Shown: piece after piece, positions 1-64,000 of the stretch
Layout of the letters: each line of letters begins with the position of its first letter
Numbering within the stretch: the stretch's first letter is position 1
Made by a program: the position numbers and the translations under genes
Assembly (NCBI GenBank): GCA_020436125.1
Contig: JAGQYK010000004.1
Location: forward strand, 27,815 to 91,814
Source of the DNA: Cyclobacteriaceae bacterium
GTDB taxonomy: Bacteria; Bacteroidota; Bacteroidia; Cytophagales; Cyclobacteriaceae
Reading direction: 5' to 3'
Length of the DNA: 64,000 nucleotides
The notes under the pieces: model-generated
Databases searched by the model: none
What the model was told of the DNA's origin: nothing
Seen by the model: the letters and a program-made list of their open reading frames with translations, nothing else

Positions 1-2106
1 AATGTGGTCTATGCTGATAGCACAATTTTTAATGTTCTTACTATTCCTCTTACCAGTGGAAATCCTAAAACCGCACTCGTTGAACCGAACACGCTGGTAT
101 TAAGTGAAAGCACAGCCGCTAAACTTTTTCCCAATAATGAAGATCCAATTGGTCAAACACTCATTCTGGATAACCAGCATAACTTTAAAATTACAGGTGT
201 ATACAAAGACATACCTCGGGAGAGTCATTTCCATTTTAGCATGATGCTCTCCATGGAAGGCTACGAAGCCAGCAGAAGCGATGAATGGTTAAGTCACAAC
301 TTCGTTACCTATTTATTGTTACGTGATGGAGCCAGCGCCCAGGAGTTACAAGCCAAATTTCCGAAGCTTATTGACATCCATGTAACTCCAATGTTAAAAC
401 AAATGCTTGGGCCAGATGTGGATATGGATGCTTTCCTCCAGGCCGGAAACAAGCTTGACTATACCCTGCGTCCTTTGCTGGATATCCATTTGCATTCTGA
501 TCTATCTGGTGAGTTTGAGCCGAATAGTGACATCACTTATGTATATCTCTTCGGAGCGGTTGCATTATTTATCTTATTGATTGCCTGCATTAATTTCATG
601 AATCTTTCTACTGCGCGCTCTGCCAACAGAGCAAAAGAAGTAGGTATGAGAAAAGTGATGGGTTCATTGCGACTACATCTTGTTAATCAATTCTTAATGG
701 AGTCTATCTTGTTAAGTCTTTTTGCTTTTGTGATTGCTTTGCTCTTGGCTTACCTCGCCATGCCTTTCTTTAACGATCTTGCTGGTCGACAAATTACAAT
801 CCCTTGGACAAACCCAGCATTCGTAACAATCGTTTTTGGGGTTTCCATTCTTATCGGAATTTTTGCAGGCACCTACCCCGCCTTTTTCTTATCTGCCTTC
901 CGTCCTATCAATGTGCTGAAAGGCAATATGGCGCTAGGTATGAAAAGCGGATTGATTAGAAGCGGATTGGTTGTGTTTCAATTTTCAATTTCTATTATCC
1001 TTATTATTGGCACGTTCACTGTACAGCAACAACTTTCCTATATCCAGCAAAAGAAAATTGGTTTTAATAAAGATCAAGTCATCGTTATTCAGGATGCATA
1101 TGCTATGGGTGATCAGTTGCAATCCTTCAAGGACGAAGTAATAAAAAGTGCGGCTATTACTAATGGCTCCATTTCAGGCTTTCTTCCTGTAGCAGGTACC
1201 AGTCGAAATGATAATGTTTATTGGCCTGAAGGAACTGACCCCTCACAAAACAATATGGTAAGCTTACAAGTATGGTCAGTCGATCAGGATTATGTACCTA
1301 CTTTGGGAATGGAAATAATTGATGGGCGCAATTTTTCTCGCGATTTTCCTTCTGATTCTGGTGCGGTTATTATTAATGAAGCGGCTTTAAAAATGTTTAA
1401 TTTCACAGAAGATCCAATTGGTAAGAAAATCGCTACGTTTGGGGGCGGTATGGGGCCGGACGGAAAACCTAATTCTGTAAGCTTTCAGGTGATAGGAACG
1501 TTGAAGGATTTTCACTTTGAATCGCTGAAGCAAAGTATTACACCCGTTGCCCTATTTCTTCGCAAGAGTACCTCACGGATTTCTTTTCGCTTCGAGGCAG
1601 CTAACACGCAAGATGTCATAAATACTATACAAAATACCTGGGCACGAATGGCTCCAGGACAACCCTTCCAATATACATTTTTAGATCAGGCGTTTGGAAA
1701 AATGTATGATTCAGAACAACGGTTAGGAAAAATATTTGCCGTCTTTGCCGGACTTGCCATTCTAGTAGCCAGCCTTGGGTTATTTGCGCTTACTTCATTC
1801 ACTGCTGAGCAACGCAATAAAGAAATTGGTATTCGTAAAGTTTTGGGTGCTTCAGTGAGTAGCATTGTAATGTTGCTCTCCAAGGAATTTGGAAAACTGA
1901 TTATCGTGGCCTTCATACTCTCTGTTCCCATCGCATGGTATGCTGTCAATTGGTGGTTGGAAAGTTATATGTACAAAGTGGAAGTCGGTGTTTTGGTCTA
2001 CCTGTTAGCCGGATTAGCTTCCTTTCTCATCGCTTGGATTACCATGGGCTATCAATCAATGAAGGCTGCAAGCTCCAATCCTATCGATGCCTTGAGAAGT
2101 GAATAA
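1..2106 (+). CDS. ABC transporter permease, FtsX/MacB-like (5'-truncated by window edge); paralog 1 of tandem array
   Basis: Frame is open from base 1. Contains ACINFMNLSTARSANRAKEVGMRKVMG and EQRNKEIGIRKVLGAS, typical of Bacteroidota double-FtsX permeases. Confidence 0.92.
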   Translation, partial: NVVYADSTIFNVLTIPLTSGNPKTALVEPNTLVLSESTAAKLFPNNEDPIGQTLILDNQHNFKITGVYKDIPRESHFHFSMMLSMEGYEASRSDEWLSHNFVTYLLLRDGASAQELQAKFPKLIDIHVTPMLKQMLGPDVDMDAFLQAGNKLDYTLRPLLDIHLHSDLSGEFEPNSDITYVYLFGAVALFILLIACINFMNLSTARSANRAKEVGMRKVMGSLRLHLVNQFLMESILLSLFAFVIALLLAYLAMPFFNDLAGRQITIPWTNPAFVTIVFGVSILIGIFAGTYPAFFLSAFRPINVLKGNMALGMKSGLIRSGLVVFQFSISIILIIGTFTVQQQLSYIQQKKIGFNKDQVIVIQDAYAMGDQLQSFKDEVIKSAAITNGSISGFLPVAGTSRNDNVYWPEGTDPSQNNMVSLQVWSVDQDYVPTLGMEIIDGRNFSRDFPSDSGAVIINEAALKMFNFTEDPIGKKIATFGGGMGPDGKPNSVSFQVIGTLKDFHFESLKQSITPVALFLRKSTSRISFRFEAANTQDVINTIQNTWARMAPGQPFQYTFLDQAFGKMYDSEQRLGKIFAVFAGLAILVASLGLFALTSFTAEQRNKEIGIRKVLGASVSSIVMLLSKEFGKLIIVAFILSVPIAWYAVNWWLESYMYKVEVGVLVYLLAGLASFLIAWITMGYQSMKAASSNPIDALRSE

Positions 2107-2113
2107 TTAAAAT

Positions 2114-4822
2114 CTGAACTTAACAAAATCACATATTGATTATATCGAGAAAGACCTCGCCCTCCGGGGTCTTATCCTTGAATCCCTAGAAAGTGAACTA
2201 CTGGATCACATTTGCACATTAGTCGAAAATGAAATGGCTACCGGAACCAGATTTCTTGAAGCCTACCACTCGGTGCTTATCTCCTTTGGCAATTCATCAG
2301 GAATTCAAGAATTACAAAAGCAAACGCTAGAATTTGAACAAACAACTCCAAAAATTATGATCTCCAATTACCTCAAGATTGCATGGCGCAACTTAAAACG
2401 TCAAAGTTTCTATACTACAATTAACGTAGCTGGATTGGCATTTGGCTTGGCTGCGTGCATCGTTATTGTATTATACATCAAAGATGAGCTCACCTACGAT
2501 ACCTATAATGTAAAAGCCGACCGGATATATCGCGTGGATGCTGATGTAAAGTTTGGAGGCAATGAATTTAAGATGAGCTACAGGAGTGCTCCAGAAGCCA
2601 TGGCACTAAGAGATGAATACCCGGAGATCGAATCGACTGTTCGTTTCAGAAATGCGGGTTCTTATCTCGTAAAAACTGCTGATGGAATAGATAACATCAA
2701 AGAAAACAATGTGATCTGGACAGACAGCACATTCTTCAAAATCTTTTCCGTGAACGTTTTGGAAGGAAATGCAAAAACAGCACTGACAGAACCAGCCAGC
2801 ATTGCCATTAGCAAACGCATCGCTGACAAATACTTTGGAAATAGTAATGCTCTGGGGCAATCAATGATTCTCGACAACAAGTACAATGCAAAGGTGACAG
2901 CAGTTTATGAAAACATACCAAGCGCTTCACATTTTCATTTTGATATACTCGTGTCTATGGTTGGTGATTGGCCTGTTGCCCGCGAAGCAAAAGCAACCTC
3001 ATTTCTTTCCGAAAATTTTACTACTTATCTTTTGCTTAAAGAAAATACAAATGCCAGTGCATTGGAAGCCAAGCTCCCTGCATTTCAGGAAAAATACATG
3101 GGCCCTGATTTGATCAAGGCGTTTGGAAATGATTTTACGCTGGAAAAACTTCGTGCCTCCGGCAGTAGGTACGACCTTTCACTTACTCCGCTAAGGGATA
3201 TTCACCTTTACTCCAATGTTCGCGGAGATTTCGAACCCAATGGCAGCATTACTTACATCTATTTATTCGGCTCAATCGCAATTTTAGTGCTGGCCATCGC
3301 GTGTATCAATTTTATGAACTTATCTACTGCACGTTCAGGAAGCAGGGCAAAAGAAATCGGGGTGCGCAAAGTAATGGGATCATTAAGGACTCACCTGATC
3401 CGTCAATTTCTTACTGAATCATTTTTAGTCACCCTCTCAGCCATAGGGCTTTCCGTAGTTATTGTGTACCTCTTTATTCCCTGGTTCAACTCCATTTCTG
3501 ATAAACAGATTACAATTCCCTTTGGTGAACCCTCATTCTATTTTGTGCTCCTTGGGGCCTCATTGCTTATCAGTTTCCTTGCTGGAATGTACCCAGCCTT
3601 TTTCCTTTCGGGCTTCAGGCCTATACAGGCCCTGAAAGGCAAGATCACCTCTGGAATGAAAAGCGGGTCAATCAGGAGCACATTAGTTGTCTTCCAGTTT
3701 GTTATTTCCATTTTCCTGATCATTGGCACAATCACCATTTCACGACAGCTTGATTTTATTCAAAATAAAAATTTAGGATTCGATAAAGAGCAGGTGATCA
3801 TTGTGCATGATGCCTACGCACTCCGACCCAATAGTGTAGAACCATTCAGGGATGAAGCTTTAAAACTAACCGGAATAGAAACAGGTACCATCTCCGGATA
3901 CGTGCCTGTAGAAAATGACTGGACTAGTAGAAGCAATACTGCTTTTTGGAAAGAGGGTGTTGAGTCCAATACTGAAAACATGGCGAGCTCACAACAATGG
4001 CGTGTTGACGATAATTATTTACAAACCTTTAGGATCAAATTAAAAGAAGGTCGCAATTTCTCCCCTGGTTCCCCTTCTGACTCAACAGCAATTATCCTCA
4101 ATGAAACCGCAGCCAGAAGATTAGATCTTGGAGATGATCCTATCGGGAAAAAGATTCACTCTTTTGACGGAAATCCTGATCCAGAAAATATTATTACCTG
4201 GACCGTCATAGGTATAGTGGAGGACTTTCATTTTTCCACTATGAAAGAAAGTATTTCAGGTCTGGCATTTTATCTGGGTCAAAATGATGGTAGTGTAAGC
4301 TTCCGATTTAATGCACAAAACGCCAGCCAGGTGATCCAATCCCTGGAATCCATTTGGAAAAAGCTAGCGCCAGGACAACCCTTCCAGTATTCTTTCCTTG
4401 ACGAAGATTTTGAACGGATGTACTTGTCTGAAGAGAGGCTGGGAGAAATCTTCACCATATTCTCGGGGCTCGCCATTGTCATTGCCTGCCTTGGTCTGTT
4501 CGCCCTTACTACTTTTACCGCTGAACAGCGCACCAAAGAAATAGGAATAAGAAAGGTGCTGGGTGCTTCAGTAAGCGGGATTGTGTTCCTTCTTTCAAAA
4601 GATTTTGGAAAGTTGATTTTGATTGCATTCGTAGTCTCCATACCCGTTGCCTGGTATAGTGTGGACTGGTGGTTGAGCAGCTATACCTATAAGACTGAAA
4701 TAGGATTTGGTGTTTACCTGCTTGCCGGTGTCCTTGCTTTTCTGGTGGCATGGATTACCATGGGCTACCAATCGATAAAAGCAGCAAGCTCCAATCCTAT
4801 CAATGCATTGAGGAGTGAATAG
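2114..4822 (+). CDS. ABC transporter permease, FtsX/MacB-like, paralog 2, with probable N-terminal helical prefix domain
   Basis: ORF track gives 2234..4822. The frame stays open back to TAA at 2108-2110, with CTG at 2114 giving (M)NLTKSHIDYIEKDL. The core permease begins at ATG 2357 (MISNYLKIAWRNL). The start position is uncertain. Confidence 0.88.
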   Translation: MNLTKSHIDYIEKDLALRGLILESLESELLDHICTLVENEMATGTRFLEAYHSVLISFGNSSGIQELQKQTLEFEQTTPKIMISNYLKIAWRNLKRQSFYTTINVAGLAFGLAACIVIVLYIKDELTYDTYNVKADRIYRVDADVKFGGNEFKMSYRSAPEAMALRDEYPEIESTVRFRNAGSYLVKTADGIDNIKENNVIWTDSTFFKIFSVNVLEGNAKTALTEPASIAISKRIADKYFGNSNALGQSMILDNKYNAKVTAVYENIPSASHFHFDILVSMVGDWPVAREAKATSFLSENFTTYLLLKENTNASALEAKLPAFQEKYMGPDLIKAFGNDFTLEKLRASGSRYDLSLTPLRDIHLYSNVRGDFEPNGSITYIYLFGSIAILVLAIACINFMNLSTARSGSRAKEIGVRKVMGSLRTHLIRQFLTESFLVTLSAIGLSVVIVYLFIPWFNSISDKQITIPFGEPSFYFVLLGASLLISFLAGMYPAFFLSGFRPIQALKGKITSGMKSGSIRSTLVVFQFVISIFLIIGTITISRQLDFIQNKNLGFDKEQVIIVHDAYALRPNSVEPFRDEALKLTGIETGTISGYVPVENDWTSRSNTAFWKEGVESNTENMASSQQWRVDDNYLQTFRIKLKEGRNFSPGSPSDSTAIILNETAARRLDLGDDPIGKKIHSFDGNPDPENIITWTVIGIVEDFHFSTMKESISGLAFYLGQNDGSVSFRFNAQNASQVIQSLESIWKKLAPGQPFQYSFLDEDFERMYLSEERLGEIFTIFSGLAIVIACLGLFALTTFTAEQRTKEIGIRKVLGASVSGIVFLLSKDFGKLILIAFVVSIPVAWYSVDWWLSSYTYKTEIGFGVYLLAGVLAFLVAWITMGYQSIKAASSNPINALRSE

Positions 4823-4908
4823 CAATTTATGGGTAGAATTATCAACAAATTGAAACTTGTTGTCATAGAGCACGTCTAAATCTTTATTAGAATAAGACCA
4901 CATCAGCG

Positions 4909-4938
4909 CTAATGCGTATTTTTAAAAGTACGCATTAG
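4909..4938. terminator. Near-perfect 30-bp inverted repeat (terminator or operator) between permease paralogs 2 and 3
   Basis: CTAATGCGTA-TTTTTAAAAG-TACGCATTAG has 10-bp perfect arms and is followed by TTCTTT. Confidence 0.5.
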
Positions 4939-4956
4939 TTCTTTATACAATTTGTT

Positions 4957-7437
4957 ATGTTAAAAAGCATCCTTCTCATTGCATTTCGGAATCTTCGGAA
5001 GCACACTTTTTATTCCACCATCAATATAGCCGGCCTTGCCATTGGGGTGTCTGCTTGTTTGCTGATAACGCTTTTCATTATAGATGAATTAAGTTATGAC
5101 AAGTACAACGAAAAGGCAGATCGCATTTATAGAATCAATAATGAGATAAAGTTTGGGGGTAATCATATTCAAGCTGCCACCAGTGCTGCACCCACGGCCC
5201 ACACACTATTACAAGATTATCCAGAGGTAGAAGCTACGGTAAGGTTTCGCAGCTATGGCTCTTATCTGGTAAAGGCAGAGAACAGTACAGAGAACATTAA
5301 AGAAAATAATGTGATCTGGACTGATAGCACTTTTTTTAAAATTTTCTCCGTCAAAGTAATTGAGGGCAATCCCAATACGGCACTGAAAGAACCTGCAAGT
5401 ATTGCTATTAGTCAGCGCACAGCAGAAAAATATTTTCCCAATGAAAGTGCACTAGGAAAGACGATGATTTTGGACAATAAGTACAATGCAAAGGTCACTG
5501 CTGTCTACGAAAATATTCCTTCCACATCACATTTTCATTTTGACATATTGATTGCAATGGTGGGCGACTGGCCTGTTGCCAGAGAGGCTCAATCCACAGC
5601 CTACCTCAGCAACAATTTCAACACTTATCTTCTTTTAAAGGAGGGTGCTGACGCAAAAGCGTTTGAAAGAAAATTCCCTGAATTTTTGATCAAGTACATT
5701 GGTCCACAAATAGCTCAAGCGCTGGGCATTGAATTCACGTTGGAAAAATTCAGAGAAGAAGGAAACGTGTATGAGATGACGCTGATTCCCTTGCGCGATA
5801 TTCATTTGCATTCTGATGCTACGGCTGAGTTGGAGTCCAATGGCAGCATTACTTATGTCTATCTCCTGGGAATTGTTGCCTTTTTCATTTTGGGAATTGC
5901 TTGTATCAATTTTATGAATTTAAGTACCGCAAGGTCAAGCAACCGGGCAAAAGAAGTGGGTGTGCGCAAGGTAATGGGTTCTGCACGCACCAATTTAGTT
6001 CGACAGTTTTTATTGGAATCAACAATGGTGACTGTCTTTGCCTTTTTCGTTGCCATCTCACTGGTTTACCTTGCTCTTCCCATTTTCAATGGTCTTGCAT
6101 TAAAACAACTGCATATCCCTTTTGACAACCCCGTTTTCTATCTCATCATGGTAGGTGCCGCATTGCTGGTGGGAATGATTGCCGGAATTTATCCTTCTTT
6201 TTTTCTGTCAGCGTTTAATCCGGTGGATGTTTTAAAGGGCAAAGGTTCCAGCGGTATGAAAAGCGGGTTGGTTAGAAGCGGGTTGGTTGTTTTTCAATTT
6301 GTTATTTCAATTTTCCTCATTGTGGGTGCAATCACTGTTAACCGACAATTGCAATACATTCAAAACAAAAAACTTGGGTTCAATAAAGATCAGGTGATTG
6401 TTATCCAGGATGCTTATGCCTTGCGTCCCAATAAAGTGGAAAGTTTTAAACAAGAAGTTTTAAAAAATAGTAACATCCAAAGTGGTACTATCTCCGGATA
6501 CCTGCCAGTTAAAAATGGAAATTCATCACGTAGCGATAATCCGTTCTGGAGAGAAGGTAGCGATCCATCAACTGAAAATATGGTGAGCATGCAAAATTGG
6601 CAAGTCGATCACGACTACCTAAAAACTTTTGATATGAATATTTTAGAAGGCAGAGACTTTTCTCTTGATTTTCCTTCAGACTCCTCAGCAGTAATTTTAA
6701 ATGAAGCAGCAGCATATCAATTTGGTTTTGATGGGGATCCCATTGGCAGAAGGATCAGTACTTTGGGTGGATCTCTTCCAGATGGTTCTCCTGATCCAAA
6801 CAATACGAAATCATGGACCATCGTAGGTGTGGTTGAAAATTTTCATTTCTCTACCATGCGTGAGAGCATCACCCCGCTTGGACTTTTTATTGGAAAAAGT
6901 GATGGGAGTGTTTCTTTCAGGTATAGTGCTAAAGATTCCCAGGAGGTTATTCAAACCATAGAAAATACCTGGAAGTCGCTGGCGCCCGGTCAGCCTTTCC
7001 AATATTCCTTTTTGGATGATGACTTTGGCGGGATGTATGCTGCCGAACAAAGACTTGGAAAAATATTTACTTTCTTCGCTGGGCTTGCCATTGTCATTGC
7101 CTGTCTTGGTTTGTTTGCTCTTACGGCATTTACTGCAGAACAGCGCTCCAAAGAAATTGGAATTCGCAAAGTGCTTGGGGCATCTGTAAGTAGCATCGTG
7201 CTTTTGCTTTCCAAAGAATTCGGCAGACTCATTATTATCGCTTTCATCATTGCTATTCCTTTTGCCTGGTACAGTGTGGACTGGTGGCTAAAGGGATATG
7301 TTTATAAAGCTCAAATTGGTGCAATGGTGTATATGATAGCCGGATTGATTGCCTTTTTAATAGCGTGGCTTACCATGGGATATCAATCTATTAAGGCAGC
7401 GAGTTCCAATCCTATCGATGCGCTAAAAAGCGAGTAG
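4957..7437 (+). CDS. ABC transporter permease, FtsX/MacB-like, paralog 3
   Basis: 826 aa; MLKSILLIAFRNLRK N-terminus; same FtsX motifs as paralogs 1 and 2. Confidence 0.93.
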   Translation: MLKSILLIAFRNLRKHTFYSTINIAGLAIGVSACLLITLFIIDELSYDKYNEKADRIYRINNEIKFGGNHIQAATSAAPTAHTLLQDYPEVEATVRFRSYGSYLVKAENSTENIKENNVIWTDSTFFKIFSVKVIEGNPNTALKEPASIAISQRTAEKYFPNESALGKTMILDNKYNAKVTAVYENIPSTSHFHFDILIAMVGDWPVAREAQSTAYLSNNFNTYLLLKEGADAKAFERKFPEFLIKYIGPQIAQALGIEFTLEKFREEGNVYEMTLIPLRDIHLHSDATAELESNGSITYVYLLGIVAFFILGIACINFMNLSTARSSNRAKEVGVRKVMGSARTNLVRQFLLESTMVTVFAFFVAISLVYLALPIFNGLALKQLHIPFDNPVFYLIMVGAALLVGMIAGIYPSFFLSAFNPVDVLKGKGSSGMKSGLVRSGLVVFQFVISIFLIVGAITVNRQLQYIQNKKLGFNKDQVIVIQDAYALRPNKVESFKQEVLKNSNIQSGTISGYLPVKNGNSSRSDNPFWREGSDPSTENMVSMQNWQVDHDYLKTFDMNILEGRDFSLDFPSDSSAVILNEAAAYQFGFDGDPIGRRISTLGGSLPDGSPDPNNTKSWTIVGVVENFHFSTMRESITPLGLFIGKSDGSVSFRYSAKDSQEVIQTIENTWKSLAPGQPFQYSFLDDDFGGMYAAEQRLGKIFTFFAGLAIVIACLGLFALTAFTAEQRSKEIGIRKVLGASVSSIVLLLSKEFGRLIIIAFIIAIPFAWYSVDWWLKGYVYKAQIGAMVYMIAGLIAFLIAWLTMGYQSIKAASSNPIDALKSE

Positions 7438-7452
7438 GAAGTCCGTTTTCAA

Positions 7453-7845
7453 TTAGTTCGGCTCAAACCGATCTTTCACATAAGTAACACTGGTCTTTCC
7501 GTGGGGTTTCGGTTTTCCGTTTTCATCCAGGTTAACAAAAATTAATTTTTCGATGGATAGAATGGGATCACGCGTCATTTTATTTCTCACTTCGCATCGA
7601 AGGGTAATGGATGATCGTCCAAATTCGGTTGCCACAATTCCAATTTCTATGATATCACCTTGTTTTGGCGCTGAAATAAAATTGATCTCAGAAATAAACT
7701 TAGTAACGATGTGTGTATTATCCAGTTGTATAATAGCGTAAAGTGCTGCCTCCTCATCGATCCATTGCAACAGCCGTCCTCCAAACAAAGTTTGATTGGG
7801 ATTGAGATCTTCCGGCTTCACCCATTTACGGGTGTGAAAATTCAT
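7453..7845 (-). CDS. Acyl-CoA thioesterase (hotdog fold)
   Basis: VKPEDLNPNQTLFGGRLLQWIDEEA hotdog motif. Start moved from 7896 to the ATG of MNFHTRKW. Confidence 0.85.
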   Translation of the reverse strand: MNFHTRKWVKPEDLNPNQTLFGGRLLQWIDEEAALYAIIQLDNTHIVTKFISEINFISAPKQGDIIEIGIVATEFGRSSITLRCEVRNKMTRDPILSIEKLIFVNLDENGKPKPHGKTSVTYVKDRFEPN

Positions 7846-7859
7846 TGAGGATCCTTCCA

Positions 7860-9299
7860 TTATTTGATCGACTTGATTAACTGCTGATAAAACCAAATAC
7901 CATCCTGAAAACCCTTTACACTGATACGTTCATCTATTCCATGAAATCCGATGGGATCATTCATTGGGCTGAATTTTATAATCTGGTCAGACACTTTTCC
8001 AAAATGACGAGAGTCAGTAGCTCCTACCATCAGGAACGGAGCCACAATAACTTGATCAAAAGTTTTTCTGGCAGCCGCTTCAACTAATTTAAATCCAAAA
8101 CCATCAACAGGAGTTACCGTAGAGGGATCGTTGCCAAAACTTAGTTTAGATATTTTAACACGCGGATCATCAATCACAGAAACAACACGATCCTTTACAG
8201 ATTCTTGTGTGTCACCTGGCAAAATTCTAAAATTAATTGTCGCCTTGGCCAACGTTGGAATCACGTTATCCTTTACTCCTGCATTAATCACGGTAGGCGC
8301 TATCGTTGTACGCACCATGGCGTTGCCGCCCGGAGTTTGTTCATAAATTCCAACAATTGTGCTTTTGAAAAGCCATTGATTGGCAAATACCATTTTTTGA
8401 AGAAAAGGTTGTTCCGGACCAATGTATTCAATGAAGTCATTGGTGGATTGTGAAAAGTCTGCTTCAAAAGGATTAGCCCGAAGCCTTACAATGGCATTGG
8501 TTAAAATATCAATGGCGGTTTCGGAAGCTGGCATAGAAGAGTGGCCTCCGCTTAACTCCACTGCAAGTTCAAGTGACATATAACCCTTCTCTGAAGTTCC
8601 TACTAAAGCAACAGGTTGAGTTATTCCCGGAATTTTATCCACGGTAATGATTCCGCCTTCATCCAAAACCAAGTCGGCTTTAATGTTTCTTGATTCTAGC
8701 AAGCTGGCTATCGCTATTGCTCCATTCCCTCCTATCTCTTCATCATGGCCAAAAGCCAAATAGATAGTACGCTCAGGAATAAAATTTTCAGACAGCAATT
8801 TTTCAATGGCCTCCATGATAGAAACAAGGCTCATTTTATCATCTGCAGTACCTCTTCCCCAAATGGTATCGTTTTTTACTACTCCTTCAAAAGCATCCAC
8901 CGACCAAAGCGATTCCGTTCCTGGTTCTACAGGAACTACATCCATGTGGGCCATTAACACGATAGGATTAGTGCTGGTGTTTTTGCCTTCCCACTTGTAG
9001 AGCAAGCTGTAGTCCTTCACTTTTTCTCGTTCGAGTTTTTCGTGAACCAACGGGTAGGTCGATTCGAGAAATCGATGGAAGCCATAAAACTGTGCGGTGT
9101 CTAAGGGAATACTATCTCCAAACGAAATCGTTTTAATACGAATCGCGTTTTTGAAATTTTCTAATGTTGCCTTTGAAATTTCTGGGGATGCTTCACCAGC
9201 AATATCCAATTGTTTCGATTGAAACTGGAGAGTGTTGAAAAGAAGGACAACGACCAGTGCGATCAACAAAGTGAATAAAAAAAGAAAAAATTTCTTCAT
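7860..9299 (-). CDS. M20 family metallopeptidase, carboxypeptidase S/PM20D1-like, N-terminally anchored
   Basis: AHMDVVP, WGRGTADDK, GHDEE, EKGY and HGIDERI M20 motifs; N-terminal hydrophobic helix. Confidence 0.9.
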   Translation of the reverse strand: MKKFFLFLFTLLIALVVVLLFNTLQFQSKQLDIAGEASPEISKATLENFKNAIRIKTISFGDSIPLDTAQFYGFHRFLESTYPLVHEKLEREKVKDYSLLYKWEGKNTSTNPIVLMAHMDVVPVEPGTESLWSVDAFEGVVKNDTIWGRGTADDKMSLVSIMEAIEKLLSENFIPERTIYLAFGHDEEIGGNGAIAIASLLESRNIKADLVLDEGGIITVDKIPGITQPVALVGTSEKGYMSLELAVELSGGHSSMPASETAIDILTNAIVRLRANPFEADFSQSTNDFIEYIGPEQPFLQKMVFANQWLFKSTIVGIYEQTPGGNAMVRTTIAPTVINAGVKDNVIPTLAKATINFRILPGDTQESVKDRVVSVIDDPRVKISKLSFGNDPSTVTPVDGFGFKLVEAAARKTFDQVIVAPFLMVGATDSRHFGKVSDQIIKFSPMNDPIGFHGIDERISVKGFQDGIWFYQQLIKSIK

Positions 9300-9302
9300 G
9301 CT

Positions 9303-10637
9303 TTATTTATACTGTTTTCCATGCTTAATCACCATATCCACATCCTGAAGTAAATCGATATGGCGCAACACATCTCCCTTTACTGCAATAATGTCTGCAT
9401 ATTTTCCCGCTGACACTGTTCCATAATCTTTATCCACACCCATAAGTACTGATGGCCAATAACTGGCTGCGCGTAAAGTATAAATCGGGTCCAGCCCAAA
9501 TTCGTTTACCCACACATCCAATTCATTCCACGTGCTTTGGCTGTGAAATTTTAATGGTACTCCGCTATCCGTACCGATCAACAAAACAACTCCGGCATCT
9601 TTCAGTTGTTTCATTTTCCGTTCCAGCGTTGGTTTACGAATTGGATTCAATTGAAAATACGGAAGTTGACCGGGCTGTTGAATCGAACCTTTGATATCTT
9701 GAATAATAGAATCTGGCAAATCTAAATGCCAGGAGTCGTTATCCAATTGCTCAGGATTATCGCGGATGTAGTTGTAATTATAAAGTACCTCCACTGTAGG
9801 TGTCCAAAAGAAAGGACCCAGATTCATTTGGGCAGTGCGCTCTTTGATCATGGCCATAATATCTTCTGGATATTCGGGGGCAGAAGAAAGACCGGTATGT
9901 TCGAAACAGTCGATACCGACTTTCATACCTCTGCGAATTTCTTCAGGTCGATGGGAGTGGCCGACTACTTTCAAATTATTCTTATGAGCTTCATCTACCA
10001 CCGCTTTTACTTCTTCCATAGTCATTTCATCCTGATCAATTAGTTTGATGAAGTCAACTCCCGCCTTAGCCAATTTTTTTATTTTATTCCTCGCATCTGC
10101 CTCGCCATTCACACCCCAACGGAAATCCTCCGTTCCTGGGTAAGGCTTATGCTGAATAAATGGGCCAGACATGTACATTGTTGGTCCGGGGATTTCACCC
10201 TTATTAATTCTATCACGCACATTGATACTCGCTTCAAGTGGAGCTCCTAAATCACGTGCGCTGGTAACTCCTGCCATCAATAATTGATGAGCAGATGACG
10301 GCATGATTACTTTTTCTAAAATCGGTGGTTTGTATGTTTTGTCCCAATGCGTGTAATCACTGTGTCCGTTCAACATTAGGTGGGTGTGCATGTCCCATAG
10401 CCCTGGCATTACACTCATTCCTTCTGTAGAAATTATCTCAGCTCCTTTTGGAATCTCTACCTCTCCTACACGCCCTACTTTTTTTATTCGTTCACCTTCG
10501 ATAATGATAACACTGTTCTGAAGGGGTGTGCTTCCGAATCCATCAATCAATGTGCCTCCTACCAGCGCTTTCACATTGGTTTGTGCCCAGGAAGTATAAC
10601 TCGCCACGAAGCAGAGCAGTACAAAAAGTTTTCTCAT
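9303..10637 (-). CDS. Secreted amidohydrolase family protein (Xaa-Pro dipeptidase-like)
   Basis: PGLWDMHTH (HxH), VGHSH, IGTDSG, GKYADIIAV; signal peptide MRKLFVLLCFVASYTSWAQ. Start moved from TTG 10685 to ATG 10637. Confidence 0.88.
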   Translation of the reverse strand: MRKLFVLLCFVASYTSWAQTNVKALVGGTLIDGFGSTPLQNSVIIIEGERIKKVGRVGEVEIPKGAEIISTEGMSVMPGLWDMHTHLMLNGHSDYTHWDKTYKPPILEKVIMPSSAHQLLMAGVTSARDLGAPLEASINVRDRINKGEIPGPTMYMSGPFIQHKPYPGTEDFRWGVNGEADARNKIKKLAKAGVDFIKLIDQDEMTMEEVKAVVDEAHKNNLKVVGHSHRPEEIRRGMKVGIDCFEHTGLSSAPEYPEDIMAMIKERTAQMNLGPFFWTPTVEVLYNYNYIRDNPEQLDNDSWHLDLPDSIIQDIKGSIQQPGQLPYFQLNPIRKPTLERKMKQLKDAGVVLLIGTDSGVPLKFHSQSTWNELDVWVNEFGLDPIYTLRAASYWPSVLMGVDKDYGTVSAGKYADIIAVKGDVLRHIDLLQDVDMVIKHGKQYK

Positions 10638-10682
10638 TTTCAATTTTTTTAGAATTAGCTCAAAAGGTAAAATAATCGTTCT

Positions 10683-10690
10683 CAAAGTTA
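10683..10690 (-). promoter_or_regulatory. Bacteroidota -7 promoter element TAACTTTG for the amidohydrolase-M20-thioesterase genes
   Basis: Exact match to TAnnTTTG about 45 nt upstream of ATG 10637. Confidence 0.55.
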
Positions 10691-10748
10691 GCCTGAAATT
10701 AAGACGAACGGAATCCTTTGTGATTTTTTACAAATACAGATCGCCTGA

Positions 10749-11258
10749 TTAGAAATCACCCGTCTTAAAACACACGCCATCCGGAGGGGATCCTATCGAT
10801 GGAGTTTCTTTTGGAGTATCATCACAAGTATAGATGGTCGGAGCAAATTTATCTGCCCAACTCTGACAAGTGGCGGCATCACAAAATGGTCCGGCCGTTC
10901 CGGTAGGTGCACCCATATTGGTTTCGCAGTCTGGCGATCCGTCACAATCCCAATTGGCGTAAACAAAATTTTGAAAGGCCGTATTATTGACCTCTATTCC
11001 ACAGGCTTCACAGGATTGACCGACAGTGCCACATTCCGAAACCGAACTATAGCATTTATTAAGGTTTTTACCATAAAACGGTAGGGAACAACATTTTCCG
11101 GCACTAGGGCACAAATATGGAAAAAGAGGATCCGTGCAAAGAATCGCATCTGGATCAGGGGCGTCCACGCAATTTGAACTTAGGCCAAGGAAAAGAACAA
11201 AAACTACACATTTGAGCAAAAAGCTTTTAAAAGCAACCATAGACAAAAGGTTTATCAC
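10749..11258 (-). CDS. Cysteine-rich putative lipoprotein, unknown family
   Basis: Hydrophobic signal ending LSSN-C30, then 14 further Cys in about 140 aa. Start is GTG 11258 or ATG 11240. Confidence 0.7.
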   Translation of the reverse strand: MINLLSMVAFKSFLLKCVVFVLFLGLSSNCVDAPDPDAILCTDPLFPYLCPSAGKCCSLPFYGKNLNKCYSSVSECGTVGQSCEACGIEVNNTAFQNFVYANWDCDGSPDCETNMGAPTGTAGPFCDAATCQSWADKFAPTIYTCDDTPKETPSIGSPPDGVCFKTGDF

Positions 11259-11324
11259 TCAATGTAATAAGAAAGGATTAGGCGCTCAAGTAAAAATATT
11301 GACTAAAAGGCTAAAGGAGGTAAT

Positions 11325-13229
11325 TTATTGAACCGGGATATTATCAAAATCTCCCCGTAATTGTCGATACCTTTTTCTTGCTTCGGCTGCATACACACTT
11401 CCTGGAAATCGATTCAAAAATTCGCGATAGATTTCCATAGCAGGATCCTTTTCCTTTTTATAATTCTCCAGGATATCACCCTGTGTAAAGAAGGCATCGT
11501 CCGCTAAAATATCATCTCCATACTCATCAATAATTTTTTGCAACAAGGTATATGCTTTGTCAAATTCTCCGCGCTTTAGCCGAAGTTGTGCCTCAAGCCA
11601 ATAGACATCATCGAGTATAGTGGTGTTAGTAATTTTTGCTGCAGCGCTATCTATTGGTTCCTTTGAAGGAAGTATACCACTTTTTAAACTGGCCATGCGC
11701 ATCAGTGCCGTATCTACTTTATTCTGGTACAGTAACAATTCAATTGCGGCATACTCTTTCAGCGCTGTTCCCACACTATCAAAAGTGGTATTCTCTTTTA
11801 TGCGGATACTTAGGTCCATGGCATCGTTCGCGATTTCTCTGGTCGTAGCTTCCTTAAGTATATCAAGATGCTCTTGTGCCAAGGCAAAATCTCCTTTATA
11901 ATAAGATAGCTTTGCGTTTCGCAATTTGGCCTCATAACCAATAGGTGTTTCGCGCTGAGAACGTTCAACTTGAGAATATAACAGCGTAGATTCCCAGGGC
12001 TCTTCTTTGAGCATGTAAATATCACCCATTTCCAATTTTGCTTTCGCCTTAATATAGGGTGCAACACGAGGGTTTTCTATAAGCACATTCAGCTTACCTA
12101 TGGCAGCATCTTTTTCATCCAACAGGTATCCATAAAGTGAAGCCTGATTTAAAATGGCTTCATATGAATTAGGGTTTTCCGGATAAGTATCGGTGAATGA
12201 CTCATACTCTGCAATGAGGTACCGAACAGAATCCTTTTTTATAGGATAGCTTTTTTTCACTTTGGCCTCACGTGCTTTGATCAGACCCAATCGAGCAGGC
12301 AAGTAATTATCAGTATTGGCATATTCCTTCACTACATACGAAAAGCCTTTATCCGCATTTTCAAAATCTTCATTACTTAATGCGATGTTAGCTATATCCA
12401 GTGTTTTTGAGGATTCCTTTTTGAATCTTTTGTCGTAGGCCCTGGCTTGAACAAATGCTCCGTAAAAATTTTTTTGTTGAAGATTAACCCAAATGAGTAA
12501 ATCGGCATACACTTCGGAGTCAGGATTTCTTTGGACTTTTTCGTAAAGTAATCTTTCCAACGCTTCCATTTCTTCCGGCTTGGTAAGAAGAATCTGTAGA
12601 AGATTTTTTACATAATTAATATTTCCCGGAGTTTGGGTAACGTAGTTGAGATACTCTTCGACCATGGCATCCCGGTTACCCTGCAGCCGGTAGAGGTTAG
12701 CCAATTCGAGGGTGAAAAGCGAATTGTTGGAATGCACATCACGTGCCTCTTGCATAGCCATAACCGCATAATCGGTAAGGCGCTGTGAAGCCAAATAATC
12801 AGAAATTGATTTAATGCGATAGATATCGTTTGCGTTAGCCTTGATAACACTTTTAAATTGTTTTTCAGCTTTTTGAACATCACCACTTTTGATGTAGACC
12901 AGACCAAGATCAAGATGGTAATTAATCCTGTTATCAACCTTGCGAATAAGCTTCTCGACATAATTTTCGGCATCCTTATACTTGCCAAGATCCAACATTA
13001 AATTCAAGAAATCATTGTGTATTAATGGAATGTTGACAAAATCCCGCGCTAAATCCTCGTAAACTTTCAGCGCCTTTTCTTTTTCGCCCTTTGCAGCGTA
13101 TTCGCTTGCAATTTGAATTTCTTGTCTGTTTTGTGCGAAAGCACTGAAGCTGGGTAGTGCACAAAGAACACATACTAATGTTATACTATTAAATATATAT
13201 TTTAAATAACTACTATAAGGGCTGTGCAT
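11325..13229 (-). CDS. Secreted/periplasmic tetratricopeptide-repeat protein
   Basis: 634 aa of repeated helical TPR-like units (e.g. YHLDLGLVYIKSGDVQKAEKQFKSVIK); signal cleavage site AFA-Q. Confidence 0.85.
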   Translation of the reverse strand: MHSPYSSYLKYIFNSITLVCVLCALPSFSAFAQNRQEIQIASEYAAKGEKEKALKVYEDLARDFVNIPLIHNDFLNLMLDLGKYKDAENYVEKLIRKVDNRINYHLDLGLVYIKSGDVQKAEKQFKSVIKANANDIYRIKSISDYLASQRLTDYAVMAMQEARDVHSNNSLFTLELANLYRLQGNRDAMVEEYLNYVTQTPGNINYVKNLLQILLTKPEEMEALERLLYEKVQRNPDSEVYADLLIWVNLQQKNFYGAFVQARAYDKRFKKESSKTLDIANIALSNEDFENADKGFSYVVKEYANTDNYLPARLGLIKAREAKVKKSYPIKKDSVRYLIAEYESFTDTYPENPNSYEAILNQASLYGYLLDEKDAAIGKLNVLIENPRVAPYIKAKAKLEMGDIYMLKEEPWESTLLYSQVERSQRETPIGYEAKLRNAKLSYYKGDFALAQEHLDILKEATTREIANDAMDLSIRIKENTTFDSVGTALKEYAAIELLLYQNKVDTALMRMASLKSGILPSKEPIDSAAAKITNTTILDDVYWLEAQLRLKRGEFDKAYTLLQKIIDEYGDDILADDAFFTQGDILENYKKEKDPAMEIYREFLNRFPGSVYAAEARKRYRQLRGDFDNIPVQ

Positions 13230-13493
13230 TTGTGGATAAGTCTAAGGTCTCAAAGACATGGGTTTAACTTGTGGATAGATATTGTATAGAAAGTGCTGCT
13301 AGTTTATCTAAATACTATGTTAACCTTATTATTCCACAATTTTATAAAATGTGAATCAAGGCTGTCTACAAATTAACGAACTGTGTATAAATATTATTGG
13401 ATCAGAGTTATCAACGAGAAATATCATTTATGAAAGGATTTCTAGTCATTAACTGGTTTGCCCTCCAGTTTGGGTGAGTTTTCCACAATGGTT
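13190..13493. other. Candidate chromosomal replication origin (oriC): DnaA-box cluster with AT-rich flank
   Basis: Exact TTWTNCACA at 13231-13239(-), 13382-13390(-) and 13479-13487(+). One-mismatch boxes at 13270-13278(-), 13330-13338(+) and 13350-13358(-). Degenerate boxes at 13222-13230(-) and 13408-13416(+). About 2.6 kb from mnmG and 4.5 kb from a parS pair. Confidence 0.8.
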
Positions 13494-15206
13494 TTAGAAT
13501 ATCAACAATAGAGGGCCTAGCTCCCAATTGGCTCTAATTGGGAAATCGTATTTTTTGTCTTGTGTTTGGTAGAACCATATTGACTCTGGTTCTTCTCTAT
13601 TATAGAAGTTTCCTGGATCCCATTTTCCATTATTGTTTTTGTCAAGTATTACCTTGATTTTATAGTTTTTCGGTTGAAGATATTGAAATGCATATTTGTT
13701 CAGATTTTTAATCTCTTCCACTATTTCTCCATCTGGCGATGTAAGCTGAATGATAAAGTTGGGCTCATTGGTTTGAACCTCTATTAAAAGTGTGCCTGTA
13801 GCGCCTTTTTTTATTTCAGTAATTGGGAATTTTTGGAATTTCAACGTGTCTGATTCCTGACTAATTATTGACCCTTTATTGAATACTAGTTCTGGTTGGG
13901 TGGTTTGCGGAAGTGTTCGCGGTAATCGGCCTGGCTCTCCCTTCACCCTTTTAGTTATTTGTTCATTGGTAGGTGGCTGTATTTTCTGTTCTCTGAATAA
14001 AGAGTCTTGCGGTATAAGCTTTTTCACTGTTAACCTTTTCTTAATTGTGTCATATAATAAGTCACTTCGGTTGACTGATATAGAATGGAGGGAATCAAGT
14101 CTTACGAATATACTGTCTGTGTTTATAAATAGGATGGGTTTAGAAAATTTGAATTCTTGCGTTAGCGTATTTGTCGTTAGTGAGTATTTAATGTTTTGAG
14201 GGGCTACTGTGAAATCACTTGGAATAGAATTAGCCTTTAGAGGCTTTATAAAAAATGTCGTGTCCATGATAGATCCAATACTGTCGGTTGAGCTGAGAAA
14301 TATTTTTATACTGTCAGTTACTATTTTTGGATTATAGACGGCAATCTCTGTTTGATCGTCTCCGAATGACTTGACCAAAGATTCATTTGTTTCTGCTTTG
14401 ATGGTAAACTGGGTAATACTTTTGTTGAATTTAATTCTAGTTGTTAGGCCTGTATTCCTAATGTTATTTATAGACAGTGGACGCATATCCATACTGATTA
14501 ATGGAATAATTAATGAATCAATAGGTCCAGTTAACTCGAGTTGGTCTTTTAGAAATCCAAATTTCTCTGTTCTACTTTCTACTTTTAGATTTTTATTGTT
14601 GTCTTGAAATGCGTACAAATAATAGTTTCCGCTCTTAATGTTTTCAAGGCTATATGCTCCTCTATCATCCACCAGAGTGAAATAGTTAGGTGAATGCTGA
14701 AAGATGTTAAAAGTATCGGAGGCATAAAGTGCCACTGTTATTTTCTCAGGGACTTTAGTGTTCAGGGCCATCGTTACTTTTCCTTTCACGTTCATGGAGT
14801 CTATTAAGGGACCAGTACTGAATGCAAGCTTTAAATTTTTAGGAGCGTTGTTTTCTGTGATGTCTTTTATCCCTTCTCGAAATGCTATGGAGTAAGTTGT
14901 ATTTTCATCCCATCCTTTTTCTGGTATCAGTGTGACTGTATTTTTCCTGACTTTGTATTCTATTTCTTGATCAGATCTGGGCGAGATAAGTATTTCTTCT
15001 TTAGGATTGTTGAGGTTGATGGCCTCATCAAATAATAGTGTGACTTCTTTTCCTTTAAAGTTCCTTTGTTTGTTGTCTGGAGTTGATTCAATAAGGGTCG
15101 GTGGTGTTTCATCCTTAGGCCCTCCCATTGGTGTTGTTTGGTTGGCGCAGCTCCATAGCAGCAGGATGTACAGAGATAGAATGATACTAGTTGCATTTCT
15201 ATGCAT
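13494..15206 (-). CDS. Ig-like (Big_5-type) domain lipoprotein with C-terminal EF-hand-like DxNxNGxWD motif
   Basis: LLLWSC lipobox, CANQTTPMGGPKDETPP, ILDKNNNGKWDPG. Start at ATG 15206 overlaps the upstream stop codon. Confidence 0.8.
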   Translation of the reverse strand: MHRNATSIILSLYILLLWSCANQTTPMGGPKDETPPTLIESTPDNKQRNFKGKEVTLLFDEAINLNNPKEEILISPRSDQEIEYKVRKNTVTLIPEKGWDENTTYSIAFREGIKDITENNAPKNLKLAFSTGPLIDSMNVKGKVTMALNTKVPEKITVALYASDTFNIFQHSPNYFTLVDDRGAYSLENIKSGNYYLYAFQDNNKNLKVESRTEKFGFLKDQLELTGPIDSLIIPLISMDMRPLSINNIRNTGLTTRIKFNKSITQFTIKAETNESLVKSFGDDQTEIAVYNPKIVTDSIKIFLSSTDSIGSIMDTTFFIKPLKANSIPSDFTVAPQNIKYSLTTNTLTQEFKFSKPILFINTDSIFVRLDSLHSISVNRSDLLYDTIKKRLTVKKLIPQDSLFREQKIQPPTNEQITKRVKGEPGRLPRTLPQTTQPELVFNKGSIISQESDTLKFQKFPITEIKKGATGTLLIEVQTNEPNFIIQLTSPDGEIVEEIKNLNKYAFQYLQPKNYKIKVILDKNNNGKWDPGNFYNREEPESIWFYQTQDKKYDFPIRANWELGPLLLIF

Positions 15207-16095
15207 GACCCGCAATATATATAAGGCTTGAATAATTCATTGTTTTTCTTGCTTTGGCATTCGAACTCAATCCTGTCAGAAGTGCCTTTATAGGAGTAGC
15301 CAAGCTGTGCTTTGAATTGTTCTTGTATTTTTCACTCAATAATGAAACGTAATAAGCATCCAGCTTCATTGGCAATATTTCTTTCAATAGGAGTTGATTA
15401 TTGTCAAAAAGCCTTGTCACATTTTTTTGAGAGAAGTGCCAGAAGTGCCTGGGTACATCATAGGCAGCCCAGTGGGATTGATAGTGTTGTGCGTCATAAG
15501 ATTTATGGTTAGGGACAGCAACAAAAATTAATCCATCTTCCTTTAACTTTTCTTTTAATTGAGCTATCAGCGTGTTGGGATTGGGAACGTGTTCCAGTAC
15601 ATGCCAAAGTGTGATGATGTCAAATTTATTTTCAGGAAGTTCTTCTAGTTTTTCAAATACGGATAAATTTTTGTTTTGTGATTTAATTTTTGCTCTAGCT
15701 TCTTTAGATGGCTCCACTGCAGAACCCTCCCAATTGTTATTGGCCATGTAATTGATAAACTCGCCAGTGCCGCAACCATAATCTAATATAGTGCCTCTCG
15801 TTTTTCTCGAAGTGATAATATCGTGTTTCCAACTGAGGGTATAATTTCTAGCCTTTAAATAGATCCAATCAAATATGGAGTTGCTTTTACCTGTATGAGA
15901 AATGTATTCCTCTGATTTGTAGAACTCACCAATTGATTGTTGGTCTGGCCTTGGACTGGTGAGTAGCAGTTGGCACGACTGACATTGTAGAATGCTGAAT
16001 TGCTGGTGGCTATAGGTGTAGTCCTCACAGTTAAATACATGTTGAAAAGATGTTCCCCTGCAAACCGGACAAAGCTTTACGAGTTCAGTTTGCAT
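15199..16095 (-). CDS. Class I SAM-dependent methyltransferase with N-terminal Zn-ribbon
   Basis: CPVC...CQSC; ILDYGCGTGEF motif I; DIITLWHVLEH. Confidence 0.88.
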   Translation of the reverse strand: MQTELVKLCPVCRGTSFQHVFNCEDYTYSHQQFSILQCQSCQLLLTSPRPDQQSIGEFYKSEEYISHTGKSNSIFDWIYLKARNYTLSWKHDIITSRKTRGTILDYGCGTGEFINYMANNNWEGSAVEPSKEARAKIKSQNKNLSVFEKLEELPENKFDIITLWHVLEHVPNPNTLIAQLKEKLKEDGLIFVAVPNHKSYDAQHYQSHWAAYDVPRHFWHFSQKNVTRLFDNNQLLLKEILPMKLDAYYVSLLSEKYKNNSKHSLATPIKALLTGLSSNAKARKTMNYSSLIYIAGHA

Positions 16096-16098
16096 TGA

Positions 16099-17961
16099 TT
16101 ACTTTCCCATGTAGATTGTGAGTACTGAGATGTCTGCCGGGTTAACGCCACTTATCCTCGAAGCCTGCCCCAGTGTTTCGGGTTTTATTTTTTTAAGTTT
16201 TTCTCTGGATTCTGAAGACAGCGCTTTTACCCTATCATAGTCGAAATCTGGCTTTATTTTGTAATGCTCTAGTCCCTCAATCTTGTGAGCCAATTTTTCT
16301 TCTCGGTCTATATAAGTGATATACTTTACCTGAATTTCTGCTTGTTCCTGCACTTCTGGTTCGAAAGCGGAAACATAGTCGTTGATAGTAGTATGTACTC
16401 TTTTTAATTCCTGCATTCCTATTTCGGGGCGCTTAAGAAAATTTACAACGGGAACTCTTTCTCTAATTGTTGCGGACTTTAGCTCAGTCAGGTTTTCGTT
16501 GACCGCAGTTGGATCTAGCTTAAGCTTTTCAAGTTCTTTGATAAGCTCTTCTACTTTTTCCTTTTTCTTTAACACTTTCTGCAGGCGTTGATCATCTGCC
16601 AATCCAATCTGATGACCTATCTCTGTTAAGCGTAGATCGGCATTGTCCTGTCGAAGCAGAATTCTGTATTCTGCTCTGGAGGTAAACATGCGGTATGGCT
16701 CAATTGTACCTTTGTTCACAAGGTCATCAATCAATACACCGATGTAGGCCTCTGATCTTTTAAGTACAAGGGCCTCCTTTTCATTAATTTTATTATGTGC
16801 GTTTATTCCCGCCATAAGACCCTGACAAGCGGCCTCTTCATACCCTGTTGTGCCGTTGATTTGACCTGCAAAGTACAGATTATCAATTAGTTGCGTCTCT
16901 AACGAGCGCTTCAATTGTGTAGGGGGAAAGTAGTCGTATTCAATAGCATATCCTGGCCTGAACATTTTGGCTTTTTCAAAGCCTGGTATCTTGATAAGTG
17001 CTTGGTATTGAATGTCTTCAGGTAAGGATGTCGAAAACCCATTGACATAAATTTCAACAGTATTCCACCCTTCTGGTTCTACGAAGATTTGGTGTCGGTC
17101 TTTGTCGGCAAACCTATTGATCTTGTCTTCTATCGATGGGCAGTAGCGCGGACCTAGTCCTTGTATCCTTCCCTGGAACATTGGAGACTTGTCAAACCCT
17201 TTTGCTAACTCCTCATGGACCCCCTCGTTGGTGTAGGTGATCCAGCAGCTTACTTGTTTATTTAGAGGCTGGGTTTCCGTGAATGAAAATTTACCCGGAT
17301 GTTCGTCCCCAGGCTGTTCTTCCATTTTTGAATAATCCAGCGATCTCCCATCCACCCTTGGAGGTGTACCAGTTTTCATTCTTCCCGACTCGAATCCTAG
17401 TTGAATCAATTGTTCAGTTAATCCAGTGGCGGCCTTTTCGCCTGTTCTTCCTCCACCAAAGTTTTTCTCTCCTATATGAATCAATCCATTTAGGAATGTG
17501 CCATTAGTAAGTACTACGGCTTTGGCTTTAATTGCTAGGCCCAGGGATGTCTTTACTCCTTTTACTTTCCCATTTTCTACAATTAGACCAGAGACCATTT
17601 CTTGCCAGAAGTCTACATTGGGTGTCCGCTCAAGCATTATTCTCCACTCTTCAGCAAACTTCATTCTATCGTTCTGGGTTCTTGGACTCCACATTGCTGG
17701 TCCTTTTGATCGGTTCAGCATTCTGAATTGGATCATCGATCGATCAGATACAATTCCGGAGTACCCCCCCAAAGCGTCTATTTCCCTAACTATTTGACCT
17801 TTGGCTACTCCTCCCATTGCTGGATTGCAAGACATTTGACCAATCGTGGTCATATTCATAGTCACTAATAATACTTTGGACCCCATGTTGGCTGCTGCTG
17901 CCGCAGCTTCACAGCCAGCATGCCCACCACCCACTACAATAACATCGTACTCTTGAAACAT
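16099..17961 (-). CDS. mnmG: tRNA uridine-5-carboxymethylaminomethyl modification enzyme MnmG (GidA)
   Basis: YDVIVVGGGHAGCEAA, MSCNPAMGG, GPRYCPSIEDK, AGQINGTTGYEEAA. Confidence 0.99.
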   Translation of the reverse strand: MFQEYDVIVVGGGHAGCEAAAAAANMGSKVLLVTMNMTTIGQMSCNPAMGGVAKGQIVREIDALGGYSGIVSDRSMIQFRMLNRSKGPAMWSPRTQNDRMKFAEEWRIMLERTPNVDFWQEMVSGLIVENGKVKGVKTSLGLAIKAKAVVLTNGTFLNGLIHIGEKNFGGGRTGEKAATGLTEQLIQLGFESGRMKTGTPPRVDGRSLDYSKMEEQPGDEHPGKFSFTETQPLNKQVSCWITYTNEGVHEELAKGFDKSPMFQGRIQGLGPRYCPSIEDKINRFADKDRHQIFVEPEGWNTVEIYVNGFSTSLPEDIQYQALIKIPGFEKAKMFRPGYAIEYDYFPPTQLKRSLETQLIDNLYFAGQINGTTGYEEAACQGLMAGINAHNKINEKEALVLKRSEAYIGVLIDDLVNKGTIEPYRMFTSRAEYRILLRQDNADLRLTEIGHQIGLADDQRLQKVLKKKEKVEELIKELEKLKLDPTAVNENLTELKSATIRERVPVVNFLKRPEIGMQELKRVHTTINDYVSAFEPEVQEQAEIQVKYITYIDREEKLAHKIEGLEHYKIKPDFDYDRVKALSSESREKLKKIKPETLGQASRISGVNPADISVLTIYMGK

Positions 17962-17973
17962 ATATTTATTTAA

Positions 17974-17989
17974 CGTTTCACGTGGAACA
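17974..17989. other. parS centromere-like site 1
   Basis: CGTTTCACGTGGAACA versus consensus TGTTTCACGTGAAACA (2 differences). Confidence 0.82.
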
Positions 17990-18018
17990 TGGATTGAGGA
18001 GAAGCCCCTGTTTTCTTA

Positions 18019-18034
18019 TGTTTCACGTGGAACA
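18019..18034. other. parS centromere-like site 2
   Basis: TGTTTCACGTGGAACA versus consensus TGTTTCACGTGAAACA (1 difference). Confidence 0.88.
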
Positions 18035-18039
18035 AGTTT

Positions 18040-18459
18040 TTATTTACGCAAAGATAGGTAAGCTTCTTCTTTTTTGCGCATAAGGGCCTTATCGCTAGAT
18101 TTTTTGTCCTTATAGCCCAATAGATGTAGTACCCCATGGATAATCACGCGGTGAAGCTCTTCGTCAAAAGGAACTTCAAAATGCTTTGCGTTTTCCTCTA
18201 CTCTTTCAACACTAATATAGATTTCCCCTGAGATAGGTGCACCTTTTTCAGAATGGTCAAAAGTGATGATGTCTGTAAGGGTATTATGATTGAGGTATTG
18301 CTGATTAATGGAGAGTAGGTACTGATCAGAGCAGAAGATGTAGTTCAACTCGTTGAGTTGCCCTTTTTCTTTCTTAATGGCTTCTTTGATCCAGGTAATG
18401 GTTTTTCTGGGGTGAGCTAGTTTAAAAGTGGTTTCTTCTGTGAAGAATCGAACCGCCAT
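18040..18459 (-). CDS. ybeY: rRNA maturation endoribonuclease YbeY
   Basis: TDIITF and HRVIIHGVLHLLGYKD (H-x3-H-x5-H-like zinc site). Confidence 0.96.
   Translation of the reverse strand: MAVRFFTEETTFKLAHPRKTITWIKEAIKKEKGQLNELNYIFCSDQYLLSINQQYLNHNTLTDIITFDHSEKGAPISGEIYISVERVEENAKHFEVPFDEELHRVIIHGVLHLLGYKDKKSSDKALMRKKEEAYLSLRK
18049..18056 (-). promoter_or_regulatory. -7 promoter element TATCTTTG for mnmG (inside the ybeY 3' end)
   Basis: Exact TAnnTTTG followed by CG. Confidence 0.6.
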
Positions 18460-18863
18460 TAATTATCAATATAAAAGCTAAGTTCAACCACCTTACCATT
18501 TTCTTTGAAATCAACCTCATCAGATAGGTGTTTCATCAGGAAAATGCCTCTACCCCCAGGCTTTTCAATATTTTCCGGGGCTGTTGGGTCCGGCAGGTTA
18601 TGAAAATCAAAACCATTCCCCTCGTCCTCTACTTTAAACTTGATAAGACCATCCTCTAATGACAAGGCAAGGGTAACATTCTTGCCAGACTCGTTCTTAT
18701 TGCCGTGCTTAATGGCATTGTTCACGGCCTCAGTTACTGCAATCATGATATTGCCATAGATATCATCATTGAGACTGAATTTCTCCTTCGCATTGTCGAT
18801 AAAGCTCTCAATCATCCTTATATTCTCAGAAAGGGACGGGATTTCAATACGAAAGTTGTTCAT
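18459..18863 (-). CDS. ATP-binding protein, RsbW/anti-sigma-factor kinase-like (HATPase_c_2)
   Basis: AVTEAVNNAIKHGN, VEDEGNGF, GGRGIFLM; TAATG overlap with ybeY. Confidence 0.88.
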   Translation of the reverse strand: MNNFRIEIPSLSENIRMIESFIDNAKEKFSLNDDIYGNIMIAVTEAVNNAIKHGNKNESGKNVTLALSLEDGLIKFKVEDEGNGFDFHNLPDPTAPENIEKPGGRGIFLMKHLSDEVDFKENGKVVELSFYIDN

Positions 18864-18904
18864 TTGATAATAGCCAGTTTAAAGTGTAATACCTTTAAGC
18901 GAAC

Positions 18905-21900
18905 TCATTGAAAGTTTTCTATTCGCTTAAAATACTCATTCACCTCCTTCTTGTAATAAGGATACAGTTTAGGGGGTACCGTTTTCAACAATTCTACTTC
19001 TTTTTCCTTTAATCTTAAATATTCTTCAAATGCTTTTGGGAGTTGCTTTTGATATTCTTTAGCTGTCTCCCCTTTGCGCTCTTCATCCATATTTTGCTCT
19101 CTCATCGATTTCTCAGTTTCTAAGAGCCGTGTGAGTATATCCTTTTGCCTTCTGATGGTTTGCTCAGTCAGTCGCTTGTTAACAAGATCCATTTCCGTTT
19201 GTTCCATTTTTCCAGGAATATCACCCCCAGGTGCTTTCCCTCCCTGTTGCTCTAACTTCTCTTGCATCTCCTGTAACGCTCTTCTTATTCTTTCTTGTTC
19301 CGCAGCCATTTTGGCCAGTTCTTCGGAAAGCTGCCTTCCGGACTTACCACTGTTTTTCAATTGCTCTATCTGATCATTAAGCTGCTGCTGTAGTTCTCCC
19401 AGGCTTTCCTTCCCCTTAGCTTTCCCTTTTCCTTTGGAGGGCATGGCGTTGGCCATCATATCCATCATCATGTCAAAGTGATCATTCAGCATAAGTGCAA
19501 GGTTGTTGATACTGGTCATCGATAGTTGCATCTCAGATCCGGCATTGCCTTTTCTTCTCTCTTTAATGTTTTCCACTGCCTTATCTACGTGATCGTTTAG
19601 CTCACCCACCTCTCTGGTGACGATCGATCCCATGAATGGATCGCGCTTGGCGAGAGATAACAGGCTGTCTTCCAGTACTTTAGAGTCATCTTTAATTTTT
19701 AATTGCTGCTGGCTGAGTTTCACATATTTGGGATCTGTTTGCTGAACCTGGACAAAGTCCTTCATAAGCGACTCCTGATCATACGACAATTTAATTAGCC
19801 CATGGAGTATCTGACGCAGCGATTCTAGGTTCTCCATATCAATCTCCATTTGCATCGTATTCTGCATCCCCTCCATTTGTTGCTGCATTTGCTTCATTTT
19901 CTCTGCAGCTTTCTTTTGTTGTTCCGTTGCCTTTTTGGGTTCTCCTTGTTCCAACGATTCTTTACTTTCTTGCTGAGAATTCTTTACGTCACTCATTTCA
20001 TCCTCAGACGGGGTGTCGGCTTGTTTTTTGATCTCTTCGCCTATTTTATTTAGATCTTCTAAGGTTTTTTCGAACTGTTCAAATTCTTTTGACAATTCGT
20101 CCTGTTCCTTGGCTAAACTTTCATTCTCTTTAGGCGAATCGGATGATTCTTCACTTTTATCTCCTTTATTATTCTCCTCACCAGATTTTGAATCTTTATT
20201 GTCGGACTTATCACCTTGGTCGTTTTGTGGCTTCTCTCCAGCTGCTTCCTGCGTTTTCTTTAGTAAGTCTTCTTGTCTTTTAGTCTGATCCTTTATTTCC
20301 TGAATAGCTTGATCCAGTTTGTAGTCGTACTGCATCTGCTTGAATAACTCGAGTGTGCGTTCTAATTCTTTTTCAAGATTGATCTCTTTACGATCCATTT
20401 TGTCCAACTGCTTTTGAATATCATTCACATCAGCATTTTCGCGCATTAATTTTTCCAGTTCCTCAAAGAGCTTTTTGGTTTCATCATCAAGGAGTTCGTC
20501 CATCAATTTTTGTAATTGTTCGGATCTTTCCTTCATTTTCTCATCCATCTCTGAAAGCCCCTCCTTCTTTTCATTCAGCATTTCGTTTTGCTTTTGCAAA
20601 TCATTAATCAACTGATCGAGATTTTGCTTTTGCTTGATGAGGTCCTCCAGCATTTTTTGATCTTGCCATTCCATTGATTTCTTTCCTCTTAACTTTTGCT
20701 GTGCCTCGTCAATGGATTCTTTAAGGTCTTTTGCCTTCTTAAGACTTTCATCAATTTTACTTTCCGTGTTTTGTTGGGATCGACTGATATCCGCTTTCAT
20801 CTCTTGTTCGCTTGGAAGCGCAAACACATATGAAGAAGAGCGAGTAGATTTGCGGCCATTCACTCCATCGTTGTCCCACACTTCAAGATAATAGTTGATC
20901 CGTTCTCCTGGCTGTAGTTGAAGGGAGTCAAGCACCCATTGGTGAAAGAAACTTTGCTTGAGTTGGTTTTTATGAACCGGAATGGAAATGACTTTATTAG
21001 GACCCGCAGCCTCCTTTGTTACTTTTTGGTAGTTCAATGCCAAGGCGCTTATACCATAGTCATCGGAGATGCTACCTCCCAATAATATCGTTTTATAGAG
21101 AATAGAATCACGAAGATGGTCAACGACAATTTGTGGGTGTTGATCCTTAACTACATTAATTGAATAAGAGATCTGATCTTTATTCTTTGAATGATCATTT
21201 TCTAAAGCAATCCAGTAGCCCTCAGAATTGTTAAAGTTCTGATTGTGCCTAAACTGCTGATTATCAACTAATTGCATTTGATTTTCTTCCCCTGAGGATG
21301 TGAAACCAATGGCTGCTTTTGCTGCGTTGGCAGCCCCAATGAGCCAAGTAATGTTTGTTCCTTCGGGAATTTCTAGGTTCCCGGTGTTCAGCAGCACCTC
21401 ACTTTGTTTAGCAAGATATCGGGGGTAAGTAAGCGTCACCTTTAGTTGGGTAAGCTCAGGTCGGTTAATCATGTTGATGGTATATCCATCAGAATAAAAC
21501 CCGGAAGCTTCAAACTGAAAGGGAATTTCGTTTTGAAGTTTTTCGAAAGTGTAGGTGTATGAGGAGTTCGAAAGCGACTCCATTTTAAAACGCTGATTTC
21601 CAGATTGAATATATACTGCTTCAGGTAAGGCTTGTCCTTCGAGGTTTAGGTTCAAAGTAAAATCCTCATTCATGAAGGCATTGAGGTTTTGGTTTTGTAC
21701 TATAAAATTGAAAGGTGCTTTTGGAGAGAATTCCCTGTTGAACTGAACAATGCGCTGTGTGCTTTGTGTAAAAATCCCATTGTTAATAAAGAAGAGCACC
21801 AACATAATCCCGAATGGAATCAAAAGATATTTGAGATACTTCTTATTGGCGCCCAAATCAATGGCACTTTCAAAAGTTACGTTTTCGAATTGTCTCGACT

Positions 21901-22291
21901 TTTGTAGAATACCTGCATCCAGAAGTGCACTCTCGTGTTGAGTTGCCGAGAGTTGAATGACATTAAGCAAACGATCCTTGATGGCGGGAAAATGAGCACC
22001 AATCATTTGTGCACTTTCCTCCTGTCCTAATCCTTTGTGATAAATCCACCAGGAGAGCGGTTCTTTCAGAAATCGGTAAATACAAAACCCGACCAGAACA
22101 AAAAAAGAGAGCAGAATAGTAAATCGTGCCCATCCACTCAGCCAAAGATTGTATTCAATAAGACTTACAATAAGGAAGTAAAGCAGAACAAGTGAGACTG
22201 TAAGAATGGTGCCCTTAATAAAAAGATTGAGGTAGTACCTTTTCTTAAAGGAATTCAACCTGCTGTCGATCACTTTTATACCTTCTCTCAT
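18905..22291 (-). CDS. Large membrane-anchored coiled-coil protein, DUF4175 family
   Basis: N-terminal TM helices, YYLEVWDNDGVNGRKSTRS motif, long E/K/Q-rich coiled coil, C-terminal PYYKKEVNEYF. Confidence 0.82.
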   Translation of the reverse strand: MREGIKVIDSRLNSFKKRYYLNLFIKGTILTVSLVLLYFLIVSLIEYNLWLSGWARFTILLSFFVLVGFCIYRFLKEPLSWWIYHKGLGQEESAQMIGAHFPAIKDRLLNVIQLSATQHESALLDAGILQKSRQFENVTFESAIDLGANKKYLKYLLIPFGIMLVLFFINNGIFTQSTQRIVQFNREFSPKAPFNFIVQNQNLNAFMNEDFTLNLNLEGQALPEAVYIQSGNQRFKMESLSNSSYTYTFEKLQNEIPFQFEASGFYSDGYTINMINRPELTQLKVTLTYPRYLAKQSEVLLNTGNLEIPEGTNITWLIGAANAAKAAIGFTSSGEENQMQLVDNQQFRHNQNFNNSEGYWIALENDHSKNKDQISYSINVVKDQHPQIVVDHLRDSILYKTILLGGSISDDYGISALALNYQKVTKEAAGPNKVISIPVHKNQLKQSFFHQWVLDSLQLQPGERINYYLEVWDNDGVNGRKSTRSSSYVFALPSEQEMKADISRSQQNTESKIDESLKKAKDLKESIDEAQQKLRGKKSMEWQDQKMLEDLIKQKQNLDQLINDLQKQNEMLNEKKEGLSEMDEKMKERSEQLQKLMDELLDDETKKLFEELEKLMRENADVNDIQKQLDKMDRKEINLEKELERTLELFKQMQYDYKLDQAIQEIKDQTKRQEDLLKKTQEAAGEKPQNDQGDKSDNKDSKSGEENNKGDKSEESSDSPKENESLAKEQDELSKEFEQFEKTLEDLNKIGEEIKKQADTPSEDEMSDVKNSQQESKESLEQGEPKKATEQQKKAAEKMKQMQQQMEGMQNTMQMEIDMENLESLRQILHGLIKLSYDQESLMKDFVQVQQTDPKYVKLSQQQLKIKDDSKVLEDSLLSLAKRDPFMGSIVTREVGELNDHVDKAVENIKERRKGNAGSEMQLSMTSINNLALMLNDHFDMMMDMMANAMPSKGKGKAKGKESLGELQQQLNDQIEQLKNSGKSGRQLSEELAKMAAEQERIRRALQEMQEKLEQQGGKAPGGDIPGKMEQTEMDLVNKRLTEQTIRRQKDILTRLLETEKSMREQNMDEERKGETAKEYQKQLPKAFEEYLRLKEKEVELLKTVPPKLYPYYKKEVNEYFKRIENFQ

Positions 22292-22425
22292 ACAATCACC
22301 TTAACCGTGGAAACGAATAGCCAGTCTAGATAGTTTAGAATTTACTAAGATAAGAATGGAGTATTCCGAATTCAAAACCATCCATCAGTTAAATAGACGA
22401 TTGTCTCCTCCAAGTTGGGCGATAT

Positions 22426-22794
22426 CTACACAATGTTGGAGACCCAGCCATATTCCAATTCAAAGTATTCCAGAACATGAATCTTCAACAACTTTTCTTG
22501 CTCTAGCAAATCGAAGTGAGGCAATTTTTTGATGAGGTTCCAGTGTGGCCATCCGTCCTTGTCGGTTCCCTCCAATTCATAATACCCTGAAAGACTCAGA
22601 ACCTTGCAGATGGCAATGTGCAGAAGGTCTTGCTTTTCTTCTTTAGAGAAGAGTGCATGGCCCCTACCCAGTTCTTGCACCCCTATCAAAAAAAGGACTC
22701 CGTTGAGGTCTTTCGGCTTTTTCCCCAACTTTTCGTCCAGCTCAGCCAAAAGCCATGCCCACTTTCTCTCTAGTTCAAGGTCTCTTTTATACAT
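22426..22794 (-). CDS. Conserved Bacteroidota hypothetical protein
   Basis: LFLIGVQELG...EEKQDLLHIAICKVL...DKDGWPHW; overlaps the stop of the upstream CMD gene. Confidence 0.75.
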   Translation of the reverse strand: MYKRDLELERKWAWLLAELDEKLGKKPKDLNGVLFLIGVQELGRGHALFSKEEKQDLLHIAICKVLSLSGYYELEGTDKDGWPHWNLIKKLPHFDLLEQEKLLKIHVLEYFELEYGWVSNIV

Positions 22795-23128
22795 TTTGAA
22801 GTTCTTCCCAGTATTCGTAAGCTCTTCTTAAGTGAGGAATTACAATGGTTCCTCCTACCAGAGTGGCTACTCCCATGGCTTCGTTTACTTCTGCCGTGGA
22901 AAACCCAATTTCTTTACACTTGCCAAGGTGATATTTTACACAATCATCGCAGCGCAAAACCAAGGAGCAGGTTAAACCAATCAGTTCCTTTGATTTTATA
23001 TCCAAAGCCCCTTCCGCGTAAGCGTTAGTATCCAGATTGAATATTCGTTTGATAATTAGGCTATCGGAGGAGAGAATCTTTTCGTTCATCTTGCTCCGAT
23101 ATTCATTAAATTGCTTTACCTGACTCAT
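22787..23128 (-). CDS. Carboxymuconolactone decarboxylase / AhpD-like family protein
   Basis: KELIGLTCSLVLRCDDCVKYH (CxxC-x2-H). Confidence 0.88.
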   Translation of the reverse strand: MSQVKQFNEYRSKMNEKILSSDSLIIKRIFNLDTNAYAEGALDIKSKELIGLTCSLVLRCDDCVKYHLGKCKEIGFSTAEVNEAMGVATLVGGTIVIPHLRRAYEYWEELQNV

Positions 23129-23193
23129 GGGTATAGAAAGTTAGTGATGCAAATATGATGTCATTAACCATCAAAACAAATGGATAGTTTGCG

Positions 23194-23877
23194 ATGAATT
23201 TATTGAAGGATTTCGTCTCGCTGTTCTTTCCCCGATACTGCCTGGCCTGCTCCAATTCTTTAGTGGGCGGAGAGGAAACGCTTTGTACCTACTGTATTGT
23301 TCATCTTCCAAAAACCAATTATGAGCTTGGAGATAATCCTGTTAGGGATCGCTTGGCAGGTAGGCTTCCCATTACCTATGGTGTAGCCTTTTTAAAATTG
23401 AAAAAAGGAGGTGTAGTACAAAAAATGCTTCATCAACTGAAATACAAGCATCATCCAGAGATAGGCGTAAAGCTGGGAAAGGTGTTTGGCAACGAATTGA
23501 AGCAAAAAGGATTGTCAGCAACTTTTGACCTTATCATTCCAGTGCCATTGCATCCATCACGGATAAGGAAGAGAGGCTATAACCAAAGTGCAAAGTTTGC
23601 GGAAGGGTTGAGTTACGTACTTCAAGTTCCGTGGGATGAAAGCATATCTGTGCGAAAGACCAGGACAAAAACTCAAACCAATAAATCAAAATTGGAGCGA
23701 TGGGAAAATGTAAAAGATGTATTTGCGATTGCTCAATCGGGTCAAGTATCAGGAAAGAGGATTCTATTGGTGGATGATGTAATTACTACCGGAGCGACCT
23801 TAGAGGCCTGCGGAATGCACCTGATAAATAGTGGATGCGCACAACTGAGTGTAGCCTGTATTGCGGAAGCGCAATAG
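23194..23877 (+). CDS. comF: ComF family amidophosphoribosyltransferase-like protein
   Basis: N-terminal CLAC...LCTYC zinc motif, PVPLH...RGYNQS, ILLVDDVITTGATL PRT motif. Confidence 0.9.
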   Translation: MNLLKDFVSLFFPRYCLACSNSLVGGEETLCTYCIVHLPKTNYELGDNPVRDRLAGRLPITYGVAFLKLKKGGVVQKMLHQLKYKHHPEIGVKLGKVFGNELKQKGLSATFDLIIPVPLHPSRIRKRGYNQSAKFAEGLSYVLQVPWDESISVRKTRTKTQTNKSKLERWENVKDVFAIAQSGQVSGKRILLVDDVITTGATLEACGMHLINSGCAQLSVACIAEAQ

Positions 23878-23913
23878 CATTCTTAATGGTGAATTAAAAA
23901 CTGACACAACAAA

Positions 23914-23942
23914 AAACCCTGACGGATTTACCATCAGGGTTT
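23914..23942 (-). terminator. Intrinsic terminator between convergent comF and gldJ
   Basis: AAACCCTGACGG-ATTTA-CCATCAGGGTTT. A T6 tract follows on the minus strand; possibly bidirectional. Confidence 0.75.
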
Positions 23943-23963
23943 ATATAATTATTTTAATTCTTC

Positions 23964-25190
23964 CTAGTAGTTCGAACCTGCACGGATCATCGCACAACGG
24001 AAACCGATAGTTGCTGTTGCGGAATCCTGATCAAGGTACCTTCTTGTTCCTGGAGACATCCAGTAAGCAACATCTTTCCATGAACCACCTTTGTAAACAC
24101 GGGCTTTGTCAGTAATCAATGAAGTAAAGCCTTGAGGGTTTTGCTCGCTGTTACTATTGTAACCTCTAACGTCATCCAAAAATCCATCTCTACGGATTGG
24201 ATTAAGGTCATCAACATCCTGATATGACATAGGGCGATAAACGTCCATTACCCACTCACTCACATTACCGGCCATGTTGTACAAACCGTAATCGTTAGGA
24301 GGGAACTCGTATATATATGAGGTAATTAACGCACCATCATTTAGACGTCCTGCTATACCAGCATAGTCACCACGACCACGCTTAAAGTTGGCAAGGAAGA
24401 ATCCCATTTGCTTTCCATAAGGATTACGCAAAGCGTGACCATCCCATGGATAGATACGCTGGTGGGTTTGCATTTCTTCTAACCATTGTGTTCCTATAAG
24501 TGCCTGGGCTGCATACTCCCACTCCGCTTCTGTAGGAAGGCGATAAGCTGGGATTACAATACCAGATTCTAAAGGAATACGGCCGTCAGTTTCTGCATAT
24601 TCATCACCGGATTGTTCGGCTAGCTGCACATTTACTGCGCGCGTTCTCCAAACAGCATAGTTATTAGCCTGACTCCAGCTCACTCCCACTACAGGGAAGT
24701 AACGGAAACCAGGATATCTCAAATAGTGATCTACATATGGATCGTTGAAAGCCAGCTTACCTACCCAAACGGTAGTATCAGGAAGAGCGTTTGCGTAAAC
24801 TTCCTGAGTAGAGTCTTTTGCGAGGTAGTGCAAATACTCAAGCCAGTGGATATTGGCAATTTCGGTTTCGTCCATATAGAAAGAAGCAACAGAAACTGTT
24901 CTTTCTATATTGTCTCGATAGGACATAACGTCCTCCTCGAATGATCCCATAATGGTGCGACCGCCTTCAATGAAAACAGTATTCGGAGCATCTGGTTGGC
25001 CTTCGAATGCCGTTACCTCAAATCCTCCTGCGTCTTCATCATTGTAGGCCAAGCCTGTGGCAGTACTCATTTGCCCAGGATTTGTTGCACTGGGTTTTCC
25101 ACCCCCACCTCCTAAAAGTGAGCATGATGAAATAATGAGGGAGCCGCCAACTAAAAAAAGTAGACCCTTGTAGTACTTCATTTTATTCAT
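23964..25190 (-). CDS. gldJ: Gliding motility lipoprotein GldJ (FGE-sulfatase domain)
   Basis: IISSC lipobox; STATGLAYN, VFIEGG, SFYMDETE, ALPDTTVW, YRLPTEAEWEYAA, GLYNMAGNVSEWV. Start at ATG 25190 or 25181, not 25274. Confidence 0.85.
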   Translation of the reverse strand: MNKMKYYKGLLFLVGGSLIISSCSLLGGGGGKPSATNPGQMSTATGLAYNDEDAGGFEVTAFEGQPDAPNTVFIEGGRTIMGSFEEDVMSYRDNIERTVSVASFYMDETEIANIHWLEYLHYLAKDSTQEVYANALPDTTVWVGKLAFNDPYVDHYLRYPGFRYFPVVGVSWSQANNYAVWRTRAVNVQLAEQSGDEYAETDGRIPLESGIVIPAYRLPTEAEWEYAAQALIGTQWLEEMQTHQRIYPWDGHALRNPYGKQMGFFLANFKRGRGDYAGIAGRLNDGALITSYIYEFPPNDYGLYNMAGNVSEWVMDVYRPMSYQDVDDLNPIRRDGFLDDVRGYNSNSEQNPQGFTSLITDKARVYKGGSWKDVAYWMSPGTRRYLDQDSATATIGFRCAMIRAGSNY

Positions 25191-25489
25191 ATAGATAGTC
25201 AAAGCAACCGCTAATATATGTAGATAATTAGATGTTTTCCAAAGAGAAAGGATTTTATTGATAAATCCCTGCATTAAGTAAATCCATCTTTTTTTGTTTC
25301 CTAAGAACGGAAGGACAAGATAGCTTATTGCCCAGTAACTTGGCGCAGTAAATTTTTCTCTTTTTGGGACAAACTATCTCTAATTGGATCAAAAACTGGA
25401 CATAAAGGCTTAAATCAGCCTAAAATCAAGGATAATTTGTCTGGCACTCATTTGGCCTTAGTAGTTTCTGTAAGATTTTAAACAACAGC

Positions 25490-25747
25490 ATGAAACTTCT
25501 ATCTATAACCGATTTTAAGGATTATTCTTTTGATAAGAAATGCGATGTGGTAACGATATACTCTAACTACATCATGCACAGGGAATTCCCAAATGGGAAG
25601 GCCTATTTATACCACACTGGGTCCTTCTTTATTGAGGTCTTGTATTCTTCTCTCCATAGAAAAATTCAAACCATAAATGCATTTGATGATGTAAGAATGT
25701 TGGCCCCCTATGCAGAGACGGTTTCTTTAGCCGATTTGAATTTTTGA
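25490..25747 (+). CDS. Small conserved hypothetical protein (85 aa)
   Basis: YLYHTGSFFIEVLY...AF...LAPY pattern resembles a common small Bacteroidota family (recalled, not searched). Confidence 0.65.
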   Translation: MKLLSITDFKDYSFDKKCDVVTIYSNYIMHREFPNGKAYLYHTGSFFIEVLYSSLHRKIQTINAFDDVRMLAPYAETVSLADLNF

Positions 25748-28700
25748 TCAATCAGTGGCTCAAGAATTTCTAAAGCGCTGTCAACGGAATCGATATCTTC
25801 TATGGTAAGGATAGGTTTGCCGGAGACATCTTTAAGGCGGCATCTTTTGGGTTGAGACTGTGCAAACGATAATATTTTACCAAACACGTCTGACTTGAAA
25901 TATTCTTCTTTACCTGTAATGAAGTAGGCTTTTAATTTTCCATTCTTCAGGGTCACTTTTTCAAATCCAAGTTGCTCCCCAATCCATCTCAATTGGACAG
26001 TATTAATTAACTGCCCAACAGATTCAGGAATAGGACCAAACCTGTCTTTTAGCGATTCGCGGAATTTTGCAAGCGACTTCTCATCTTTAATATTGTCAAG
26101 ACTGGCATATAACTGAATACGTTCGCTGGTGTTGCTTACATAGTCATCTGGAATCAAGATTTCGAGATCAGTTTCGATAACACAATCCTGAACAAGGATT
26201 TTTACTTTCTCGGCTAACTCTTCAGAAAACAATTCTTTAAACTCGGTTTCCTTTAACTCTTGGATGGCATCATCCAAAATTTTATGATAAGTATCAAAGC
26301 CAAGGTCATTGATAAAACCAGTTTGCTCAGCGCCTAATAGGTTACCGGCACCACGAATATCCAGATCGCGCATGGCAACTTTGAAACCATCACCTAAATC
26401 TGAAAATTCTTCCAGAGCCGAAAGCCTTTTTCGTGAATCAGAAGACAACACAGAAGTAGGCGGAGTAAGTAAATAACAAAATGCTTTTTTGTTGGAACGA
26501 CCAACACGACCACGCATTTGATGCAAATCACTTAACCCAAACATATGCGCCTGGTTGATCATAATAGTGTTGGCGTTGGGTATATCCAATCCGGATTCAA
26601 TAATGTTGGTAGAAACCAGCACATCATATTCTCCTTCAATAAACTTCACCATCACTTTCTCTAATCGATTGCCTTCCATCTGTCCGTGGGCAATTCCTAT
26701 TCGACTATCCGGCACAAGTTTGAAAATAACATTGGCCACCTGCTCTATATCACTTACCCGGTTATGAACAAAAAATACTTGTCCCCCACGTTGTAGTTCG
26801 TGACTAACGGCATCGCGAATAATGCTCTCTTCATAAGTGTGCAATACTGTAGTAACTGGCTGTCGGTTGGGTGGAGCCGTTGCTATTATGCTTAGGTCTC
26901 TGGCGCCCATTAAAGAAAAATGTAAAGTCCGGGGAATAGGCGTAGCGGTAAGGGTGAGCACATCTACACTTACTTTTAATTCTTTCAGCTTATCTTTTAC
27001 CTTAACGCCAAACTTTTGTTCTTCGTCAATAACAAGTAGACCTAAATTTTTGAAGACAACGTCTTTGCTTACCAATCGATGGGTACCAATGACAATATTA
27101 ACTTTACCTTCACCTACTCCTTTTACCACCTCTTTGATTTCCTGAGTGGTTTTAAACCGAGAGATGTATTCTATTTTTAGCGGAAAATTGCTCAGCCTTT
27201 CACAAAAAGTTCTGTGATGCTGCATGGCCAGAATAGTGGTGGGAACCAGCACTGCCACCTGCTTTCCTTCTGTTACCGCCTTAAACGCAGCTCTTATTGC
27301 TACCTCAGTCTTACCGAATCCAACATCACCACAAACCAAACGATCCATGGGATGAGGTAATTCCATATCCTTCTTTACATCTTCTGTTGCACTTGCCTGA
27401 TCAGGTGTGTCCTCATATAAAAACGATGACTCTAACTCTGCCTGCAGAAACCCATCACCAGCAAAAGCATAACCAGGAGCTTGCTTCCGTTTGGCGTATA
27501 ATTCAATAAGCTCTTTGGCAATGTCCTTGACCTTTTTCTTGGCCTTGGCTTTTTTACTTTCCCACTCACCGCTTCCCAGCTTACTAACTAGAGGAGCAGT
27601 ACCCTCTTTGCCAGAATATTTTGAAATTTTGTGAAGGGAGTGAATACTCGCATAAAGCAAATCATCATCTCTAAAGACGATGCGGATGGCTTCTTGCTCT
27701 TTGCCGTTAACAATTTTCTTTTCAAGGCCGGCAAATTTTCCCACTCCATAATCAATGTGAGTGATGAAGTCTCCGGGTTGCAAGGTGTGCAACTCTCGAA
27801 AAGTCATTGCTTTCGATTTTGAAAACTTTTCCTTGCTGCGATAGCGATGAAAGCGTTCAAAAATCTGGTGATCGGTATAGCAACCTACCTTCACCAAGTG
27901 GTCGATAAAACCCTGGCGCAAAGGAAACTCCAAAGGCTGGAACTCCAATGTAGGGTTGATCTCTTCAAATATTTCCTGAAGCCGCTCTAACTGCTTGGGT
28001 TGCTCAGCGGCAATAAAATTGGAGTAACCTTGCCCTTGAGAATCAATGAGTGAGCTGGCCATCAATTCAAAGTTCTTATTGAAGGAGGTTTGAGCAGATG
28101 CGCTAAACTCCAAAGTATGCGTGGCGTTTAATTTAAACCGGCTTCCAAACTCCAGACAAACAAACTCATTTAGCCGAGAAGAGAAATAGTCTGGTGTTTC
28201 AAAAAGCTGTTCAGGCTGAAGTGCAATTTTAGCATTGCCTGTATCTCGTAAAATTTTGTCGAAACGCTGTGAGGCCTTTTCAAAACTTTTGGTGAGTACA
28301 TCTGTGACTAGTTCACTGTCTTTAATCCAAATGCGAGTAGTAGGCGAAATAAAGTCTAATAGAGAATGCCTTTCCTCTTGGACCAATCGTGTTTGCACAT
28401 TGGGCATGAGGCTTACGTGTTCCAGTACTTCTACCGAAAGCTGCGAGCCAGGATCAAAACTACGAATGCTTTCAATCTCATCACCGAAGAGTTCGATACG
28501 ATAAGGATGATCGTGAGCAAAAGAGAATACATCTATAATCCCACCACGGATGGCAAACTGACCAGGCTCGTGTACAAAGTCTGTTTTCTCGAATTCGTAA
28601 GTGTGAAAGAAATCTTCAAGGAATTGACTGTCGAGCTTCTCGCCCTTTTTGATGCTAAAAGTATTGCTCGCCAGAGATTTCTTATTGATTACCTTTTCAA

Positions 28701-29088
28701 CCAGCGCTTCCGGATAAGTAACAATTAATTGTTTATCAGGCTGGCTGGTGATGAGTGTGAGCACTTCCGAGCGCATAAGCACATTGGCATTCTCGATTTC
28801 ATCATATTCATAAGGCCGCTTGTACGACATGGGAAAAAAGAGAACTTCTTTTTCGCCAAGTAAGTGTTGTAGATCATTAAGAAAATAAGAGGCCTCTTCT
28901 TTGTCATGAAGAATAATCAGGTGACTTGACTTGACCGATTTGCAAATCGAAGCAAAAATGACGGCATCAAGACTGCCGCTGAGACCTTTTAAATGAATAT
29001 TTTCAGGTTGGGACGTACGAATCCTCTCGGCCAGTGTTTGTACCAGCCCGTCTGATGAATAAATAGACAGAAAATCTTTCGCCCTCAA
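25708..29088 (-). CDS. mfd: Transcription-repair coupling factor Mfd
   Basis: UvrB-like N-terminus, CGDVGFGKTEVA, IDEEQKFGV, TATPIPRTL, HQMRGRVGRS, TRCF C-terminus. Likely TTG start at 29088 (the track start 29112 lies in the promoter element). Confidence 0.98.
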   Translation of the reverse strand: MRAKDFLSIYSSDGLVQTLAERIRTSQPENIHLKGLSGSLDAVIFASICKSVKSSHLIILHDKEEASYFLNDLQHLLGEKEVLFFPMSYKRPYEYDEIENANVLMRSEVLTLITSQPDKQLIVTYPEALVEKVINKKSLASNTFSIKKGEKLDSQFLEDFFHTYEFEKTDFVHEPGQFAIRGGIIDVFSFAHDHPYRIELFGDEIESIRSFDPGSQLSVEVLEHVSLMPNVQTRLVQEERHSLLDFISPTTRIWIKDSELVTDVLTKSFEKASQRFDKILRDTGNAKIALQPEQLFETPDYFSSRLNEFVCLEFGSRFKLNATHTLEFSASAQTSFNKNFELMASSLIDSQGQGYSNFIAAEQPKQLERLQEIFEEINPTLEFQPLEFPLRQGFIDHLVKVGCYTDHQIFERFHRYRSKEKFSKSKAMTFRELHTLQPGDFITHIDYGVGKFAGLEKKIVNGKEQEAIRIVFRDDDLLYASIHSLHKISKYSGKEGTAPLVSKLGSGEWESKKAKAKKKVKDIAKELIELYAKRKQAPGYAFAGDGFLQAELESSFLYEDTPDQASATEDVKKDMELPHPMDRLVCGDVGFGKTEVAIRAAFKAVTEGKQVAVLVPTTILAMQHHRTFCERLSNFPLKIEYISRFKTTQEIKEVVKGVGEGKVNIVIGTHRLVSKDVVFKNLGLLVIDEEQKFGVKVKDKLKELKVSVDVLTLTATPIPRTLHFSLMGARDLSIIATAPPNRQPVTTVLHTYEESIIRDAVSHELQRGGQVFFVHNRVSDIEQVANVIFKLVPDSRIGIAHGQMEGNRLEKVMVKFIEGEYDVLVSTNIIESGLDIPNANTIMINQAHMFGLSDLHQMRGRVGRSNKKAFCYLLTPPTSVLSSDSRKRLSALEEFSDLGDGFKVAMRDLDIRGAGNLLGAEQTGFINDLGFDTYHKILDDAIQELKETEFKELFSEELAEKVKILVQDCVIETDLEILIPDDYVSNTSERIQLYASLDNIKDEKSLAKFRESLKDRFGPIPESVGQLINTVQLRWIGEQLGFEKVTLKNGKLKAYFITGKEEYFKSDVFGKILSFAQSQPKRCRLKDVSGKPILTIEDIDSVDSALEILEPLIDQKFKSAKETVSA

Positions 29089-29109
29089 ACCTTCAAAAAA
29101 TAAGGATGG

Positions 29110-29117
29110 CAAAGGTA
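29110..29117 (-). promoter_or_regulatory. -7 promoter element TACCTTTG for mfd
   Basis: Exact TAnnTTTG followed by CC. Confidence 0.6.
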
Positions 29118-29216
29118 TTATTTCAAATTATCTAAACCATCATTAATCTGACTTTATACAACGTGTCCGAAATTATCTCTTTTGAATTTAATGGATTAAA
29201 TATTGAATTTTGGTGA

Positions 29217-29408
29217 ATGCAATCCGTTCGTTTGTTCTGCCTGCTTCTTAGTTGCGTTTGTCTGATTTCAATGGTAATAGGATTGTTTAAGCCTTGGTGG
29301 CTGCTGTGGTGGGAAGATGTGCAAAACCGCAAGATGATTTTTCAAGTGTATGGTACACTTACGATTGTATTCTTTGTGGCCTATGTTGTAATTGGGTTTT
29401 TTATTTAA
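29217..29408 (+). CDS. Small two-helix membrane protein (63 aa)
   Basis: Two hydrophobic helices joined by GLFKPWWLLWWEDVQNRK. Confidence 0.65.
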   Translation: MQSVRLFCLLLSCVCLISMVIGLFKPWWLLWWEDVQNRKMIFQVYGTLTIVFFVAYVVIGFFI

Positions 29409-30603
29409 CCCTACTGGCGTGTACCAGATACTTTTTATTTCTTCCAGAAAATCCAATGACGAATTGATCGCCACCGTCTTTTAACTTCAACTTCTTTTTC
29501 AGCTGAGACGGACTTAGTGGATAGTTACGCGAGATGATATTGGCCTGTCCTTCTTCTAAAACCTCGTGAACGGATTTTGAATCGGATTTTAGGAAGCTTT
29601 CGATTTTGAAAACTCGGCCGGGGAAATTGGAAATCATTTTATCCGCTGTATATAAATGAGTGTTCGGAGCTATTTTTTTTAGGTTAAACTTGTTAGCTGT
29701 TAGTTTGAATGCACCTGCCTTTAGCATCATAGCCGTGGGCTCGTAAAGAAATGTAGAGGGCTCATCAAACGAAACCTTCGATTGGTGCTCTTCCGATAAG
29801 GTAAAAGAAAATGATGCTGATTTTTTATCATCCTCTGAAAGATCAAACACTTCAATGACGGTTTCTTTTTTAGTATTGGCAATTAAGAAGAGCACTTCCT
29901 TGCACTCGTTATCAAATCCAACAATTAAAACTTTGGAGACGGAATCGAGTTCGCTTAGCCCTTGCTTTATATCAATAAGCGGAGAGGCTTTTATTAAAAT
30001 AGAATTTGATTTCTTAATTAATAAGGGAAGTAAGTTGACCACATTAGGACCGCAGTCTGAAAATTTGAAAACCTTTCTATTGGCGTTACTTCTCCTTGAA
30101 GGATCTATGTACAACAAATCGAAATGGTCCTTATGGGTGTTGATAAATGATTCTGCAGTGCCGCACTGATGTTCAATATTATTGGCATCAAGCGTGCGGT
30201 GGTTATGCTTTGTGATTTGTGATAGCGCCTCATCTGGCTCCACATGAATTACTTTCTTAAAACTTTTGCTGAGAAAAAAACTGTCGATGCCAAAGCCACC
30301 GGTGAGGTCTGCAGCCAGATTTCCTGATAGAAGGCTTGCTTTGAATTGCGCTGTCTTTTCAGAAGAGCATTGCTCCAGATTGACTTTGGGAGGATAGATG
30401 ATTTTATTGGCATTATAATATACAGGAAGTTTTGTTTTGGCTTTGCGCCTTCCAACGATCTGCTGGGCAATTTCGGCAGCTGGCAGTCCCAGTATCTCTT
30501 TATGCTTTAAAACAAGTATTTTTTCGTCATCCTTTTCATGATCTTTAATGAAGCGTTGTAGGTCATCACTGAGTAAATGATCGAAATGAAGTGCGTTATT
30601 CAT
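29401..30603 (-). CDS. Class I SAM-dependent methyltransferase with C-terminal THUMP-like domain
   Basis: NLEQCSSEKTA, DLTGGFGIDS, LYIDPSRR, LYEPTAMMLKAG. Confidence 0.85.
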   Translation of the reverse strand: MNNALHFDHLLSDDLQRFIKDHEKDDEKILVLKHKEILGLPAAEIAQQIVGRRKAKTKLPVYYNANKIIYPPKVNLEQCSSEKTAQFKASLLSGNLAADLTGGFGIDSFFLSKSFKKVIHVEPDEALSQITKHNHRTLDANNIEHQCGTAESFINTHKDHFDLLYIDPSRRSNANRKVFKFSDCGPNVVNLLPLLIKKSNSILIKASPLIDIKQGLSELDSVSKVLIVGFDNECKEVLFLIANTKKETVIEVFDLSEDDKKSASFSFTLSEEHQSKVSFDEPSTFLYEPTAMMLKAGAFKLTANKFNLKKIAPNTHLYTADKMISNFPGRVFKIESFLKSDSKSVHEVLEEGQANIISRNYPLSPSQLKKKLKLKDGGDQFVIGFSGRNKKYLVHASRVK

Positions 30604-30627
30604 GAGTGACTTAAAAATAGTATAATT

Positions 30628-31329
30628 GTGTATAGCAAAGACATGAATTATTCTTTTGTAAAAATTAGTGTAGGAATTTTAGCTGGAGCATGCATGATGT
30701 CTTGTGCGGCTTTGAAGGAAACTGCGCGATATGAATTCGTTGATGATGAGTATTGGTACAAGCAAAGACCTAATGTATATCAAAAAGTGTACGTAGATGC
30801 TGAATTGGAAGAGGATGTCATAGATATTTATGCTTTAAGTCCTGAGCAGGAAAGTGAGATGCCAGAGTATATTGAGAATAAGGATCAGTATTTTATTATG
30901 AGGGACCTGCATTTGAATGTTCTTACCATTCCTTTCAAACTTCGCCCAAGTGTTGCCGGTTTTCCCAGCCAGCTCAATTCAAATTTTAACGGAGAAATTT
31001 TTCTGGGCTACAGAATGGATAAATTCCGTAGGCATTTTAAACACACACCTGCTGGCGTAAAAGATGAAATGCTTCATTGGGGAGTGAGTGTAGGTATTTT
31101 TGGAGGTATCGGTTCTTCCGTGATTGCCCCCTGGACAACCAGCTACCAAACCATGGATGAATATAATGGACTTATACTCACCCGTGGTGTTGGCGTACTG
31201 GGCGCTATCAACCGACTCAACGTTGGCTTTGCTGTTGGGTGGGATTATTTAACTGACCGGGATCGAAACATTTGGATTCATCAGAATAAAATCTGGTATG
31301 GTTTGGCGCTGGGGTTGAATTTGAATTAA
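30628..31329 (+). CDS. Hypothetical exported protein (lipoprotein signal, beta-strand-rich C-terminal half)
   Basis: ACMMSC lipobox-like; alternating hydrophobic strands ending WYGLALGLNLN. Confidence 0.7.
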   Translation: MYSKDMNYSFVKISVGILAGACMMSCAALKETARYEFVDDEYWYKQRPNVYQKVYVDAELEEDVIDIYALSPEQESEMPEYIENKDQYFIMRDLHLNVLTIPFKLRPSVAGFPSQLNSNFNGEIFLGYRMDKFRRHFKHTPAGVKDEMLHWGVSVGIFGGIGSSVIAPWTTSYQTMDEYNGLILTRGVGVLGAINRLNVGFAVGWDYLTDRDRNIWIHQNKIWYGLALGLNLN

Positions 31330-31339
31330 GTCAATAATT

Positions 31340-32461
31340 TTAACCGCTATTTTTTAATAGACCAATAAGCGTATAAGCACCATTGGTAACTACCAAGGTA
31401 TTGCTATCCCAATTTTTGGGAGTGCTAATTTCGCTGAAGCCATTATTTGTTACGCCTACTTCAATAGGAAAAAGTTCAAAGGTATTCTTAGCACGCTCTA
31501 TAAAGACAAAGTGCTTTCCTTCAAAACTTACAACAGCATTTTCGGATACGGTGTTAACTGTATTTTCTCCAGCATCAATGGTTGCAGTAAAATACATACC
31601 AGGAATTAGTTTTGGATCTTCCTGAGTTAAGTGTGCGTGTATGCGTACTGTTCGATCTTCAGCAATCTCTTTTCCTACAAGATAAACCGTGGCGGCCCGA
31701 GAGGTGGTCTCATTGGCTAGCGATAAATTCATTTGCTGCCCAACCTTTACTTTCGCGATGTCTTTTTCAAAAACGTAGGCTTCTGCGTGAAGATGGTCAG
31801 AATCAACGATTTTAAACATCACTAAATCAGGGCTGGCATACACACCTAGATTGACATTTACTTCAGTGATATAGCCTGCAATAGGTGACGTTATTTTAAT
31901 TGTGCTTTGAATGGTTCCGTTTTCAAGCACTTTAGGGTTTATGTTCAAGAGTTTTAATCGAGCAGCAAGCCCTTCTGTTTTTGCTTTCGTACTTTGGTAA
32001 TTAGATTTAGCTTGTTGTAAGGTTTTTGCAGAGTTAATATTTTCATTGGAAAGCTCTTGCTGCCGGGTATACTCTAAGGTCAAGTAGTCTAACTGGCTTT
32101 TACTTTCTAAATAGTCTTGCTGTAATTGAATGTAGTCCGGGTGTTCGAGCGTAACAATTGTTTGTCCTTTTTTTACAGCCATTCCCTGAAGAAGTTCAGT
32201 TTCTTTGACAAAGCCACCTATAGGTGGTGATATCGTAACTAAATTTTGTGGAGGAACATCGAGGGATCCTGTAGCCAAAACAGGGCTACTCATTTTTTGC
32301 CTCACGACTGGGCCGGTCTTAACCCCAATAGTTTTAGATTGTTCATCGCTAAGAGTTAATTTATTTCCATCAGAAGTGGACGACAAGTTTTTGTCTTCCT
32401 CAGGAGCTTGTTGACAAGCGATAAAGGATGTAAGAAGTATTAATGTTAATAAATATTTCAT
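31340..32461 (-). CDS. RND efflux periplasmic adaptor (CzcB/CusB-like lipoprotein)
   Basis: FIAC lipobox, ATGSLDVPPQN, IKITSPIAGYITEVNVNLG, RTVRIHAHL. Confidence 0.92.
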   Translation of the reverse strand: MKYLLTLILLTSFIACQQAPEEDKNLSSTSDGNKLTLSDEQSKTIGVKTGPVVRQKMSSPVLATGSLDVPPQNLVTISPPIGGFVKETELLQGMAVKKGQTIVTLEHPDYIQLQQDYLESKSQLDYLTLEYTRQQELSNENINSAKTLQQAKSNYQSTKAKTEGLAARLKLLNINPKVLENGTIQSTIKITSPIAGYITEVNVNLGVYASPDLVMFKIVDSDHLHAEAYVFEKDIAKVKVGQQMNLSLANETTSRAATVYLVGKEIAEDRTVRIHAHLTQEDPKLIPGMYFTATIDAGENTVNTVSENAVVSFEGKHFVFIERAKNTFELFPIEVGVTNNGFSEISTPKNWDSNTLVVTNGAYTLIGLLKNSG

Positions 32462-32470
32462 AGTTGTATT

Positions 32471-33685
32471 TTATAAGCTTCCTGTAAGGAATTCAAGGTT
32501 GATAATGGATAAGTTATATTGATGTAGCGCGGCAATATAGTTGGTGCGCAAGGCCAAAGCTGACTTAATGGATTGTAGATAAATGAGATAATTTATTTCC
32601 CCTGCTGCCAGCGATTTTTTGGATTGTGAGATAATAAGGTCAGCCTGTTTTAGGGCCGTAGTTTCGAAATAATCTATGTTGGTCTCGTTCTTTAACCTTT
32701 CACGATTGGCTTGTGCTATTTTTTGTTCTACTTCTTGTTGTAAATAAGCAGTTTTTTGTGTGGCAGCTTCAATTTGATACCGAGCTGCTTTGGTTCGTGC
32801 AAGCTGGGGCTTAATCCACAGAGGCAGTGAGAGACCCACTTCAAACCCTTGAAAACGAGAACCTCTGTCGTAGTACTCCTCAACGCCAACGATATTTTGA
32901 TAACCAACAAAACTCTGATTAAAATAACCGACAGTAATGTCCGGAAGAAATGTATTTTGTTGTACACGTTTTTGTTGCAGCGCAATAGCTGTTTGTTGTT
33001 GTTGATAAGACAACTCCGCATTGCTCATCGGAGCGGTTGCGTCTTGCCAGAGAAGAGGGGTTAAGTCTGCTTCTGGCAAAATCGGATCACTGGTTTGCAA
33101 TAAAGTTTGCAAGTGTTTTTGCTCAATATCAATTTCTGATTGCTGCTGTTGAAGGGCATTCTTGGAAGACAATGAATTGGTTTCTGCTGTCAACTTCTCG
33201 AGATAGGTAGCTTCTCCAGTTCGATAGTTTATTTCCATGATGCGTGCTAATTCTGAATAAAGACTATCTTCTGTTGTCAACAGCTTGTTTGTAGCAATTA
33301 GAAAACGCAGTTTTTCATAAGATACCTTAACATCATAAATTAGTTGATGTTGTACCATGGTGAGCTTTTTTTCAGCTCCCTCCAGATTGGCTTGACCCAG
33401 CCGTGCCTTGGCGGCAAGCAATGTTGGAAAAGGAATGGTTTGAGACACTTTAAAATTATTGTCTTGTGCTCGTGAATTGATCTCACCAAATGTGGCCGTG
33501 GCAGAAAATTTTCCAATGTCGGTTTCTGATTTTTTTAGTTGACCGAAAGACTTCACTTCAGATGATGCTGCAGCTACCCACCCGTTATTTTTTAAAGCTA
33601 TGTTAATGGCTTCCTGTTGCGATAGCGTTTGGGCATGAGTCGAGTAAAAGAAAAAAAGTATGGGAACAATAATCAGACGATTCAT
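32471..33685 (-). CDS. TolC-family outer membrane efflux protein (CzcC-like)
   Basis: Signal peptide, FLPDITVGYFNQS, GFEVGLSLPLW, helical OEP repeats; ATGA overlap with the RND gene. Confidence 0.9.
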   Translation of the reverse strand: MNRLIIVPILFFFYSTHAQTLSQQEAINIALKNNGWVAAASSEVKSFGQLKKSETDIGKFSATATFGEINSRAQDNNFKVSQTIPFPTLLAAKARLGQANLEGAEKKLTMVQHQLIYDVKVSYEKLRFLIATNKLLTTEDSLYSELARIMEINYRTGEATYLEKLTAETNSLSSKNALQQQQSEIDIEQKHLQTLLQTSDPILPEADLTPLLWQDATAPMSNAELSYQQQQTAIALQQKRVQQNTFLPDITVGYFNQSFVGYQNIVGVEEYYDRGSRFQGFEVGLSLPLWIKPQLARTKAARYQIEAATQKTAYLQQEVEQKIAQANRERLKNETNIDYFETTALKQADLIISQSKKSLAAGEINYLIYLQSIKSALALRTNYIAALHQYNLSIINLEFLTGSL

Positions 33686-36600
33686 GATTTAATGGATTTA
33701 CTGTTTTTTTCGAAAATCGTGTAGAGCAATGGAAGCACTACCAACGTGAGTAAGGTAGCTGTTACCAATCCCCCAATGACAACGGTAGCAAGGGGCCTTT
33801 GTACTTCAGCACCTGAGCCATGTGAAAGGGCCATTGGTAAAAAACCAAGAGAGGCTACAAAGGCTGTCATCAACACCGGCCTCAAACGAGTTTGAGTACC
33901 AGTTTTTACTAACTCATTCATTGGAAGGATAGATGATCGTAATGAATTGAATTCGGCTATAAGCACGATGCCATTCAGAACGGCCACACCAAACAAAGCA
34001 ATAAAGCCTACACCTGCTGAAATACTAAAAGGCATATCTCTTAACCACAAGGCGAAGATCCCTCCGATGGCTGAAAAAGGAATGGCGGAAAAGATCAACA
34101 AGCTTTGTCGTAGCGAGTTAAATGTAAAGTAGAGCAGAAGAAAGATTAAAATAAGTGCTACAGGCAAAGCAATTGAAAGGCGCTGTTTGGCTTCTTCCAG
34201 GTTTTGAAATGAGCCGCCATATGTTGTATAATAACCGGGCTCGAATTTTATCTTTTCAGTAATTAGTTGATCGATGTCGTTTACAATACTCTCCACATCG
34301 CGACCGCGGACATTAAAACCAATAACTATCCTTCTTTGTGCATTATCTCTTTGAATTTGATTGGGACCGGAGATAAGTTCTATGGAAGCGAGTTGATCCA
34401 GTGGAACCTGATGACCATCATTAGCGGTTACAAATACACTCTTTACGTCCTCAATGTTTTTGCGATTCTTTTTATCTAATCTTACCACCAGATCGAATCG
34501 TTTTTCATTCTCAAAAACAAGGCCTGCAATTTCACCGGCAAAAGCGCTACGTAGTACTCGATTTCCTTCTTCTACGGTGAGTCCAAATTGTGCCAGACGT
34601 TTTCGATTCCATTTCACTACGATTTGTGGAAGCCCGGAAATAGGTTCAACATAAATATCTTGCGCGCCAGGCACCTGCTGTGCCAACTCCCCAATTTGAG
34701 CACCATACTGAGCAAGAGCATCTAAGTTTTCTCCATAAACTTTTATTACAACATCTTGCTTAGCACCAGTCATCAATTCATTAGTGCGAAGCTGAATAGG
34801 TTGCTGAAATCCGAAAGAAACACCAGGTACTTTTTCTTTCAGTTCAGCCGCCATCTTTTCAGCCAGTTCTTCACGTGTGGAGGCTGATGTCCACTCGTCT
34901 TTGTCCTTTAAAACAATAATGAGATCTGTCACCTCCATGGACATTGGGTCTGTGGGTATCTCGGATGTTCCAATTTTTCCAACAACAGTATTTACTTCTG
35001 GAAAGGATTGGAGCAGTATTTCTGCTGTTTTTAGATTAGCTTCTACTGACTGGCTTAGCGAGCTTCCGGTAAGCAATCGGGTTTCAACAGCAAAATCTCC
35101 TTCATCGAGAGAGGGGATGAATTCCCCGCCTAAGGTTGTAAACACCCAAACACTGAAAGCAAGCAATAAAATGGCTGCTGTTATAATTATTGTTTTTGTT
35201 CTTAATGCCCTGTCAATAATAGGAGCGTAAAACTTTCTGAAGACGCTCATTATTTTATCAGAGATAGTAACCTTGTGACCTGTGGTTTTGCTAAGGAACA
35301 AAGCCGATATCATAGGTACATAGGTGATGGAAAGAATAAGCGCACCAATAATGGCAAAAGATACTGTTTGTGCCATGGGCTTAAACATTTTCCCTTCAAT
35401 ACCGACCAGAGAAAGAATAGGCAAATACACAATGAGAATGATGACTTGACCGAAGGCTGCTGATCGCATCATACTACTGGCCGATAACCTTACCTCTTCA
35501 TCCATTTCCTGTTGATTCAGTTTGCGCACGGCTGCATTAATACCCATATGATGCAAAGTGGCCTCTACAATGATGACTGCACCATCTACAATCAACCCAA
35601 AGTCGATGGCTCCCAAACTCATTAGGTTCCCTGAAACACCAAAAAGGTTCATCAAGGAAACTGCAAAGAGCATGGCTAGTGGTATAACAGACGCCACAAT
35701 CAACCCAGCTCGCCAATTGCCGAGTAGCAACACCAGGACAAAAACAACAATGAGAGCTCCTTCAGCTAAGTTCTTGGTAACAGTTTGAATAGCATTGTTA
35801 ACAAGTTTGGTACGATCGAGGAAAGGCTCAAGTTCTACCCCTTCTGGTAAAGTCTTTTTAATTTGCTCTATGCGCCCTTTAACGTGATCAATGACGGCAG
35901 AAGAATTTTCTCCTTTTAGCATTAAGACTACACCACCAACGGCTTCCCCGGTGTCATTGTAAGTAAGCGCACCATAGCGGGCGGCATTTCCAAACCCAAC
36001 TTCCCCTACTTGGGCGATAAGAATAGGGACGCCATTGTCAGTAGTTTTGATGGCAATGTTTCGGATGTCGTCCAGCGTTTCTACCAGCCCTTCGCTTCGG
36101 ATATAGTACGCGTAGGCATTTCGCTCGATATATGCTCCTCCCGTATTCTCATTGTTTTGCTCGAGTGCATAAAACACATCGTTTACACTGATGTTCATGC
36201 TTCGGAGCTTTTGCGGGTCTAAAGCGATTTCATATTGTTTAACGAACCCTCCAAAGCTGCTGATGTCTGCAATACCCGGGGTACCCAATAGCTGTCTTCG
36301 TACGATCCAATCTTGAATGGTGCGCAGCTCCATTGCATCGTATTTCGATTCGTACCCTACTGCTGGCCGTACGATGTATTGATAAATTTCACTGAGTCCT
36401 GTAGAAAGTGGGCCTATTTCTGGATTACCAGAGTTGGCAGGTATTAAACTCTTGGCCTGAGAGAGCCGCTCGTTCACTTGCTGTCGCGCCCAATACTGGT
36501 CTGTACTTTCATCGAAAACTACAGTGACCACCGAAAGCCCAAATCGTGAAATGGATCGCATTTCTACAATGTTGGGAATGGTAGCCATGGTTTGTTCCAC

Positions 36601-36804
36601 CGGAAATGTAACGAAGCGCTCGATTTCCGGTGAAGCGAGCGTTGGTGATACCGTAATGATTTGTACTTGGTTGTTTGTGATGTCAGGAACTGCATCGATA
36701 GGCAGTTGCTTAAGAGAGTAAATCCCCCAGGCAATAAGCGTGATGGTTAGAATTCCAATAATAATTTTGTTCCTTATAGAAAAGGAGATAATGCCATTGA
36801 GCAT
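33682..36804 (-). CDS. CusA/CzcA family heavy-metal efflux RND transporter
   Basis: LPIDAVPDITNNQVQI, SLGAIDFGLIVDGAVIIVE, RLRPVLMTA, GSGAEVQRPLATVVIGGL. Confidence 0.96.
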   Translation of the reverse strand: MLNGIISFSIRNKIIIGILTITLIAWGIYSLKQLPIDAVPDITNNQVQIITVSPTLASPEIERFVTFPVEQTMATIPNIVEMRSISRFGLSVVTVVFDESTDQYWARQQVNERLSQAKSLIPANSGNPEIGPLSTGLSEIYQYIVRPAVGYESKYDAMELRTIQDWIVRRQLLGTPGIADISSFGGFVKQYEIALDPQKLRSMNISVNDVFYALEQNNENTGGAYIERNAYAYYIRSEGLVETLDDIRNIAIKTTDNGVPILIAQVGEVGFGNAARYGALTYNDTGEAVGGVVLMLKGENSSAVIDHVKGRIEQIKKTLPEGVELEPFLDRTKLVNNAIQTVTKNLAEGALIVVFVLVLLLGNWRAGLIVASVIPLAMLFAVSLMNLFGVSGNLMSLGAIDFGLIVDGAVIIVEATLHHMGINAAVRKLNQQEMDEEVRLSASSMMRSAAFGQVIILIVYLPILSLVGIEGKMFKPMAQTVSFAIIGALILSITYVPMISALFLSKTTGHKVTISDKIMSVFRKFYAPIIDRALRTKTIIITAAILLLAFSVWVFTTLGGEFIPSLDEGDFAVETRLLTGSSLSQSVEANLKTAEILLQSFPEVNTVVGKIGTSEIPTDPMSMEVTDLIIVLKDKDEWTSASTREELAEKMAAELKEKVPGVSFGFQQPIQLRTNELMTGAKQDVVIKVYGENLDALAQYGAQIGELAQQVPGAQDIYVEPISGLPQIVVKWNRKRLAQFGLTVEEGNRVLRSAFAGEIAGLVFENEKRFDLVVRLDKKNRKNIEDVKSVFVTANDGHQVPLDQLASIELISGPNQIQRDNAQRRIVIGFNVRGRDVESIVNDIDQLITEKIKFEPGYYTTYGGSFQNLEEAKQRLSIALPVALILIFLLLYFTFNSLRQSLLIFSAIPFSAIGGIFALWLRDMPFSISAGVGFIALFGVAVLNGIVLIAEFNSLRSSILPMNELVKTGTQTRLRPVLMTAFVASLGFLPMALSHGSGAEVQRPLATVVIGGLVTATLLTLVVLPLLYTIFEKNSKSIKS

Positions 36805-36840
36805 AGCTTAAAAGTAAAAGGGTAAATAAGTATGGCTCAG

Positions 36841-36867
36841 CATTGCTTGATTGTATTCCAGGCAATG
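36841..36867. terminator. Hairpin between the leader ORF and the RND gene (attenuator/processing site?)
   Basis: CATTGCTTG-ATTGTATTC-CAGGCAATG, 9-bp stem with one G-U pair. Confidence 0.4.
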
Positions 36868-36899
36868 ACAGAACTGTTAATTAAATAAGAATTACCTAT

Positions 36900-37286
36900 T
36901 TAGCCTTTTCGAGGTGGCTGAAAAATGGAAGGCTGAAACTCTGTGGAAGAGTGGGGTTGATAGAAATTGGTATAAGTTACTTCTACGGCTTCTAGCTCAA
37001 TAGATGTATTTTCCGTCTCAGTGAAGAAAATGGTAGAATGGATAGAAGTATTATCTGGGGCTCTAAATGGCAAGCCTTTATGTTGTTCGCGCTCTTCCTT
37101 ATCATGCTCTTCTGCCATACTGCCATAATGAAGTTCAAAAAACTGAGGAACAGAAAACGCTAAATCTTTTGATTTATGCTGATTGTAGTGATCAATTAGG
37201 TAGGGAAGCTTGGCAAAATCATGCAGATCGATGAGGCTCCCCATCAGGACAACAAACGCGAGCTGTATAGATAATGCTTTTACCAC
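36900..37286 (-). CDS. His-containing hypothetical protein leading the metal-efflux operon
   Basis: LHDFAKLPYLIDHYNQH...FFELHY...EHDKEEREQHKGLPF...FQPPR. GTG 37286 preferred because a TAAGTTTG element lies at 37299-37306. Confidence 0.75.
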   Translation of the reverse strand: MVKALSIQLAFVVLMGSLIDLHDFAKLPYLIDHYNQHKSKDLAFSVPQFFELHYGSMAEEHDKEEREQHKGLPFRAPDNTSIHSTIFFTETENTSIELEAVEVTYTNFYQPHSSTEFQPSIFQPPRKG

Positions 37287-37298
37287 GATGCTATTTAA

Positions 37299-37306
37299 CA
37301 AACTTA
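37299..37306 (-). promoter_or_regulatory. -7 promoter element TAAGTTTG for the metal-efflux operon
   Basis: Exact TAnnTTTG 12 nt upstream of GTG 37286. Confidence 0.5.
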
Positions 37307-37357
37307 ATACAATGGTTGAGCAAAATTTGTTCAAACGGTCCGTAATTTATAATGAGT

Positions 37358-38413
37358 CTAGCTAAACAAATTCAAATTTCCACCTTTTCTGAATTGGGTA
37401 AGATCAAGAGGAGCCATACCTTTTCCTGAGAAGTATTTCTTTTTAGCTATACTATAGAGTTGATGAATGGCATTGGCAATTTGGCCATCACCGGCCATGC
37501 GTCTGCCAAAAACGGAGTCATTAACGTTGCCTCCATGCAGTTCGCTTATTTGATTCCATACTTTTTCAAATCGGTCAGGAAAATTTTTCCTTAGCCAGTC
37601 TTCAAAGATTTTGCTTATTGACCCGTTTAATCTTACTACGGTCATTCCGCAAGTAGTCGCTCCATGTTCGGAAGCGGCCTTTAATATGTTGGGAATTTCA
37701 TGATGATTAAGCCCTGGTATGATGGGCGCATTCATTACCCCGACCGGAATGCCTTCTTTTGCGAGCGCCTCAATGGTTTGAAGCCGCTTGCTGGCGCTGG
37801 CTGTTCTGGGTTCCATTTGCCTCCTCAATTCCTCGTTAAGAGTAGTAATAGAGATCATTACATTAACGAGCCTGTCTTTAGCAAGTTCTTTTAAAATGTC
37901 AATGTCTCTCTGAATGAGAGCGTTTTTGGTAATAATGCCAACTGGGTGGCGGTACTTTAGAAGTACCTGAAGCATTTTACGGGTAATCTCAAATTTCTTC
38001 TCCTGAGGTTGGTAACAATCAGTATTACCAGAAAGCATAATGGGAACCGCTTGCCATGTGGGCTGCAGTAAATGTTTCTCCAGTAGGTCCGGAGCATTTT
38101 GCTTGATGATGATTTTGGTTTCAAAGTCTAACCCTGCACTAAAGCCATAGTACTCATGAGTATTTCTGGCATAGCAGTAAATGCATCCGTGTTCACAACC
38201 CTGATACGGGTTCATGGAGTAACCAAAATTCAGGTCGGGACTGTTTACTTTATTGACAATCTTCTTTGGGGATTCATGAAAGATCTGGGTTAGTGGGGTT
38301 TCCAATAACTCCTCATCCAATCCTTCTATGTGGTTGGTGGTATATTGGTTTTTTAAGTATTTATTTTCGCTTTTTATTTGAGCCCCTCGGCCTTTAAAAT
38401 AAGTTGAATCCAT
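37358..38413 (-). CDS. PA0069-family radical SAM protein
   Basis: KGRGAQ N-terminus, SMNPYQGCEHGCIYC (CxxxCxxC), SGNTDCYQP, MEPRTAS. Confidence 0.92.
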   Translation of the reverse strand: MDSTYFKGRGAQIKSENKYLKNQYTTNHIEGLDEELLETPLTQIFHESPKKIVNKVNSPDLNFGYSMNPYQGCEHGCIYCYARNTHEYYGFSAGLDFETKIIIKQNAPDLLEKHLLQPTWQAVPIMLSGNTDCYQPQEKKFEITRKMLQVLLKYRHPVGIITKNALIQRDIDILKELAKDRLVNVMISITTLNEELRRQMEPRTASASKRLQTIEALAKEGIPVGVMNAPIIPGLNHHEIPNILKAASEHGATTCGMTVVRLNGSISKIFEDWLRKNFPDRFEKVWNQISELHGGNVNDSVFGRRMAGDGQIANAIHQLYSIAKKKYFSGKGMAPLDLTQFRKGGNLNLFS

Positions 38414-38462
38414 CAATGCAAATTACTAAATAATTTAGCAGAATTAATTAAAATTTTAGCAA

Positions 38463-39344
38463 TTGATTTATCAGCAAACATCAGCGCAACGGTTGAAGAG
38501 CCCCTTTTTGAGTAAAGCAGGCATATCTTTGCGGATATGGAGGGAAGATTTGAACCACCCATTCATTTCAGGGAATAAGTGGTGGAAATTAAAATACAAT
38601 CTGGAGACCGCTGGAAAAGAAGGGCATAATCAATTGCTCACTTTTGGTGGAGCCTATTCCAATCACTTGTATGCTACAGCAGCAGCTGCACATGAGTTAG
38701 GTTTTAAGAGCATAGGAATCGTAAGAGGAGAAAAGCAGCCAGACCTCAATTCAACATTAGCTTTTTGCGAGAGCAAGGGGATGCACCTTCATTATATAAG
38801 TCGTGAGCAATATCGTGAAAAGAATAGCGAAGCCTATATACAATCCTTACGGGATCAATTTGGTGAATTCTATTTGATTCCAGAGGGGGGTACGAATTCG
38901 ATGGCCATCAAGGGATGCGAGGAATGGGCTCGTCAAATTGAAGAAGTTGAGGATTTTGACTATTTGTGTTTGCCGGTTGGAACATCGGGAACAATGGCCG
39001 GTATGGTGAATCAATTAAGCGATAAGACTATTGTTGGGTTTTCAGCTTTGAAGGGAGGGGATTTTCTTCAGGTGGAAGTACAAAAGTGGCTGAAACATGA
39101 TATCAGAAATTGGCAGATAAGAACGGAGTATCATTTTGGAGGATATGCTAAAGTGAAAAACGAACTTCTGGATTTTATCATTGATTTTGAGAGGGAATAT
39201 CAAATTCCGATTGACCCTGTCTACACATCTAAAATGATGTACGGAGTCTTCGACCTTATTCAACAAAAAGCTTTTAAACCAGACTCAAAAGTTTTGGTTT
39301 TGCATACAGGAGGACTTCAGGGCAGAGCTGGATTTAACTTCTGA
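38463..39344 (+). CDS. PLP-dependent ACC deaminase / D-cysteine desulfhydrase family protein
   Basis: ISGNKWWKLKYN, TFGGAYSNH, IPEGG, VGTSGT, DPVYTSK, HTGGLQG. Confidence 0.9.
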   Translation: MIYQQTSAQRLKSPFLSKAGISLRIWREDLNHPFISGNKWWKLKYNLETAGKEGHNQLLTFGGAYSNHLYATAAAAHELGFKSIGIVRGEKQPDLNSTLAFCESKGMHLHYISREQYREKNSEAYIQSLRDQFGEFYLIPEGGTNSMAIKGCEEWARQIEEVEDFDYLCLPVGTSGTMAGMVNQLSDKTIVGFSALKGGDFLQVEVQKWLKHDIRNWQIRTEYHFGGYAKVKNELLDFIIDFEREYQIPIDPVYTSKMMYGVFDLIQQKAFKPDSKVLVLHTGGLQGRAGFNF

Positions 39345-39942
39345 TTACGCTTCGGAGTCTTGAGAAAAATGGCATTCGTGCTCCAGGCTCAGGCATGGCC
39401 CCACTCTCTCGAGCAGCTTTTACCCCCTCTATGGTGTAGAAGGCGCTAGGCACAGTCCGTTTCAATTCACCAAGAAATTTTTCCAGCCGCTCTCTTTCAA
39501 GAACACAGAATATGATGCTTTCATCCCCGTCAGGGCCAAAGGCTTCAAGGCAGGTGTAGCGGATTTTTTCCAACTTTAAAAAGGATAGAAACTCTGTGGC
39601 ATCTTTACGAGTGATTATCCTTACCACTACTTTGCCATAAGCAATTCGTTCTTCAATGATCATACCCATAAGAATACCACCAGCAAAGCCCGCGGGGTAA
39701 GCAATATAACACATCCAATTATCGAGGTGTGCAAAAATCTGGCGGATGGCCATTAGCCAGATAAAAGCCTCAAAAAAACCCAGCAGTGTGGAGGTCATTC
39801 TTCGGCCGCCCAGCATGTAGATAATTCTTACCGTATTGATGGAGACATCGCAAATACGGGCAATGAAAATGAGGAGGGGCAATATCAGAAAGCTGAAGAT
39901 GGCGTCAGAAAACCCGAGTGTTTCTATAAAGAAGTGATCCAT
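39334..39942 (-). CDS. DUF2179/DUF5698-type membrane protein
   Basis: LIFIARICDVSINTVR...GFFEAFIWL...YPAGFAGG. Confidence 0.82.
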   Translation of the reverse strand: MDHFFIETLGFSDAIFSFLILPLLIFIARICDVSINTVRIIYMLGGRRMTSTLLGFFEAFIWLMAIRQIFAHLDNWMCYIAYPAGFAGGILMGMIIEERIAYGKVVVRIITRKDATEFLSFLKLEKIRYTCLEAFGPDGDESIIFCVLERERLEKFLGELKRTVPSAFYTIEGVKAARESGAMPEPGARMPFFSRLRSVIRS

Positions 39943-39970
39943 AGCGCAAAACTAATCTAAACAAGGAGTC

Positions 39971-41353
39971 CTACCCAAATAAATCCTGAATGACCTCCGT
40001 CAGCTTGCTAAAGACTTTTACTTCTATGCTAACCTTTTTAGAATCAATTGACTTCTGATTGTACTTGGAGATATAAATTTCTTTAAAGCCAAGCTTCTCT
40101 GCTTCAGAAATGCGCTGATCGATTCGGTTCACAGCACGCAACTCTCCACCCAGTCCGATCTCTGCAGCAAAACAAACCTTATCATCAACCGGAATCTCCT
40201 CCATGGAGCTGATGATGGAAATACAAACAGCCAAGTCAATAGCTGGATCTTCAACCTTTATTCCTCCGGCCATATTCACAAAGACATCCTGTGTTCCCAT
40301 TCTGAAACCACAACGCTTTTCCAACACGGCCAAAAGCATGTTCAATCTTTTTTGATCGAAACCGGTTGGAGTTCTTTGAGGTGTTCCGTAAGAAGCTGGA
40401 CTTACCAAAGATTGAATTTCAATAAGTAGTGGTCTGTTGCCTTCAATTGTAGCACCAATAGTGGCACCACTCACCTGGCCTTCTTTTTGGGAGATTAAAA
40501 TTTCCGATGGGTTAGAAACTTCTCGTAAGCCAGTTCCCAACATTTCGTAAATGCCTAACTCTGATGTGGAGCCAAACCTATTTTTTGTGGTACGCAAGAT
40601 GCGATAGGCCAAATGACGATCTCCTTCAAATTGAAGCACTGTGTCTACCATGTGCTCCAATACTTTTGGCCCGGCCAGCATACCATCTTTGGTGATATGA
40701 CCTACCAGAAATACAGGGGTATTGGTTTCCTTGGCAAATTTCATCAGTTCTGCGGTGCACTGCCTTACTTGCCCTATGCTTCCAGCAGCGGAGTCTAGCA
40801 TTTGCGTGTGTAATGTTTGAATAGAGTCTATGATGACCAGCTGAGGATTCAACGATTCTATGGCTGTGAAAATATTTTTGGTACTGGTTTCGGTGAGTGT
40901 AAAGAAGTTAGTGGCTTTGGTTTCATCAGGCGATAGTCGCTCTGCTCTCATTTTTATTTGCTGTTCACTTTCCTCACCTGACACATACAAAACTTTATGG
41001 CTACGCAAGGCCAATCCGATTTGAAGCATTAAAGTAGATTTACCTATACCGGGTTCTCCACCAATTAGTATCAATGATCCAGGAATGATACCTCCCCCTA
41101 AAACGCGATTTAATTCGTTGTCGGGCGTAAGTACCCTAAATCCTGAAGTAGGTTCAATTTCCTGTAAGGTTTTTGGTTTGGCCTGTCTGGCTTTAGAAGA
41201 ATCCTGGCGCCATTCTGCTTTATTTTTACTTTGCTTCTCTACGACTTCTTCTGCAAAAGTATTCCATTCATTGCATGAGGGGCATTTTCCTACCCATTTG
41301 GCAGACTCGTGGCCACAATTTTGACAAAAAAATACAGTTTTTGACTTAGACAT
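39971..41353 (-). CDS. radA: DNA repair protein RadA/Sms
   Basis: CQNCG...CPSC zinc finger, GGEPGIGKST, KNRFG motif, Lon-like C-terminus. Confidence 0.98.
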   Translation of the reverse strand: MSKSKTVFFCQNCGHESAKWVGKCPSCNEWNTFAEEVVEKQSKNKAEWRQDSSKARQAKPKTLQEIEPTSGFRVLTPDNELNRVLGGGIIPGSLILIGGEPGIGKSTLMLQIGLALRSHKVLYVSGEESEQQIKMRAERLSPDETKATNFFTLTETSTKNIFTAIESLNPQLVIIDSIQTLHTQMLDSAAGSIGQVRQCTAELMKFAKETNTPVFLVGHITKDGMLAGPKVLEHMVDTVLQFEGDRHLAYRILRTTKNRFGSTSELGIYEMLGTGLREVSNPSEILISQKEGQVSGATIGATIEGNRPLLIEIQSLVSPASYGTPQRTPTGFDQKRLNMLLAVLEKRCGFRMGTQDVFVNMAGGIKVEDPAIDLAVCISIISSMEEIPVDDKVCFAAEIGLGGELRAVNRIDQRISEAEKLGFKEIYISKYNQKSIDSKKVSIEVKVFSKLTEVIQDLFG

Positions 41354-41442
41354 GTAGGATAAATTGAAAAAATTAAGAGAAACCTTATATTTATGATTAA
41401 GCTTCTGCTGTGTTTGATTAGTGTTCCGTAAATATCACACCA

Positions 41443-43461
41443 ATGAAAATATTTTCAACTCTATTACTCCTTTTACTTTCCATTATTACTCAAGCACAGA
41501 AACCCCCCATTAAATTTGGGAAAATTTCAGAGGAGGAATTGAAGATGACTGAATATGAGGGAGATAAATCAGCAGCAGCTGTGGTGTTGGCAGATTATGG
41601 CGAATCCGTAATTAATTATAACCAAACGGAAGGGTTCCAAATCGAATTTGAAAGAATTAGAAGAATTAAGATTCTGAACAAAGATGGGTATGATTGGGCC
41701 AATTTTGAAATTCCATTATATGAGAGGAATAACAATGATGAGAAATTATATGGCTTAAAAGCGCTAACAGTGAATCTTGAAGGGAATAAAGTAGTAGAAA
41801 CGAAACTTGGAAAGGAAGGTATTTTTGAAGAGGAGACGAGTGAGAACTGGAAGAAGATGAAAATTACATTGCCCAACGTAAGGGAAGGGTCGGTAATCGA
41901 TATTACCTATAAAGTAACATCTCCTTATCTCTTCAATTTTCAGGACTGGGCGTTTCAAACCACTATACCTGTGAAATGGAGTGAATATGTGGCCAAAATT
42001 CCTGAATATTTTGAGTATCAGAAATATAGTCAGGGGTATATTCCATTTACGGTAAGTGACCAAAGCTCAACAAGAAAGTCAATGACTCTTGGGATTAAAG
42101 AGCGGTCGGGAGGTCAAACTTTAACAGATGGTCCATCTAAAACTACTTTCCGAACTGAAGCAATTGAATTCCAAGAGGAGACTTTCAGATGGGTTTCTGA
42201 AAATGTTCCTGCTTTTAAAGAAGAGCCGTACATGACAACCGCTAATGATTACATCTCTAAAATGAATTTTGAGTTGGCACAAATTAGATTGCCTAATCGA
42301 CCAGTTGAATTAGTGATGGGAACTTGGGAAAATATCAACAAAGAGCTGCTAGAAGCTACAGAATTTGGTGTTGTTGTTAAAAGATCCAATTTCTTAAATA
42401 AGACAGTAGAAGAACTCATCCGGGGAAAATCAGTTAGCGAAAAAATTGTCACTATTTATAATTATGTTAAGTCAAACGTGCAATGGGACGGGAATTATCG
42501 AAAATATACTGATGGTAATTTTAAAAAGGTACTTGATGAGAAAAAGGGAAACTCAGCTGAAATAAATTTGATGCTGGTATCCATGCTTCAAAAGGCAGGA
42601 TTAAGAGCTGACCCAGTCGTTATTAGTACCCGAAATCATGGGTTTATCAGGCAGTCATTTCCACTTTCCAGTCAGTTTAATTATGTCATTTGCGCTGTTG
42701 AAAGTGACGGCAAGTTGTTACTTCTCGATGCTACTGATCGGAGCCTTTCTGCCAGTATGCTCCCTGAACGATGTCTCAATGGCGTAGGTTTTCTAATTTC
42801 AGAAAGCAATTCAAGGTGGGTTGAATTGGCACCAGTTGTAAAAACAAAAACACTTTTAGAGGCGGTATTGTCATTTGAGGCAGATGGTCAATTAAAAGGA
42901 CAAATTCAGATTACAAGAGAAGGTTACGATGGTCAAAAGATTAGAGGTGACTTTAATGCTAAGGGAGAGGAGGCTTATGTAAATAGGTTGGCTGAAAAGA
43001 ATAACTGGACAATTCACACTCACCAATTAGAAAACCTAAATAATTTGGATGAGCCGGTGAAAGAGACTTACAATCTTACTCTTAATGAAAACCTCCAGGC
43101 GGATATTCTTTATTTAAATCCTATGATTGGTAATTCCTTTATGGAAAACCCATTTAAATCTGAAACGCGAAAATACCCAGTGGACTTTGGTAAAGGGTTT
43201 GAACAGATTAGTATCATGAAGATGAAAATTCCAAATGGGTATTTAGTAGAGGAGTTGCCAGCGCCCATGGCAGTCGGATTGCCAGAAAGGGGAGGAAGGT
43301 ATATATACAATATAGCTAATTCAAATGGAGAAATTGTTCTTACAAGTCTTCTTACAATCAGTAAGGGATTGTATTCGCAATTAGAATATCCACACCTGAG
43401 GGAGTTTTATAACCAAATAATTGCTAAACAAGCTGAGGTAATTGTACTGAAGAAAAAGTAG
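41443..43461 (+). CDS. DUF3857 / transglutaminase-like secreted protein, catalytic Cys absent
   Basis: Signal peptide; TLPNVREGSVID, WAFQTTIP, FKEEPYM; GNSAE where GDCK is expected. Confidence 0.85.
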   Translation: MKIFSTLLLLLLSIITQAQKPPIKFGKISEEELKMTEYEGDKSAAAVVLADYGESVINYNQTEGFQIEFERIRRIKILNKDGYDWANFEIPLYERNNNDEKLYGLKALTVNLEGNKVVETKLGKEGIFEEETSENWKKMKITLPNVREGSVIDITYKVTSPYLFNFQDWAFQTTIPVKWSEYVAKIPEYFEYQKYSQGYIPFTVSDQSSTRKSMTLGIKERSGGQTLTDGPSKTTFRTEAIEFQEETFRWVSENVPAFKEEPYMTTANDYISKMNFELAQIRLPNRPVELVMGTWENINKELLEATEFGVVVKRSNFLNKTVEELIRGKSVSEKIVTIYNYVKSNVQWDGNYRKYTDGNFKKVLDEKKGNSAEINLMLVSMLQKAGLRADPVVISTRNHGFIRQSFPLSSQFNYVICAVESDGKLLLLDATDRSLSASMLPERCLNGVGFLISESNSRWVELAPVVKTKTLLEAVLSFEADGQLKGQIQITREGYDGQKIRGDFNAKGEEAYVNRLAEKNNWTIHTHQLENLNNLDEPVKETYNLTLNENLQADILYLNPMIGNSFMENPFKSETRKYPVDFGKGFEQISIMKMKIPNGYLVEELPAPMAVGLPERGGRYIYNIANSNGEIVLTSLLTISKGLYSQLEYPHLREFYNQIIAKQAEVIVLKKK

Positions 43462-43462
43462 T

Positions 43463-45367
43463 ATGAAATATTTTTCCTTAATATTTTTTTTGTGTTCAAT
43501 AGTAAACGGATTGGCCGCAGACCCTAAGTATGCTGTAGGCGATATTCCCACTGAACTCAAGGAGAAAATGTATGCCGTAGTAAGGGAACAGAAGATTCAG
43601 TATAAGATTCTATCTACAAGCAGCACAACCTTTACTTATCGGAAAGTGATTACAATTTTGAACAGCAAAGCGAAACAGTTTGCTACACTTAGTGTTCATT
43701 ACGATAAGTTTACTTCTGTTAAATCAATCAAAGCTACTGTTTATGATAAAATGGGAAAGGAGGTAAAGAGATTAAAACAAAATGATGTGTCGGATCAAAG
43801 TACTTACGATGGATTCTCTATTTTCAGTGATGATCGCATTAAAACAGTTAATCTTTCTCAAGGTACTTATCCCTATACAGTAGAGATGGAATACGAATTG
43901 GAGATGAAATATTTATATAGTTTCCCTGATTTTTTTCTCTACTACGATGATGAAGTGTCAGCACAAGTGATTGAGTATTCTGTAGTCTATCCTAAAAATT
44001 TGAAACCTCGATACAGACTTTTCAAAGTCAATGAACCTAAAGTAGCAATGCTTGACGGAAAGAATGAAGAAATGCTGTGGCAGTTTATAAATGTAATACC
44101 AGATAAATTTGAACCTTATTCTCCTCCTCTTCATCAGGTTGTCCCCAACCTATCTGTAGCTCCCGTGGATTTCGATTATGGGGGTTATGGAGGAAGGATG
44201 GATTCTTGGAAAAATTATGGGCTTTGGCAACAAAAGCTCAATGAAGGCCGAGGAGAATTGGCAGCATCAACAAAAAGGGAGATCAATGAATTGACTGCGG
44301 GAATTGCCGACAAAGAAGAAAAAACCAGACTCGTTTATAATTATCTCCAGAATAAAACCCGTTATGTAAGTATACAAGAAGGAATCGGAGGAATGCAACC
44401 TTTTCCTGCCGCCTTGGTGGATGAGGTTGGATATGGTGATTGTAAAGCACTATCTAATTATATGGTGGCCTTATTGGAAGAAGTAGGCATTAAGGGCTAC
44501 TATACAAAAATTCGGGCAGGAGAGAACGAGAGAGACATAATTAAAAATTTTCCCAGCCATCAATCGAACCATGTAATCGTGGCTGTTCCTAATGCCTCTG
44601 ATACACTCTGGCTTGAATGCACAAGCCAGACAAACCCATTTGGTTACTTAGGAACATTTACGGGTGATCGGTTTGGGTTAATGGTTACGGAAGAAGGCGG
44701 GAAATTAGTGAGAACACCAGCATATAAAGCGGAGCAGAACACTCAATTCAGAAAGGCAGATGTAACCATTGACTATTCAGGAAACGCAGTTGCAACAATA
44801 AAAACATCTTACTCTGGAATTCAGTATGAAACAGGAGGGTTGGATTTTATAATTGATCGTACGGACAAGCAGAAGGAATGGATTGAGAGAAATACCCAAA
44901 TACCGAGTTTCGATATAGTTTCTTATTCGTTTAGACAACAAAAGGAAAAGATTCCTTTGGCAACTGTTGAATTAGAATTAAAGTTGGATCGCCTTGCTTC
45001 TGTAAGTGGGAAAAGAATTTTTTTTACACCAAATCTAATGAACCGCTTTGCCCCTATAACTCAAAATTTAGAGAATAGGAAAAATAATGTAGTGAAAAGT
45101 ACAGCTTACGTTGATTCCGATACCATTCATTATAAGTTGCCTGAAGATTTCTACCCGGAATTTCTACCCGTGCCCATTAAGCTTAAAAATGTTTTTGGGG
45201 AATACGAATCGGCCTTTAGCTTAGATCAAGGGAAAATAATCTATATCAGAAGATTGAAAATGAACAAAGGAAAATTTCCGGCTGAATCATATAACGAGTT
45301 GACAGCTTTTTACAAAGCGATTATTAAAGCGGATAACGAAAAAATTGTATTGGTGAACAAAACCTAA
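43463..45367 (+). CDS. DUF3857 / transglutaminase-like secreted protein with intact catalytic motif
   Basis: Signal peptide; LQNKTRYVSIQEGIGGMQP, GYGDCKALSNY, SNHVIV, WLECTS. Confidence 0.88.
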   Translation: MKYFSLIFFLCSIVNGLAADPKYAVGDIPTELKEKMYAVVREQKIQYKILSTSSTTFTYRKVITILNSKAKQFATLSVHYDKFTSVKSIKATVYDKMGKEVKRLKQNDVSDQSTYDGFSIFSDDRIKTVNLSQGTYPYTVEMEYELEMKYLYSFPDFFLYYDDEVSAQVIEYSVVYPKNLKPRYRLFKVNEPKVAMLDGKNEEMLWQFINVIPDKFEPYSPPLHQVVPNLSVAPVDFDYGGYGGRMDSWKNYGLWQQKLNEGRGELAASTKREINELTAGIADKEEKTRLVYNYLQNKTRYVSIQEGIGGMQPFPAALVDEVGYGDCKALSNYMVALLEEVGIKGYYTKIRAGENERDIIKNFPSHQSNHVIVAVPNASDTLWLECTSQTNPFGYLGTFTGDRFGLMVTEEGGKLVRTPAYKAEQNTQFRKADVTIDYSGNAVATIKTSYSGIQYETGGLDFIIDRTDKQKEWIERNTQIPSFDIVSYSFRQQKEKIPLATVELELKLDRLASVSGKRIFFTPNLMNRFAPITQNLENRKNNVVKSTAYVDSDTIHYKLPEDFYPEFLPVPIKLKNVFGEYESAFSLDQGKIIYIRRLKMNKGKFPAESYNELTAFYKAIIKADNEKIVLVNKT

Positions 45368-46174
45368 CTACTTAAAAGGGGAATTTTCCTCCTTGGCCAT
45401 AGTGTTATATACAAATCGATCCATTAAGCCAGGAACCCATTTGTTGAGAAACACAGTCAATTTCCCTTGGCTTGTTAGTATGAGGGTTTTTTTACGTTTT
45501 ACAGTGGCGTTATAAATATGCATGGCACATTCTTCTGGGGTCATCATTTTCCCTTCTTCTCTTGGTGAGTCTCCCTGCGGTGAACCATCCTTGAGGAGTG
45601 AACGCTTTCTTATATTGGATGCTGTAAACCCTGGACATGCCGTAAGCACATGTACCCCTGTATTGATGAGTTCTGTTCGTAACGCCTCTAAAAAACCATT
45701 AAGGGCAAACTTAGAGGAACTATAACCTGTGCGGCCTGGCAGCCCACGATAGCCGGCTATAGAAGAAATACCAACGATAGCGCCTTTACTTTTAATAAGA
45801 TGTGGCAAACAACTCTGTGTAGCGCTTACTGCTCCGAAAAAGTTAATGTCCATTACCTTTTTGATTACCTCAAGGTCTACGTCTTGAAACAGCGCTCGCA
45901 TGGAAATGCCGGCATTGTTGATAAGCACATCAATTTTACCAAACTTATTGATGGCCAGTTCAGCCATCCTATCATTATCCACCTTAAGGCTTACATCTCC
46001 TTGACAGCCAATTATTTCAATCCCCATGTTGCTAAGCTCCGCTACAGCAGCATCCAACTCCTCCTTTTTCCTACCTGTAATCAATATCCTAGAACCATTT
46101 TGACCAAAATGGGCTGCCAAGGCTTTGCCTATTCCTGATGATCCTCCAGTGATAATAACAACCTTATCCTTCAT
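45368..46174 (-). CDS. Short-chain dehydrogenase/reductase
   Basis: ITGGSSGIG, LINNAG, YSSSK (YxxxK). Confidence 0.93.
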   Translation of the reverse strand: MKDKVVIITGGSSGIGKALAAHFGQNGSRILITGRKKEELDAAVAELSNMGIEIIGCQGDVSLKVDNDRMAELAINKFGKIDVLINNAGISMRALFQDVDLEVIKKVMDINFFGAVSATQSCLPHLIKSKGAIVGISSIAGYRGLPGRTGYSSSKFALNGFLEALRTELINTGVHVLTACPGFTASNIRKRSLLKDGSPQGDSPREEGKMMTPEECAMHIYNATVKRKKTLILTSQGKLTVFLNKWVPGLMDRFVYNTMAKEENSPFK

Positions 46175-46339
46175 GTAAACATTGGCTAGGTCTTTTAAAC
46201 CTTTTGTTAATGTTAACCGTTCCCGAAATATACTGCAATACTGATGAAAATTCTTCTAAAGTGCTTTTAGTCGTCAACTTCAGAGTAGAAATACGTAATT
46301 GTTATTACTTGCTTATCTTTCGCACGCAAATTTGAAGAG

Positions 46340-47197
46340 ATGTTTTTTCTGCGAATCTTATCACAGTTACCCTTCTCAGTTCTGTACCTCTTTTCGAACT
46401 TTTTATTTTTTGTAACCTATAGGTTAATCAAATATAGAAGGAAGATTGTCGTAAAGAATTTGAAAAACTCCTTTCCTGAAAGTGATGATGCTACTATTAG
46501 GGCACACGAAAAAGAGTTTTATAAGAATCTATGTGATTACTCGGTTGAAACACTGAAGCTACTTACCATTTCTGAAGAGGATCTGAAGGAGAGAATGGTT
46601 TATCTCAATCCAGAGGTTATAACACCCTACAGAGACAAAAGTCAATCTGTTATCTACGTTACTTCGCATCAATTTAATTGGGAATGGCTTGTGGCTGCAG
46701 GAAGTATTTATTTACCTATTCCTGTCGACTTTGTATATCAGCCCCCAAGCAGCAAATTTTTTGATCAATTTTCATTGTTACTCCGTACCCGATTTGGGGG
46801 ACACCCAATTAAACGGGCAGACGTAGCGAGAGAGATAATAAGAAGAAAGGATATAGTACGAGGTGTAGCCATAGTAGCGGATCAATTTCCGGGGCATGAC
46901 AACGACAAGCGGTATTGGACTACTTTCCTCAATCAGGATACAGCCTTTTTTCAAGGCGTAAATCAATTGTCATACATGACACAATACCCTGTTTTTTTTG
47001 CGAAGATGAGTCATCCTAAGCGAGGTTATTATGAAGTGGAATTAGTAAAGATTGGAACGCCTCCCTATGAGAAGGGCAATTTTGATATGATCGAAAATTA
47101 TGTCAAGGCAACGGAAGCAGTAATTAAAAAAGACCCGGCAGGATGGCTTTGGTCTCACAACAGATGGAAGAAAAAAAGAACAGATTCTTACTCCTAA
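46340..47197 (+). CDS. Lipid A / lysophospholipid acyltransferase (HtrB/LpxL family)
   Basis: SHQFNWEW, VADQ, TTFLNQDTAF, WLWSHNRWK. Confidence 0.88.
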   Translation: MFFLRILSQLPFSVLYLFSNFLFFVTYRLIKYRRKIVVKNLKNSFPESDDATIRAHEKEFYKNLCDYSVETLKLLTISEEDLKERMVYLNPEVITPYRDKSQSVIYVTSHQFNWEWLVAAGSIYLPIPVDFVYQPPSSKFFDQFSLLLRTRFGGHPIKRADVAREIIRRKDIVRGVAIVADQFPGHDNDKRYWTTFLNQDTAFFQGVNQLSYMTQYPVFFAKMSHPKRGYYEVELVKIGTPPYEKGNFDMIENYVKATEAVIKKDPAGWLWSHNRWKKKRTDSYS

Positions 47198-50146
47198 TCA
47201 ATTCATCAACATTTCTATATCCTCACGTGTAAGTGTTTTTATTACGCTCTCTTCTGTTGTAATTAAGTTCTCTGACAGCCGTAGTTTGTTTTTTTGTAAC
47301 GTAAGAATTTTTTCTTCAACGGAATTACGGGTGATAAACTTATAAGTAAATACTTTCTTTTTCTGTCCGATCCGGTGTGCTCTATCTACGGCTTGCGCTT
47401 CTACCGCAGGGTTCCACCAGGGATCAAGAATAAACACATAATCAGCTTCAGTAAGGTTAAGCCCTAACCCACCTGCTTTAATAGAAATTAAAAAGACTTT
47501 TACTTTTTTGTCTTTGTTAAACATGGCTACTTGCTCCTTCCTGTCAGTACTGCTACCATCCATATATGCAAAGGGCACCTTCGTGTTCTTCAGTTGTTGC
47601 TTAATAATATCAAGGTGTTTTACAAACTGACTGAAGATTAATAATTTATGTCCTTCTGTGATCGCGTTCTCAATCATGTGAGATACATCGTTCAGTTTTC
47701 CCGAATCTCCCTTGTAATCAGGGTCGATCATTTTGGGGTGATTAGAAAGCTGCCGTAACTTCGTGAGCCCTTCGAGAAGAGTAAATCGCGAGTTATTAAT
47801 TCCCTCTTTCTCAATAAGGTCTAATATTTTATGACGATAGTGTGCTTTTACTTCTTCATACTTCTCCTCTTGCTCAGGAGTCATATCGGTATAGTAGACG
47901 TTTTCTACTTTTTCTGGAAGGTCAGTAGCTACTTGTGCTTTTAATCTTCTTAGAATAAAAGGTTTGATGATAGCATTTAGTTTTCTCGTTTTGCTTTCAT
48001 CTCCTTTCTTTTCTATCGGAATCAAATATTCATCTTTGAAAAACTTTTGCCCGCCTAGCAAACCAGGATTGATAAACGTCATTTGAGACCACAGATCTAA
48101 AGTAGTATTCTCTAAAGGAGTACCTGTAAGGGTCAGCCGATGTTTTGATCTGAGTTTTACTACAGCTTTAGCAATATTAGATGTAGGGTTTTTAATCACT
48201 TGCGATTCATCCAAAATCACATAGTTGAACATAAAATTCTGTAAAAGCTCAGCATCAAGTCGTGTGATGCCATATGAAGTCAAAATAAGATCGTAATTGC
48301 TGAATTTTGAAACGTCTTTATTTCTGTGTGTGCCTGTGTAGTTGAGAATTTTAAGATGAGGTGTGAACTTGGCAGCTTCCATCTCCCAATTATAAACGAG
48401 TGAGGTAGGCATGATGAGCAATGAGGTACCGGAGTCCCCTTTTTCTTTTTCTGCCTGAAGCATGGCTAAAGTTTGAACGGTCTTACCCAATCCCATATCA
48501 TCAGCAAGGCAACCTCCGAGCCTAAAATCATTTAGGAAGCGCAGCCAATTATATCCAGCCTTTTGATATTTTCTTAATGTGCCTTGAAATTGACTTGGCA
48601 AGGGATAGTCTTTAATGCCTGCAAAGGAATCAAGATTTCGAAGCTTTTCGCTCATGTGTACCTTGGCCAGATTACTCTCCTGAAGCTCCTTTAGTAAAGT
48701 GATGTGGTGTTTTCTGAGTACGGGTTTTTCTGTTTTCCCTTTTGTTTCACTAAGCGCAAACAAGTCTCCAAACTTAACCAACCATGCTTCAGGTATAATA
48801 GCAATCTCTCCATTGGGGAGTTTAAACTCCACCTTTTTTTTCATAATGAGTTTTCTCAACTCCTTGAAGGAGATCTCATACTCACCAAAAAATATTTTTG
48901 CGTGAATATCAAACCAATCTATGGTTTCTTTCACATCCAGCTCTATCACCGCCTTACCCACAAAGTATTTTTTGTCTCTGTTGTCAGGTTGACTTACTTC
49001 AAATCCCAGATCTAAAAGATTTATTCTGTTTTCATTGAGCCAAGAAAACGCTTGTGCTTTTTCTACAGCAGTTCTAAAACCACCACGCAAAGCCAAACCC
49101 AGTTTGGTCAAAGTCTGTGCATATTTTTTCTCAGTCTCTAAATCTCTTACAATGCGATGAAAAACATAATCGTTTTCAATCTTCTCTAGTTTTACACTTA
49201 CAGGCCCTGGCGAGTCACCTCTGAATTGATGCTTTCCATACTTGAATGAGAGGTCAAAAATTATTTTTCCGGACTCGTCATCTTTTTGATAGGGTGTATC
49301 GTCTTCACCAAAAAGTTTAGGCGCTGTTCTATTGCCAACTGGTGGAAGTTCTGACAAAGTAAGAAGTGGATGAGGAGAGAAATCATGTTTGGCAATTTCA
49401 AATCCTTTTACTTCAACATTATCAAATGAGGCAATTAGCGGAGCCACAAATCTGTTGTAATAGGTTTCTTCTAGATTTTTTGGAATGACTACAAATTTTT
49501 TGCTAAGAAAAGGAAGCAATTTTTTGCCATCTACGTGTACATCAAACCCGTATAATTTTCCGCCAAGCACAAGCCATGCCGGGCTTTTGCAAACCAGATA
49601 AGCGGATGTGTTGGGCAAATCAATTTTTTTGCCTTTATACGAAATAGTGGGGTAGTAATTCGTGCTATCCTCATTGCGCATGAAGTGGAATTGAATAGAA
49701 GCCTTTTCAGGCTGTACCTCCAATTTTCTCTCGGTAGGCTCACCATCGTTGCCCATTTCAAAAACCATTTTACCGGACAATTTGTCCATTACGATGGCCC
49801 TTCGCTTTTCCATGTATGCCTCAATTTGTTCTTGAAGCATTTCATCACCCTTTTCCTTTTTATAGATTTTTGCAAAAAACTCATTGGGCTTCATGACTTT
49901 TTTAGAAAAGTGCTTGAGAACGGCATCCTGACTCATGCTGTCCATTATCTCAATGAGCTCATAATCGCGGTCGTCCAATCCTTTGGAGAACTCACGTGCA
50001 TTTTTTGAAGATATATTTTGATGCTGGTAGGTGAGTTTGCCCTTATCATCTAAGTGGACAATAAAGGACTCAAACATATACCCCAAATACTCGTGCTGGT
50101 AGAGCGAGTAAATGATTTGAAAGGGCTGAGCTGCCGATACTTTCAT
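47198..50146 (-). CDS. SNF2-family DEAD/DEAH helicase
   Basis: LADDMGLGKT, ILDESQ, LTGTPLEN, SIKAGGLGLNL, DPWWNPAVEAQAVDRAHRIGQ. Start at ATG 50146 (MKVSAAQ) preferred over 50257. Confidence 0.94.
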   Translation of the reverse strand: MKVSAAQPFQIIYSLYQHEYLGYMFESFIVHLDDKGKLTYQHQNISSKNAREFSKGLDDRDYELIEIMDSMSQDAVLKHFSKKVMKPNEFFAKIYKKEKGDEMLQEQIEAYMEKRRAIVMDKLSGKMVFEMGNDGEPTERKLEVQPEKASIQFHFMRNEDSTNYYPTISYKGKKIDLPNTSAYLVCKSPAWLVLGGKLYGFDVHVDGKKLLPFLSKKFVVIPKNLEETYYNRFVAPLIASFDNVEVKGFEIAKHDFSPHPLLTLSELPPVGNRTAPKLFGEDDTPYQKDDESGKIIFDLSFKYGKHQFRGDSPGPVSVKLEKIENDYVFHRIVRDLETEKKYAQTLTKLGLALRGGFRTAVEKAQAFSWLNENRINLLDLGFEVSQPDNRDKKYFVGKAVIELDVKETIDWFDIHAKIFFGEYEISFKELRKLIMKKKVEFKLPNGEIAIIPEAWLVKFGDLFALSETKGKTEKPVLRKHHITLLKELQESNLAKVHMSEKLRNLDSFAGIKDYPLPSQFQGTLRKYQKAGYNWLRFLNDFRLGGCLADDMGLGKTVQTLAMLQAEKEKGDSGTSLLIMPTSLVYNWEMEAAKFTPHLKILNYTGTHRNKDVSKFSNYDLILTSYGITRLDAELLQNFMFNYVILDESQVIKNPTSNIAKAVVKLRSKHRLTLTGTPLENTTLDLWSQMTFINPGLLGGQKFFKDEYLIPIEKKGDESKTRKLNAIIKPFILRRLKAQVATDLPEKVENVYYTDMTPEQEEKYEEVKAHYRHKILDLIEKEGINNSRFTLLEGLTKLRQLSNHPKMIDPDYKGDSGKLNDVSHMIENAITEGHKLLIFSQFVKHLDIIKQQLKNTKVPFAYMDGSSTDRKEQVAMFNKDKKVKVFLISIKAGGLGLNLTEADYVFILDPWWNPAVEAQAVDRAHRIGQKKKVFTYKFITRNSVEEKILTLQKNKLRLSENLITTEESVIKTLTREDIEMLMN

Positions 50147-50308
50147 GGGGTCTGAAAAACTTGGTTTAAAAAAGTTTAACCTTATCTGCCTTTGAAAAGA
50201 GTCCTTTTTGACAGGAAAAAGCACTTTTTTGTAAAAGCAGAATTGCAAAATAAGCAATCCGCTTGAAAAAAACCGGACAATCTTAGCTCTTTTCCTACAT
50301 TGGTAGAA

Positions 50309-51532
50309 CTACAGATTTTGGGTCGAATACGACCTGGAGGCTAGTATGGCTGGGTAAAATGACACGAGGAAAGTAATGGCGATAATGACGAGACTGGTAA
50401 GTGCGAAATCGGACCAAATCATAATAACGGGGTAGTCAGAAACCACAGCATTTTCCATTCCCATACCTACTAGTCCAAACTGACCCTGTGCCCAGCACAC
50501 CAGGCCGCCAATTATTAAGCCCGATCCTGCTCCGATGAATGAAATAATGGCTCCTTCTGAAAAGAAAACTCTACTGATCAATTTTTTGTCGGCACCAAGG
50601 GCAGAAAGTATGCTGATGTCTTTCTTCTTATCAATAGCGAGCATCATTAATGAGAAGAATATATTGATTGAACCTACGGTAATTAAGAGTGATAGGGCCA
50701 GGAATGTAAAGAGCTTTTCAATTTTTAAAAGTCTGTAGAGGTCTTTTTGTTGTTCTTCGTTGGTAAGCACAGCAAAGGAGTCTCCCATTGCTTCAGATAC
50801 CTTTTGTTTTACACTATTGAGATTAACCCCTTCATCAGTTTTAATCTCTAATGCCGTCCGCTTATTGCCGTAGTCCAGCAAGTCGGCAACAAAATCGAGG
50901 GGAAGGAAAATATAATTTTCGTCATAATTTTTTTCAATAGAGAAAACTCCACCCGGCCGTATGCTCTTGCGCGAATACATTTGTGATGGATCCAAGGAAG
51001 TTCGCTTAAGGTCTTTTATATAAAATACCTGAAGGGCATACATCTCATCTTCCACAGCTACAGAAAGGGCATACTGTATGCCACGCCCCAGTATAGCATA
51101 GTCTATTCCATTCTCTTTTAATTTCATTTCACCCTGCACAATACGATCATCAAGCCGATGTTGATCAATAAAATTGTCACTCACACCTTTAATAGTAGCA
51201 ACCACATCAGCGTCACGGTACCGGATGTAGGCGTAGTCTTCAATTACTTCAGTAACTACATTAACTCCTTCTATGGCATTGAGTTTAGAAAGCAACTCGT
51301 CATTTATTTCAAAGGATTTTCCTTCAACAGCTTCAATTTTAAGTTCTGGATCAAATGAAACGTACAAAGATCGGAGTAAACCCTCCAGGCCATTAAATAC
51401 GGAGAGTACAATGATAAGTGCTGCTGTAGAAAAGGCAACTCCAACCATCGAGAGAATGGAAATAATGTTAATAAAATTTTGTTTTCGCTTGGAGAAAAAA
51501 TAACGCTTGGCGATAAACAAGGAGAGATTCAC
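50309..51532 (-). CDS. LolC/E-family (FtsX-like) lipoprotein-releasing ABC permease
   Basis: IAKRYFFSK...INIISILS...LSVFNGLE; KKKDISILSALGA; typical location downstream of rbfA. Confidence 0.85.
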   Translation of the reverse strand: MNLSLFIAKRYFFSKRKQNFINIISILSMVGVAFSTAALIIVLSVFNGLEGLLRSLYVSFDPELKIEAVEGKSFEINDELLSKLNAIEGVNVVTEVIEDYAYIRYRDADVVATIKGVSDNFIDQHRLDDRIVQGEMKLKENGIDYAILGRGIQYALSVAVEDEMYALQVFYIKDLKRTSLDPSQMYSRKSIRPGGVFSIEKNYDENYIFLPLDFVADLLDYGNKRTALEIKTDEGVNLNSVKQKVSEAMGDSFAVLTNEEQQKDLYRLLKIEKLFTFLALSLLITVGSINIFFSLMMLAIDKKKDISILSALGADKKLISRVFFSEGAIISFIGAGSGLIIGGLVCWAQGQFGLVGMGMENAVVSDYPVIMIWSDFALTSLVIIAITFLVSFYPAILASRSYSTQNL

Positions 51533-51543
51533 AGAGGAGGATT

Positions 51544-51927
51544 CTATTTAACTTCTTTGTTCTCTTCGTCAGCGGGTGGGATGTTCAAGCTGTTGATCAA
51601 GGAATCAATTTTGAATGCATTTTCTTCCACCTCATCAATGAAAAATATCAATTCGGGAATTATACGCACCTGCTTTCCGATCTTGCCACCCAATTCCTTT
51701 CTGATCTCACTTTTGCGGGTATTCAATCGGTCAAGAGTTGCATCTTTACTTTTGGCAAGCATCATGCTAATATAAATCTTCGCCACACTTAAGTCAGGGC
51801 TCATTTTTACGTCCGCGATGGTAATCATTTCATTGTTGAGAATGCCCCTTCTATCGCGTTGAAAAATGTCGCTAATTTCTTTTTGAATTAGCTTGGCATA
51901 TTTCTGTTGTCTCACGGTTCCACTCAT
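51544..51927 (-). CDS. rbfA: 30S ribosome-binding factor RbfA
   Basis: RQQKYAKLIQKEISDIF, VKMSPDLSVAKIYIS, VRIIPELIFFID. Confidence 0.95.
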   Translation of the reverse strand: MSGTVRQQKYAKLIQKEISDIFQRDRRGILNNEMITIADVKMSPDLSVAKIYISMMLAKSKDATLDRLNTRKSEIRKELGGKIGKQVRIIPELIFFIDEVEENAFKIDSLINSLNIPPADEENKEVK

Positions 51928-51931
51928 GCCT

Positions 51932-51939
51932 CAAAGATA
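51932..51939 (-). promoter_or_regulatory. -7 promoter element TATCTTTG 4 nt upstream of the rbfA ATG
   Basis: TATCTTTG-AGGC-ATG. Confidence 0.55.
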
Positions 51940-52025
51940 AGCAAAAGTGTAGGGTGATGAGTGAGTATAATAAAAATCAGTCTGGTGGAGGCCAATCCCC
52001 GTTTTTTCGAACAATTATCATTTAA

Positions 52026-53453
52026 TTGCGAATTCTAAACAAACTGCCTGTGCTGCTCCGCTTCTTTCGGATCAATGACCCTTACCGCCTGCTTGGATTA
52101 CTTATCATTATTATTCTGATAAGTCTTCCCTTTTTCATTATGCCTGTCGGTATAATGCTGAGTGAGCTCAAATATTTGGTGCTGGGGGAAGCCATGGCAA
52201 ATGGAAAACTTATGTATGTGCAGGTGTTTGATGACACTCCACCATTGGCAAGTGTCTTGTTTGGGTTTAAGCACTTGATATTTGGTAAATCATTATTGGC
52301 TGGTCATATCTTAGCAGTTTTTATCATCATTTTTCAATCGAGCTACTTTGCAATTCTACTGATTAATAATAAAGCGTACGCTGAGAATACATATTTGCCT
52401 TCATTAATTTTTGGCCTCCTCTGCTTCTTTTCTTTTGACCTATTGAGTTTTTCTCCTGAATTATTGGCCTCTACCGTTTTACTTTTTGCTATCAATCAAC
52501 TGTTCCATGAAATTGAATTTAAAATTCAGCGAGACGAAATAACTTTAAAACTTGGAGTGTACCTGGGCTTGGCCACATTTCTGGTGTTTTCTTATTGGGT
52601 GTTTTTACTCCTGACCATATTTATTCTAATTACTTTCACTCGGGCTGGATTTAGAAAGATTGCTCTAATGGTGTTTGGGTTTATTTTGCCACATGCAGTT
52701 CTGTTCACACTCTATTTTTATAAAGGGGAAACGAATTTGCTTTTGAGAAATTTTTATTTGAGCAACCTTACTTTGTCTGGCGAGATGCTGGTAAGTAGTA
52801 AAGGTTTATTTGTTTTAGCCGCATTGCCACTGGCTTATTTTGTTTTCTCTGTATTCATGATGAATAGAGAAGCACGTTTTACCAAGTATCAATCCCAATT
52901 AATGCAGGTAATGTTTCTTTGGCTGTTATTTGCTTTAATTCAAGTATTGGTAGCTCGCCAGGTTTCGCCAGCGAGTTTGATAACCTTTATTCCACCTTTT
53001 GCTTATTTTATAAGCCATTACCTATTATTGATTAGAAGAAAGTGGAGAGCTGAGTTGATGCTCTGGTTATTCCTGGCTGGTATTGTGAGTGTGAATCTTC
53101 TTTCAAGGTCGGGAAGGATAATGTCGGTTGATTTTACCAGCCTATTTCCAAAAACCAATTCTTCTTCTAATCAAATTACAGAGAAGAGAATCCTGGTGTT
53201 GGATAAGAACCTGAATGTTTATCAACATAATTCTTTGGGGGGATATTTTTTAGATTGGGAGTTGTCCTCGCCCATCTTTGCGGACTTGTCACAATACCAT
53301 CATGTTGAAATTATTTCTTCTTGCTTCGATGAAGATCCTCCTGAAGTAATTATTGATAATAATAACCTTATGGAAGGAGTAATACAGAGAATACCTTCCA
53401 TTGGAATAGCGTATAGGAGAGAGGGGAATATCTATAAAAAAATCAGCAACTGA
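52026..53453 (+). CDS. Polytopic membrane protein of unknown function (DUF6427-like); start may be GTG 52050
   Basis: About 10 hydrophobic helices, ENTYLPSL motif, soluble C-terminal tail. Confidence 0.75.
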   Translation: MRILNKLPVLLRFFRINDPYRLLGLLIIIILISLPFFIMPVGIMLSELKYLVLGEAMANGKLMYVQVFDDTPPLASVLFGFKHLIFGKSLLAGHILAVFIIIFQSSYFAILLINNKAYAENTYLPSLIFGLLCFFSFDLLSFSPELLASTVLLFAINQLFHEIEFKIQRDEITLKLGVYLGLATFLVFSYWVFLLLTIFILITFTRAGFRKIALMVFGFILPHAVLFTLYFYKGETNLLLRNFYLSNLTLSGEMLVSSKGLFVLAALPLAYFVFSVFMMNREARFTKYQSQLMQVMFLWLLFALIQVLVARQVSPASLITFIPPFAYFISHYLLLIRRKWRAELMLWLFLAGIVSVNLLSRSGRIMSVDFTSLFPKTNSSSNQITEKRILVLDKNLNVYQHNSLGGYFLDWELSSPIFADLSQYHHVEIISSCFDEDPPEVIIDNNNLMEGVIQRIPSIGIAYRREGNIYKKISN

Positions 53454-53877
53454 TTTTGTTCACTCTGCGTTCATGACGACCACCTTCGAAGTCGACCTTC
53501 AAGAATTGATCAACAATTTTTTCAGCTAATTCCATTTTTATAAATCGAGCTGGCAAGCAAAGCACATTGGCATTGTTATGTTGTCGGGCAAGCGATGCCA
53601 ATTCCTCATTCCAGCATATCGCGGCACGAATTCCTTGATGTTTATTTGCTGCCATGGCTACTCCGTTGGCTGAACCACAAATTAGAATCCCAAGGTCATT
53701 TTCACCCTTTTCTACAGCAATGGCTACAGGGTGAGCAAAGTCTGGATAGTCGGCAGACTCGGTACTGTGCGTACCAAAATCGGTAAGCTCAAAACCTTGT
53801 TTTTGTAAAAGAGATTTTACTTCCTCTTTCATTTCGTAACCTGCGTGGTCACTACCTATGGCAATTTTTTGTTTCAT
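53443..53877 (-). CDS. rpiB: Ribose-5-phosphate isomerase B
   Basis: IAIGSDHAG, DYPDF, GILICGSANG, ARQHNNAN, FEGGRHERR. Confidence 0.97.
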   Translation of the reverse strand: MKQKIAIGSDHAGYEMKEEVKSLLQKQGFELTDFGTHSTESADYPDFAHPVAIAVEKGENDLGILICGSANGVAMAANKHQGIRAAICWNEELASLARQHNNANVLCLPARFIKMELAEKIVDQFLKVDFEGGRHERRVNKISC

Positions 53878-54713
53878 GCATCTGCTTGGTCTGCTCGAAG
53901 GTCCTCTTCGTCTTGTTTTAATTTTTGTCTCACTACCATTGCAGAAATCAAGATACTTATTTCATAAAGTAAGTACAAGGGCAACGATATTAACGACTGG
54001 CTCAATGGATCGGGTGGGGTGATAATGGCACCTATAATAAGAATGGCTACTAGGGCGTGCTTTCTATATTGTCTCATTAATGCAGGTGTTACTATTCCAA
54101 TTTTTGAAAGGAAAAAAACAACTACAGGTAATTGAAACAACAAGCCACTTCCAAAAACCAGCATTGTAATGGTGGACACGTAAGAGGTGATGTCAAACTC
54201 ATTGGAAACCATATCGCTAATAGAATACGATGACAGGAACCAAACAGCGAGAGGGCTCATGATGAAATAGCCAAATGATATTCCCACCAGAAAAAGAAAT
54301 GAGACTGCGATTACTGCCCAGCGCGAATTTTTTCTTTCACTGGATTCAAGGCCAGGGGTAACGAATTTCCAAATTTCCCAGAACACATAAGGGAATGCAA
54401 CTATAAATCCGATAACAAAAGAAGCAGTGAGGTGCATCGTAAACTGACCGGTCATCAAACGGCTTTGTATTTTGAAAGGAATAAATTCCACACAAAGTGA
54501 CTCCACCATGTTTAACGCGTTACCTACTTTGCATAAGTATTTGAAAGTGATAAAGTCGACACGGGCCGGTGCGAAAACAATATTTTCAAAAATCCACGGG
54601 CCAAATATGAACGCAGCAATCATAAAAATAAAGATGGCAGAGATAGCTCTTACAATGTGCCACCTCAATTCCTCTAAATGATCGAGGAATGACATTTCTT
54701 TCTCTACACTCAT
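53874..54713 (-). CDS. tatC: Twin-arginine translocase subunit TatC
   Basis: EMSFLDHLEELRWH, IWKFVTPGL, FQLPV, IITPPDP. Confidence 0.97.
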   Translation of the reverse strand: MSVEKEMSFLDHLEELRWHIVRAISAIFIFMIAAFIFGPWIFENIVFAPARVDFITFKYLCKVGNALNMVESLCVEFIPFKIQSRLMTGQFTMHLTASFVIGFIVAFPYVFWEIWKFVTPGLESSERKNSRWAVIAVSFLFLVGISFGYFIMSPLAVWFLSSYSISDMVSNEFDITSYVSTITMLVFGSGLLFQLPVVVFFLSKIGIVTPALMRQYRKHALVAILIIGAIITPPDPLSQSLISLPLYLLYEISILISAMVVRQKLKQDEEDLRADQADA

Positions 54714-54729
54714 CTCCGCTCCTTATTTT

Positions 54730-56001
54730 TTAACTGTATAATGGAAATTTTTGAACGAAACGATTCACTTTTCTTTTCATCGCAGATAAATGTTTTGAAT
54801 CGTCAGGTTTCGTCAATGTTTGGTCAATCAGATCAACAACTTTAACAACATCCTTTTCTTTCATACCCCGTGTAGTAATAGCAGGTGTGCCGATGCGCAT
54901 ACCCGAGGTTACAAAAGGTGATTGCGTATCAAAAGGAACCATGTTTTTGTTAATGGTAATATCTGCTCTTACTAATGCCTCTTCTGCTTGCTTACCCGTA
55001 AGCTTTTTAGAACGCAGATCAATGAGCATCAAATGATTATCGGTGCCACCTGAAATAATATGATATCCGTGGTTCACAAATTCAGCAGCCATGGCCTGAG
55101 CATTCTTAGACACCTGCACCACATATTCCAGGTATTCGTCAGAAAGAGCTTCTGCAAATGAAATCGCTTTGGCAGCAATCACATGTTCTAGGGGGCCTCC
55201 CTGAGTTCCTGGAAATACGCCTGAGTCTAGGATAGAAGACATTTTTCTAATCTCACCTTTAGGTGATTTCTTGCCCCATGGGTTGTCAAAATTTTGTCCC
55301 ATCATGATCATTCCACCCCGAGGGCCACGTAATGTTTTGTGGGTGGTAGTGGTAACCACATGACAGTGTTGCATCGGATCGTTAAGAAGGCCACGAGCGA
55401 TCAATCCTGCAGGGTGTGCAATGTCTGCCAACAAAATTGCCCCAACAGCATCAGCGGCTTCGCGTAATTTTTTATAATCCCAGTCGCGGCTATAAGCGGA
55501 AGCTCCGCATATGATCATTTTTGGCTTCTCTTTTTTAGCAATCTTGATCACATTATCAAAATCGATCAGCCCAGTTTCTTTTTCTACACCATAAAAAACA
55601 GGCTTATACAACTTCCCTGAAAAATTGACTGGAGAACCGTGTGTAAGATGACCCCCATGAGAGAGATCAAAACCTAAAATTTTATCTCCTGGGTTTAAGC
55701 AGGCAAGCATTACGGATGCGTTGGCTTGTGCACCAGAGTGAGGTTGCACATTGACCCATTCGGCAGCAAATAATTCCTTAGCCCTATCGATGGCTAACTG
55801 TTCAATTTCATCAACCACTTCACAGCCACCATAGTATCTCTTCCCGGGTAGACCTTCTGCGTATTTATTGGTGAGTACTGTTCCCATCGCCTTCATTACT
55901 TGTGCAGAGGTAAAATTTTCTGATGCAATGAGTTCAATGCCTTCTTGTTGGCGAATTTTTTCTTTTTGGATTAGATCGAAGATGATTTTGTCGCGTTTCA
56001 T
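54730..56001 (-). CDS. glyA: Serine hydroxymethyltransferase
   Basis: [47 protein letters not shown]. Confidence 0.99.
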
Positions 56002-56055
56002 CGGAGTGATTGGATTAACAATTTTAGCAAGATGAACTTGCTTTTTTTAAGGCTC

Positions 56056-56063
56056 CAAAAATA
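56056..56063 (-). promoter_or_regulatory. -7 promoter element TATTTTTG for glyA-tatC-rpiB
   Basis: Exact TAnnTTTG about 55 nt upstream of the glyA ATG. Confidence 0.5.
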
Positions 56064-56108
56064 GGAGTTAATCCATAGATATTACAATTAGAAGAGAATT
56101 ACTCTTGT

Positions 56109-57020
56109 TTACCAGGACCCACTGCTTCCTCCCCCACCGAAACTTCCGCCTCCACCAGAGAATCCTCCCCCACCTCCTGAAGACCAACCACCGCCACCGC
56201 TCCATCCTCCACCAAATCCTCCACCTCGAGATCGACTATTGGAGGCTTCCATATTTTTGGCAATCCGTTTGCCCCATGCGGTGTTTCCCAAAAGCAATTT
56301 TAGAACGGGGAAGCCAATTAGGTAGCCGTATAGTATATTGATACTTCCCCCCAATGCGAATGTTGGAAAAACAGCCCAGAATGGAATAAGGAAGAAGTAA
56401 AGGAACCACCCAGCCTTTCCAGAAATTAAGCCAATAAAAGTAAATATTCCCAGGATACCATAAACGAACAGCCCTATCATTATCAATTCCGACCCACTGA
56501 GTTGATCTTCAAAACCAATTCCATCGGAGTCAGTTGCAGCGTACTCACCTCCTATTGCTTTGATAATTCCGTTTACACCAGCCACGACTCCTGCTTCATA
56601 GTCTCCTCTTCTAAATTCAGGTGCGATTTCATTTCTTATTATTCTATTGCTCAATGCGTCTGTAAGAACGCCTTCCAAGCCTTCACCTACCTCTATTCTC
56701 ATTTTGCGGTCTTCAATGGCAATTAATAATAAAACACCATTGTCTTTATCCTTCTGCCCTAATTTCCATTTCTCAGCCACCCTTAGCGAATATTCTTCTA
56801 AGACATCACCATCAAGGGAAGGTACAATGAGGACGGCAATTTGATTGGAGGTTGAATCTTCGTAAACTTTTAACTGGGACTCTAATTGTGTTACACCATT
56901 GGCTGACATGACCTTGGCATCGTCATGCACGCGCATACTCCATAGTTCAGGCACAGCTTTTTGAGCGTGGCTAACAAGAGTAATACTTAGTAAAAAGAGA
57001 AAAGAAAGGAATCGAGCCAT
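56109..57020 (-). CDS. TPM-domain membrane protein with Gly-rich C-terminus (YgcG-like)
   Basis: VHDDAKVM, DRKMRIEVGEGLEGVLTD, GGGGSFGGGGSSGSW. Start at ATG 57020 (MARFL). Confidence 0.9.
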   Translation of the reverse strand: MARFLSFLFLLSITLVSHAQKAVPELWSMRVHDDAKVMSANGVTQLESQLKVYEDSTSNQIAVLIVPSLDGDVLEEYSLRVAEKWKLGQKDKDNGVLLLIAIEDRKMRIEVGEGLEGVLTDALSNRIIRNEIAPEFRRGDYEAGVVAGVNGIIKAIGGEYAATDSDGIGFEDQLSGSELIMIGLFVYGILGIFTFIGLISGKAGWFLYFFLIPFWAVFPTFALGGSINILYGYLIGFPVLKLLLGNTAWGKRIAKNMEASNSRSRGGGFGGGWSGGGGWSSGGGGGFSGGGGSFGGGGSSGSW

Positions 57021-57024
57021 TTGA

Positions 57025-57678
57025 TTAGTCTTCAAGACGTAGATCATCACGTAATTCATTCACATCATCGTTTGTACGGTTGAATCCATTTTCTAACAAT
57101 ACGTCAGCACAACGTTCAATTGCGGTGACCATTCCATCTGCCACCTTACCTTTTTGTATGTTGGTAATGATGTTAGTGACAATTTTATCCCATTCTTTTT
57201 GATCTACCACTTTACTTATTCCGCGATCAGCCATTACGATTACCTCATGCTCGAAGAAGGAAACAAAGATCATGATGCCGGTGCGATGTCTGGTGTTAAA
57301 TACTTCTTCTTCAAGGAAGGCACTTTCCGCTCTTTTTCGAGTAGACTGATCTAAATGAAATTGGCTGAGCAGCCAAAACTTTACAGGCAGAATATAATGT
57401 GCAATAGTGGCCCCAAGTGCACCAGCCACCACTACTATTAGGAAGATCCGGAGTGGGTCATATACAGATAGAGATGGAACATAGCGATCAAAGATGACGA
57501 TAAGGCCAAATGCTAAGGCAGCCATAACCATAGCCCCCCTATAATTGGCGATGGTATAATAACCACTCTTCTCTACAAATACAGGAACAATCTCTCCTGA
57601 TACCTTATCCTCAGCTGCTTTTACAGCCGCTTTGATGCGCTCAAGGTCTTTTTCTGAGAATCGTTGTTTCAGTGACAT
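57025..57678 (-). CDS. TPM-domain membrane protein (partner of the above)
   Basis: AEDKVSGEIVP, TRHRTGIMIFVSFFEHEVIVMADRGI, NELRD. Confidence 0.87.
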   Translation of the reverse strand: MSLKQRFSEKDLERIKAAVKAAEDKVSGEIVPVFVEKSGYYTIANYRGAMVMAALAFGLIVIFDRYVPSLSVYDPLRIFLIVVVAGALGATIAHYILPVKFWLLSQFHLDQSTRKRAESAFLEEEVFNTRHRTGIMIFVSFFEHEVIVMADRGISKVVDQKEWDKIVTNIITNIQKGKVADGMVTAIERCADVLLENGFNRTNDDVNELRDDLRLED

Positions 57679-57697
57679 GCGCTGGTTGGTTAATTAT

Positions 57698-57705
57698 CAA
57701 ATATA
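57698..57705 (-). promoter_or_regulatory. -7 promoter element TATATTTG for the TPM pair
   Basis: Exact TAnnTTTG 19 nt upstream of ATG 57678. Confidence 0.5.
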
Positions 57706-57830
57706 CAGTTCACTTATCAATTTCGTTAGTGATTGACCTTTCAGATAATTATTTGGGCATGCGGCAAAGTTGAGGTTTGTACTCTGGCAGTCATTTATTA
57801 GTATGAACTCAATTCAACCTAATCCTAGTT

Positions 57831-60800
57831 ATGAATAAATTATACCTAAGTCTTTTGGCAGCACTTCTTGTGCTGTCTACAGGGAGTTCGGCCCAAAATG
57901 TTTCTACCGAACAAGCCATTAAAAAGTATAAATGGAGGGCAATCGGTCCCGCTAATATGGGAGGAAGAGTGACAGACATCGTGGGTGTACCCGGTGATCC
58001 TTCTACCTTTTATTTTGGTGGTGCAGATGGAGGTGTCTTCAAAACCACTAACGGTGGAGTAACCTTCGAAGCACAATTTACAGATCAACGCGCTTTTTCC
58101 GTGGGTGCACTTGCACTGGCTCCGTCCAATACAGAAGTTGTTTGGTTAGGATCAGGAGAAGGTGATCCTAGGAATAGTGTAGGGTATGGCAATGGTGTTT
58201 ACCGTTCTGTTGATGGTGGAAAGACATGGAAGCATTTAGGTTTAGATAAAACAGAGCGCATTAAGCGTATTGTTGTTGATCCTAATGATCCTGATGTGGC
58301 ATGTGTGTGCGCCTTAGGTAAACAGTGGGGTGCAAACCCGGAGCGGGGTGTATTTCTAACTAATGATGGTGGTAAAAACTGGGAGAAAGTATTGTACCTG
58401 GATGAGGATACAGGGTGTTCGGATCTTGCCATGGAGCTATCCAACCCAAAAGTACTTTATGCGGGTATGTGGACGTTCAGAAGAAAACCGTGGAGGTTTG
58501 ATGACGGGGGGCATAAAACAGCTGTTTACAGATCTTTGGATGGTGGCAAAACTTGGGAGAAAATAATGAAGGGTCTGCCCAACAAACCAATGGCACGTAT
58601 TGGATTGTCTGTAGCTCAAAGCCAGCCGAATACAGTCTATCTGATCACGGAGTTTAAAGATTTGAGTGGAACACTTTTCAGATCTGATGATAGAGGAAGT
58701 AATTGGAAAATGGTTAATGATGATCCGAACTTAAACTTCAGACCTTTTTACTATAGTGACGTACGAGTGGATCCAAGCAATCCGGACCATTTAATAACAC
58801 TTTCAGGAAGACTCAGTAAATCTACAGATGGCGGACGCACATTTAAGTACATCGCACAAAATGTTCATGGAGATCATCAGGCATTGTGGATTGACCCTAA
58901 GAATGGAAAGCACATCTTAAGTGGTAGTGATGGTGGCTATCAAGTGTCCTACGATGCAGGCGAAACCTGGGATATAATTAATAACGTAGAGCTATCTCAG
59001 TTCTATCAGCTTTTTGTGGACGATAAAGTGCCGTACAATGTATATGGCGGTCTTCAAGACAACGGAACCTGGGTAGGGCCGAGTAACTCGTTGGTTTCAG
59101 CGGGAATTATGAAAAGGCATTGGACTGGCCTTGCCGGTGGTGATGGATATTATGCAGTTCCGATTCCAGGGAGCGAACATGAAATTTATGCCAACCTGCA
59201 AGGGGGAGTCATCTTCCACGTGGATACTAAATTGGGGAACGTGAGAAACATTCATCCTTATCCGAAAATAACAGGATCAGCGGGTGATGCAATAGATAAA
59301 CATAAGTATCGTTTCAATTGGGATTCTCCAATTCATATTTCACCCAACGATCCCGGTACAGTTTACTTAGGAGGCAATGTTATTTTTAGGAGCAGAGACA
59401 AAGGATATAGTTGGGAAGAAATTAGTCCAGACCTTACTACAAATGATAAGTCAAAACAGGCTACTTCTGGAGGGGAGATTTATCAAGACAATACAGCTGC
59501 AGAATTTCATACCACGATATTAACGATTGCGGAATCACCTAAGCAAAAGGATTTGATCTGGGCCGGTACTGATGATGGGAATATCCAGGTGACTACAGAT
59601 GGCGGCAAAAACTGGACTAATGTAAAGAACAACATCAAAGGCTTGCCAGCATTTGCATGGGTTGGTAAAATCCACGCTTCTGAACATGATGCGGGTACAG
59701 CATTCGTAGCAGTGGATCAACACCGACTGGATGATTTTACACCACATGCTTACATGACTACCAATTATGGTAAATCCTGGACAGATATCAGTACAGGGTT
59801 GCCGCAAGATGATTATGTAAAAGTAGTTCGACAAGATCCACACAACCCTAACTTACTATTTGCTGGTATGGAGCATGGTATTTTTGCTTCATGGGACAAA
59901 GGAAAGTCATGGACTAAAATCAATGTGAACTTACCTCCTGTATCGGTAAGGGATCTCAGGATTCAAGCTAGGGAGCGGGATCTTGTGATAGGAACTCACG
60001 GCCGTGGTGCGTGGATATTGGATGACATTCGCCCGTTAGAGGAAATGAGCAGTGCTACCTCCAAAGCAGCACATGTGTTTCCAGTAAGAGATGCTATTCT
60101 TTGGCACTATCAGGATCGCATGGAAGACCTGGGAGACAGAACTTATACTGCTAAAAACCCTGAGTATGGAGCTTATATTAATTTCTACATACAAAAGGAT
60201 CCAACAGGACCAGTTGAATTGAACATTTCTGATAACAATGGTGCGATCGTAAGAACGCTAAAAGACACCTTGTCAAAGGCAGGGATCAACAGAATTGTTT
60301 GGGATTTGCGATCTAAAGGAGCAACGGAATTGAACAACCCTCCAGGTGGAGGCTGGCGCTCTGGCGCTTATAATCCGCTAGTGGCTCCTGGTAACTATAC
60401 AGCGAAGTTGAAAGTTAACGGCCAGGAATTGCAAACTACCATTGTGGTAAAACCAGATCCGAGGGCTTCGTTAACCGATCAGGATTACAAAATGAAGATT
60501 GCGACCATGAGCAGACTGAATGAATTGCTTTCAGAAACTCATGAAATGATCAACAACAGTGAGTCTATAGTAAGACAGTTGAAAGAAGTAAAAGAAAAAT
60601 TGAAATCTGATCAGGAAATGGGATCGAATCAAGCCCTAAATGGAGAGATTGATCAGGCGATTAAGAAGATGGAGGAGTATATGGATGATGTCTTAAGAAG
60701 ACCTCCGCCTAATATGAACTATAGACAACGCCCAAGACTAAAGGAAGAAATTCGGTCGTTGATGTATGCTGTGGATGGAGCAACGGCAAGACCTTCAACT

Positions 60801-60956
60801 CAACAATCAAACAGGTCTACCGAATTGAATAGGGAAACGCAGGATGCTGCAAATCAGTTGGACAGAATTATTACTGAGTATGTCGATAAGATCAATGATA
60901 AACTTAAAAACATGCCACAGATAGTTGTGAAAAAGCCAGCGCAGAAAGAAATGTAA
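57831..60956 (+). CDS. Secreted VPS10/sortilin-like BNR (Asp-box) beta-propeller protein with helical C-terminus
   Basis: WRAIGPANMGGRVTDI; about 11 Asp-box motifs (RSVDGGKTW, RSLDGGKTW, KSTDGGRTF, VTTDGGKNW...); GTHGRGAWILDDI. Confidence 0.88.
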   Translation: MNKLYLSLLAALLVLSTGSSAQNVSTEQAIKKYKWRAIGPANMGGRVTDIVGVPGDPSTFYFGGADGGVFKTTNGGVTFEAQFTDQRAFSVGALALAPSNTEVVWLGSGEGDPRNSVGYGNGVYRSVDGGKTWKHLGLDKTERIKRIVVDPNDPDVACVCALGKQWGANPERGVFLTNDGGKNWEKVLYLDEDTGCSDLAMELSNPKVLYAGMWTFRRKPWRFDDGGHKTAVYRSLDGGKTWEKIMKGLPNKPMARIGLSVAQSQPNTVYLITEFKDLSGTLFRSDDRGSNWKMVNDDPNLNFRPFYYSDVRVDPSNPDHLITLSGRLSKSTDGGRTFKYIAQNVHGDHQALWIDPKNGKHILSGSDGGYQVSYDAGETWDIINNVELSQFYQLFVDDKVPYNVYGGLQDNGTWVGPSNSLVSAGIMKRHWTGLAGGDGYYAVPIPGSEHEIYANLQGGVIFHVDTKLGNVRNIHPYPKITGSAGDAIDKHKYRFNWDSPIHISPNDPGTVYLGGNVIFRSRDKGYSWEEISPDLTTNDKSKQATSGGEIYQDNTAAEFHTTILTIAESPKQKDLIWAGTDDGNIQVTTDGGKNWTNVKNNIKGLPAFAWVGKIHASEHDAGTAFVAVDQHRLDDFTPHAYMTTNYGKSWTDISTGLPQDDYVKVVRQDPHNPNLLFAGMEHGIFASWDKGKSWTKINVNLPPVSVRDLRIQARERDLVIGTHGRGAWILDDIRPLEEMSSATSKAAHVFPVRDAILWHYQDRMEDLGDRTYTAKNPEYGAYINFYIQKDPTGPVELNISDNNGAIVRTLKDTLSKAGINRIVWDLRSKGATELNNPPGGGWRSGAYNPLVAPGNYTAKLKVNGQELQTTIVVKPDPRASLTDQDYKMKIATMSRLNELLSETHEMINNSESIVRQLKEVKEKLKSDQEMGSNQALNGEIDQAIKKMEEYMDDVLRRPPPNMNYRQRPRLKEEIRSLMYAVDGATARPSTQQSNRSTELNRETQDAANQLDRIITEYVDKINDKLKNMPQIVVKKPAQKEM

Positions 60957-60979
60957 TTCAGATTTCAGTTTTAAATTCC

Positions 60980-61014
60980 AATGAAGCCACTTCCTAATAC
61001 GTTGTGGCTTCGTT
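60980..61014 (+). terminator. Intrinsic terminator after the VPS10-like gene
   Basis: AATGAAGCCAC ... GTGGCTTCGTT stem followed by GTTTAT. Confidence 0.7.
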
Positions 61015-61084
61015 GTTTATATGCAGTTTTTGAATCGCACCGATTTAAGAATAAACTATATTTAAGGTTGGTAATGAGCCGGGA

Positions 61085-61930
61085 ATGAAACGTTTTCTTA
61101 AAATTATAACTATCCTCTTCGTGATTTACACCATGCTTTCAATGGTGATAAATCTTATCAATTTGCCAAACCCTGGGGAGTATGATGGCGATTGGGATAC
61201 AGCTTATTGCGATGAGTACTCAAGAGTGGATACCCTGGATCTTACTAATGTTCAGCAGACTCACTACCGTTCTTGGAACAAATATACTTTTGATTCTCTT
61301 TATTGTTTGTCTTACCAAATGTCTTCTATTGCCTCTGATCATTCGAAAGAATTTCGCAACAAGATTTATTCGAGGGAAAGAAACTATGAAAAGTATTGGA
61401 GGAACATCTATTACGAGTTGTATAATGCAGACAGAGAGAACATACATTTTCTTCAGGATTCTCTACAACAGATAGCCTTTCAAAACCAACTTACAAGAAA
61501 TGAATTTGCCAAGCTAATTGTATCTTTTGTGCAAGATATTCCCTACAGCTATGTAACCTCTGGACCATGTGACAAAACAGATCATCCCTGCAGGGGCAAT
61601 GAAAGGTTTGGCATATTGTCGCCAGTAGAATTTTTGTATACGCTCTCTGGTGATTGTGATACACGATCCGTTTTACTTTATAGTATTCTAAAACATTTTG
61701 GTTATGACTCCTTGATCATGATCAGTAATGAATATAGACATGCAATGATTGCCATAGATTTACCTGCATCGGGCGATCATATTATTCATAAGGGTAAGAA
61801 ATTTTACTTTTGGGAAACTACGAATACAGGTTGGCTACCGGGGATGCTCCCTCCAGACACAAACAATATTGCTTATTGGAAAATAACTCTTGATCATGAA
61901 TATCAAACTGTCACTTCTAGCTATCGTTGA
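61085..61930 (+). CDS. Membrane-anchored transglutaminase-like cysteine enzyme
   Basis: N-terminal TM helix; SFVQDIPY, GDCDTRS (Cys), RHAM (His), WETT (acid). Confidence 0.75.
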   Translation: MKRFLKIITILFVIYTMLSMVINLINLPNPGEYDGDWDTAYCDEYSRVDTLDLTNVQQTHYRSWNKYTFDSLYCLSYQMSSIASDHSKEFRNKIYSRERNYEKYWRNIYYELYNADRENIHFLQDSLQQIAFQNQLTRNEFAKLIVSFVQDIPYSYVTSGPCDKTDHPCRGNERFGILSPVEFLYTLSGDCDTRSVLLYSILKHFGYDSLIMISNEYRHAMIAIDLPASGDHIIHKGKKFYFWETTNTGWLPGMLPPDTNNIAYWKITLDHEYQTVTSSYR

Positions 61931-62411
61931 AATACTATCCGGGTTAAGTATCGGGATTGTAATTATGATAATCACTTACAAAATCCTAAAATGGATTGGA
62001 CGAAAAAGATATGACATCCATCAAAATAACGTGGCCTATAGCATATTTATGGCCAGTGTGCTTTTTTCAGTGGGATACATGGTCAGTGGAGTAATACAGC
62101 CGTTGCTCTCTCTGTTTAGAATAATGGCAGCTTCGGAGAGTTCTACAACTGATCTTTTAGGTTCCTTTATAGGATATGGTGCGTTTTATATTGCATCCTC
62201 ATACACGGCTGGTGTGGTGGTCAGTTTGGTTGGGATCACGATCTATACTGGATTGACGCCTATCGATGAGTTTGCAGAATTAAAAAATGACAATTTGGGA
62301 GTTGCCCTTATTGTAGGGTCAATCATTATTGTTCTGACACTTCTTACACGCGATGGAGTGAATCTCTTAATGGAATCACAAATTCCTTATCCTACACACT
62401 TTACTCAGTAG
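61896..62411 (+). CDS. DUF350-domain membrane protein
   Basis: Four TM helices with duplicated HQNNVAYSI / ELKNDNLGVAL motifs; ATG 61896. Confidence 0.8.
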   Translation: MNIKLSLLAIVEILSGLSIGIVIMIITYKILKWIGRKRYDIHQNNVAYSIFMASVLFSVGYMVSGVIQPLLSLFRIMAASESSTTDLLGSFIGYGAFYIASSYTAGVVVSLVGITIYTGLTPIDEFAELKNDNLGVALIVGSIIIVLTLLTRDGVNLLMESQIPYPTHFTQ

Positions 62412-63579
62412 TAACAGGACGGCCTAAGGCAACTAAACCTAATACCGGGCCAATGGCCAGTGAAACGAATATAATGTTGGGGTTGAAGTGTTCGGTGAGC
62501 AGCGTCATTGTTTGTAAACTAAGTATGGTTATGGCAAAGCCTATTGAATTGACAATGGTGAGTGCAGTACCCTTGCTGTGAACGGTTGCGTAATTGGCTA
62601 TTAACGTAGAAAACTGTGGTGAGTCTGCGACCACAGCCATTCCCCAGATGATTAAGAATACGAGAAAAATTGGAATGGGTATGTGAAAGAGAAGGGGTGA
62701 GAGCAAACAGCAAATGCCTGATAGGAATAATGCAGCAAAGGCTATTCTATGACTCCCTTTTTTGCTGGAAATATAACCGCCCAATACACAAGCAATACCC
62801 CCGCTGGCTATAATAAGGAAAGACCAAAGGCTCACTGAAAGGTGCTGAGAATTGAGTTCATTATACTTTGCAAGTATAAATGGTATGAAGGCCCATAAAG
62901 TATACAGTTCCCACATATGCCCGAAATAACCAAAGGCAGCCGCACGAAATTTCTTTTCTTTAAAAACAGTAAAGCACGCACTTAAGTCTAGTGTACTTCC
63001 TTTTTTTCGGAAAGGACCATCTGGAACTAAAAAGTAAACGATACACCCTCCTGCTATGGAAAGAATAGAGGTAGTGTACATCACAACCTCCCACTGAAGA
63101 GAAGTACTCATCATTCTTATCCAATGAGGCAATGCTGTGCCCACAACTAATGCACCCACCAGATAACCTAATGCTTTACCTAATCCCTTTTCATGATAAT
63201 CGGCAGAAATTTTCATACCCACTGGATAAATACCAGCAAGAAAAAATCCAACACATCCTCTTAAGAAAAATAATAAAGTTGAAGAAGTGACTAGTGTTAT
63301 GGACAAATTGATTACTGCTCCCGACAATGCACATACAAGAAATACTTTTGAAGGGGAGAATCGATCAGAGATAGTGAATATTGCAAAGATGAGTGTACCC
63401 AAAATAAAACCAACTTGAACAGACGAAGTAAGGTGACCCACTGAAGTAGGAAGGAGATCAAAGGCGATTTGTAACTCTGGTAATACGGCATTACCAGCAA
63501 ACCATAACGAAGTACAGGCAAATTGCGCAAAGACAATGAGAGGGAGAATTCTTTTTGCTTCGGAGGAATAGGATGTCAT
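62401..63579 (-). CDS. MFS transporter
   Basis: QFACTSLWFAGNAV, LAGIYPVGMKI, GYFGHMWELY, VADSPQFS; 12-TM pattern. Confidence 0.9.
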   Translation of the reverse strand: MTSYSSEAKRILPLIVFAQFACTSLWFAGNAVLPELQIAFDLLPTSVGHLTSSVQVGFILGTLIFAIFTISDRFSPSKVFLVCALSGAVINLSITLVTSSTLLFFLRGCVGFFLAGIYPVGMKISADYHEKGLGKALGYLVGALVVGTALPHWIRMMSTSLQWEVVMYTTSILSIAGGCIVYFLVPDGPFRKKGSTLDLSACFTVFKEKKFRAAAFGYFGHMWELYTLWAFIPFILAKYNELNSQHLSVSLWSFLIIASGGIACVLGGYISSKKGSHRIAFAALFLSGICCLLSPLLFHIPIPIFLVFLIIWGMAVVADSPQFSTLIANYATVHSKGTALTIVNSIGFAITILSLQTMTLLTEHFNPNIIFVSLAIGPVLGLVALGRPVTTE

Positions 63580-63583
63580 TGAT

Positions 63584-64000
63584 TTAAATCAAACCTGTTC
63601 CCCATAATATGCACACTACGAAGAACGTGGTCAAACCACCCACTAAAGTAGCACCACCATATGCCAGCATACCTTCATGCACACTGAGTTTGCTCAGTGA
63701 AGTACATACCCAAAAATAACTGCTGTTCACATATTTGATAATTACTGACCCTGAGGCTCCTGATAGCATGGCTGCTTCTGGCGACAGATGCAAACTTGAA
63801 AGCATGGGAGCAACGATAGAAGCAGCGGTAATTACTCCTACAGTTGTTGAGCCGGTGATCATGTTTCCAATCACCCCGATTATAAAAGGAAGAATAATCG
63901 CTGGTAGTTTGTAATGGACAAAGAAGTCTACGATGTAAGTGACCACGGGTGTTCCTTTGAGTATTTCACTTAATGAACCCCCCAATCCGGTAACAACCAG
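63584..64000 (-). CDS. GntP-family permease, C-terminal fragment (continues beyond window)
   Basis: VTGLGGSLSEIL, GSTTVGVITAASIV, YVNSSYFWV; frame open to the window edge. Confidence 0.75.
   Translation of the reverse strand: MVVTGLGGSLSEILKGTPVVTYIVDFFVHYKLPAIILPFIIGVIGNMITGSTTVGVITAASIVAPMLSSLHLSPEAAMLSGASGSVIIKYVNSSYFWVCTSLSKLSVHEGMLAYGGATLVGGLTTFFVVCILWGTGLI

Follow-up and report, generated by a model that had tools for sequence, protein, structure and literature searches.

A DnaA-box cluster with a basal unwinding system as the probable chromosomal origin of an uncultured activated-sludge Cytophagales bacterium

Results

The stretch of DNA analyzed here (the window, 64,000 nucleotides) matches GCA_041392385.1, contig JAWKMF010000003.1, in which the candidate origin lies at ~499.4–499.7 kb. 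In the window, a 264-bp gap (13230–13493) separates a gene for a TPR-repeat protein with a signal peptide (11325–13229, − strand; Pfam TPR families) from a gene for a Big_5/DUF2141 Ig-like protein (13494–15215, − strand), which is transcribed toward the candidate origin. The origin-neighborhood marker mnmG (gidA; 16099–17961, − strand; TIGR00136, 858 bits, E = 3e-258) lies 2.6 kb from the candidate origin with two genes between. Adjacent to mnmG are two sites resembling the 16-bp parS palindrome TGTTNCACGTGAAACA, namely TGTTCCACGTGAAACG (17974–17989, one mismatch) and TGTTCCACGTGAAACA (18019–18034, exact), 4.5–4.8 kb from the candidate origin. Thus, mnmG and the tandem parS sites, previously said to lie within 5 kb, were both located at distances of 2.6–4.8 kb. 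In most related loci, parS is likewise ~4.7 kb from the unwinding system described below; mnmG is conserved nearby as well.

Adjacency to dnaA/dnaN is a common but not a defining property of oriC. A Pfam scan of the 47 ORFs in the window found none of dnaA, dnaN, rpmH, or parAB, in agreement with the claim that the window lacks dnaA, dnaN, and rpmH, and tblastn of the window with an approximate Escherichia coli DnaA query gave no match. The proposed lack of linkage to dnaA therefore extends over at least 13 kb to one side and 50 kb to the other. Additionally, neither dnaA nor dnaN occurs within 10 kb in 80 related loci.

The gap is the only dense DnaA-box cluster within the window. Three of the nine exact TTWTNCACA matches of the window sit in it, and when the window was simulated 1000 times with a first-order Markov model, only two runs had at least three exact boxes within 264 bp (P ~0.002). 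It is also the densest window cluster of boxes with at most one mismatch from TTATCCACA. The ~9 boxes within 13223–13487 can be set against the minimum of three boxes with a mean spacing below 100 bp that is expected of an oriC. The three exact, three one-mismatch, and two degenerate boxes in mixed orientation listed in an earlier sequence-only reading are all present. A further box, AAATGCACA (13223–13231, − strand), abuts the perfect box and was absent from that list.

Based on their positions, the cluster begins at its left edge with this weaker box (box 2) and the exact box TTATCCACA (box 1; 13231–13239, − strand), which are co-oriented and share one base; the consensus of box 1 is strongly conserved among 58 unique related sequences. 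A one-mismatch box, CTATCCACA (13270–13278, − strand), follows 39 bp upstream of box 1 in the same orientation, and its "TATCCACAAGTTAAACCC" is kept in close relatives. The next one-mismatch box, TATTCCACA (13330–13338, + strand), has the opposite orientation and a TGTGGA core that is conserved in alignment A1. For the third, TGATTCACA (13350–13358, − strand), the ACA core is invariant and the base before it is mostly C in the same alignment. The degenerate box CTGTCTACA (13369–13377, + strand) has an invariant TTTGT core in alignment A1, and its columns hold a perfect TTATCCACA in one relative (L012). The exact box TTATACACA (13382–13390, − strand) again has an invariant ACA core in A1, and in the degenerate box-like TTATCAACG (13408–13416, + strand), "CGTTGATAACT" is almost invariant among 14 aligned relatives. 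Finally, the exact box TTTTCCACA (13479–13487, + strand), whose TGTGGA core is conserved in A1, forms the right edge of the cluster and ends 6 bp from the stop codon of the Big_5 gene.

Two other groups of boxes were considered and rejected. A second cluster at 9334–9514, with three good co-oriented boxes, is not kept in relatives. An apparently conserved box 200–225 bp inside the TPR gene corresponds to codons of a conserved Ile-His-Asn motif, and synonymous changes destroy it in many relatives.

The left edge of the gap has the layout of a canonical basal unwinding system (BUS), in which tandem co-oriented boxes are followed by a G+C spacer, DnaA-trios, and an AT-rich element. A BUS is defined by a DnaA box with at most two mismatches that lies at most 16 bp from the trios in the correct orientation, a second weaker box being optional; orientation was compared with the published table entries of E. 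coli, Staphylococcus aureus, and Salinibacter ruber. Box 1 is perfect, points at the AT-rich element, and holds the position of a BUS anchor box, while box 2 has three mismatches. From its sequence, box 1 is predicted to be the high-affinity anchor box. The fourth base of box 2, T, is conserved in 97%; its final ACA was imposed by the search pattern. Between box 2 and the first trio lies a 3-bp G+C-rich spacer (13220–13222; GCC on the − strand), which remains G+C-rich at offsets 17–19 but varies in sequence. Box 1 is 11 bp from the first trio, and the published distribution of this spacing peaks at 10–13 bp (PMC8287927).

Five DnaA-trios, 3′-GAA TAT CAT CAA TAA-5′ outward from the boxes, occupy 13205–13219 on the + strand, compared with the minimum of three consecutive 3′-NAN-5′ trios, with GAT-like trios commonest beside the box, that defines such an element. 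Among the 58 unique sequences, T occurs on the box strand at offsets 21, 24, 27, 30, and 33 with frequencies of 0.97, 0.88, 0.62, 0.72, and 0.62 (pyrimidine in 93–100%), and A at offsets 23, 26, and 32 with frequencies of 0.98, 0.91, and 0.88. The first trio is the published consensus 3′-GA(A/T)-5′ in 78–97% of these relatives. The 3-nt periodicity spans all five trios in this set, but the T positions that recur in it coincide with the third codon positions of the conserved open TPR frame, and part of the periodicity may therefore reflect coding.

The trios form one end of an AT-rich putative DNA unwinding element (13169–13219, 86% A+T with the trios included). The least stable 50-mer of the window is 13170–13219 (ΔG −46.9 against a mean of −63.9 and a standard deviation of 3.9), ~4.4 standard deviations above the window mean, and the least stable 30-mer is 13180–13209. 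The element is near-invariant in close relatives and has at least 80% A+T in 62 loci. The AT-rich tract noted earlier is thus real, but it extends farther left than proposed, to ~13169 and into the predicted TPR ORF. Similarly, the unwinding part of the candidate origin sits in the predicted TPR coding sequence, not in the gap.

To describe conservation, we used a composite pattern of box 1 with at most two mismatches, an abutting box 2, and at least 80% A+T over 50 nt. It has a single match in the window with both strands counted. In 1.44 Mb of related loci, it gives 63 matches on the TPR strand and none on the other, and 62 of the 63 are at the syntenic position. The cluster and the BUS are therefore kept at one syntenic position in 62 relatives, with TPR protein identities of 49–94%; the best 120 TPR homologues listed are all from one clade. 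Over the 300 bp that lie upstream of the BUS, each locus has ~1 box per 100 bp, ~20-fold more than the background of 0.048, and in most related loci these BUS-side boxes are the densest cluster of the 22-kb locus.

These comparisons bear on whether box-like words in an AT-rich intergenic spacer have aggregated by chance. One-mismatch TTWTNCACA words are frequent in the window (199 observed and 182 expected), so that six in 264 bp are only modestly unusual alone. However, the exact boxes cluster beyond the simulated expectation given above, and box position, orientation, and register are kept across the 62 genomes while the remainder of the gap is scrambled. Because of this conservation, chance aggregation is effectively refuted, and we consider it extremely improbable.

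The comparisons also bear on a split or dual origin, in which the cluster would function jointly with, or in parallel to, another DnaA-box region at a different chromosomal site. Origins of two parts are known from Firmicutes and Helicobacter (PMC7561715, PMC8235120), and our view is limited to 64 kb of the genome. The known bipartite origins, however, flank dnaA within ~2 kb, and the window lacks dnaA; the locus itself already combines a cluster of many boxes with all parts of an unwinding module. Moreover, the related loci have no second conserved box cluster within 10 kb. Such an origin is accordingly very unlikely.

The predicted TPR start codon (ATG, 13229–13227) lies within box 2, and the trio and AT-rich region makes up the first ~20 codons of this ORF. 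The TPR frame stays open across the AT-rich element, counted from the ATG at offset 10 or 16, in 60 of 62 loci; stop codons interrupt both other frames after 0–18 codons. Since the TPR gene is predicted to start with the unwinding region, the candidate origin appears to be transcribed, and probably translated, through. The fuller proposal, that box 2, the trios, and the AT-rich element are at the same time the translated 5′ end of a conserved secreted TPR gene in at least 60 species, is tentative, and we regard it as rather doubtful. Contigs from metatranscriptomes span the gap at a depth of 2–5; they do not separate read-through RNA from contaminating DNA and yielded no callable transcript starts. 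On the − strand of the gap, no terminator-like site was found after the Big_5 gene, and an Rfam scan of 12500–14200 gave no RNA family match. The gap lacks the −7 promoter motif of the Bacteroidota type, TAnnTTTG, which stands just upstream of many other window genes; sigma-70-type promoter matches were set aside as not meaningful in Bacteroidota.

The overlap raises the question of whether the boxes are a DnaA-controlled operator or promoter of the TPR gene, or a titrating or reactivating site of the datA/DARS type, with oriC elsewhere, for example beside dnaA. The boxes immediately precede the predicted TPR start codon and extend over it, contigs from RNA libraries span the gap, and origins normally have no overlap with coding sequence. 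Furthermore, the evidence covers the window and the loci of relatives, and the dnaA locus, which might carry a second or stronger box cluster, is outside both. Nevertheless, neither an operator nor a titrating site needs tandem boxes, a spacer, trios, and an AT-rich element, yet 62 genomes keep this module in exact register. The site also has the least stable duplex of the window, parS sites are adjacent, the gap lacks the −7 motif, and, as described next, the polarity of strand bias flips around the site. Regulation or titration with an origin elsewhere is therefore unlikely.

Raw cumulative GC skew follows gene orientation, and the skew at four-fold sites per gene was therefore used instead. 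The raw minimum, near 28 kb in the window, was rejected as an origin position for the same reason; a minimum at 10–13 kb appears only after correction for gene strand. At four-fold sites, + genes to the right of ~13 kb are G-rich and − genes C-rich, and to the left this is reversed. The skew thus reverses with the polarity of an origin at some point between 7.4 and 23 kb; the gap lies inside this interval, which is also the limit of resolution of the switch. A model with no switch is 17.7 log-likelihood units below the best switch point, and position 13361 is within 2.4 units of the best. In the 62 pooled loci, the skew is −0.169 for genes directed toward the BUS, +0.013 for those directed away, and −0.098 for the opposite strand on the away side, and leading minus lagging skew is above zero in 57 of 60 loci. 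The switch in strand composition is thus seen locally, in the window and the pooled relatives. Gene-specific effects on skew are as large as the replication effect; in particular, a 1128-aa gene on the "lagging" side has a skew of only −0.04 to −0.08. From summed ORF coordinates, forks from 13169–13493 would meet ~70% of the coding length of the window head-on, including the entire mnmG-to-Big_5 array.

Discussion

Collectively, four independent lines, namely the BUS, its conservation in 62 genomes, the skew reversal, and the parS pair with mnmG, support the reading of this locus as an origin that had been proposed from sequence. We conclude that 13169–13493 is, with high probability, the oriC of the chromosome in an uncultured activated-sludge (wastewater) bacterium of the Cytophagales. 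The candidate origin is a further example of an already known type of origin, the BUS, exemplified by Bacillus subtilis incC and predicted for 1755 of 2070 species (Richardson 2016/2019; Pelliciari 2021, PMC8287927).

With the B. subtilis BUS as a model, we infer how DnaA binding, melting, and firing might proceed at the candidate site. DnaA would occupy ~9 boxes over 260 bp, and the perfect box at 13231–13239, together with the abutting weaker box, would anchor an ATP-DnaA oligomer. This oligomer would cross the 3-bp G+C spacer onto the five + strand trios, from 13219 down to 13205, and would stretch and open the adjacent AT-rich element down to ~13169, where the helicase could be loaded. The parS pair, 4.5–4.8 kb away, might load ParB for origin segregation.

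The resemblance to the BUS lies in two co-oriented abutting boxes, of which the upstream one is nearer to the consensus, a short G+C spacer, at least three trios with a central A, and an AT-rich element beyond. Written 3′→5′ as in Table S2 of Pelliciari 2021, the candidate reads AATAGGTGT/TTACGTGT/CGG/GAATATCATCAATAA. It matches the entries of Salinibacter ruber, AATAGGTGT/AAAGGTGT/GCT/GATTATTAT, and Bacillus anthracis, AATAGGTGT/ATAGGTGT/TCGG/GATAATGAT..., in the same table, and the Clostridium novyi entry also matches its layout; the agreement with the Bacillus, Clostridium, and Salinibacter entries is nearly base for base. Similarly, box 2 of the published Mycobacterium avium BUS, TTTACGTGT in 3′→5′ notation, is identical to that of the candidate. 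In contrast to the BUS entries, the candidate is away from dnaA/dnaN, its trios and AT-rich element are inside a conserved ORF, and its trios 2–5 are 3′-TAT CAT CAA TAA-5′ (3′-TAW and TRW in relatives), whereas the consensus is GAT.

With the E. coli-type context (gidA/mnmG–oriC–mioC), the candidate shares a location apart from dnaA in the neighborhood of mnmG and a single high-affinity box, like R1, beside the unwinding element across a G+C-rich spacer. However, it lacks the AT-rich 13-mer L/M/R repeats, and instead of a GATC (Dam/SeqA) cluster, the gap has one GATC (13400–13403). Moreover, mnmG is here 2.6 kb off, separated by two genes, and its transcription runs toward the origin, not away from it. 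The datA/DARS sites of E. coli and the box clusters of B. subtilis likewise have several boxes in a short stretch of the origin region of the chromosome, but they have no adjacent trio/AT-rich module and no switch in strand bias, both of which the candidate has.

Cytophaga hutchinsonii and Marivirga tractuosa (a DoriC prediction) belong to the same order as the candidate, Cytophagales. According to PMC3531139, which cites Xu et al. 2012, replicative plasmids have been based on the C. hutchinsonii oriC. This validated oriC lies at ~4.058 Mb in NC_008255. In the Marivirga entry, too, A+T-rich trios follow tandem boxes (TATAGGTGA/AAGAGGTGT/...). The BUS that the program selected for C. hutchinsonii appears weak and different. 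The DoriC coordinates of several Cytophagales origins are far from position 1 of the record.

The overlap of an unwinding element with an ORF is unusual, and if translation starts there, the locus would be a natural case of a sequence shared by an origin and a gene. In that event, the Tyr/Asn/Ile/Lys-rich N-terminus of the TPR protein would be dictated by origin DNA, and origin firing and TPR expression would be mechanically coupled, with DnaA occupying the start codon region and transcription across the element aiding melting.

To our knowledge, the origins of Bacteroidota have hardly been studied experimentally. The locus is a base-resolved origin candidate with an unwinding module common to Firmicutes and Actinobacteria, and this module is kept across an entire clade of family level, whose members are mostly uncultured bacteria from wastewater and soil. 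The locus supports the view that the BUS module is ancestral. In these lineages, the locus offers an anchor for growth-rate estimates from metagenome coverage and, for culturable relatives, a starting fragment for origin-based plasmids.

DnaA boxes in the gap

The 264-bp intergenic gap (13230–13493) is bounded on the left by the start of a TPR-repeat gene (11325–13229, − strand) and on the right by the stop of a Big_5/DUF2141 gene (13494–15215, − strand). Motif scanning recovered every box that the sequence-only reading had listed there: three exact TTWTNCACA boxes at 13231 (−), 13382 (−), and 13479 (+), three one-mismatch boxes at 13270 (−), 13330 (+), and 13350 (−), and two degenerate boxes at 13408 (+) and 13369 (+). 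That reading overlooked an additional box, AAATGCACA (13223–13231, −), which has one base in common with the perfect anchor box at 13231–13239 (−); these are termed box 2 and box 1, respectively. Three of the nine exact matches of the 64-kb window lie inside the gap, a number equaled in just 2 of 1000 sequences simulated under a first-order Markov model. The earlier remarks on the neighborhood also held. mnmG (16099–17961, −) and two parS palindromes (17974–17989 and 18019–18034) lie near the gap; Pfam scans of the 47 larger ORFs of the window revealed no dnaA, dnaN, rpmH, or parAB, and tblastn with an E. coli DnaA query gave no dnaA match in the window.

The rightmost DnaA box is separated from the remainder of the gap by a 19-nt element, GCCCTCCAGTTTGGGTGAG (13460–13478). 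Although not itself a DnaA box, this element is kept in most of 14 close relatives; it could be bound by another origin protein or form the 3' end of the Big_5 transcript. Three good co-oriented DnaA boxes, ATATCCACA, TTATCCACA, and TTACCCACA, occur within 180 bp (9334–9514) in an amidohydrolase gene 3.8 kb from the origin; since equivalent boxes are not enriched across 62 related loci, they are probably lineage-specific or due to chance. A box-like word inside the TPR gene (12990–13040), found in many relatives at +200 to +225 from the anchor box, was rejected as an origin element because it is explained by Ile-His-Asn-Asn-Tyr codons (ATC CAC AA), a warning that intragenic box counts can mislead.

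A conserved putative unwinding module

The TPR protein is encoded identically on JAWKMF010000003.1 (801,511 bp) of the metagenome-assembled genome GCA_041392385.1, and the window sequence was met again in activated-sludge and wastewater metagenomes. We compared 80 related Cytophagales loci (labeled Cyclobacteriaceae, 'Ohtaekwangia', Chryseolinea, Chryseotalea, and Chryseosolibacter), whose TPR proteins show 94% down to 49% identity to that of the window. Upstream sequence was present in 71 loci, and in most of these no part of the 22-kb locus is denser in DnaA boxes than a cluster 260–340 bp upstream of the TPR gene; these clusters hold up to 10 boxes, and parS again lies ~4.7 kb away. Per locus, the 300-bp stretch upstream of the anchor box carries ~1 box per 100 bp, compared with 0.048 in the background. 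When 14 close relatives were aligned, the gap proved to be scrambled apart from the boxes and one nearly invariant block, TTATCCACAAATGCACAGCCCTTATAGTAGTTATTTAAAATATATATTTAATAGTATAACATTAG (− strand, 13239 down to about 13175), which is more conserved than the flanking coding sequence.

This block resembles a basal unwinding system (BUS). A composite pattern of box 1 (at most two mismatches), directly adjoined by a box 2 that ends in ACA and followed by at least 80% A+T over 50 nt, matched uniquely at the syntenic position in 62 loci. It occurs once in the window, both strands together, and in 1.44 Mb of loci it matched 63 times on the TPR strand and 0 times on the other. Among 58 unique sequences, box 2 is followed by three variable G+C-rich bases and then by C-T-W, A-T-W, A-Y-W, M-Y-T, and A-Y-W. 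At offsets 21/24/27/30/33 on the box strand, T frequency is 0.97/0.88/0.62/0.72/0.62 and pyrimidines account for 93–100%, while A frequency is 0.98/0.91/0.88 at offsets 23/26/32. The complementary strand thus reads 3'-GAW TAW TRW...-5', a DnaA-trio run whose first trio (GAW) agrees with the published consensus. In the window, box 1 is 11 bp from the first trio, inside the published spacing peak of 10–13 bp (PMC8287927), and the trios lead into the 30-mer (13180–13209) and 50-mer (13170–13219) of lowest stability in the whole window.

In the orientation and notation of the predicted-BUS table of Pelliciari et al. 2021 (PMC8287927, Table S2), the window reads AATAGGTGT/TTACGTGT/CGG/GAATATCATCAATAA and the E. 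coli entry AATAGGTGT/CCCGTCACGC/TAGGATTAT. Predicted counterparts in the same source are AATAGGTGT/AAAGGTGT/GCT/GATTATTAT for Salinibacter ruber, AATAGGTGT/ATAGGTGT/TCGG/GATAATGAT... for Bacillus anthracis, and AATAGGTGT/ATAGTTGT/CAGG/GATAAT... for Clostridium novyi; in Mycobacterium avium, box 2 is TTTACGTGT. The locus matches neither an E. coli-type origin, having no 13-mers and one GATC, nor a non-origin box cluster. Collectively, at the level of sequence the candidate carries every feature of a BUS-type oriC, in line with the earlier proposal of a probable oriC.

Strand composition

In the window, raw cumulative GC skew reaches its minimum near 28 kb, which was set aside as an origin signal because the curve tracks gene orientation. 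Skew was measured gene by gene at four-fold degenerate sites. Right of ~13 kb, G-richness prevails among + strand genes (0 to +0.27, apart from two with negative values) and C-richness among − strand genes (the majority from −0.03 to −0.47). Left of ~13 kb the polarity is reversed: three + strand FtsX/MacB genes range from −0.12 to −0.27, and five − strand genes pool at ~−0.01. The former are tandem paralogs (4–7437) encoding double FtsX/MacB-type permeases (700+, 862, and 826 residues), and their skew reveals the switch left of the origin. A two-rate likelihood scan placed the best switch point at 10.7 kb, with position 13361 lying 2.4 log-likelihood units below it and a model of no switch in the window 17.7 units worse. 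The + strand changes from C-rich to G-rich; since leading strands are generally G-rich, this polarity is the one expected at an origin rather than a terminus. In the pool of 62 related loci, genes pointing toward the BUS have a skew of −0.169 (220 genes), those pointing away +0.013 (294 genes), and opposite-strand genes on the same side as the latter −0.098 (98 genes). The expected sign was found in 57 of 60 related loci, which are not independent because they have genes and ancestry in common; one 'lagging'-side gene reaches only −0.04. Collectively, the test favors the origin reading and is supportive, not decisive.

Other observations count against an origin here. The switch plateau extends from 7.4 to 23 kb, a resolution of only ~16 kb, and ~70% of the window's coding length (summed ORF coordinates), including mnmG and its neighbors, would be head-on to replication, on the lagging strand. 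Over 15.6 kb (13494–29112), − strand genes follow one another almost without a break (Big_5, methyltransferase, mnmG, ybeY, an anti-sigma-like kinase, a 1128-aa DUF4175 protein, and mfd, among others); they point toward the proposed origin and would thus be head-on. Weighing both sides, we consider it very probable from the sequence features that the locus is the replication origin.

Overlap with the TPR reading frame and transcription

The predicted TPR start codon (13229–13227) is an ATG within box 2, and relatives lacking it carry another ATG, in frame, 6 nt downstream. The TPR frame runs uninterrupted across trios and AT-rich element and on into a ~630-residue protein in 60 of the 62 loci, while the other two frames close within 0–18 codons. 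The encoded N-terminal peptides (e.g., MHSPYSSYLKYIFNSITL, MNTTNYYQLYFKKIFCNTIL, and MTYYNYIYIYIIKIIRKYTL) vary in sequence and have a common composition rich in Tyr, Asn, Ile, and Lys, residues of AT-rich codons; the only Lys/Arg residues preceding the hydrophobic signal-peptide core are encoded inside the AT-rich element. Such a pattern is consistent with DNA composition constraining a tolerant TPR N-terminus. The periodic trio T positions coincide with codon third positions of this frame, so the periodicity is not attributable to DnaA alone. Because public annotations place the TPR start at different codons (proteins of 598–686 residues), translation from the box-2 ATG is only predicted. 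For one relative, the NCBI call starts 21 codons downstream of the DnaA-box ATG; the signal peptide would then be implausibly short.

The gap lacks the Bacteroidota −7 promoter motif (TAnnTTTG), which is present upstream of many other window genes, and no terminator-like site was found after the Big_5 gene on its strand. Low-depth metatranscriptome contigs cross the gap; they fit read-through transcription, although they may also derive from DNA carry-over. Contigs from four wastewater runs cover the gap and both flanking genes at depth 2–5 (13084–13325 and 13326–13635), and in two runs a single contig, beginning at 13084 and ending at 13310/13325, bridges the AT-rich element and tandem boxes. 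Elsewhere, the −7 motif lies a few bases upstream of several predicted start codons, overlapping one (examples near starts: 51932–51939, 39947–39954, 57698–57705, 56056–56063, and 29110–29117), a placement that suggests very short leaders. Across the window as a whole, it is rarer than expected (53 matches vs 69 expected).

Origins separate from dnaA are well known. In the same order, the Cytophaga hutchinsonii origin is validated (Xu et al. 2012, as cited in PMC3531139), and DoriC already includes Cytophagales origins, among them that of Marivirga with tandem boxes; the locus would therefore be a further example of a known origin type. Its interest is somewhat raised by the conserved overlap of the putative unwinding element with a reading frame.

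Follow-up and report, generated by a model that had tools for sequence, protein, structure and literature searches.

A probable, apparently dual-coded replication origin reaching into the 5′ end of a TPR-protein gene in Cytophagales

To our knowledge, bacterial chromosomal origins are treated as intergenic, and Ori-Finder and DoriC score intergenic sequence only. Escherichia coli oriC lies between gidA (mnmG) and mioC, Caulobacter Cori overlaps the hemE promoter, and origin DNA within genes occurs in phage lambda, inside gene O, and in plasmids, inside rep genes. Phage P1 oriL is found inside repL (PMC9948254). The basal unwinding system (BUS) of Bacillus subtilis incC reads on the top strand TTATCCACA AATCCACA GGCC CTACTATTACTTCTACTA TTTTTTATA, with a spacer of 12 (Pelliciari 2021, PMC8287927), and comprises DnaA-box 6/7, the GGCC cluster, six DnaA-trios and an AT-rich 27-mer. 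The B. subtilis trios are defined by their central base, which is also critical to their function (PMC10721633). A survey predicts BUS modules for 85% of DoriC origins, with tests on those of S. aureus, L. monocytogenes, E. faecalis, H. pylori, S. elongatus and D. radiodurans (PMC8287927). Its predictions used intergenic sequence only, and a BUS running into a coding sequence would be truncated by it. Within the order Cytophagales, oriC plasmids have served to validate the origin of Cytophaga hutchinsonii (Xu et al. 2012, as cited in PMC3531139).

We analysed a window of 64,000 nt from a Cytophagales bacterium (Fulvivirgaceae/'Cyclobacteriaceae'-type, activated sludge). Its minus strand reads cTTATCCACA AATGCACAG CCC TTATAGTAGTTATTTAAAATATATATTTAATAG at 13240..13185, exactly as given in the original prediction, and presents the order TTATCCACA-AATGCACA-GCCC-triplets-AT tract (Table 1). 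The prediction had described a perfect box abutting a degenerate one; box 1 is indeed perfect, but box 2 is properly AAATGCACA and shares one A with box 1 instead of abutting it. The B. subtilis incC string that it had given agrees with Table S of Pelliciari 2021, and 19/21 first bases are the same in the window at the same spacing. The two modules also have in common their orientation, the 8-nt offset (box 7 in B. subtilis), a 4-nt GC spacer (GGCC there, GCCC here), an AT tract beyond the triplets and, with the triplets read in the B. subtilis register, a distance of 12 nt from box to triplets; orientation, 8-nt offset and 12-nt spacing are those of the S. aureus BUS as well (PMC8287927). They differ in that the B. 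subtilis BUS is intergenic (dnaA-dnaN) whereas the module in the window takes in a start codon and some 18 codons of a gene. In B. subtilis, moreover, the central A of the trios is invariant on the bound strand, while the Cytophagales family conserves the outer triplet positions and not the centre.

A BUS is taken here to have a DnaA box with at most two mismatches to TTATCCACA beside the unwinding site, a tandem second box in the same orientation with at most four mismatches between box 1 and the trios, a spacer of no more than 16 nt (mode 10-13) that separates the first trio from the best box and mostly holds a GC-rich cluster, and at least three consecutive DnaA-trios 3′-NAN-5′ on the strand complementary to TTATCCACA. 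The window has box and tandem box (0 and 3 mismatches), a spacer of 11 or 12 nt and a distal AT-rich region, and under the published search criteria (PMC8287927) it returns five NAN triplets at spacer 11. The Cytophagales rows in the table of that survey (C. marinum, M. tractuosa, C. hutchinsonii) hold weak strings unlike the one found here.

Table 1. Coordinates of the features of the locus (positions in the window; strand in brackets)
Feature	Position	Remarks
TPR-repeat protein gene, 634 aa	11325..13229 (-)	C-terminal CpoB/YbgF-like TPR
Codons 1-32, MHSPYSSYLKYIFNSITLVCVLCALPSFSAFA	13134..13229 (-)	followed by invariant Q33; predicted SPase I site between A-F-A and Q
DnaA-box cluster, candidate DnaA-assembly region of the putative oriC	13230..13493 (-)	entire 264-bp spacer separating the TPR gene from the Big_5/DUF2141 gene
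DnaA box TTTTCCACA	13479..13487 (+)	1 mismatch; orientation opposite to the others, just past the stop of the upstream gene; conserved slot -248
DnaA box TTATACACA	13382..13390 (-)	1 mismatch; conserved slot -151
DnaA-box-like TGATTCACA	13350..13358 (-)	2 mismatches; conserved slot -119/-120, filled by boxes with 0-1 mismatch in relatives
DnaA-box-like TATTCCACA	13330..13338 (+)	2 mismatches, reverse orientation; conserved slot -99, seen in relatives
DnaA box CTATCCACA	13270..13278 (-)	1 mismatch; conserved slot -39/-40
Box 1, perfect DnaA box TTATCCACA	13231..13239 (-)	ends 1 nt before the ATG
Box 2, AAATGCACA	13223..13231 (-)	3 mismatches to consensus, 8-nt tandem offset; holds the ATG (13229-13227) and codon 2
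GC-rich spacer GCCC	13219..13222 (-)	between box 2 and triplets
Trio-like triplet repeats	13204..13219 (-)	encode P-Y-S-S-Y
AT-rich tract, candidate DNA unwinding element	13176..13218 (-)	encodes codons 4-18 (signal-peptide n-region)

An anchored comparison of 72 loci, 64 after dereplication, showed box 1, box 2, the GC spacer, the (Y-N-A)n triplets and the AT tract to be conserved in register, while bases -15..-2 are not. Box 1 corresponds to positions 1-9 of the family PWM and occurs with at most one mismatch in 55/64 relatives, its ACA being invariant (64/64); the core of box 2 (positions 15-17) is likewise ACA in all 64, and positions 18-21 are GC-rich. The AT tract contains a pure A/T run of 23 nt in the window (13187-13209). 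Positions +21..+60, inside the ORF, are 85-93% AT across 62 genomes, and -420..+200 contains no second conserved tract of this kind. Upstream, the spacer holds six conserved DnaA-box slots and is closed by the unwinding module; the reverse box lies at -236..-252 in most related loci. Within ±8 kb in 64 genomes, boxes with at most one mismatch number 2.39 and 1.31 per locus per 250 nt at -250..+250 against ~0.06 elsewhere, a peak ~40-fold over background and the only one in this range. Four such boxes fall inside 257 bp in the window, where ~20 matches would be expected across the entire 64 kb. We also considered an in-gene box at +200..+224 (codons L-I-H-N) as a distal origin box and rejected it: the choice among its synonymous codons hardly departs from background (Ile ATC 22, ATA 21, ATT 17; His CAC 44, CAT 16), so that the box mostly reflects a conserved motif of the protein. 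When homologues were sought a second time, with locus L072 as query, the search reached only Chryseosolibacter/Fulvivirgaceae MAGs and one draft isolate. The overlap of the putative origin with the gene is conserved across a whole group of Cytophagales.

The box-2 ATG is preceded by an in-frame TAG four codons upstream, and no other in-frame ATG, GTG or TTG stands ahead of the mature TPR protein; we infer that it is used as the start. Of the 64 dereplicated loci, 51 have the ATG within box 2 and eight have it 6 nt later; in five it is elsewhere or absent. By inspection the N-terminus has the features of a signal peptide, with K10 in the n-region, ITLVCVLCALP as h-region and the A-F-A motif, small residues standing at -3 and -1, ahead of Q33. 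This residue is invariant in 27 homologues and agrees with the Q-rule of Bacteroidetes, Gln at +1 of the signal-peptide cleavage site (PMC5837995). Searches of the PDB and of protein families with the TPR protein gave generic TPR and CpoB-like matches only.

The excess synonymous-site constraint that the original prediction had proposed to look for in the first codons is present. The wobble base of codon 2 is C in 62/62 loci (background 0.46), codon 3 begins with A in 62/62 although it specifies seven different amino acids, the four-fold wobble of codon 4 is T in 44/44 (9.7 expected), and that of codon 7 is a pyrimidine in 12/12. In codons 9-18, GC3 is 18/620 compared with 270 expected (z=-20.7), whereas a downstream control gave 780 against 806 expected and other genes a ratio of 0.98; zero GC3 in this segment was seen in 48/62 TPR genes and in 0/540 other genes. 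Such excess constraint supports dual coding, in which the same bases would serve both replication and protein and the unwinding segment would reach into the first ~20 codons. This is akin to lambda ori, P1 oriL and plasmid rep origins, where origin DNA also encodes protein and synonymous changes matter; in those mobile replicons, however, the gene is that of an initiator which works in cis at its own origin, while here a putative chromosomal DnaA-dependent origin would share its bases with an unrelated envelope-protein gene. We looked in the literature for an earlier description of such an origin/gene overlap in Cytophagales and found none.

The surroundings of the locus were examined for signs of replication polarity. 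In same-strand genes, GC skew at four-fold sites moves from -0.21 upstream to 0.00 downstream of the spacer, between the two flanking genes, a step found in 57/59 loci (Wilcoxon p=3.6e-11). In the window the four-fold skew changes from -0.213 to +0.095 for plus-strand genes (p=1.4e-6) and from +0.013 to +0.200 for minus-strand genes (p=0.0025), both with the polarity of an origin. This is a leading/lagging compositional switch as expected of oriC, in local four-fold-site skew only. Because the step falls at the spacer and genes of both orientations shift alike, the locus is very probably oriC. Gene-specific codon bias contributes to the step, since the upstream genes behind it are the same orthologues in nearly all loci and the bins at -7/-8 kb are back to ~0. 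A change-point fit on the window alone supports a switch (dLL 15-18) at a broadly defined position, 8-30 kb; raw GC skew of the window was discarded as an origin marker, being dominated by gene effects and uninformative.

If the locus is the origin, all six upstream genes are head-on to the fork. The gene mnmG/gidA lies 2.9 kb off in conserved synteny. In its mnmG-linked neighbours and transcribed surroundings the locus resembles E. coli oriC and Caulobacter Cori; those origins are overlapped by promoters or transcripts, the putative one here by protein-coding sequence. We did not find dnaA in 25 of the larger ORFs of the window (18 scanned by Pfam, 8 also by NCBIfam) or, by eye, in ORFs 7860..9299 and 9303..10685, a set that leaves aside ~20 further ORFs of 120 aa or more. 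In Bacteroidetes an oriC commonly lies far from dnaA (PMC4755523), and in C. hutchinsonii too the origin does not adjoin dnaA. Metatranscriptome contigs cover 13084-13325 and 13326-13635 at a depth of 2-5, which is compatible with read-through transcription across the spacer; this coverage is thin and possibly DNA-contaminated and therefore does not allow a TSS to be mapped. Searches found no terminator on the coding strand after the upstream gene, no conserved copy of TAnnTTTG, the -7 motif of Bacteroidetes, within the spacer, and no Rfam family at the locus. Transcription into or through the origin is plausible, given that RNA contigs span the spacer and that neither terminator nor promoter motif was found.

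The triplets themselves can be read in two registers, as TTA TAG TAG TTA TTT at the 12-nt distance of B. subtilis and as CTT ATA GTA GTT ATT at 11 nt. The constant central T that had been noticed holds for the window, in five consecutive triplets of the 11-nt register, but gives way in the family to conserved outer positions; it is a property of the window's clade. The family pattern is (Y-N-A)x4-5, with Y in 64/64 at positions 22, 25 and 28 and A in 63/64 at positions 24 and 33, and the central base in the 12-nt register is ~50:50 T/A. The window accordingly has a trio run of five triplets at spacer 11 and of only one at the B. subtilis spacer of 12. By the permissive definition a BUS is present in only 41/64 loci in any register and in 9/64 from the first triplet at spacer 12, and a strict run of at least three trios in the canonical register occurs in 7/64. 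Judged on sequence alone, the family as a whole departs from the trio consensus 3′-[G/A]-A-[T/A]-5′ with its conserved central adenine. As the outer positions and not the central base are conserved, the triplets may or may not be DnaA-trios, and their register may be 11 or 12 nt.

Conservation, skew switch, AT tract, synonymous constraint and the B. subtilis parallel agree with the core of the original prediction and support a BUS-like unwinding module at an origin, sharing its bases with the start and the signal-peptide codons of the TPR gene. We consider it probable that the spacer together with the first ~55-65 bp of the TPR gene forms an oriC whose unwinding half lies within the ORF. DnaA would bind the six conserved box slots. 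The last two boxes stand head to tail as in the B. subtilis BUS, in sequence as well as in spacing, and a DnaA oligomer would extend from them over the GC spacer onto the 3-nt-periodic element and open the adjacent AT-rich tract; binding, site and direction of unwinding are all inferred from the sequence pattern. Box 2 carries the ATG, and the periodic element would be read as NAY codons, whence an N-terminus, MHxP(Y/N)n, that is oddly rich in Tyr and Asn. The remainder of an unusually long signal-peptide n-region, a part that would be cleaved off and tolerant of sequence change, would be encoded by the AT tract.

Could the resemblance to a BUS be fortuitous? A perfect 9-mer is expected about once per 64 kb, and a second perfect box is indeed present at 9430; we nevertheless reject chance in view of the box clustering, the conservation in 64 genomes and the family consensus pattern, which occurs once in the window and in 0 of 100 shuffles. 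A functional alternative is that oriC lies elsewhere and that the boxes serve the TPR gene as a DnaA-controlled promoter or operator, or else titrate or reactivate DnaA (datA/DARS/DBC-like). The overlap of boxes with a gene 5′ end is as at DnaA-regulated genes, the origin evidence is local, and the genes on one side run head-on. A site of this class would be a cluster lacking an unwinding module and away from a skew switch, whereas the four-fold-site skew here switches at the spacer in both gene orientations with origin polarity, the BUS-type tandem pair, GC spacer and strongly kept AT tract are foreign to such sites, and the missing -7 motif speaks against a canonical promoter. We therefore hold this alternative to be improbable, and the locus to be most likely a chromosome replication origin with its unwinding segment extending into the TPR gene.

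The in-ORF half of this probable origin invites two further objections. One is that only the upstream boxes are DNA elements, and that the pattern in the ORF is selected at the level of protein or translation, as a Tyr/Asn-rich n-region and an unstructured, AT-rich 5′ mRNA. The N-terminal peptides do look conserved (MHxPYY..), and an AT bias is possible in 5′ coding regions for translation initiation. Yet wobble and four-fold sites are fixed while residues vary (Y, N, D, H, S, T, R, K), other genes of the same genomes are without 5′ GC3 depletion, and box 1, outside the ORF, is equally conserved; in two frame-shifted relatives (L063 and L076) the ORF is displaced by 1 nt and uses another ATG and peptide, and the DNA module is retained. 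The synonymous-site tests thus largely refute this objection, which we regard as very improbable. The other accepts the origin but sees no DnaA-trio array in the periodic element: torsional stress or another factor would open the AT tract as a plain DUE, and the 3-nt periodicity would either follow from the NAY codons or be an ssDNA code peculiar to Bacteroidota and unlike 3′-GAT-5′. We find this quite possible, though not our preferred reading, since the central base is not conserved, its change from A to T or G impairs initiation in B. subtilis (PMC10721633), and codons 5-8 are almost all NAY. Against it, the outer triplet positions fit the trio consensus (3′-R-N-T-5′) at 90-100% and include the coding-free four-fold wobble sites of codons 4 and 7, the spacing is that of B. 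subtilis, and some relatives have perfect arrays (TTA CTA TTA CTA TTA in L019, TTA x5 in L029).

Returning to a trio-like array within the oriC, we can offer only as a rather doubtful extension that it is an ssDNA-binding and unwinding element built of codons, that DnaA reads a Y-N-A code whose critical positions would differ from those of the B. subtilis 3′-GAT-5′ trio, that origin firing and TPR expression are mechanically coupled, and that the n-region is the protein-level shadow of this element. Coupling could run through transcription of the mnmG-side operon across the DUE, or through DnaA occupancy gating the TPR 5′ end; that DnaA on the start codon ties TPR expression to initiation is speculation.

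This appears to be a natural case of a conserved origin with dual coding, and it suggests that an unwinding element can be embedded in protein-coding sequence, leaving its imprint on the protein as a poly-Tyr/Asn N-terminus, and the overlap with coding sequence would explain why BUS calls in this clade may be truncated or wrong. The ~60 natural variants may indicate which triplet positions Bacteroidota DnaA needs, and a fragment of about -300..+110 would give a concrete basis for oriC plasmids in the poorly tractable Cytophagales.

On the minus strand the module has the letter-for-letter sequence given in the original prediction (see table), with a perfect DnaA box (box 1) abutting a second box, then a GC spacer, triplets and an AT tract. 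The tandem placing of the second box holds, but its exact 9-mer does not: rather than AATGCACAG, it is better read as AAATGCACA, with three mismatches. An in-frame TAG stands four codons 5' of the TPR start codon and, as had been claimed, this ATG is the sole in-frame start, with ATG, GTG and TTG otherwise absent in frame ahead of the mature protein. Matches to the protein itself were no more specific than generic TPR hits and, at the C-terminus, a CpoB/YbgF-like region. Homologue protein names, and the runs in which the sequence occurs, assign the host to Cytophagales (MAGs of the 'Cyclobacteriaceae'/Ohtaekwangia/Fulvivirgaceae type) and its source to activated sludge and wastewater.

Features at and around the module, in window coordinates
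Feature	Position	Strand	Remarks
Module	13240..13185	minus	cTTATCCACA AATGCACAG CCC TTATAGTAGTTATTTAAAATATATATTTAATAG
TPR ORF	11325..13229	minus	634 aa; start ATG 13229-13227 within second box
Pure A/T run	13187-13209		23 nt, within AT tract
Gln33 codon of TPR protein	13134-13136		directly after A-x-A
Three DnaA-box-like 9-mers	9334-9514	+	ATATCCACA, perfect TTATCCACA at 9430, TTACCCACA; span 180 bp, 3' part of amidohydrolase gene
In-gene box-like 9-mer	13016-13024	minus	TAATACACA, 2 mismatches; counterpart of relatives' P-L-I-H-N box
Conserved upstream genes	13494-22291		Big_5 to DUF4175
DUF4175 gene	18905-22291		
Big_5/methyltransferase ORF end overlap	15199-15215		17 nt
M20 peptidase/147-aa ORF end overlap	7860-7896		37 nt
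Metatranscriptome contigs	13084-13325, 13326-13635		wastewater, depth 2-5

A protein-anchored scan, with one genome per species, yielded 80 related loci (protein identity 59-94%), including one on a complete 4.42-Mb chromosome; nearly all have this DNA module at, or slightly 5' of, the TPR gene start. When 64 dereplicated loci are tabulated by position from box 1, both boxes are near-invariant, with the ACA core of each present in all 64. Positions 18-21 are GC-rich, and a 3-nt periodic element (Y-N-A, 4-5 units) begins at position 22, with Y in 64/64 loci at positions 22, 25 and 28 and A in 63/64 at positions 24 and 33; beyond this element the sequence is AT-rich to approximately position 64. 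Because the bases at -15 to -2 lack conservation, this pattern represents phylogenetic footprinting as opposed to general similarity. The family consensus has one match in the window and none in 100 shuffles.

The frame of the ORF relative to the boxes is constant in 63 of 65 loci. The ATG occupies position 11, within box 2, in the window and in 51 of the 64 relatives, position 17 in eight and position 24 in two; it is absent or elsewhere in three, where the alternatives are TTG, GTG or a far-upstream ATG. The originally suggested check on synonymous sites shows constraint in the TPR gene far past what codon usage explains. The wobble base of codon 2 (CAC/AAC/GAC) is C in 62/62 genes (background 0.46), the first base of codon 3 is A in 62/62 across seven different amino acids, and four-fold codons end in T at codon 4 (44/44, 9.7 expected) and in Y at codon 7 (12/12, 6.1 expected). 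Codons 5-8 are almost all NAY (Tyr > Asn > Asp > His), the codon form being kept and the residue not. Third-position G/C in codons 9-18 falls to 18/620 against 270 expected (z=-20.7), while the control 30 codons downstream in the TPR gene has 780 against 806 expected. A general AT bias at gene 5' ends would predict the same depletion in other genes, but codons 9-18 of 540 other genes at these loci give an observed/expected ratio of 0.98, and zero GC3 in these codons is seen in 48/62 TPR genes and 0/540 others, which rules this cause out.

The two position-24 relatives (L063 and L076, locus positions ~7960-8060) carry a 1-nt frame change that alters their N-termini (MIIILYF.. and MTLRLFYLKR..), with the box pair and AT tract still present. 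Together with the synonymous constraint, they agree with the prediction that the module also encodes the start codon and signal peptide. The overlapped protein part forms the n-region of a predicted signal peptide of 32 residues ending A-F-A|Q, unusually long owing to this extended n-region. Gln33 is invariant in 27 aligned homologues and fits the Q-rule described for SPase I substrates in Bacteroidetes (PMC5837995). Since the n-region would be cleaved off and is sequence-tolerant, its overlap with the module is plausible.

The module closely resembles the basal unwinding system (BUS) of B. subtilis, for which the string cited in the original prediction proved correct against Pelliciari et al. 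2021, whose supplementary table gives the bound strand 3'->5' (PMC8287927). Converted to the top strand, that site reads TTATCCACA AATCCACA GGCC CTACTATTACTTCTACTA TTTTTTATA, with a spacer of 12, in a layout common to B. subtilis, S. aureus and L. monocytogenes (PMC8287927). The window in this layout reads TTATCCACA AATGCACA GCCC TTA TAG TAG TTA TTT ..., with 19 of the first 21 bases identical and with equal orientation, 8-nt box offset and box-to-triplet distance. The Cytophagales BUS strings tabulated in PMC8287927 are unlike it. In B. subtilis the central adenine of the bound strand contacts Asn187, and T or G there impairs initiation while C is tolerated (PMC10721633). In the 12-nt register, in which the window reads TTA TAG TAG TTA TTT, the outer positions agree with 3'-R-N-T-5' to 90-100%, whereas just 38-75% of genomes have a central A. 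In the 11-nt register A (or G) fills the centre, to the exclusion of T and C; the predicted constant central T is borne out as five consecutive NTN triplets in the window, but the first triplet position misfits. The permissive published criterion (three or more NAN no further than 16 nt from a box) captures 41/64 loci and a strict run of at least three in the canonical register 7/64, with textbook arrays in some relatives (TTA CTA TTA CTA TTA in L019; TTA x5 in L029). On these results we class the module as BUS-like; that the periodic element works like the DnaA-trios of B. subtilis is somewhat doubtful, if nearly an even call, and an ssDNA code peculiar to this lineage is a serious alternative.

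DnaA boxes (at most one mismatch) cluster only at -300 to +10 of box 1. In the 64 genomes their density in the spacer is 2.39 and 1.31 boxes (per 250 nt, per locus), compared with ~0.06 in the rest of the +-8 kb surveyed. Their slots are fixed (-248 reverse, -151/-160, -120, -99 reverse, -39/-40 and 0), and the window fills all six. The boxes in the amidohydrolase gene probably arose by chance or form a minor DnaA-binding cluster, since relatives show only a small bump at the matching distance. At +200..+224 many relatives encode a conserved protein motif, P-L-I-H-N, by a forward box (TTATCCACAA), mostly a by-product of that motif as codon usage is near background. A reverse box recurs at +273..+285. 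The sole conserved strongly AT-rich tract between -420 and +200 (+21..+60, 85-93% AT, mean of 62 genomes) is directly distal to the tandem boxes and wholly within the TPR ORF, so that unwinding is predicted on the TPR side of the cluster, as originally placed.

Upstream of the TPR gene and on its strand lie DUF4175, HATPase anti-sigma-like, YbeY, MnmG/GidA, methyltransferase and Big_5/DUF2141 genes, an order kept, with the putative origin between Big_5 and TPR, in 64-74 of 75 loci; gene content on the opposite flank is variable. These six genes point at the putative origin and would thus run head-on to the fork. The two ORF end overlaps could reflect genes arranged as operons, or TTG starts that the mechanical ORF calling placed too far upstream. 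As flanking genes on both sides share a strand, coding-strand bias cancels in a two-side comparison. The step in four-fold-site GC skew, from ~-0.2..-0.3 upstream to ~0 downstream, is located precisely between the two flanking genes, and skew is lower upstream in 57/59 loci (means -0.207 vs +0.004; Wilcoxon p=3.6e-11); a caveat is that almost all loci contribute the same upstream orthologues. With the break placed at the spacer, skew in the window rises from -0.213 to +0.095 for + strand genes (p=1.4e-6) and from +0.013 to +0.200 for minus-strand genes (p=0.0025), the right-hand sign holding over 50 kb in both gene orientations; the change-point from the window alone is broad (8-30 kb). This polarity, with diverging G-rich strands, is that of an origin. 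Skew returns to ~0 in bins -7/-8 kb, where the DUF4175 gene deviates gene-specifically (~0 vs its neighbours' ~-0.2, locus orientation). No dnaA was found among 25 ORFs scanned with protein-family libraries (of ~47 of at least 120 aa in the window); Bacteroidetes oriC is commonly distant from dnaA (PMC4755523).

Searches of the spacer returned no conserved Bacteroidetes -7 motif, no coding-strand terminator 3' of the upstream gene and no Rfam family match. The thin metatranscriptome contigs take in the TPR 5' end, the entire spacer and the upstream gene 3' end, which suggests read-through transcription from the mnmG-side genes over the putative origin, unless they reflect DNA carry-over.

We found no description in the literature, for Bacteroidota or elsewhere, of a chromosomal oriC unwinding element within coding sequence. 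A coding origin lies in the phage initiator gene lambda O. Another is in P1 repL (PMC9948254), the known analogues being phage or plasmid initiator genes. Ori-Finder and DoriC limit scoring to intergenic sequences (PMC10225481). We consider it probable that the locus is an oriC with a dual-coded unwinding half. At such an origin DnaA occupancy might couple TPR expression to initiation, as the original prediction suggested.
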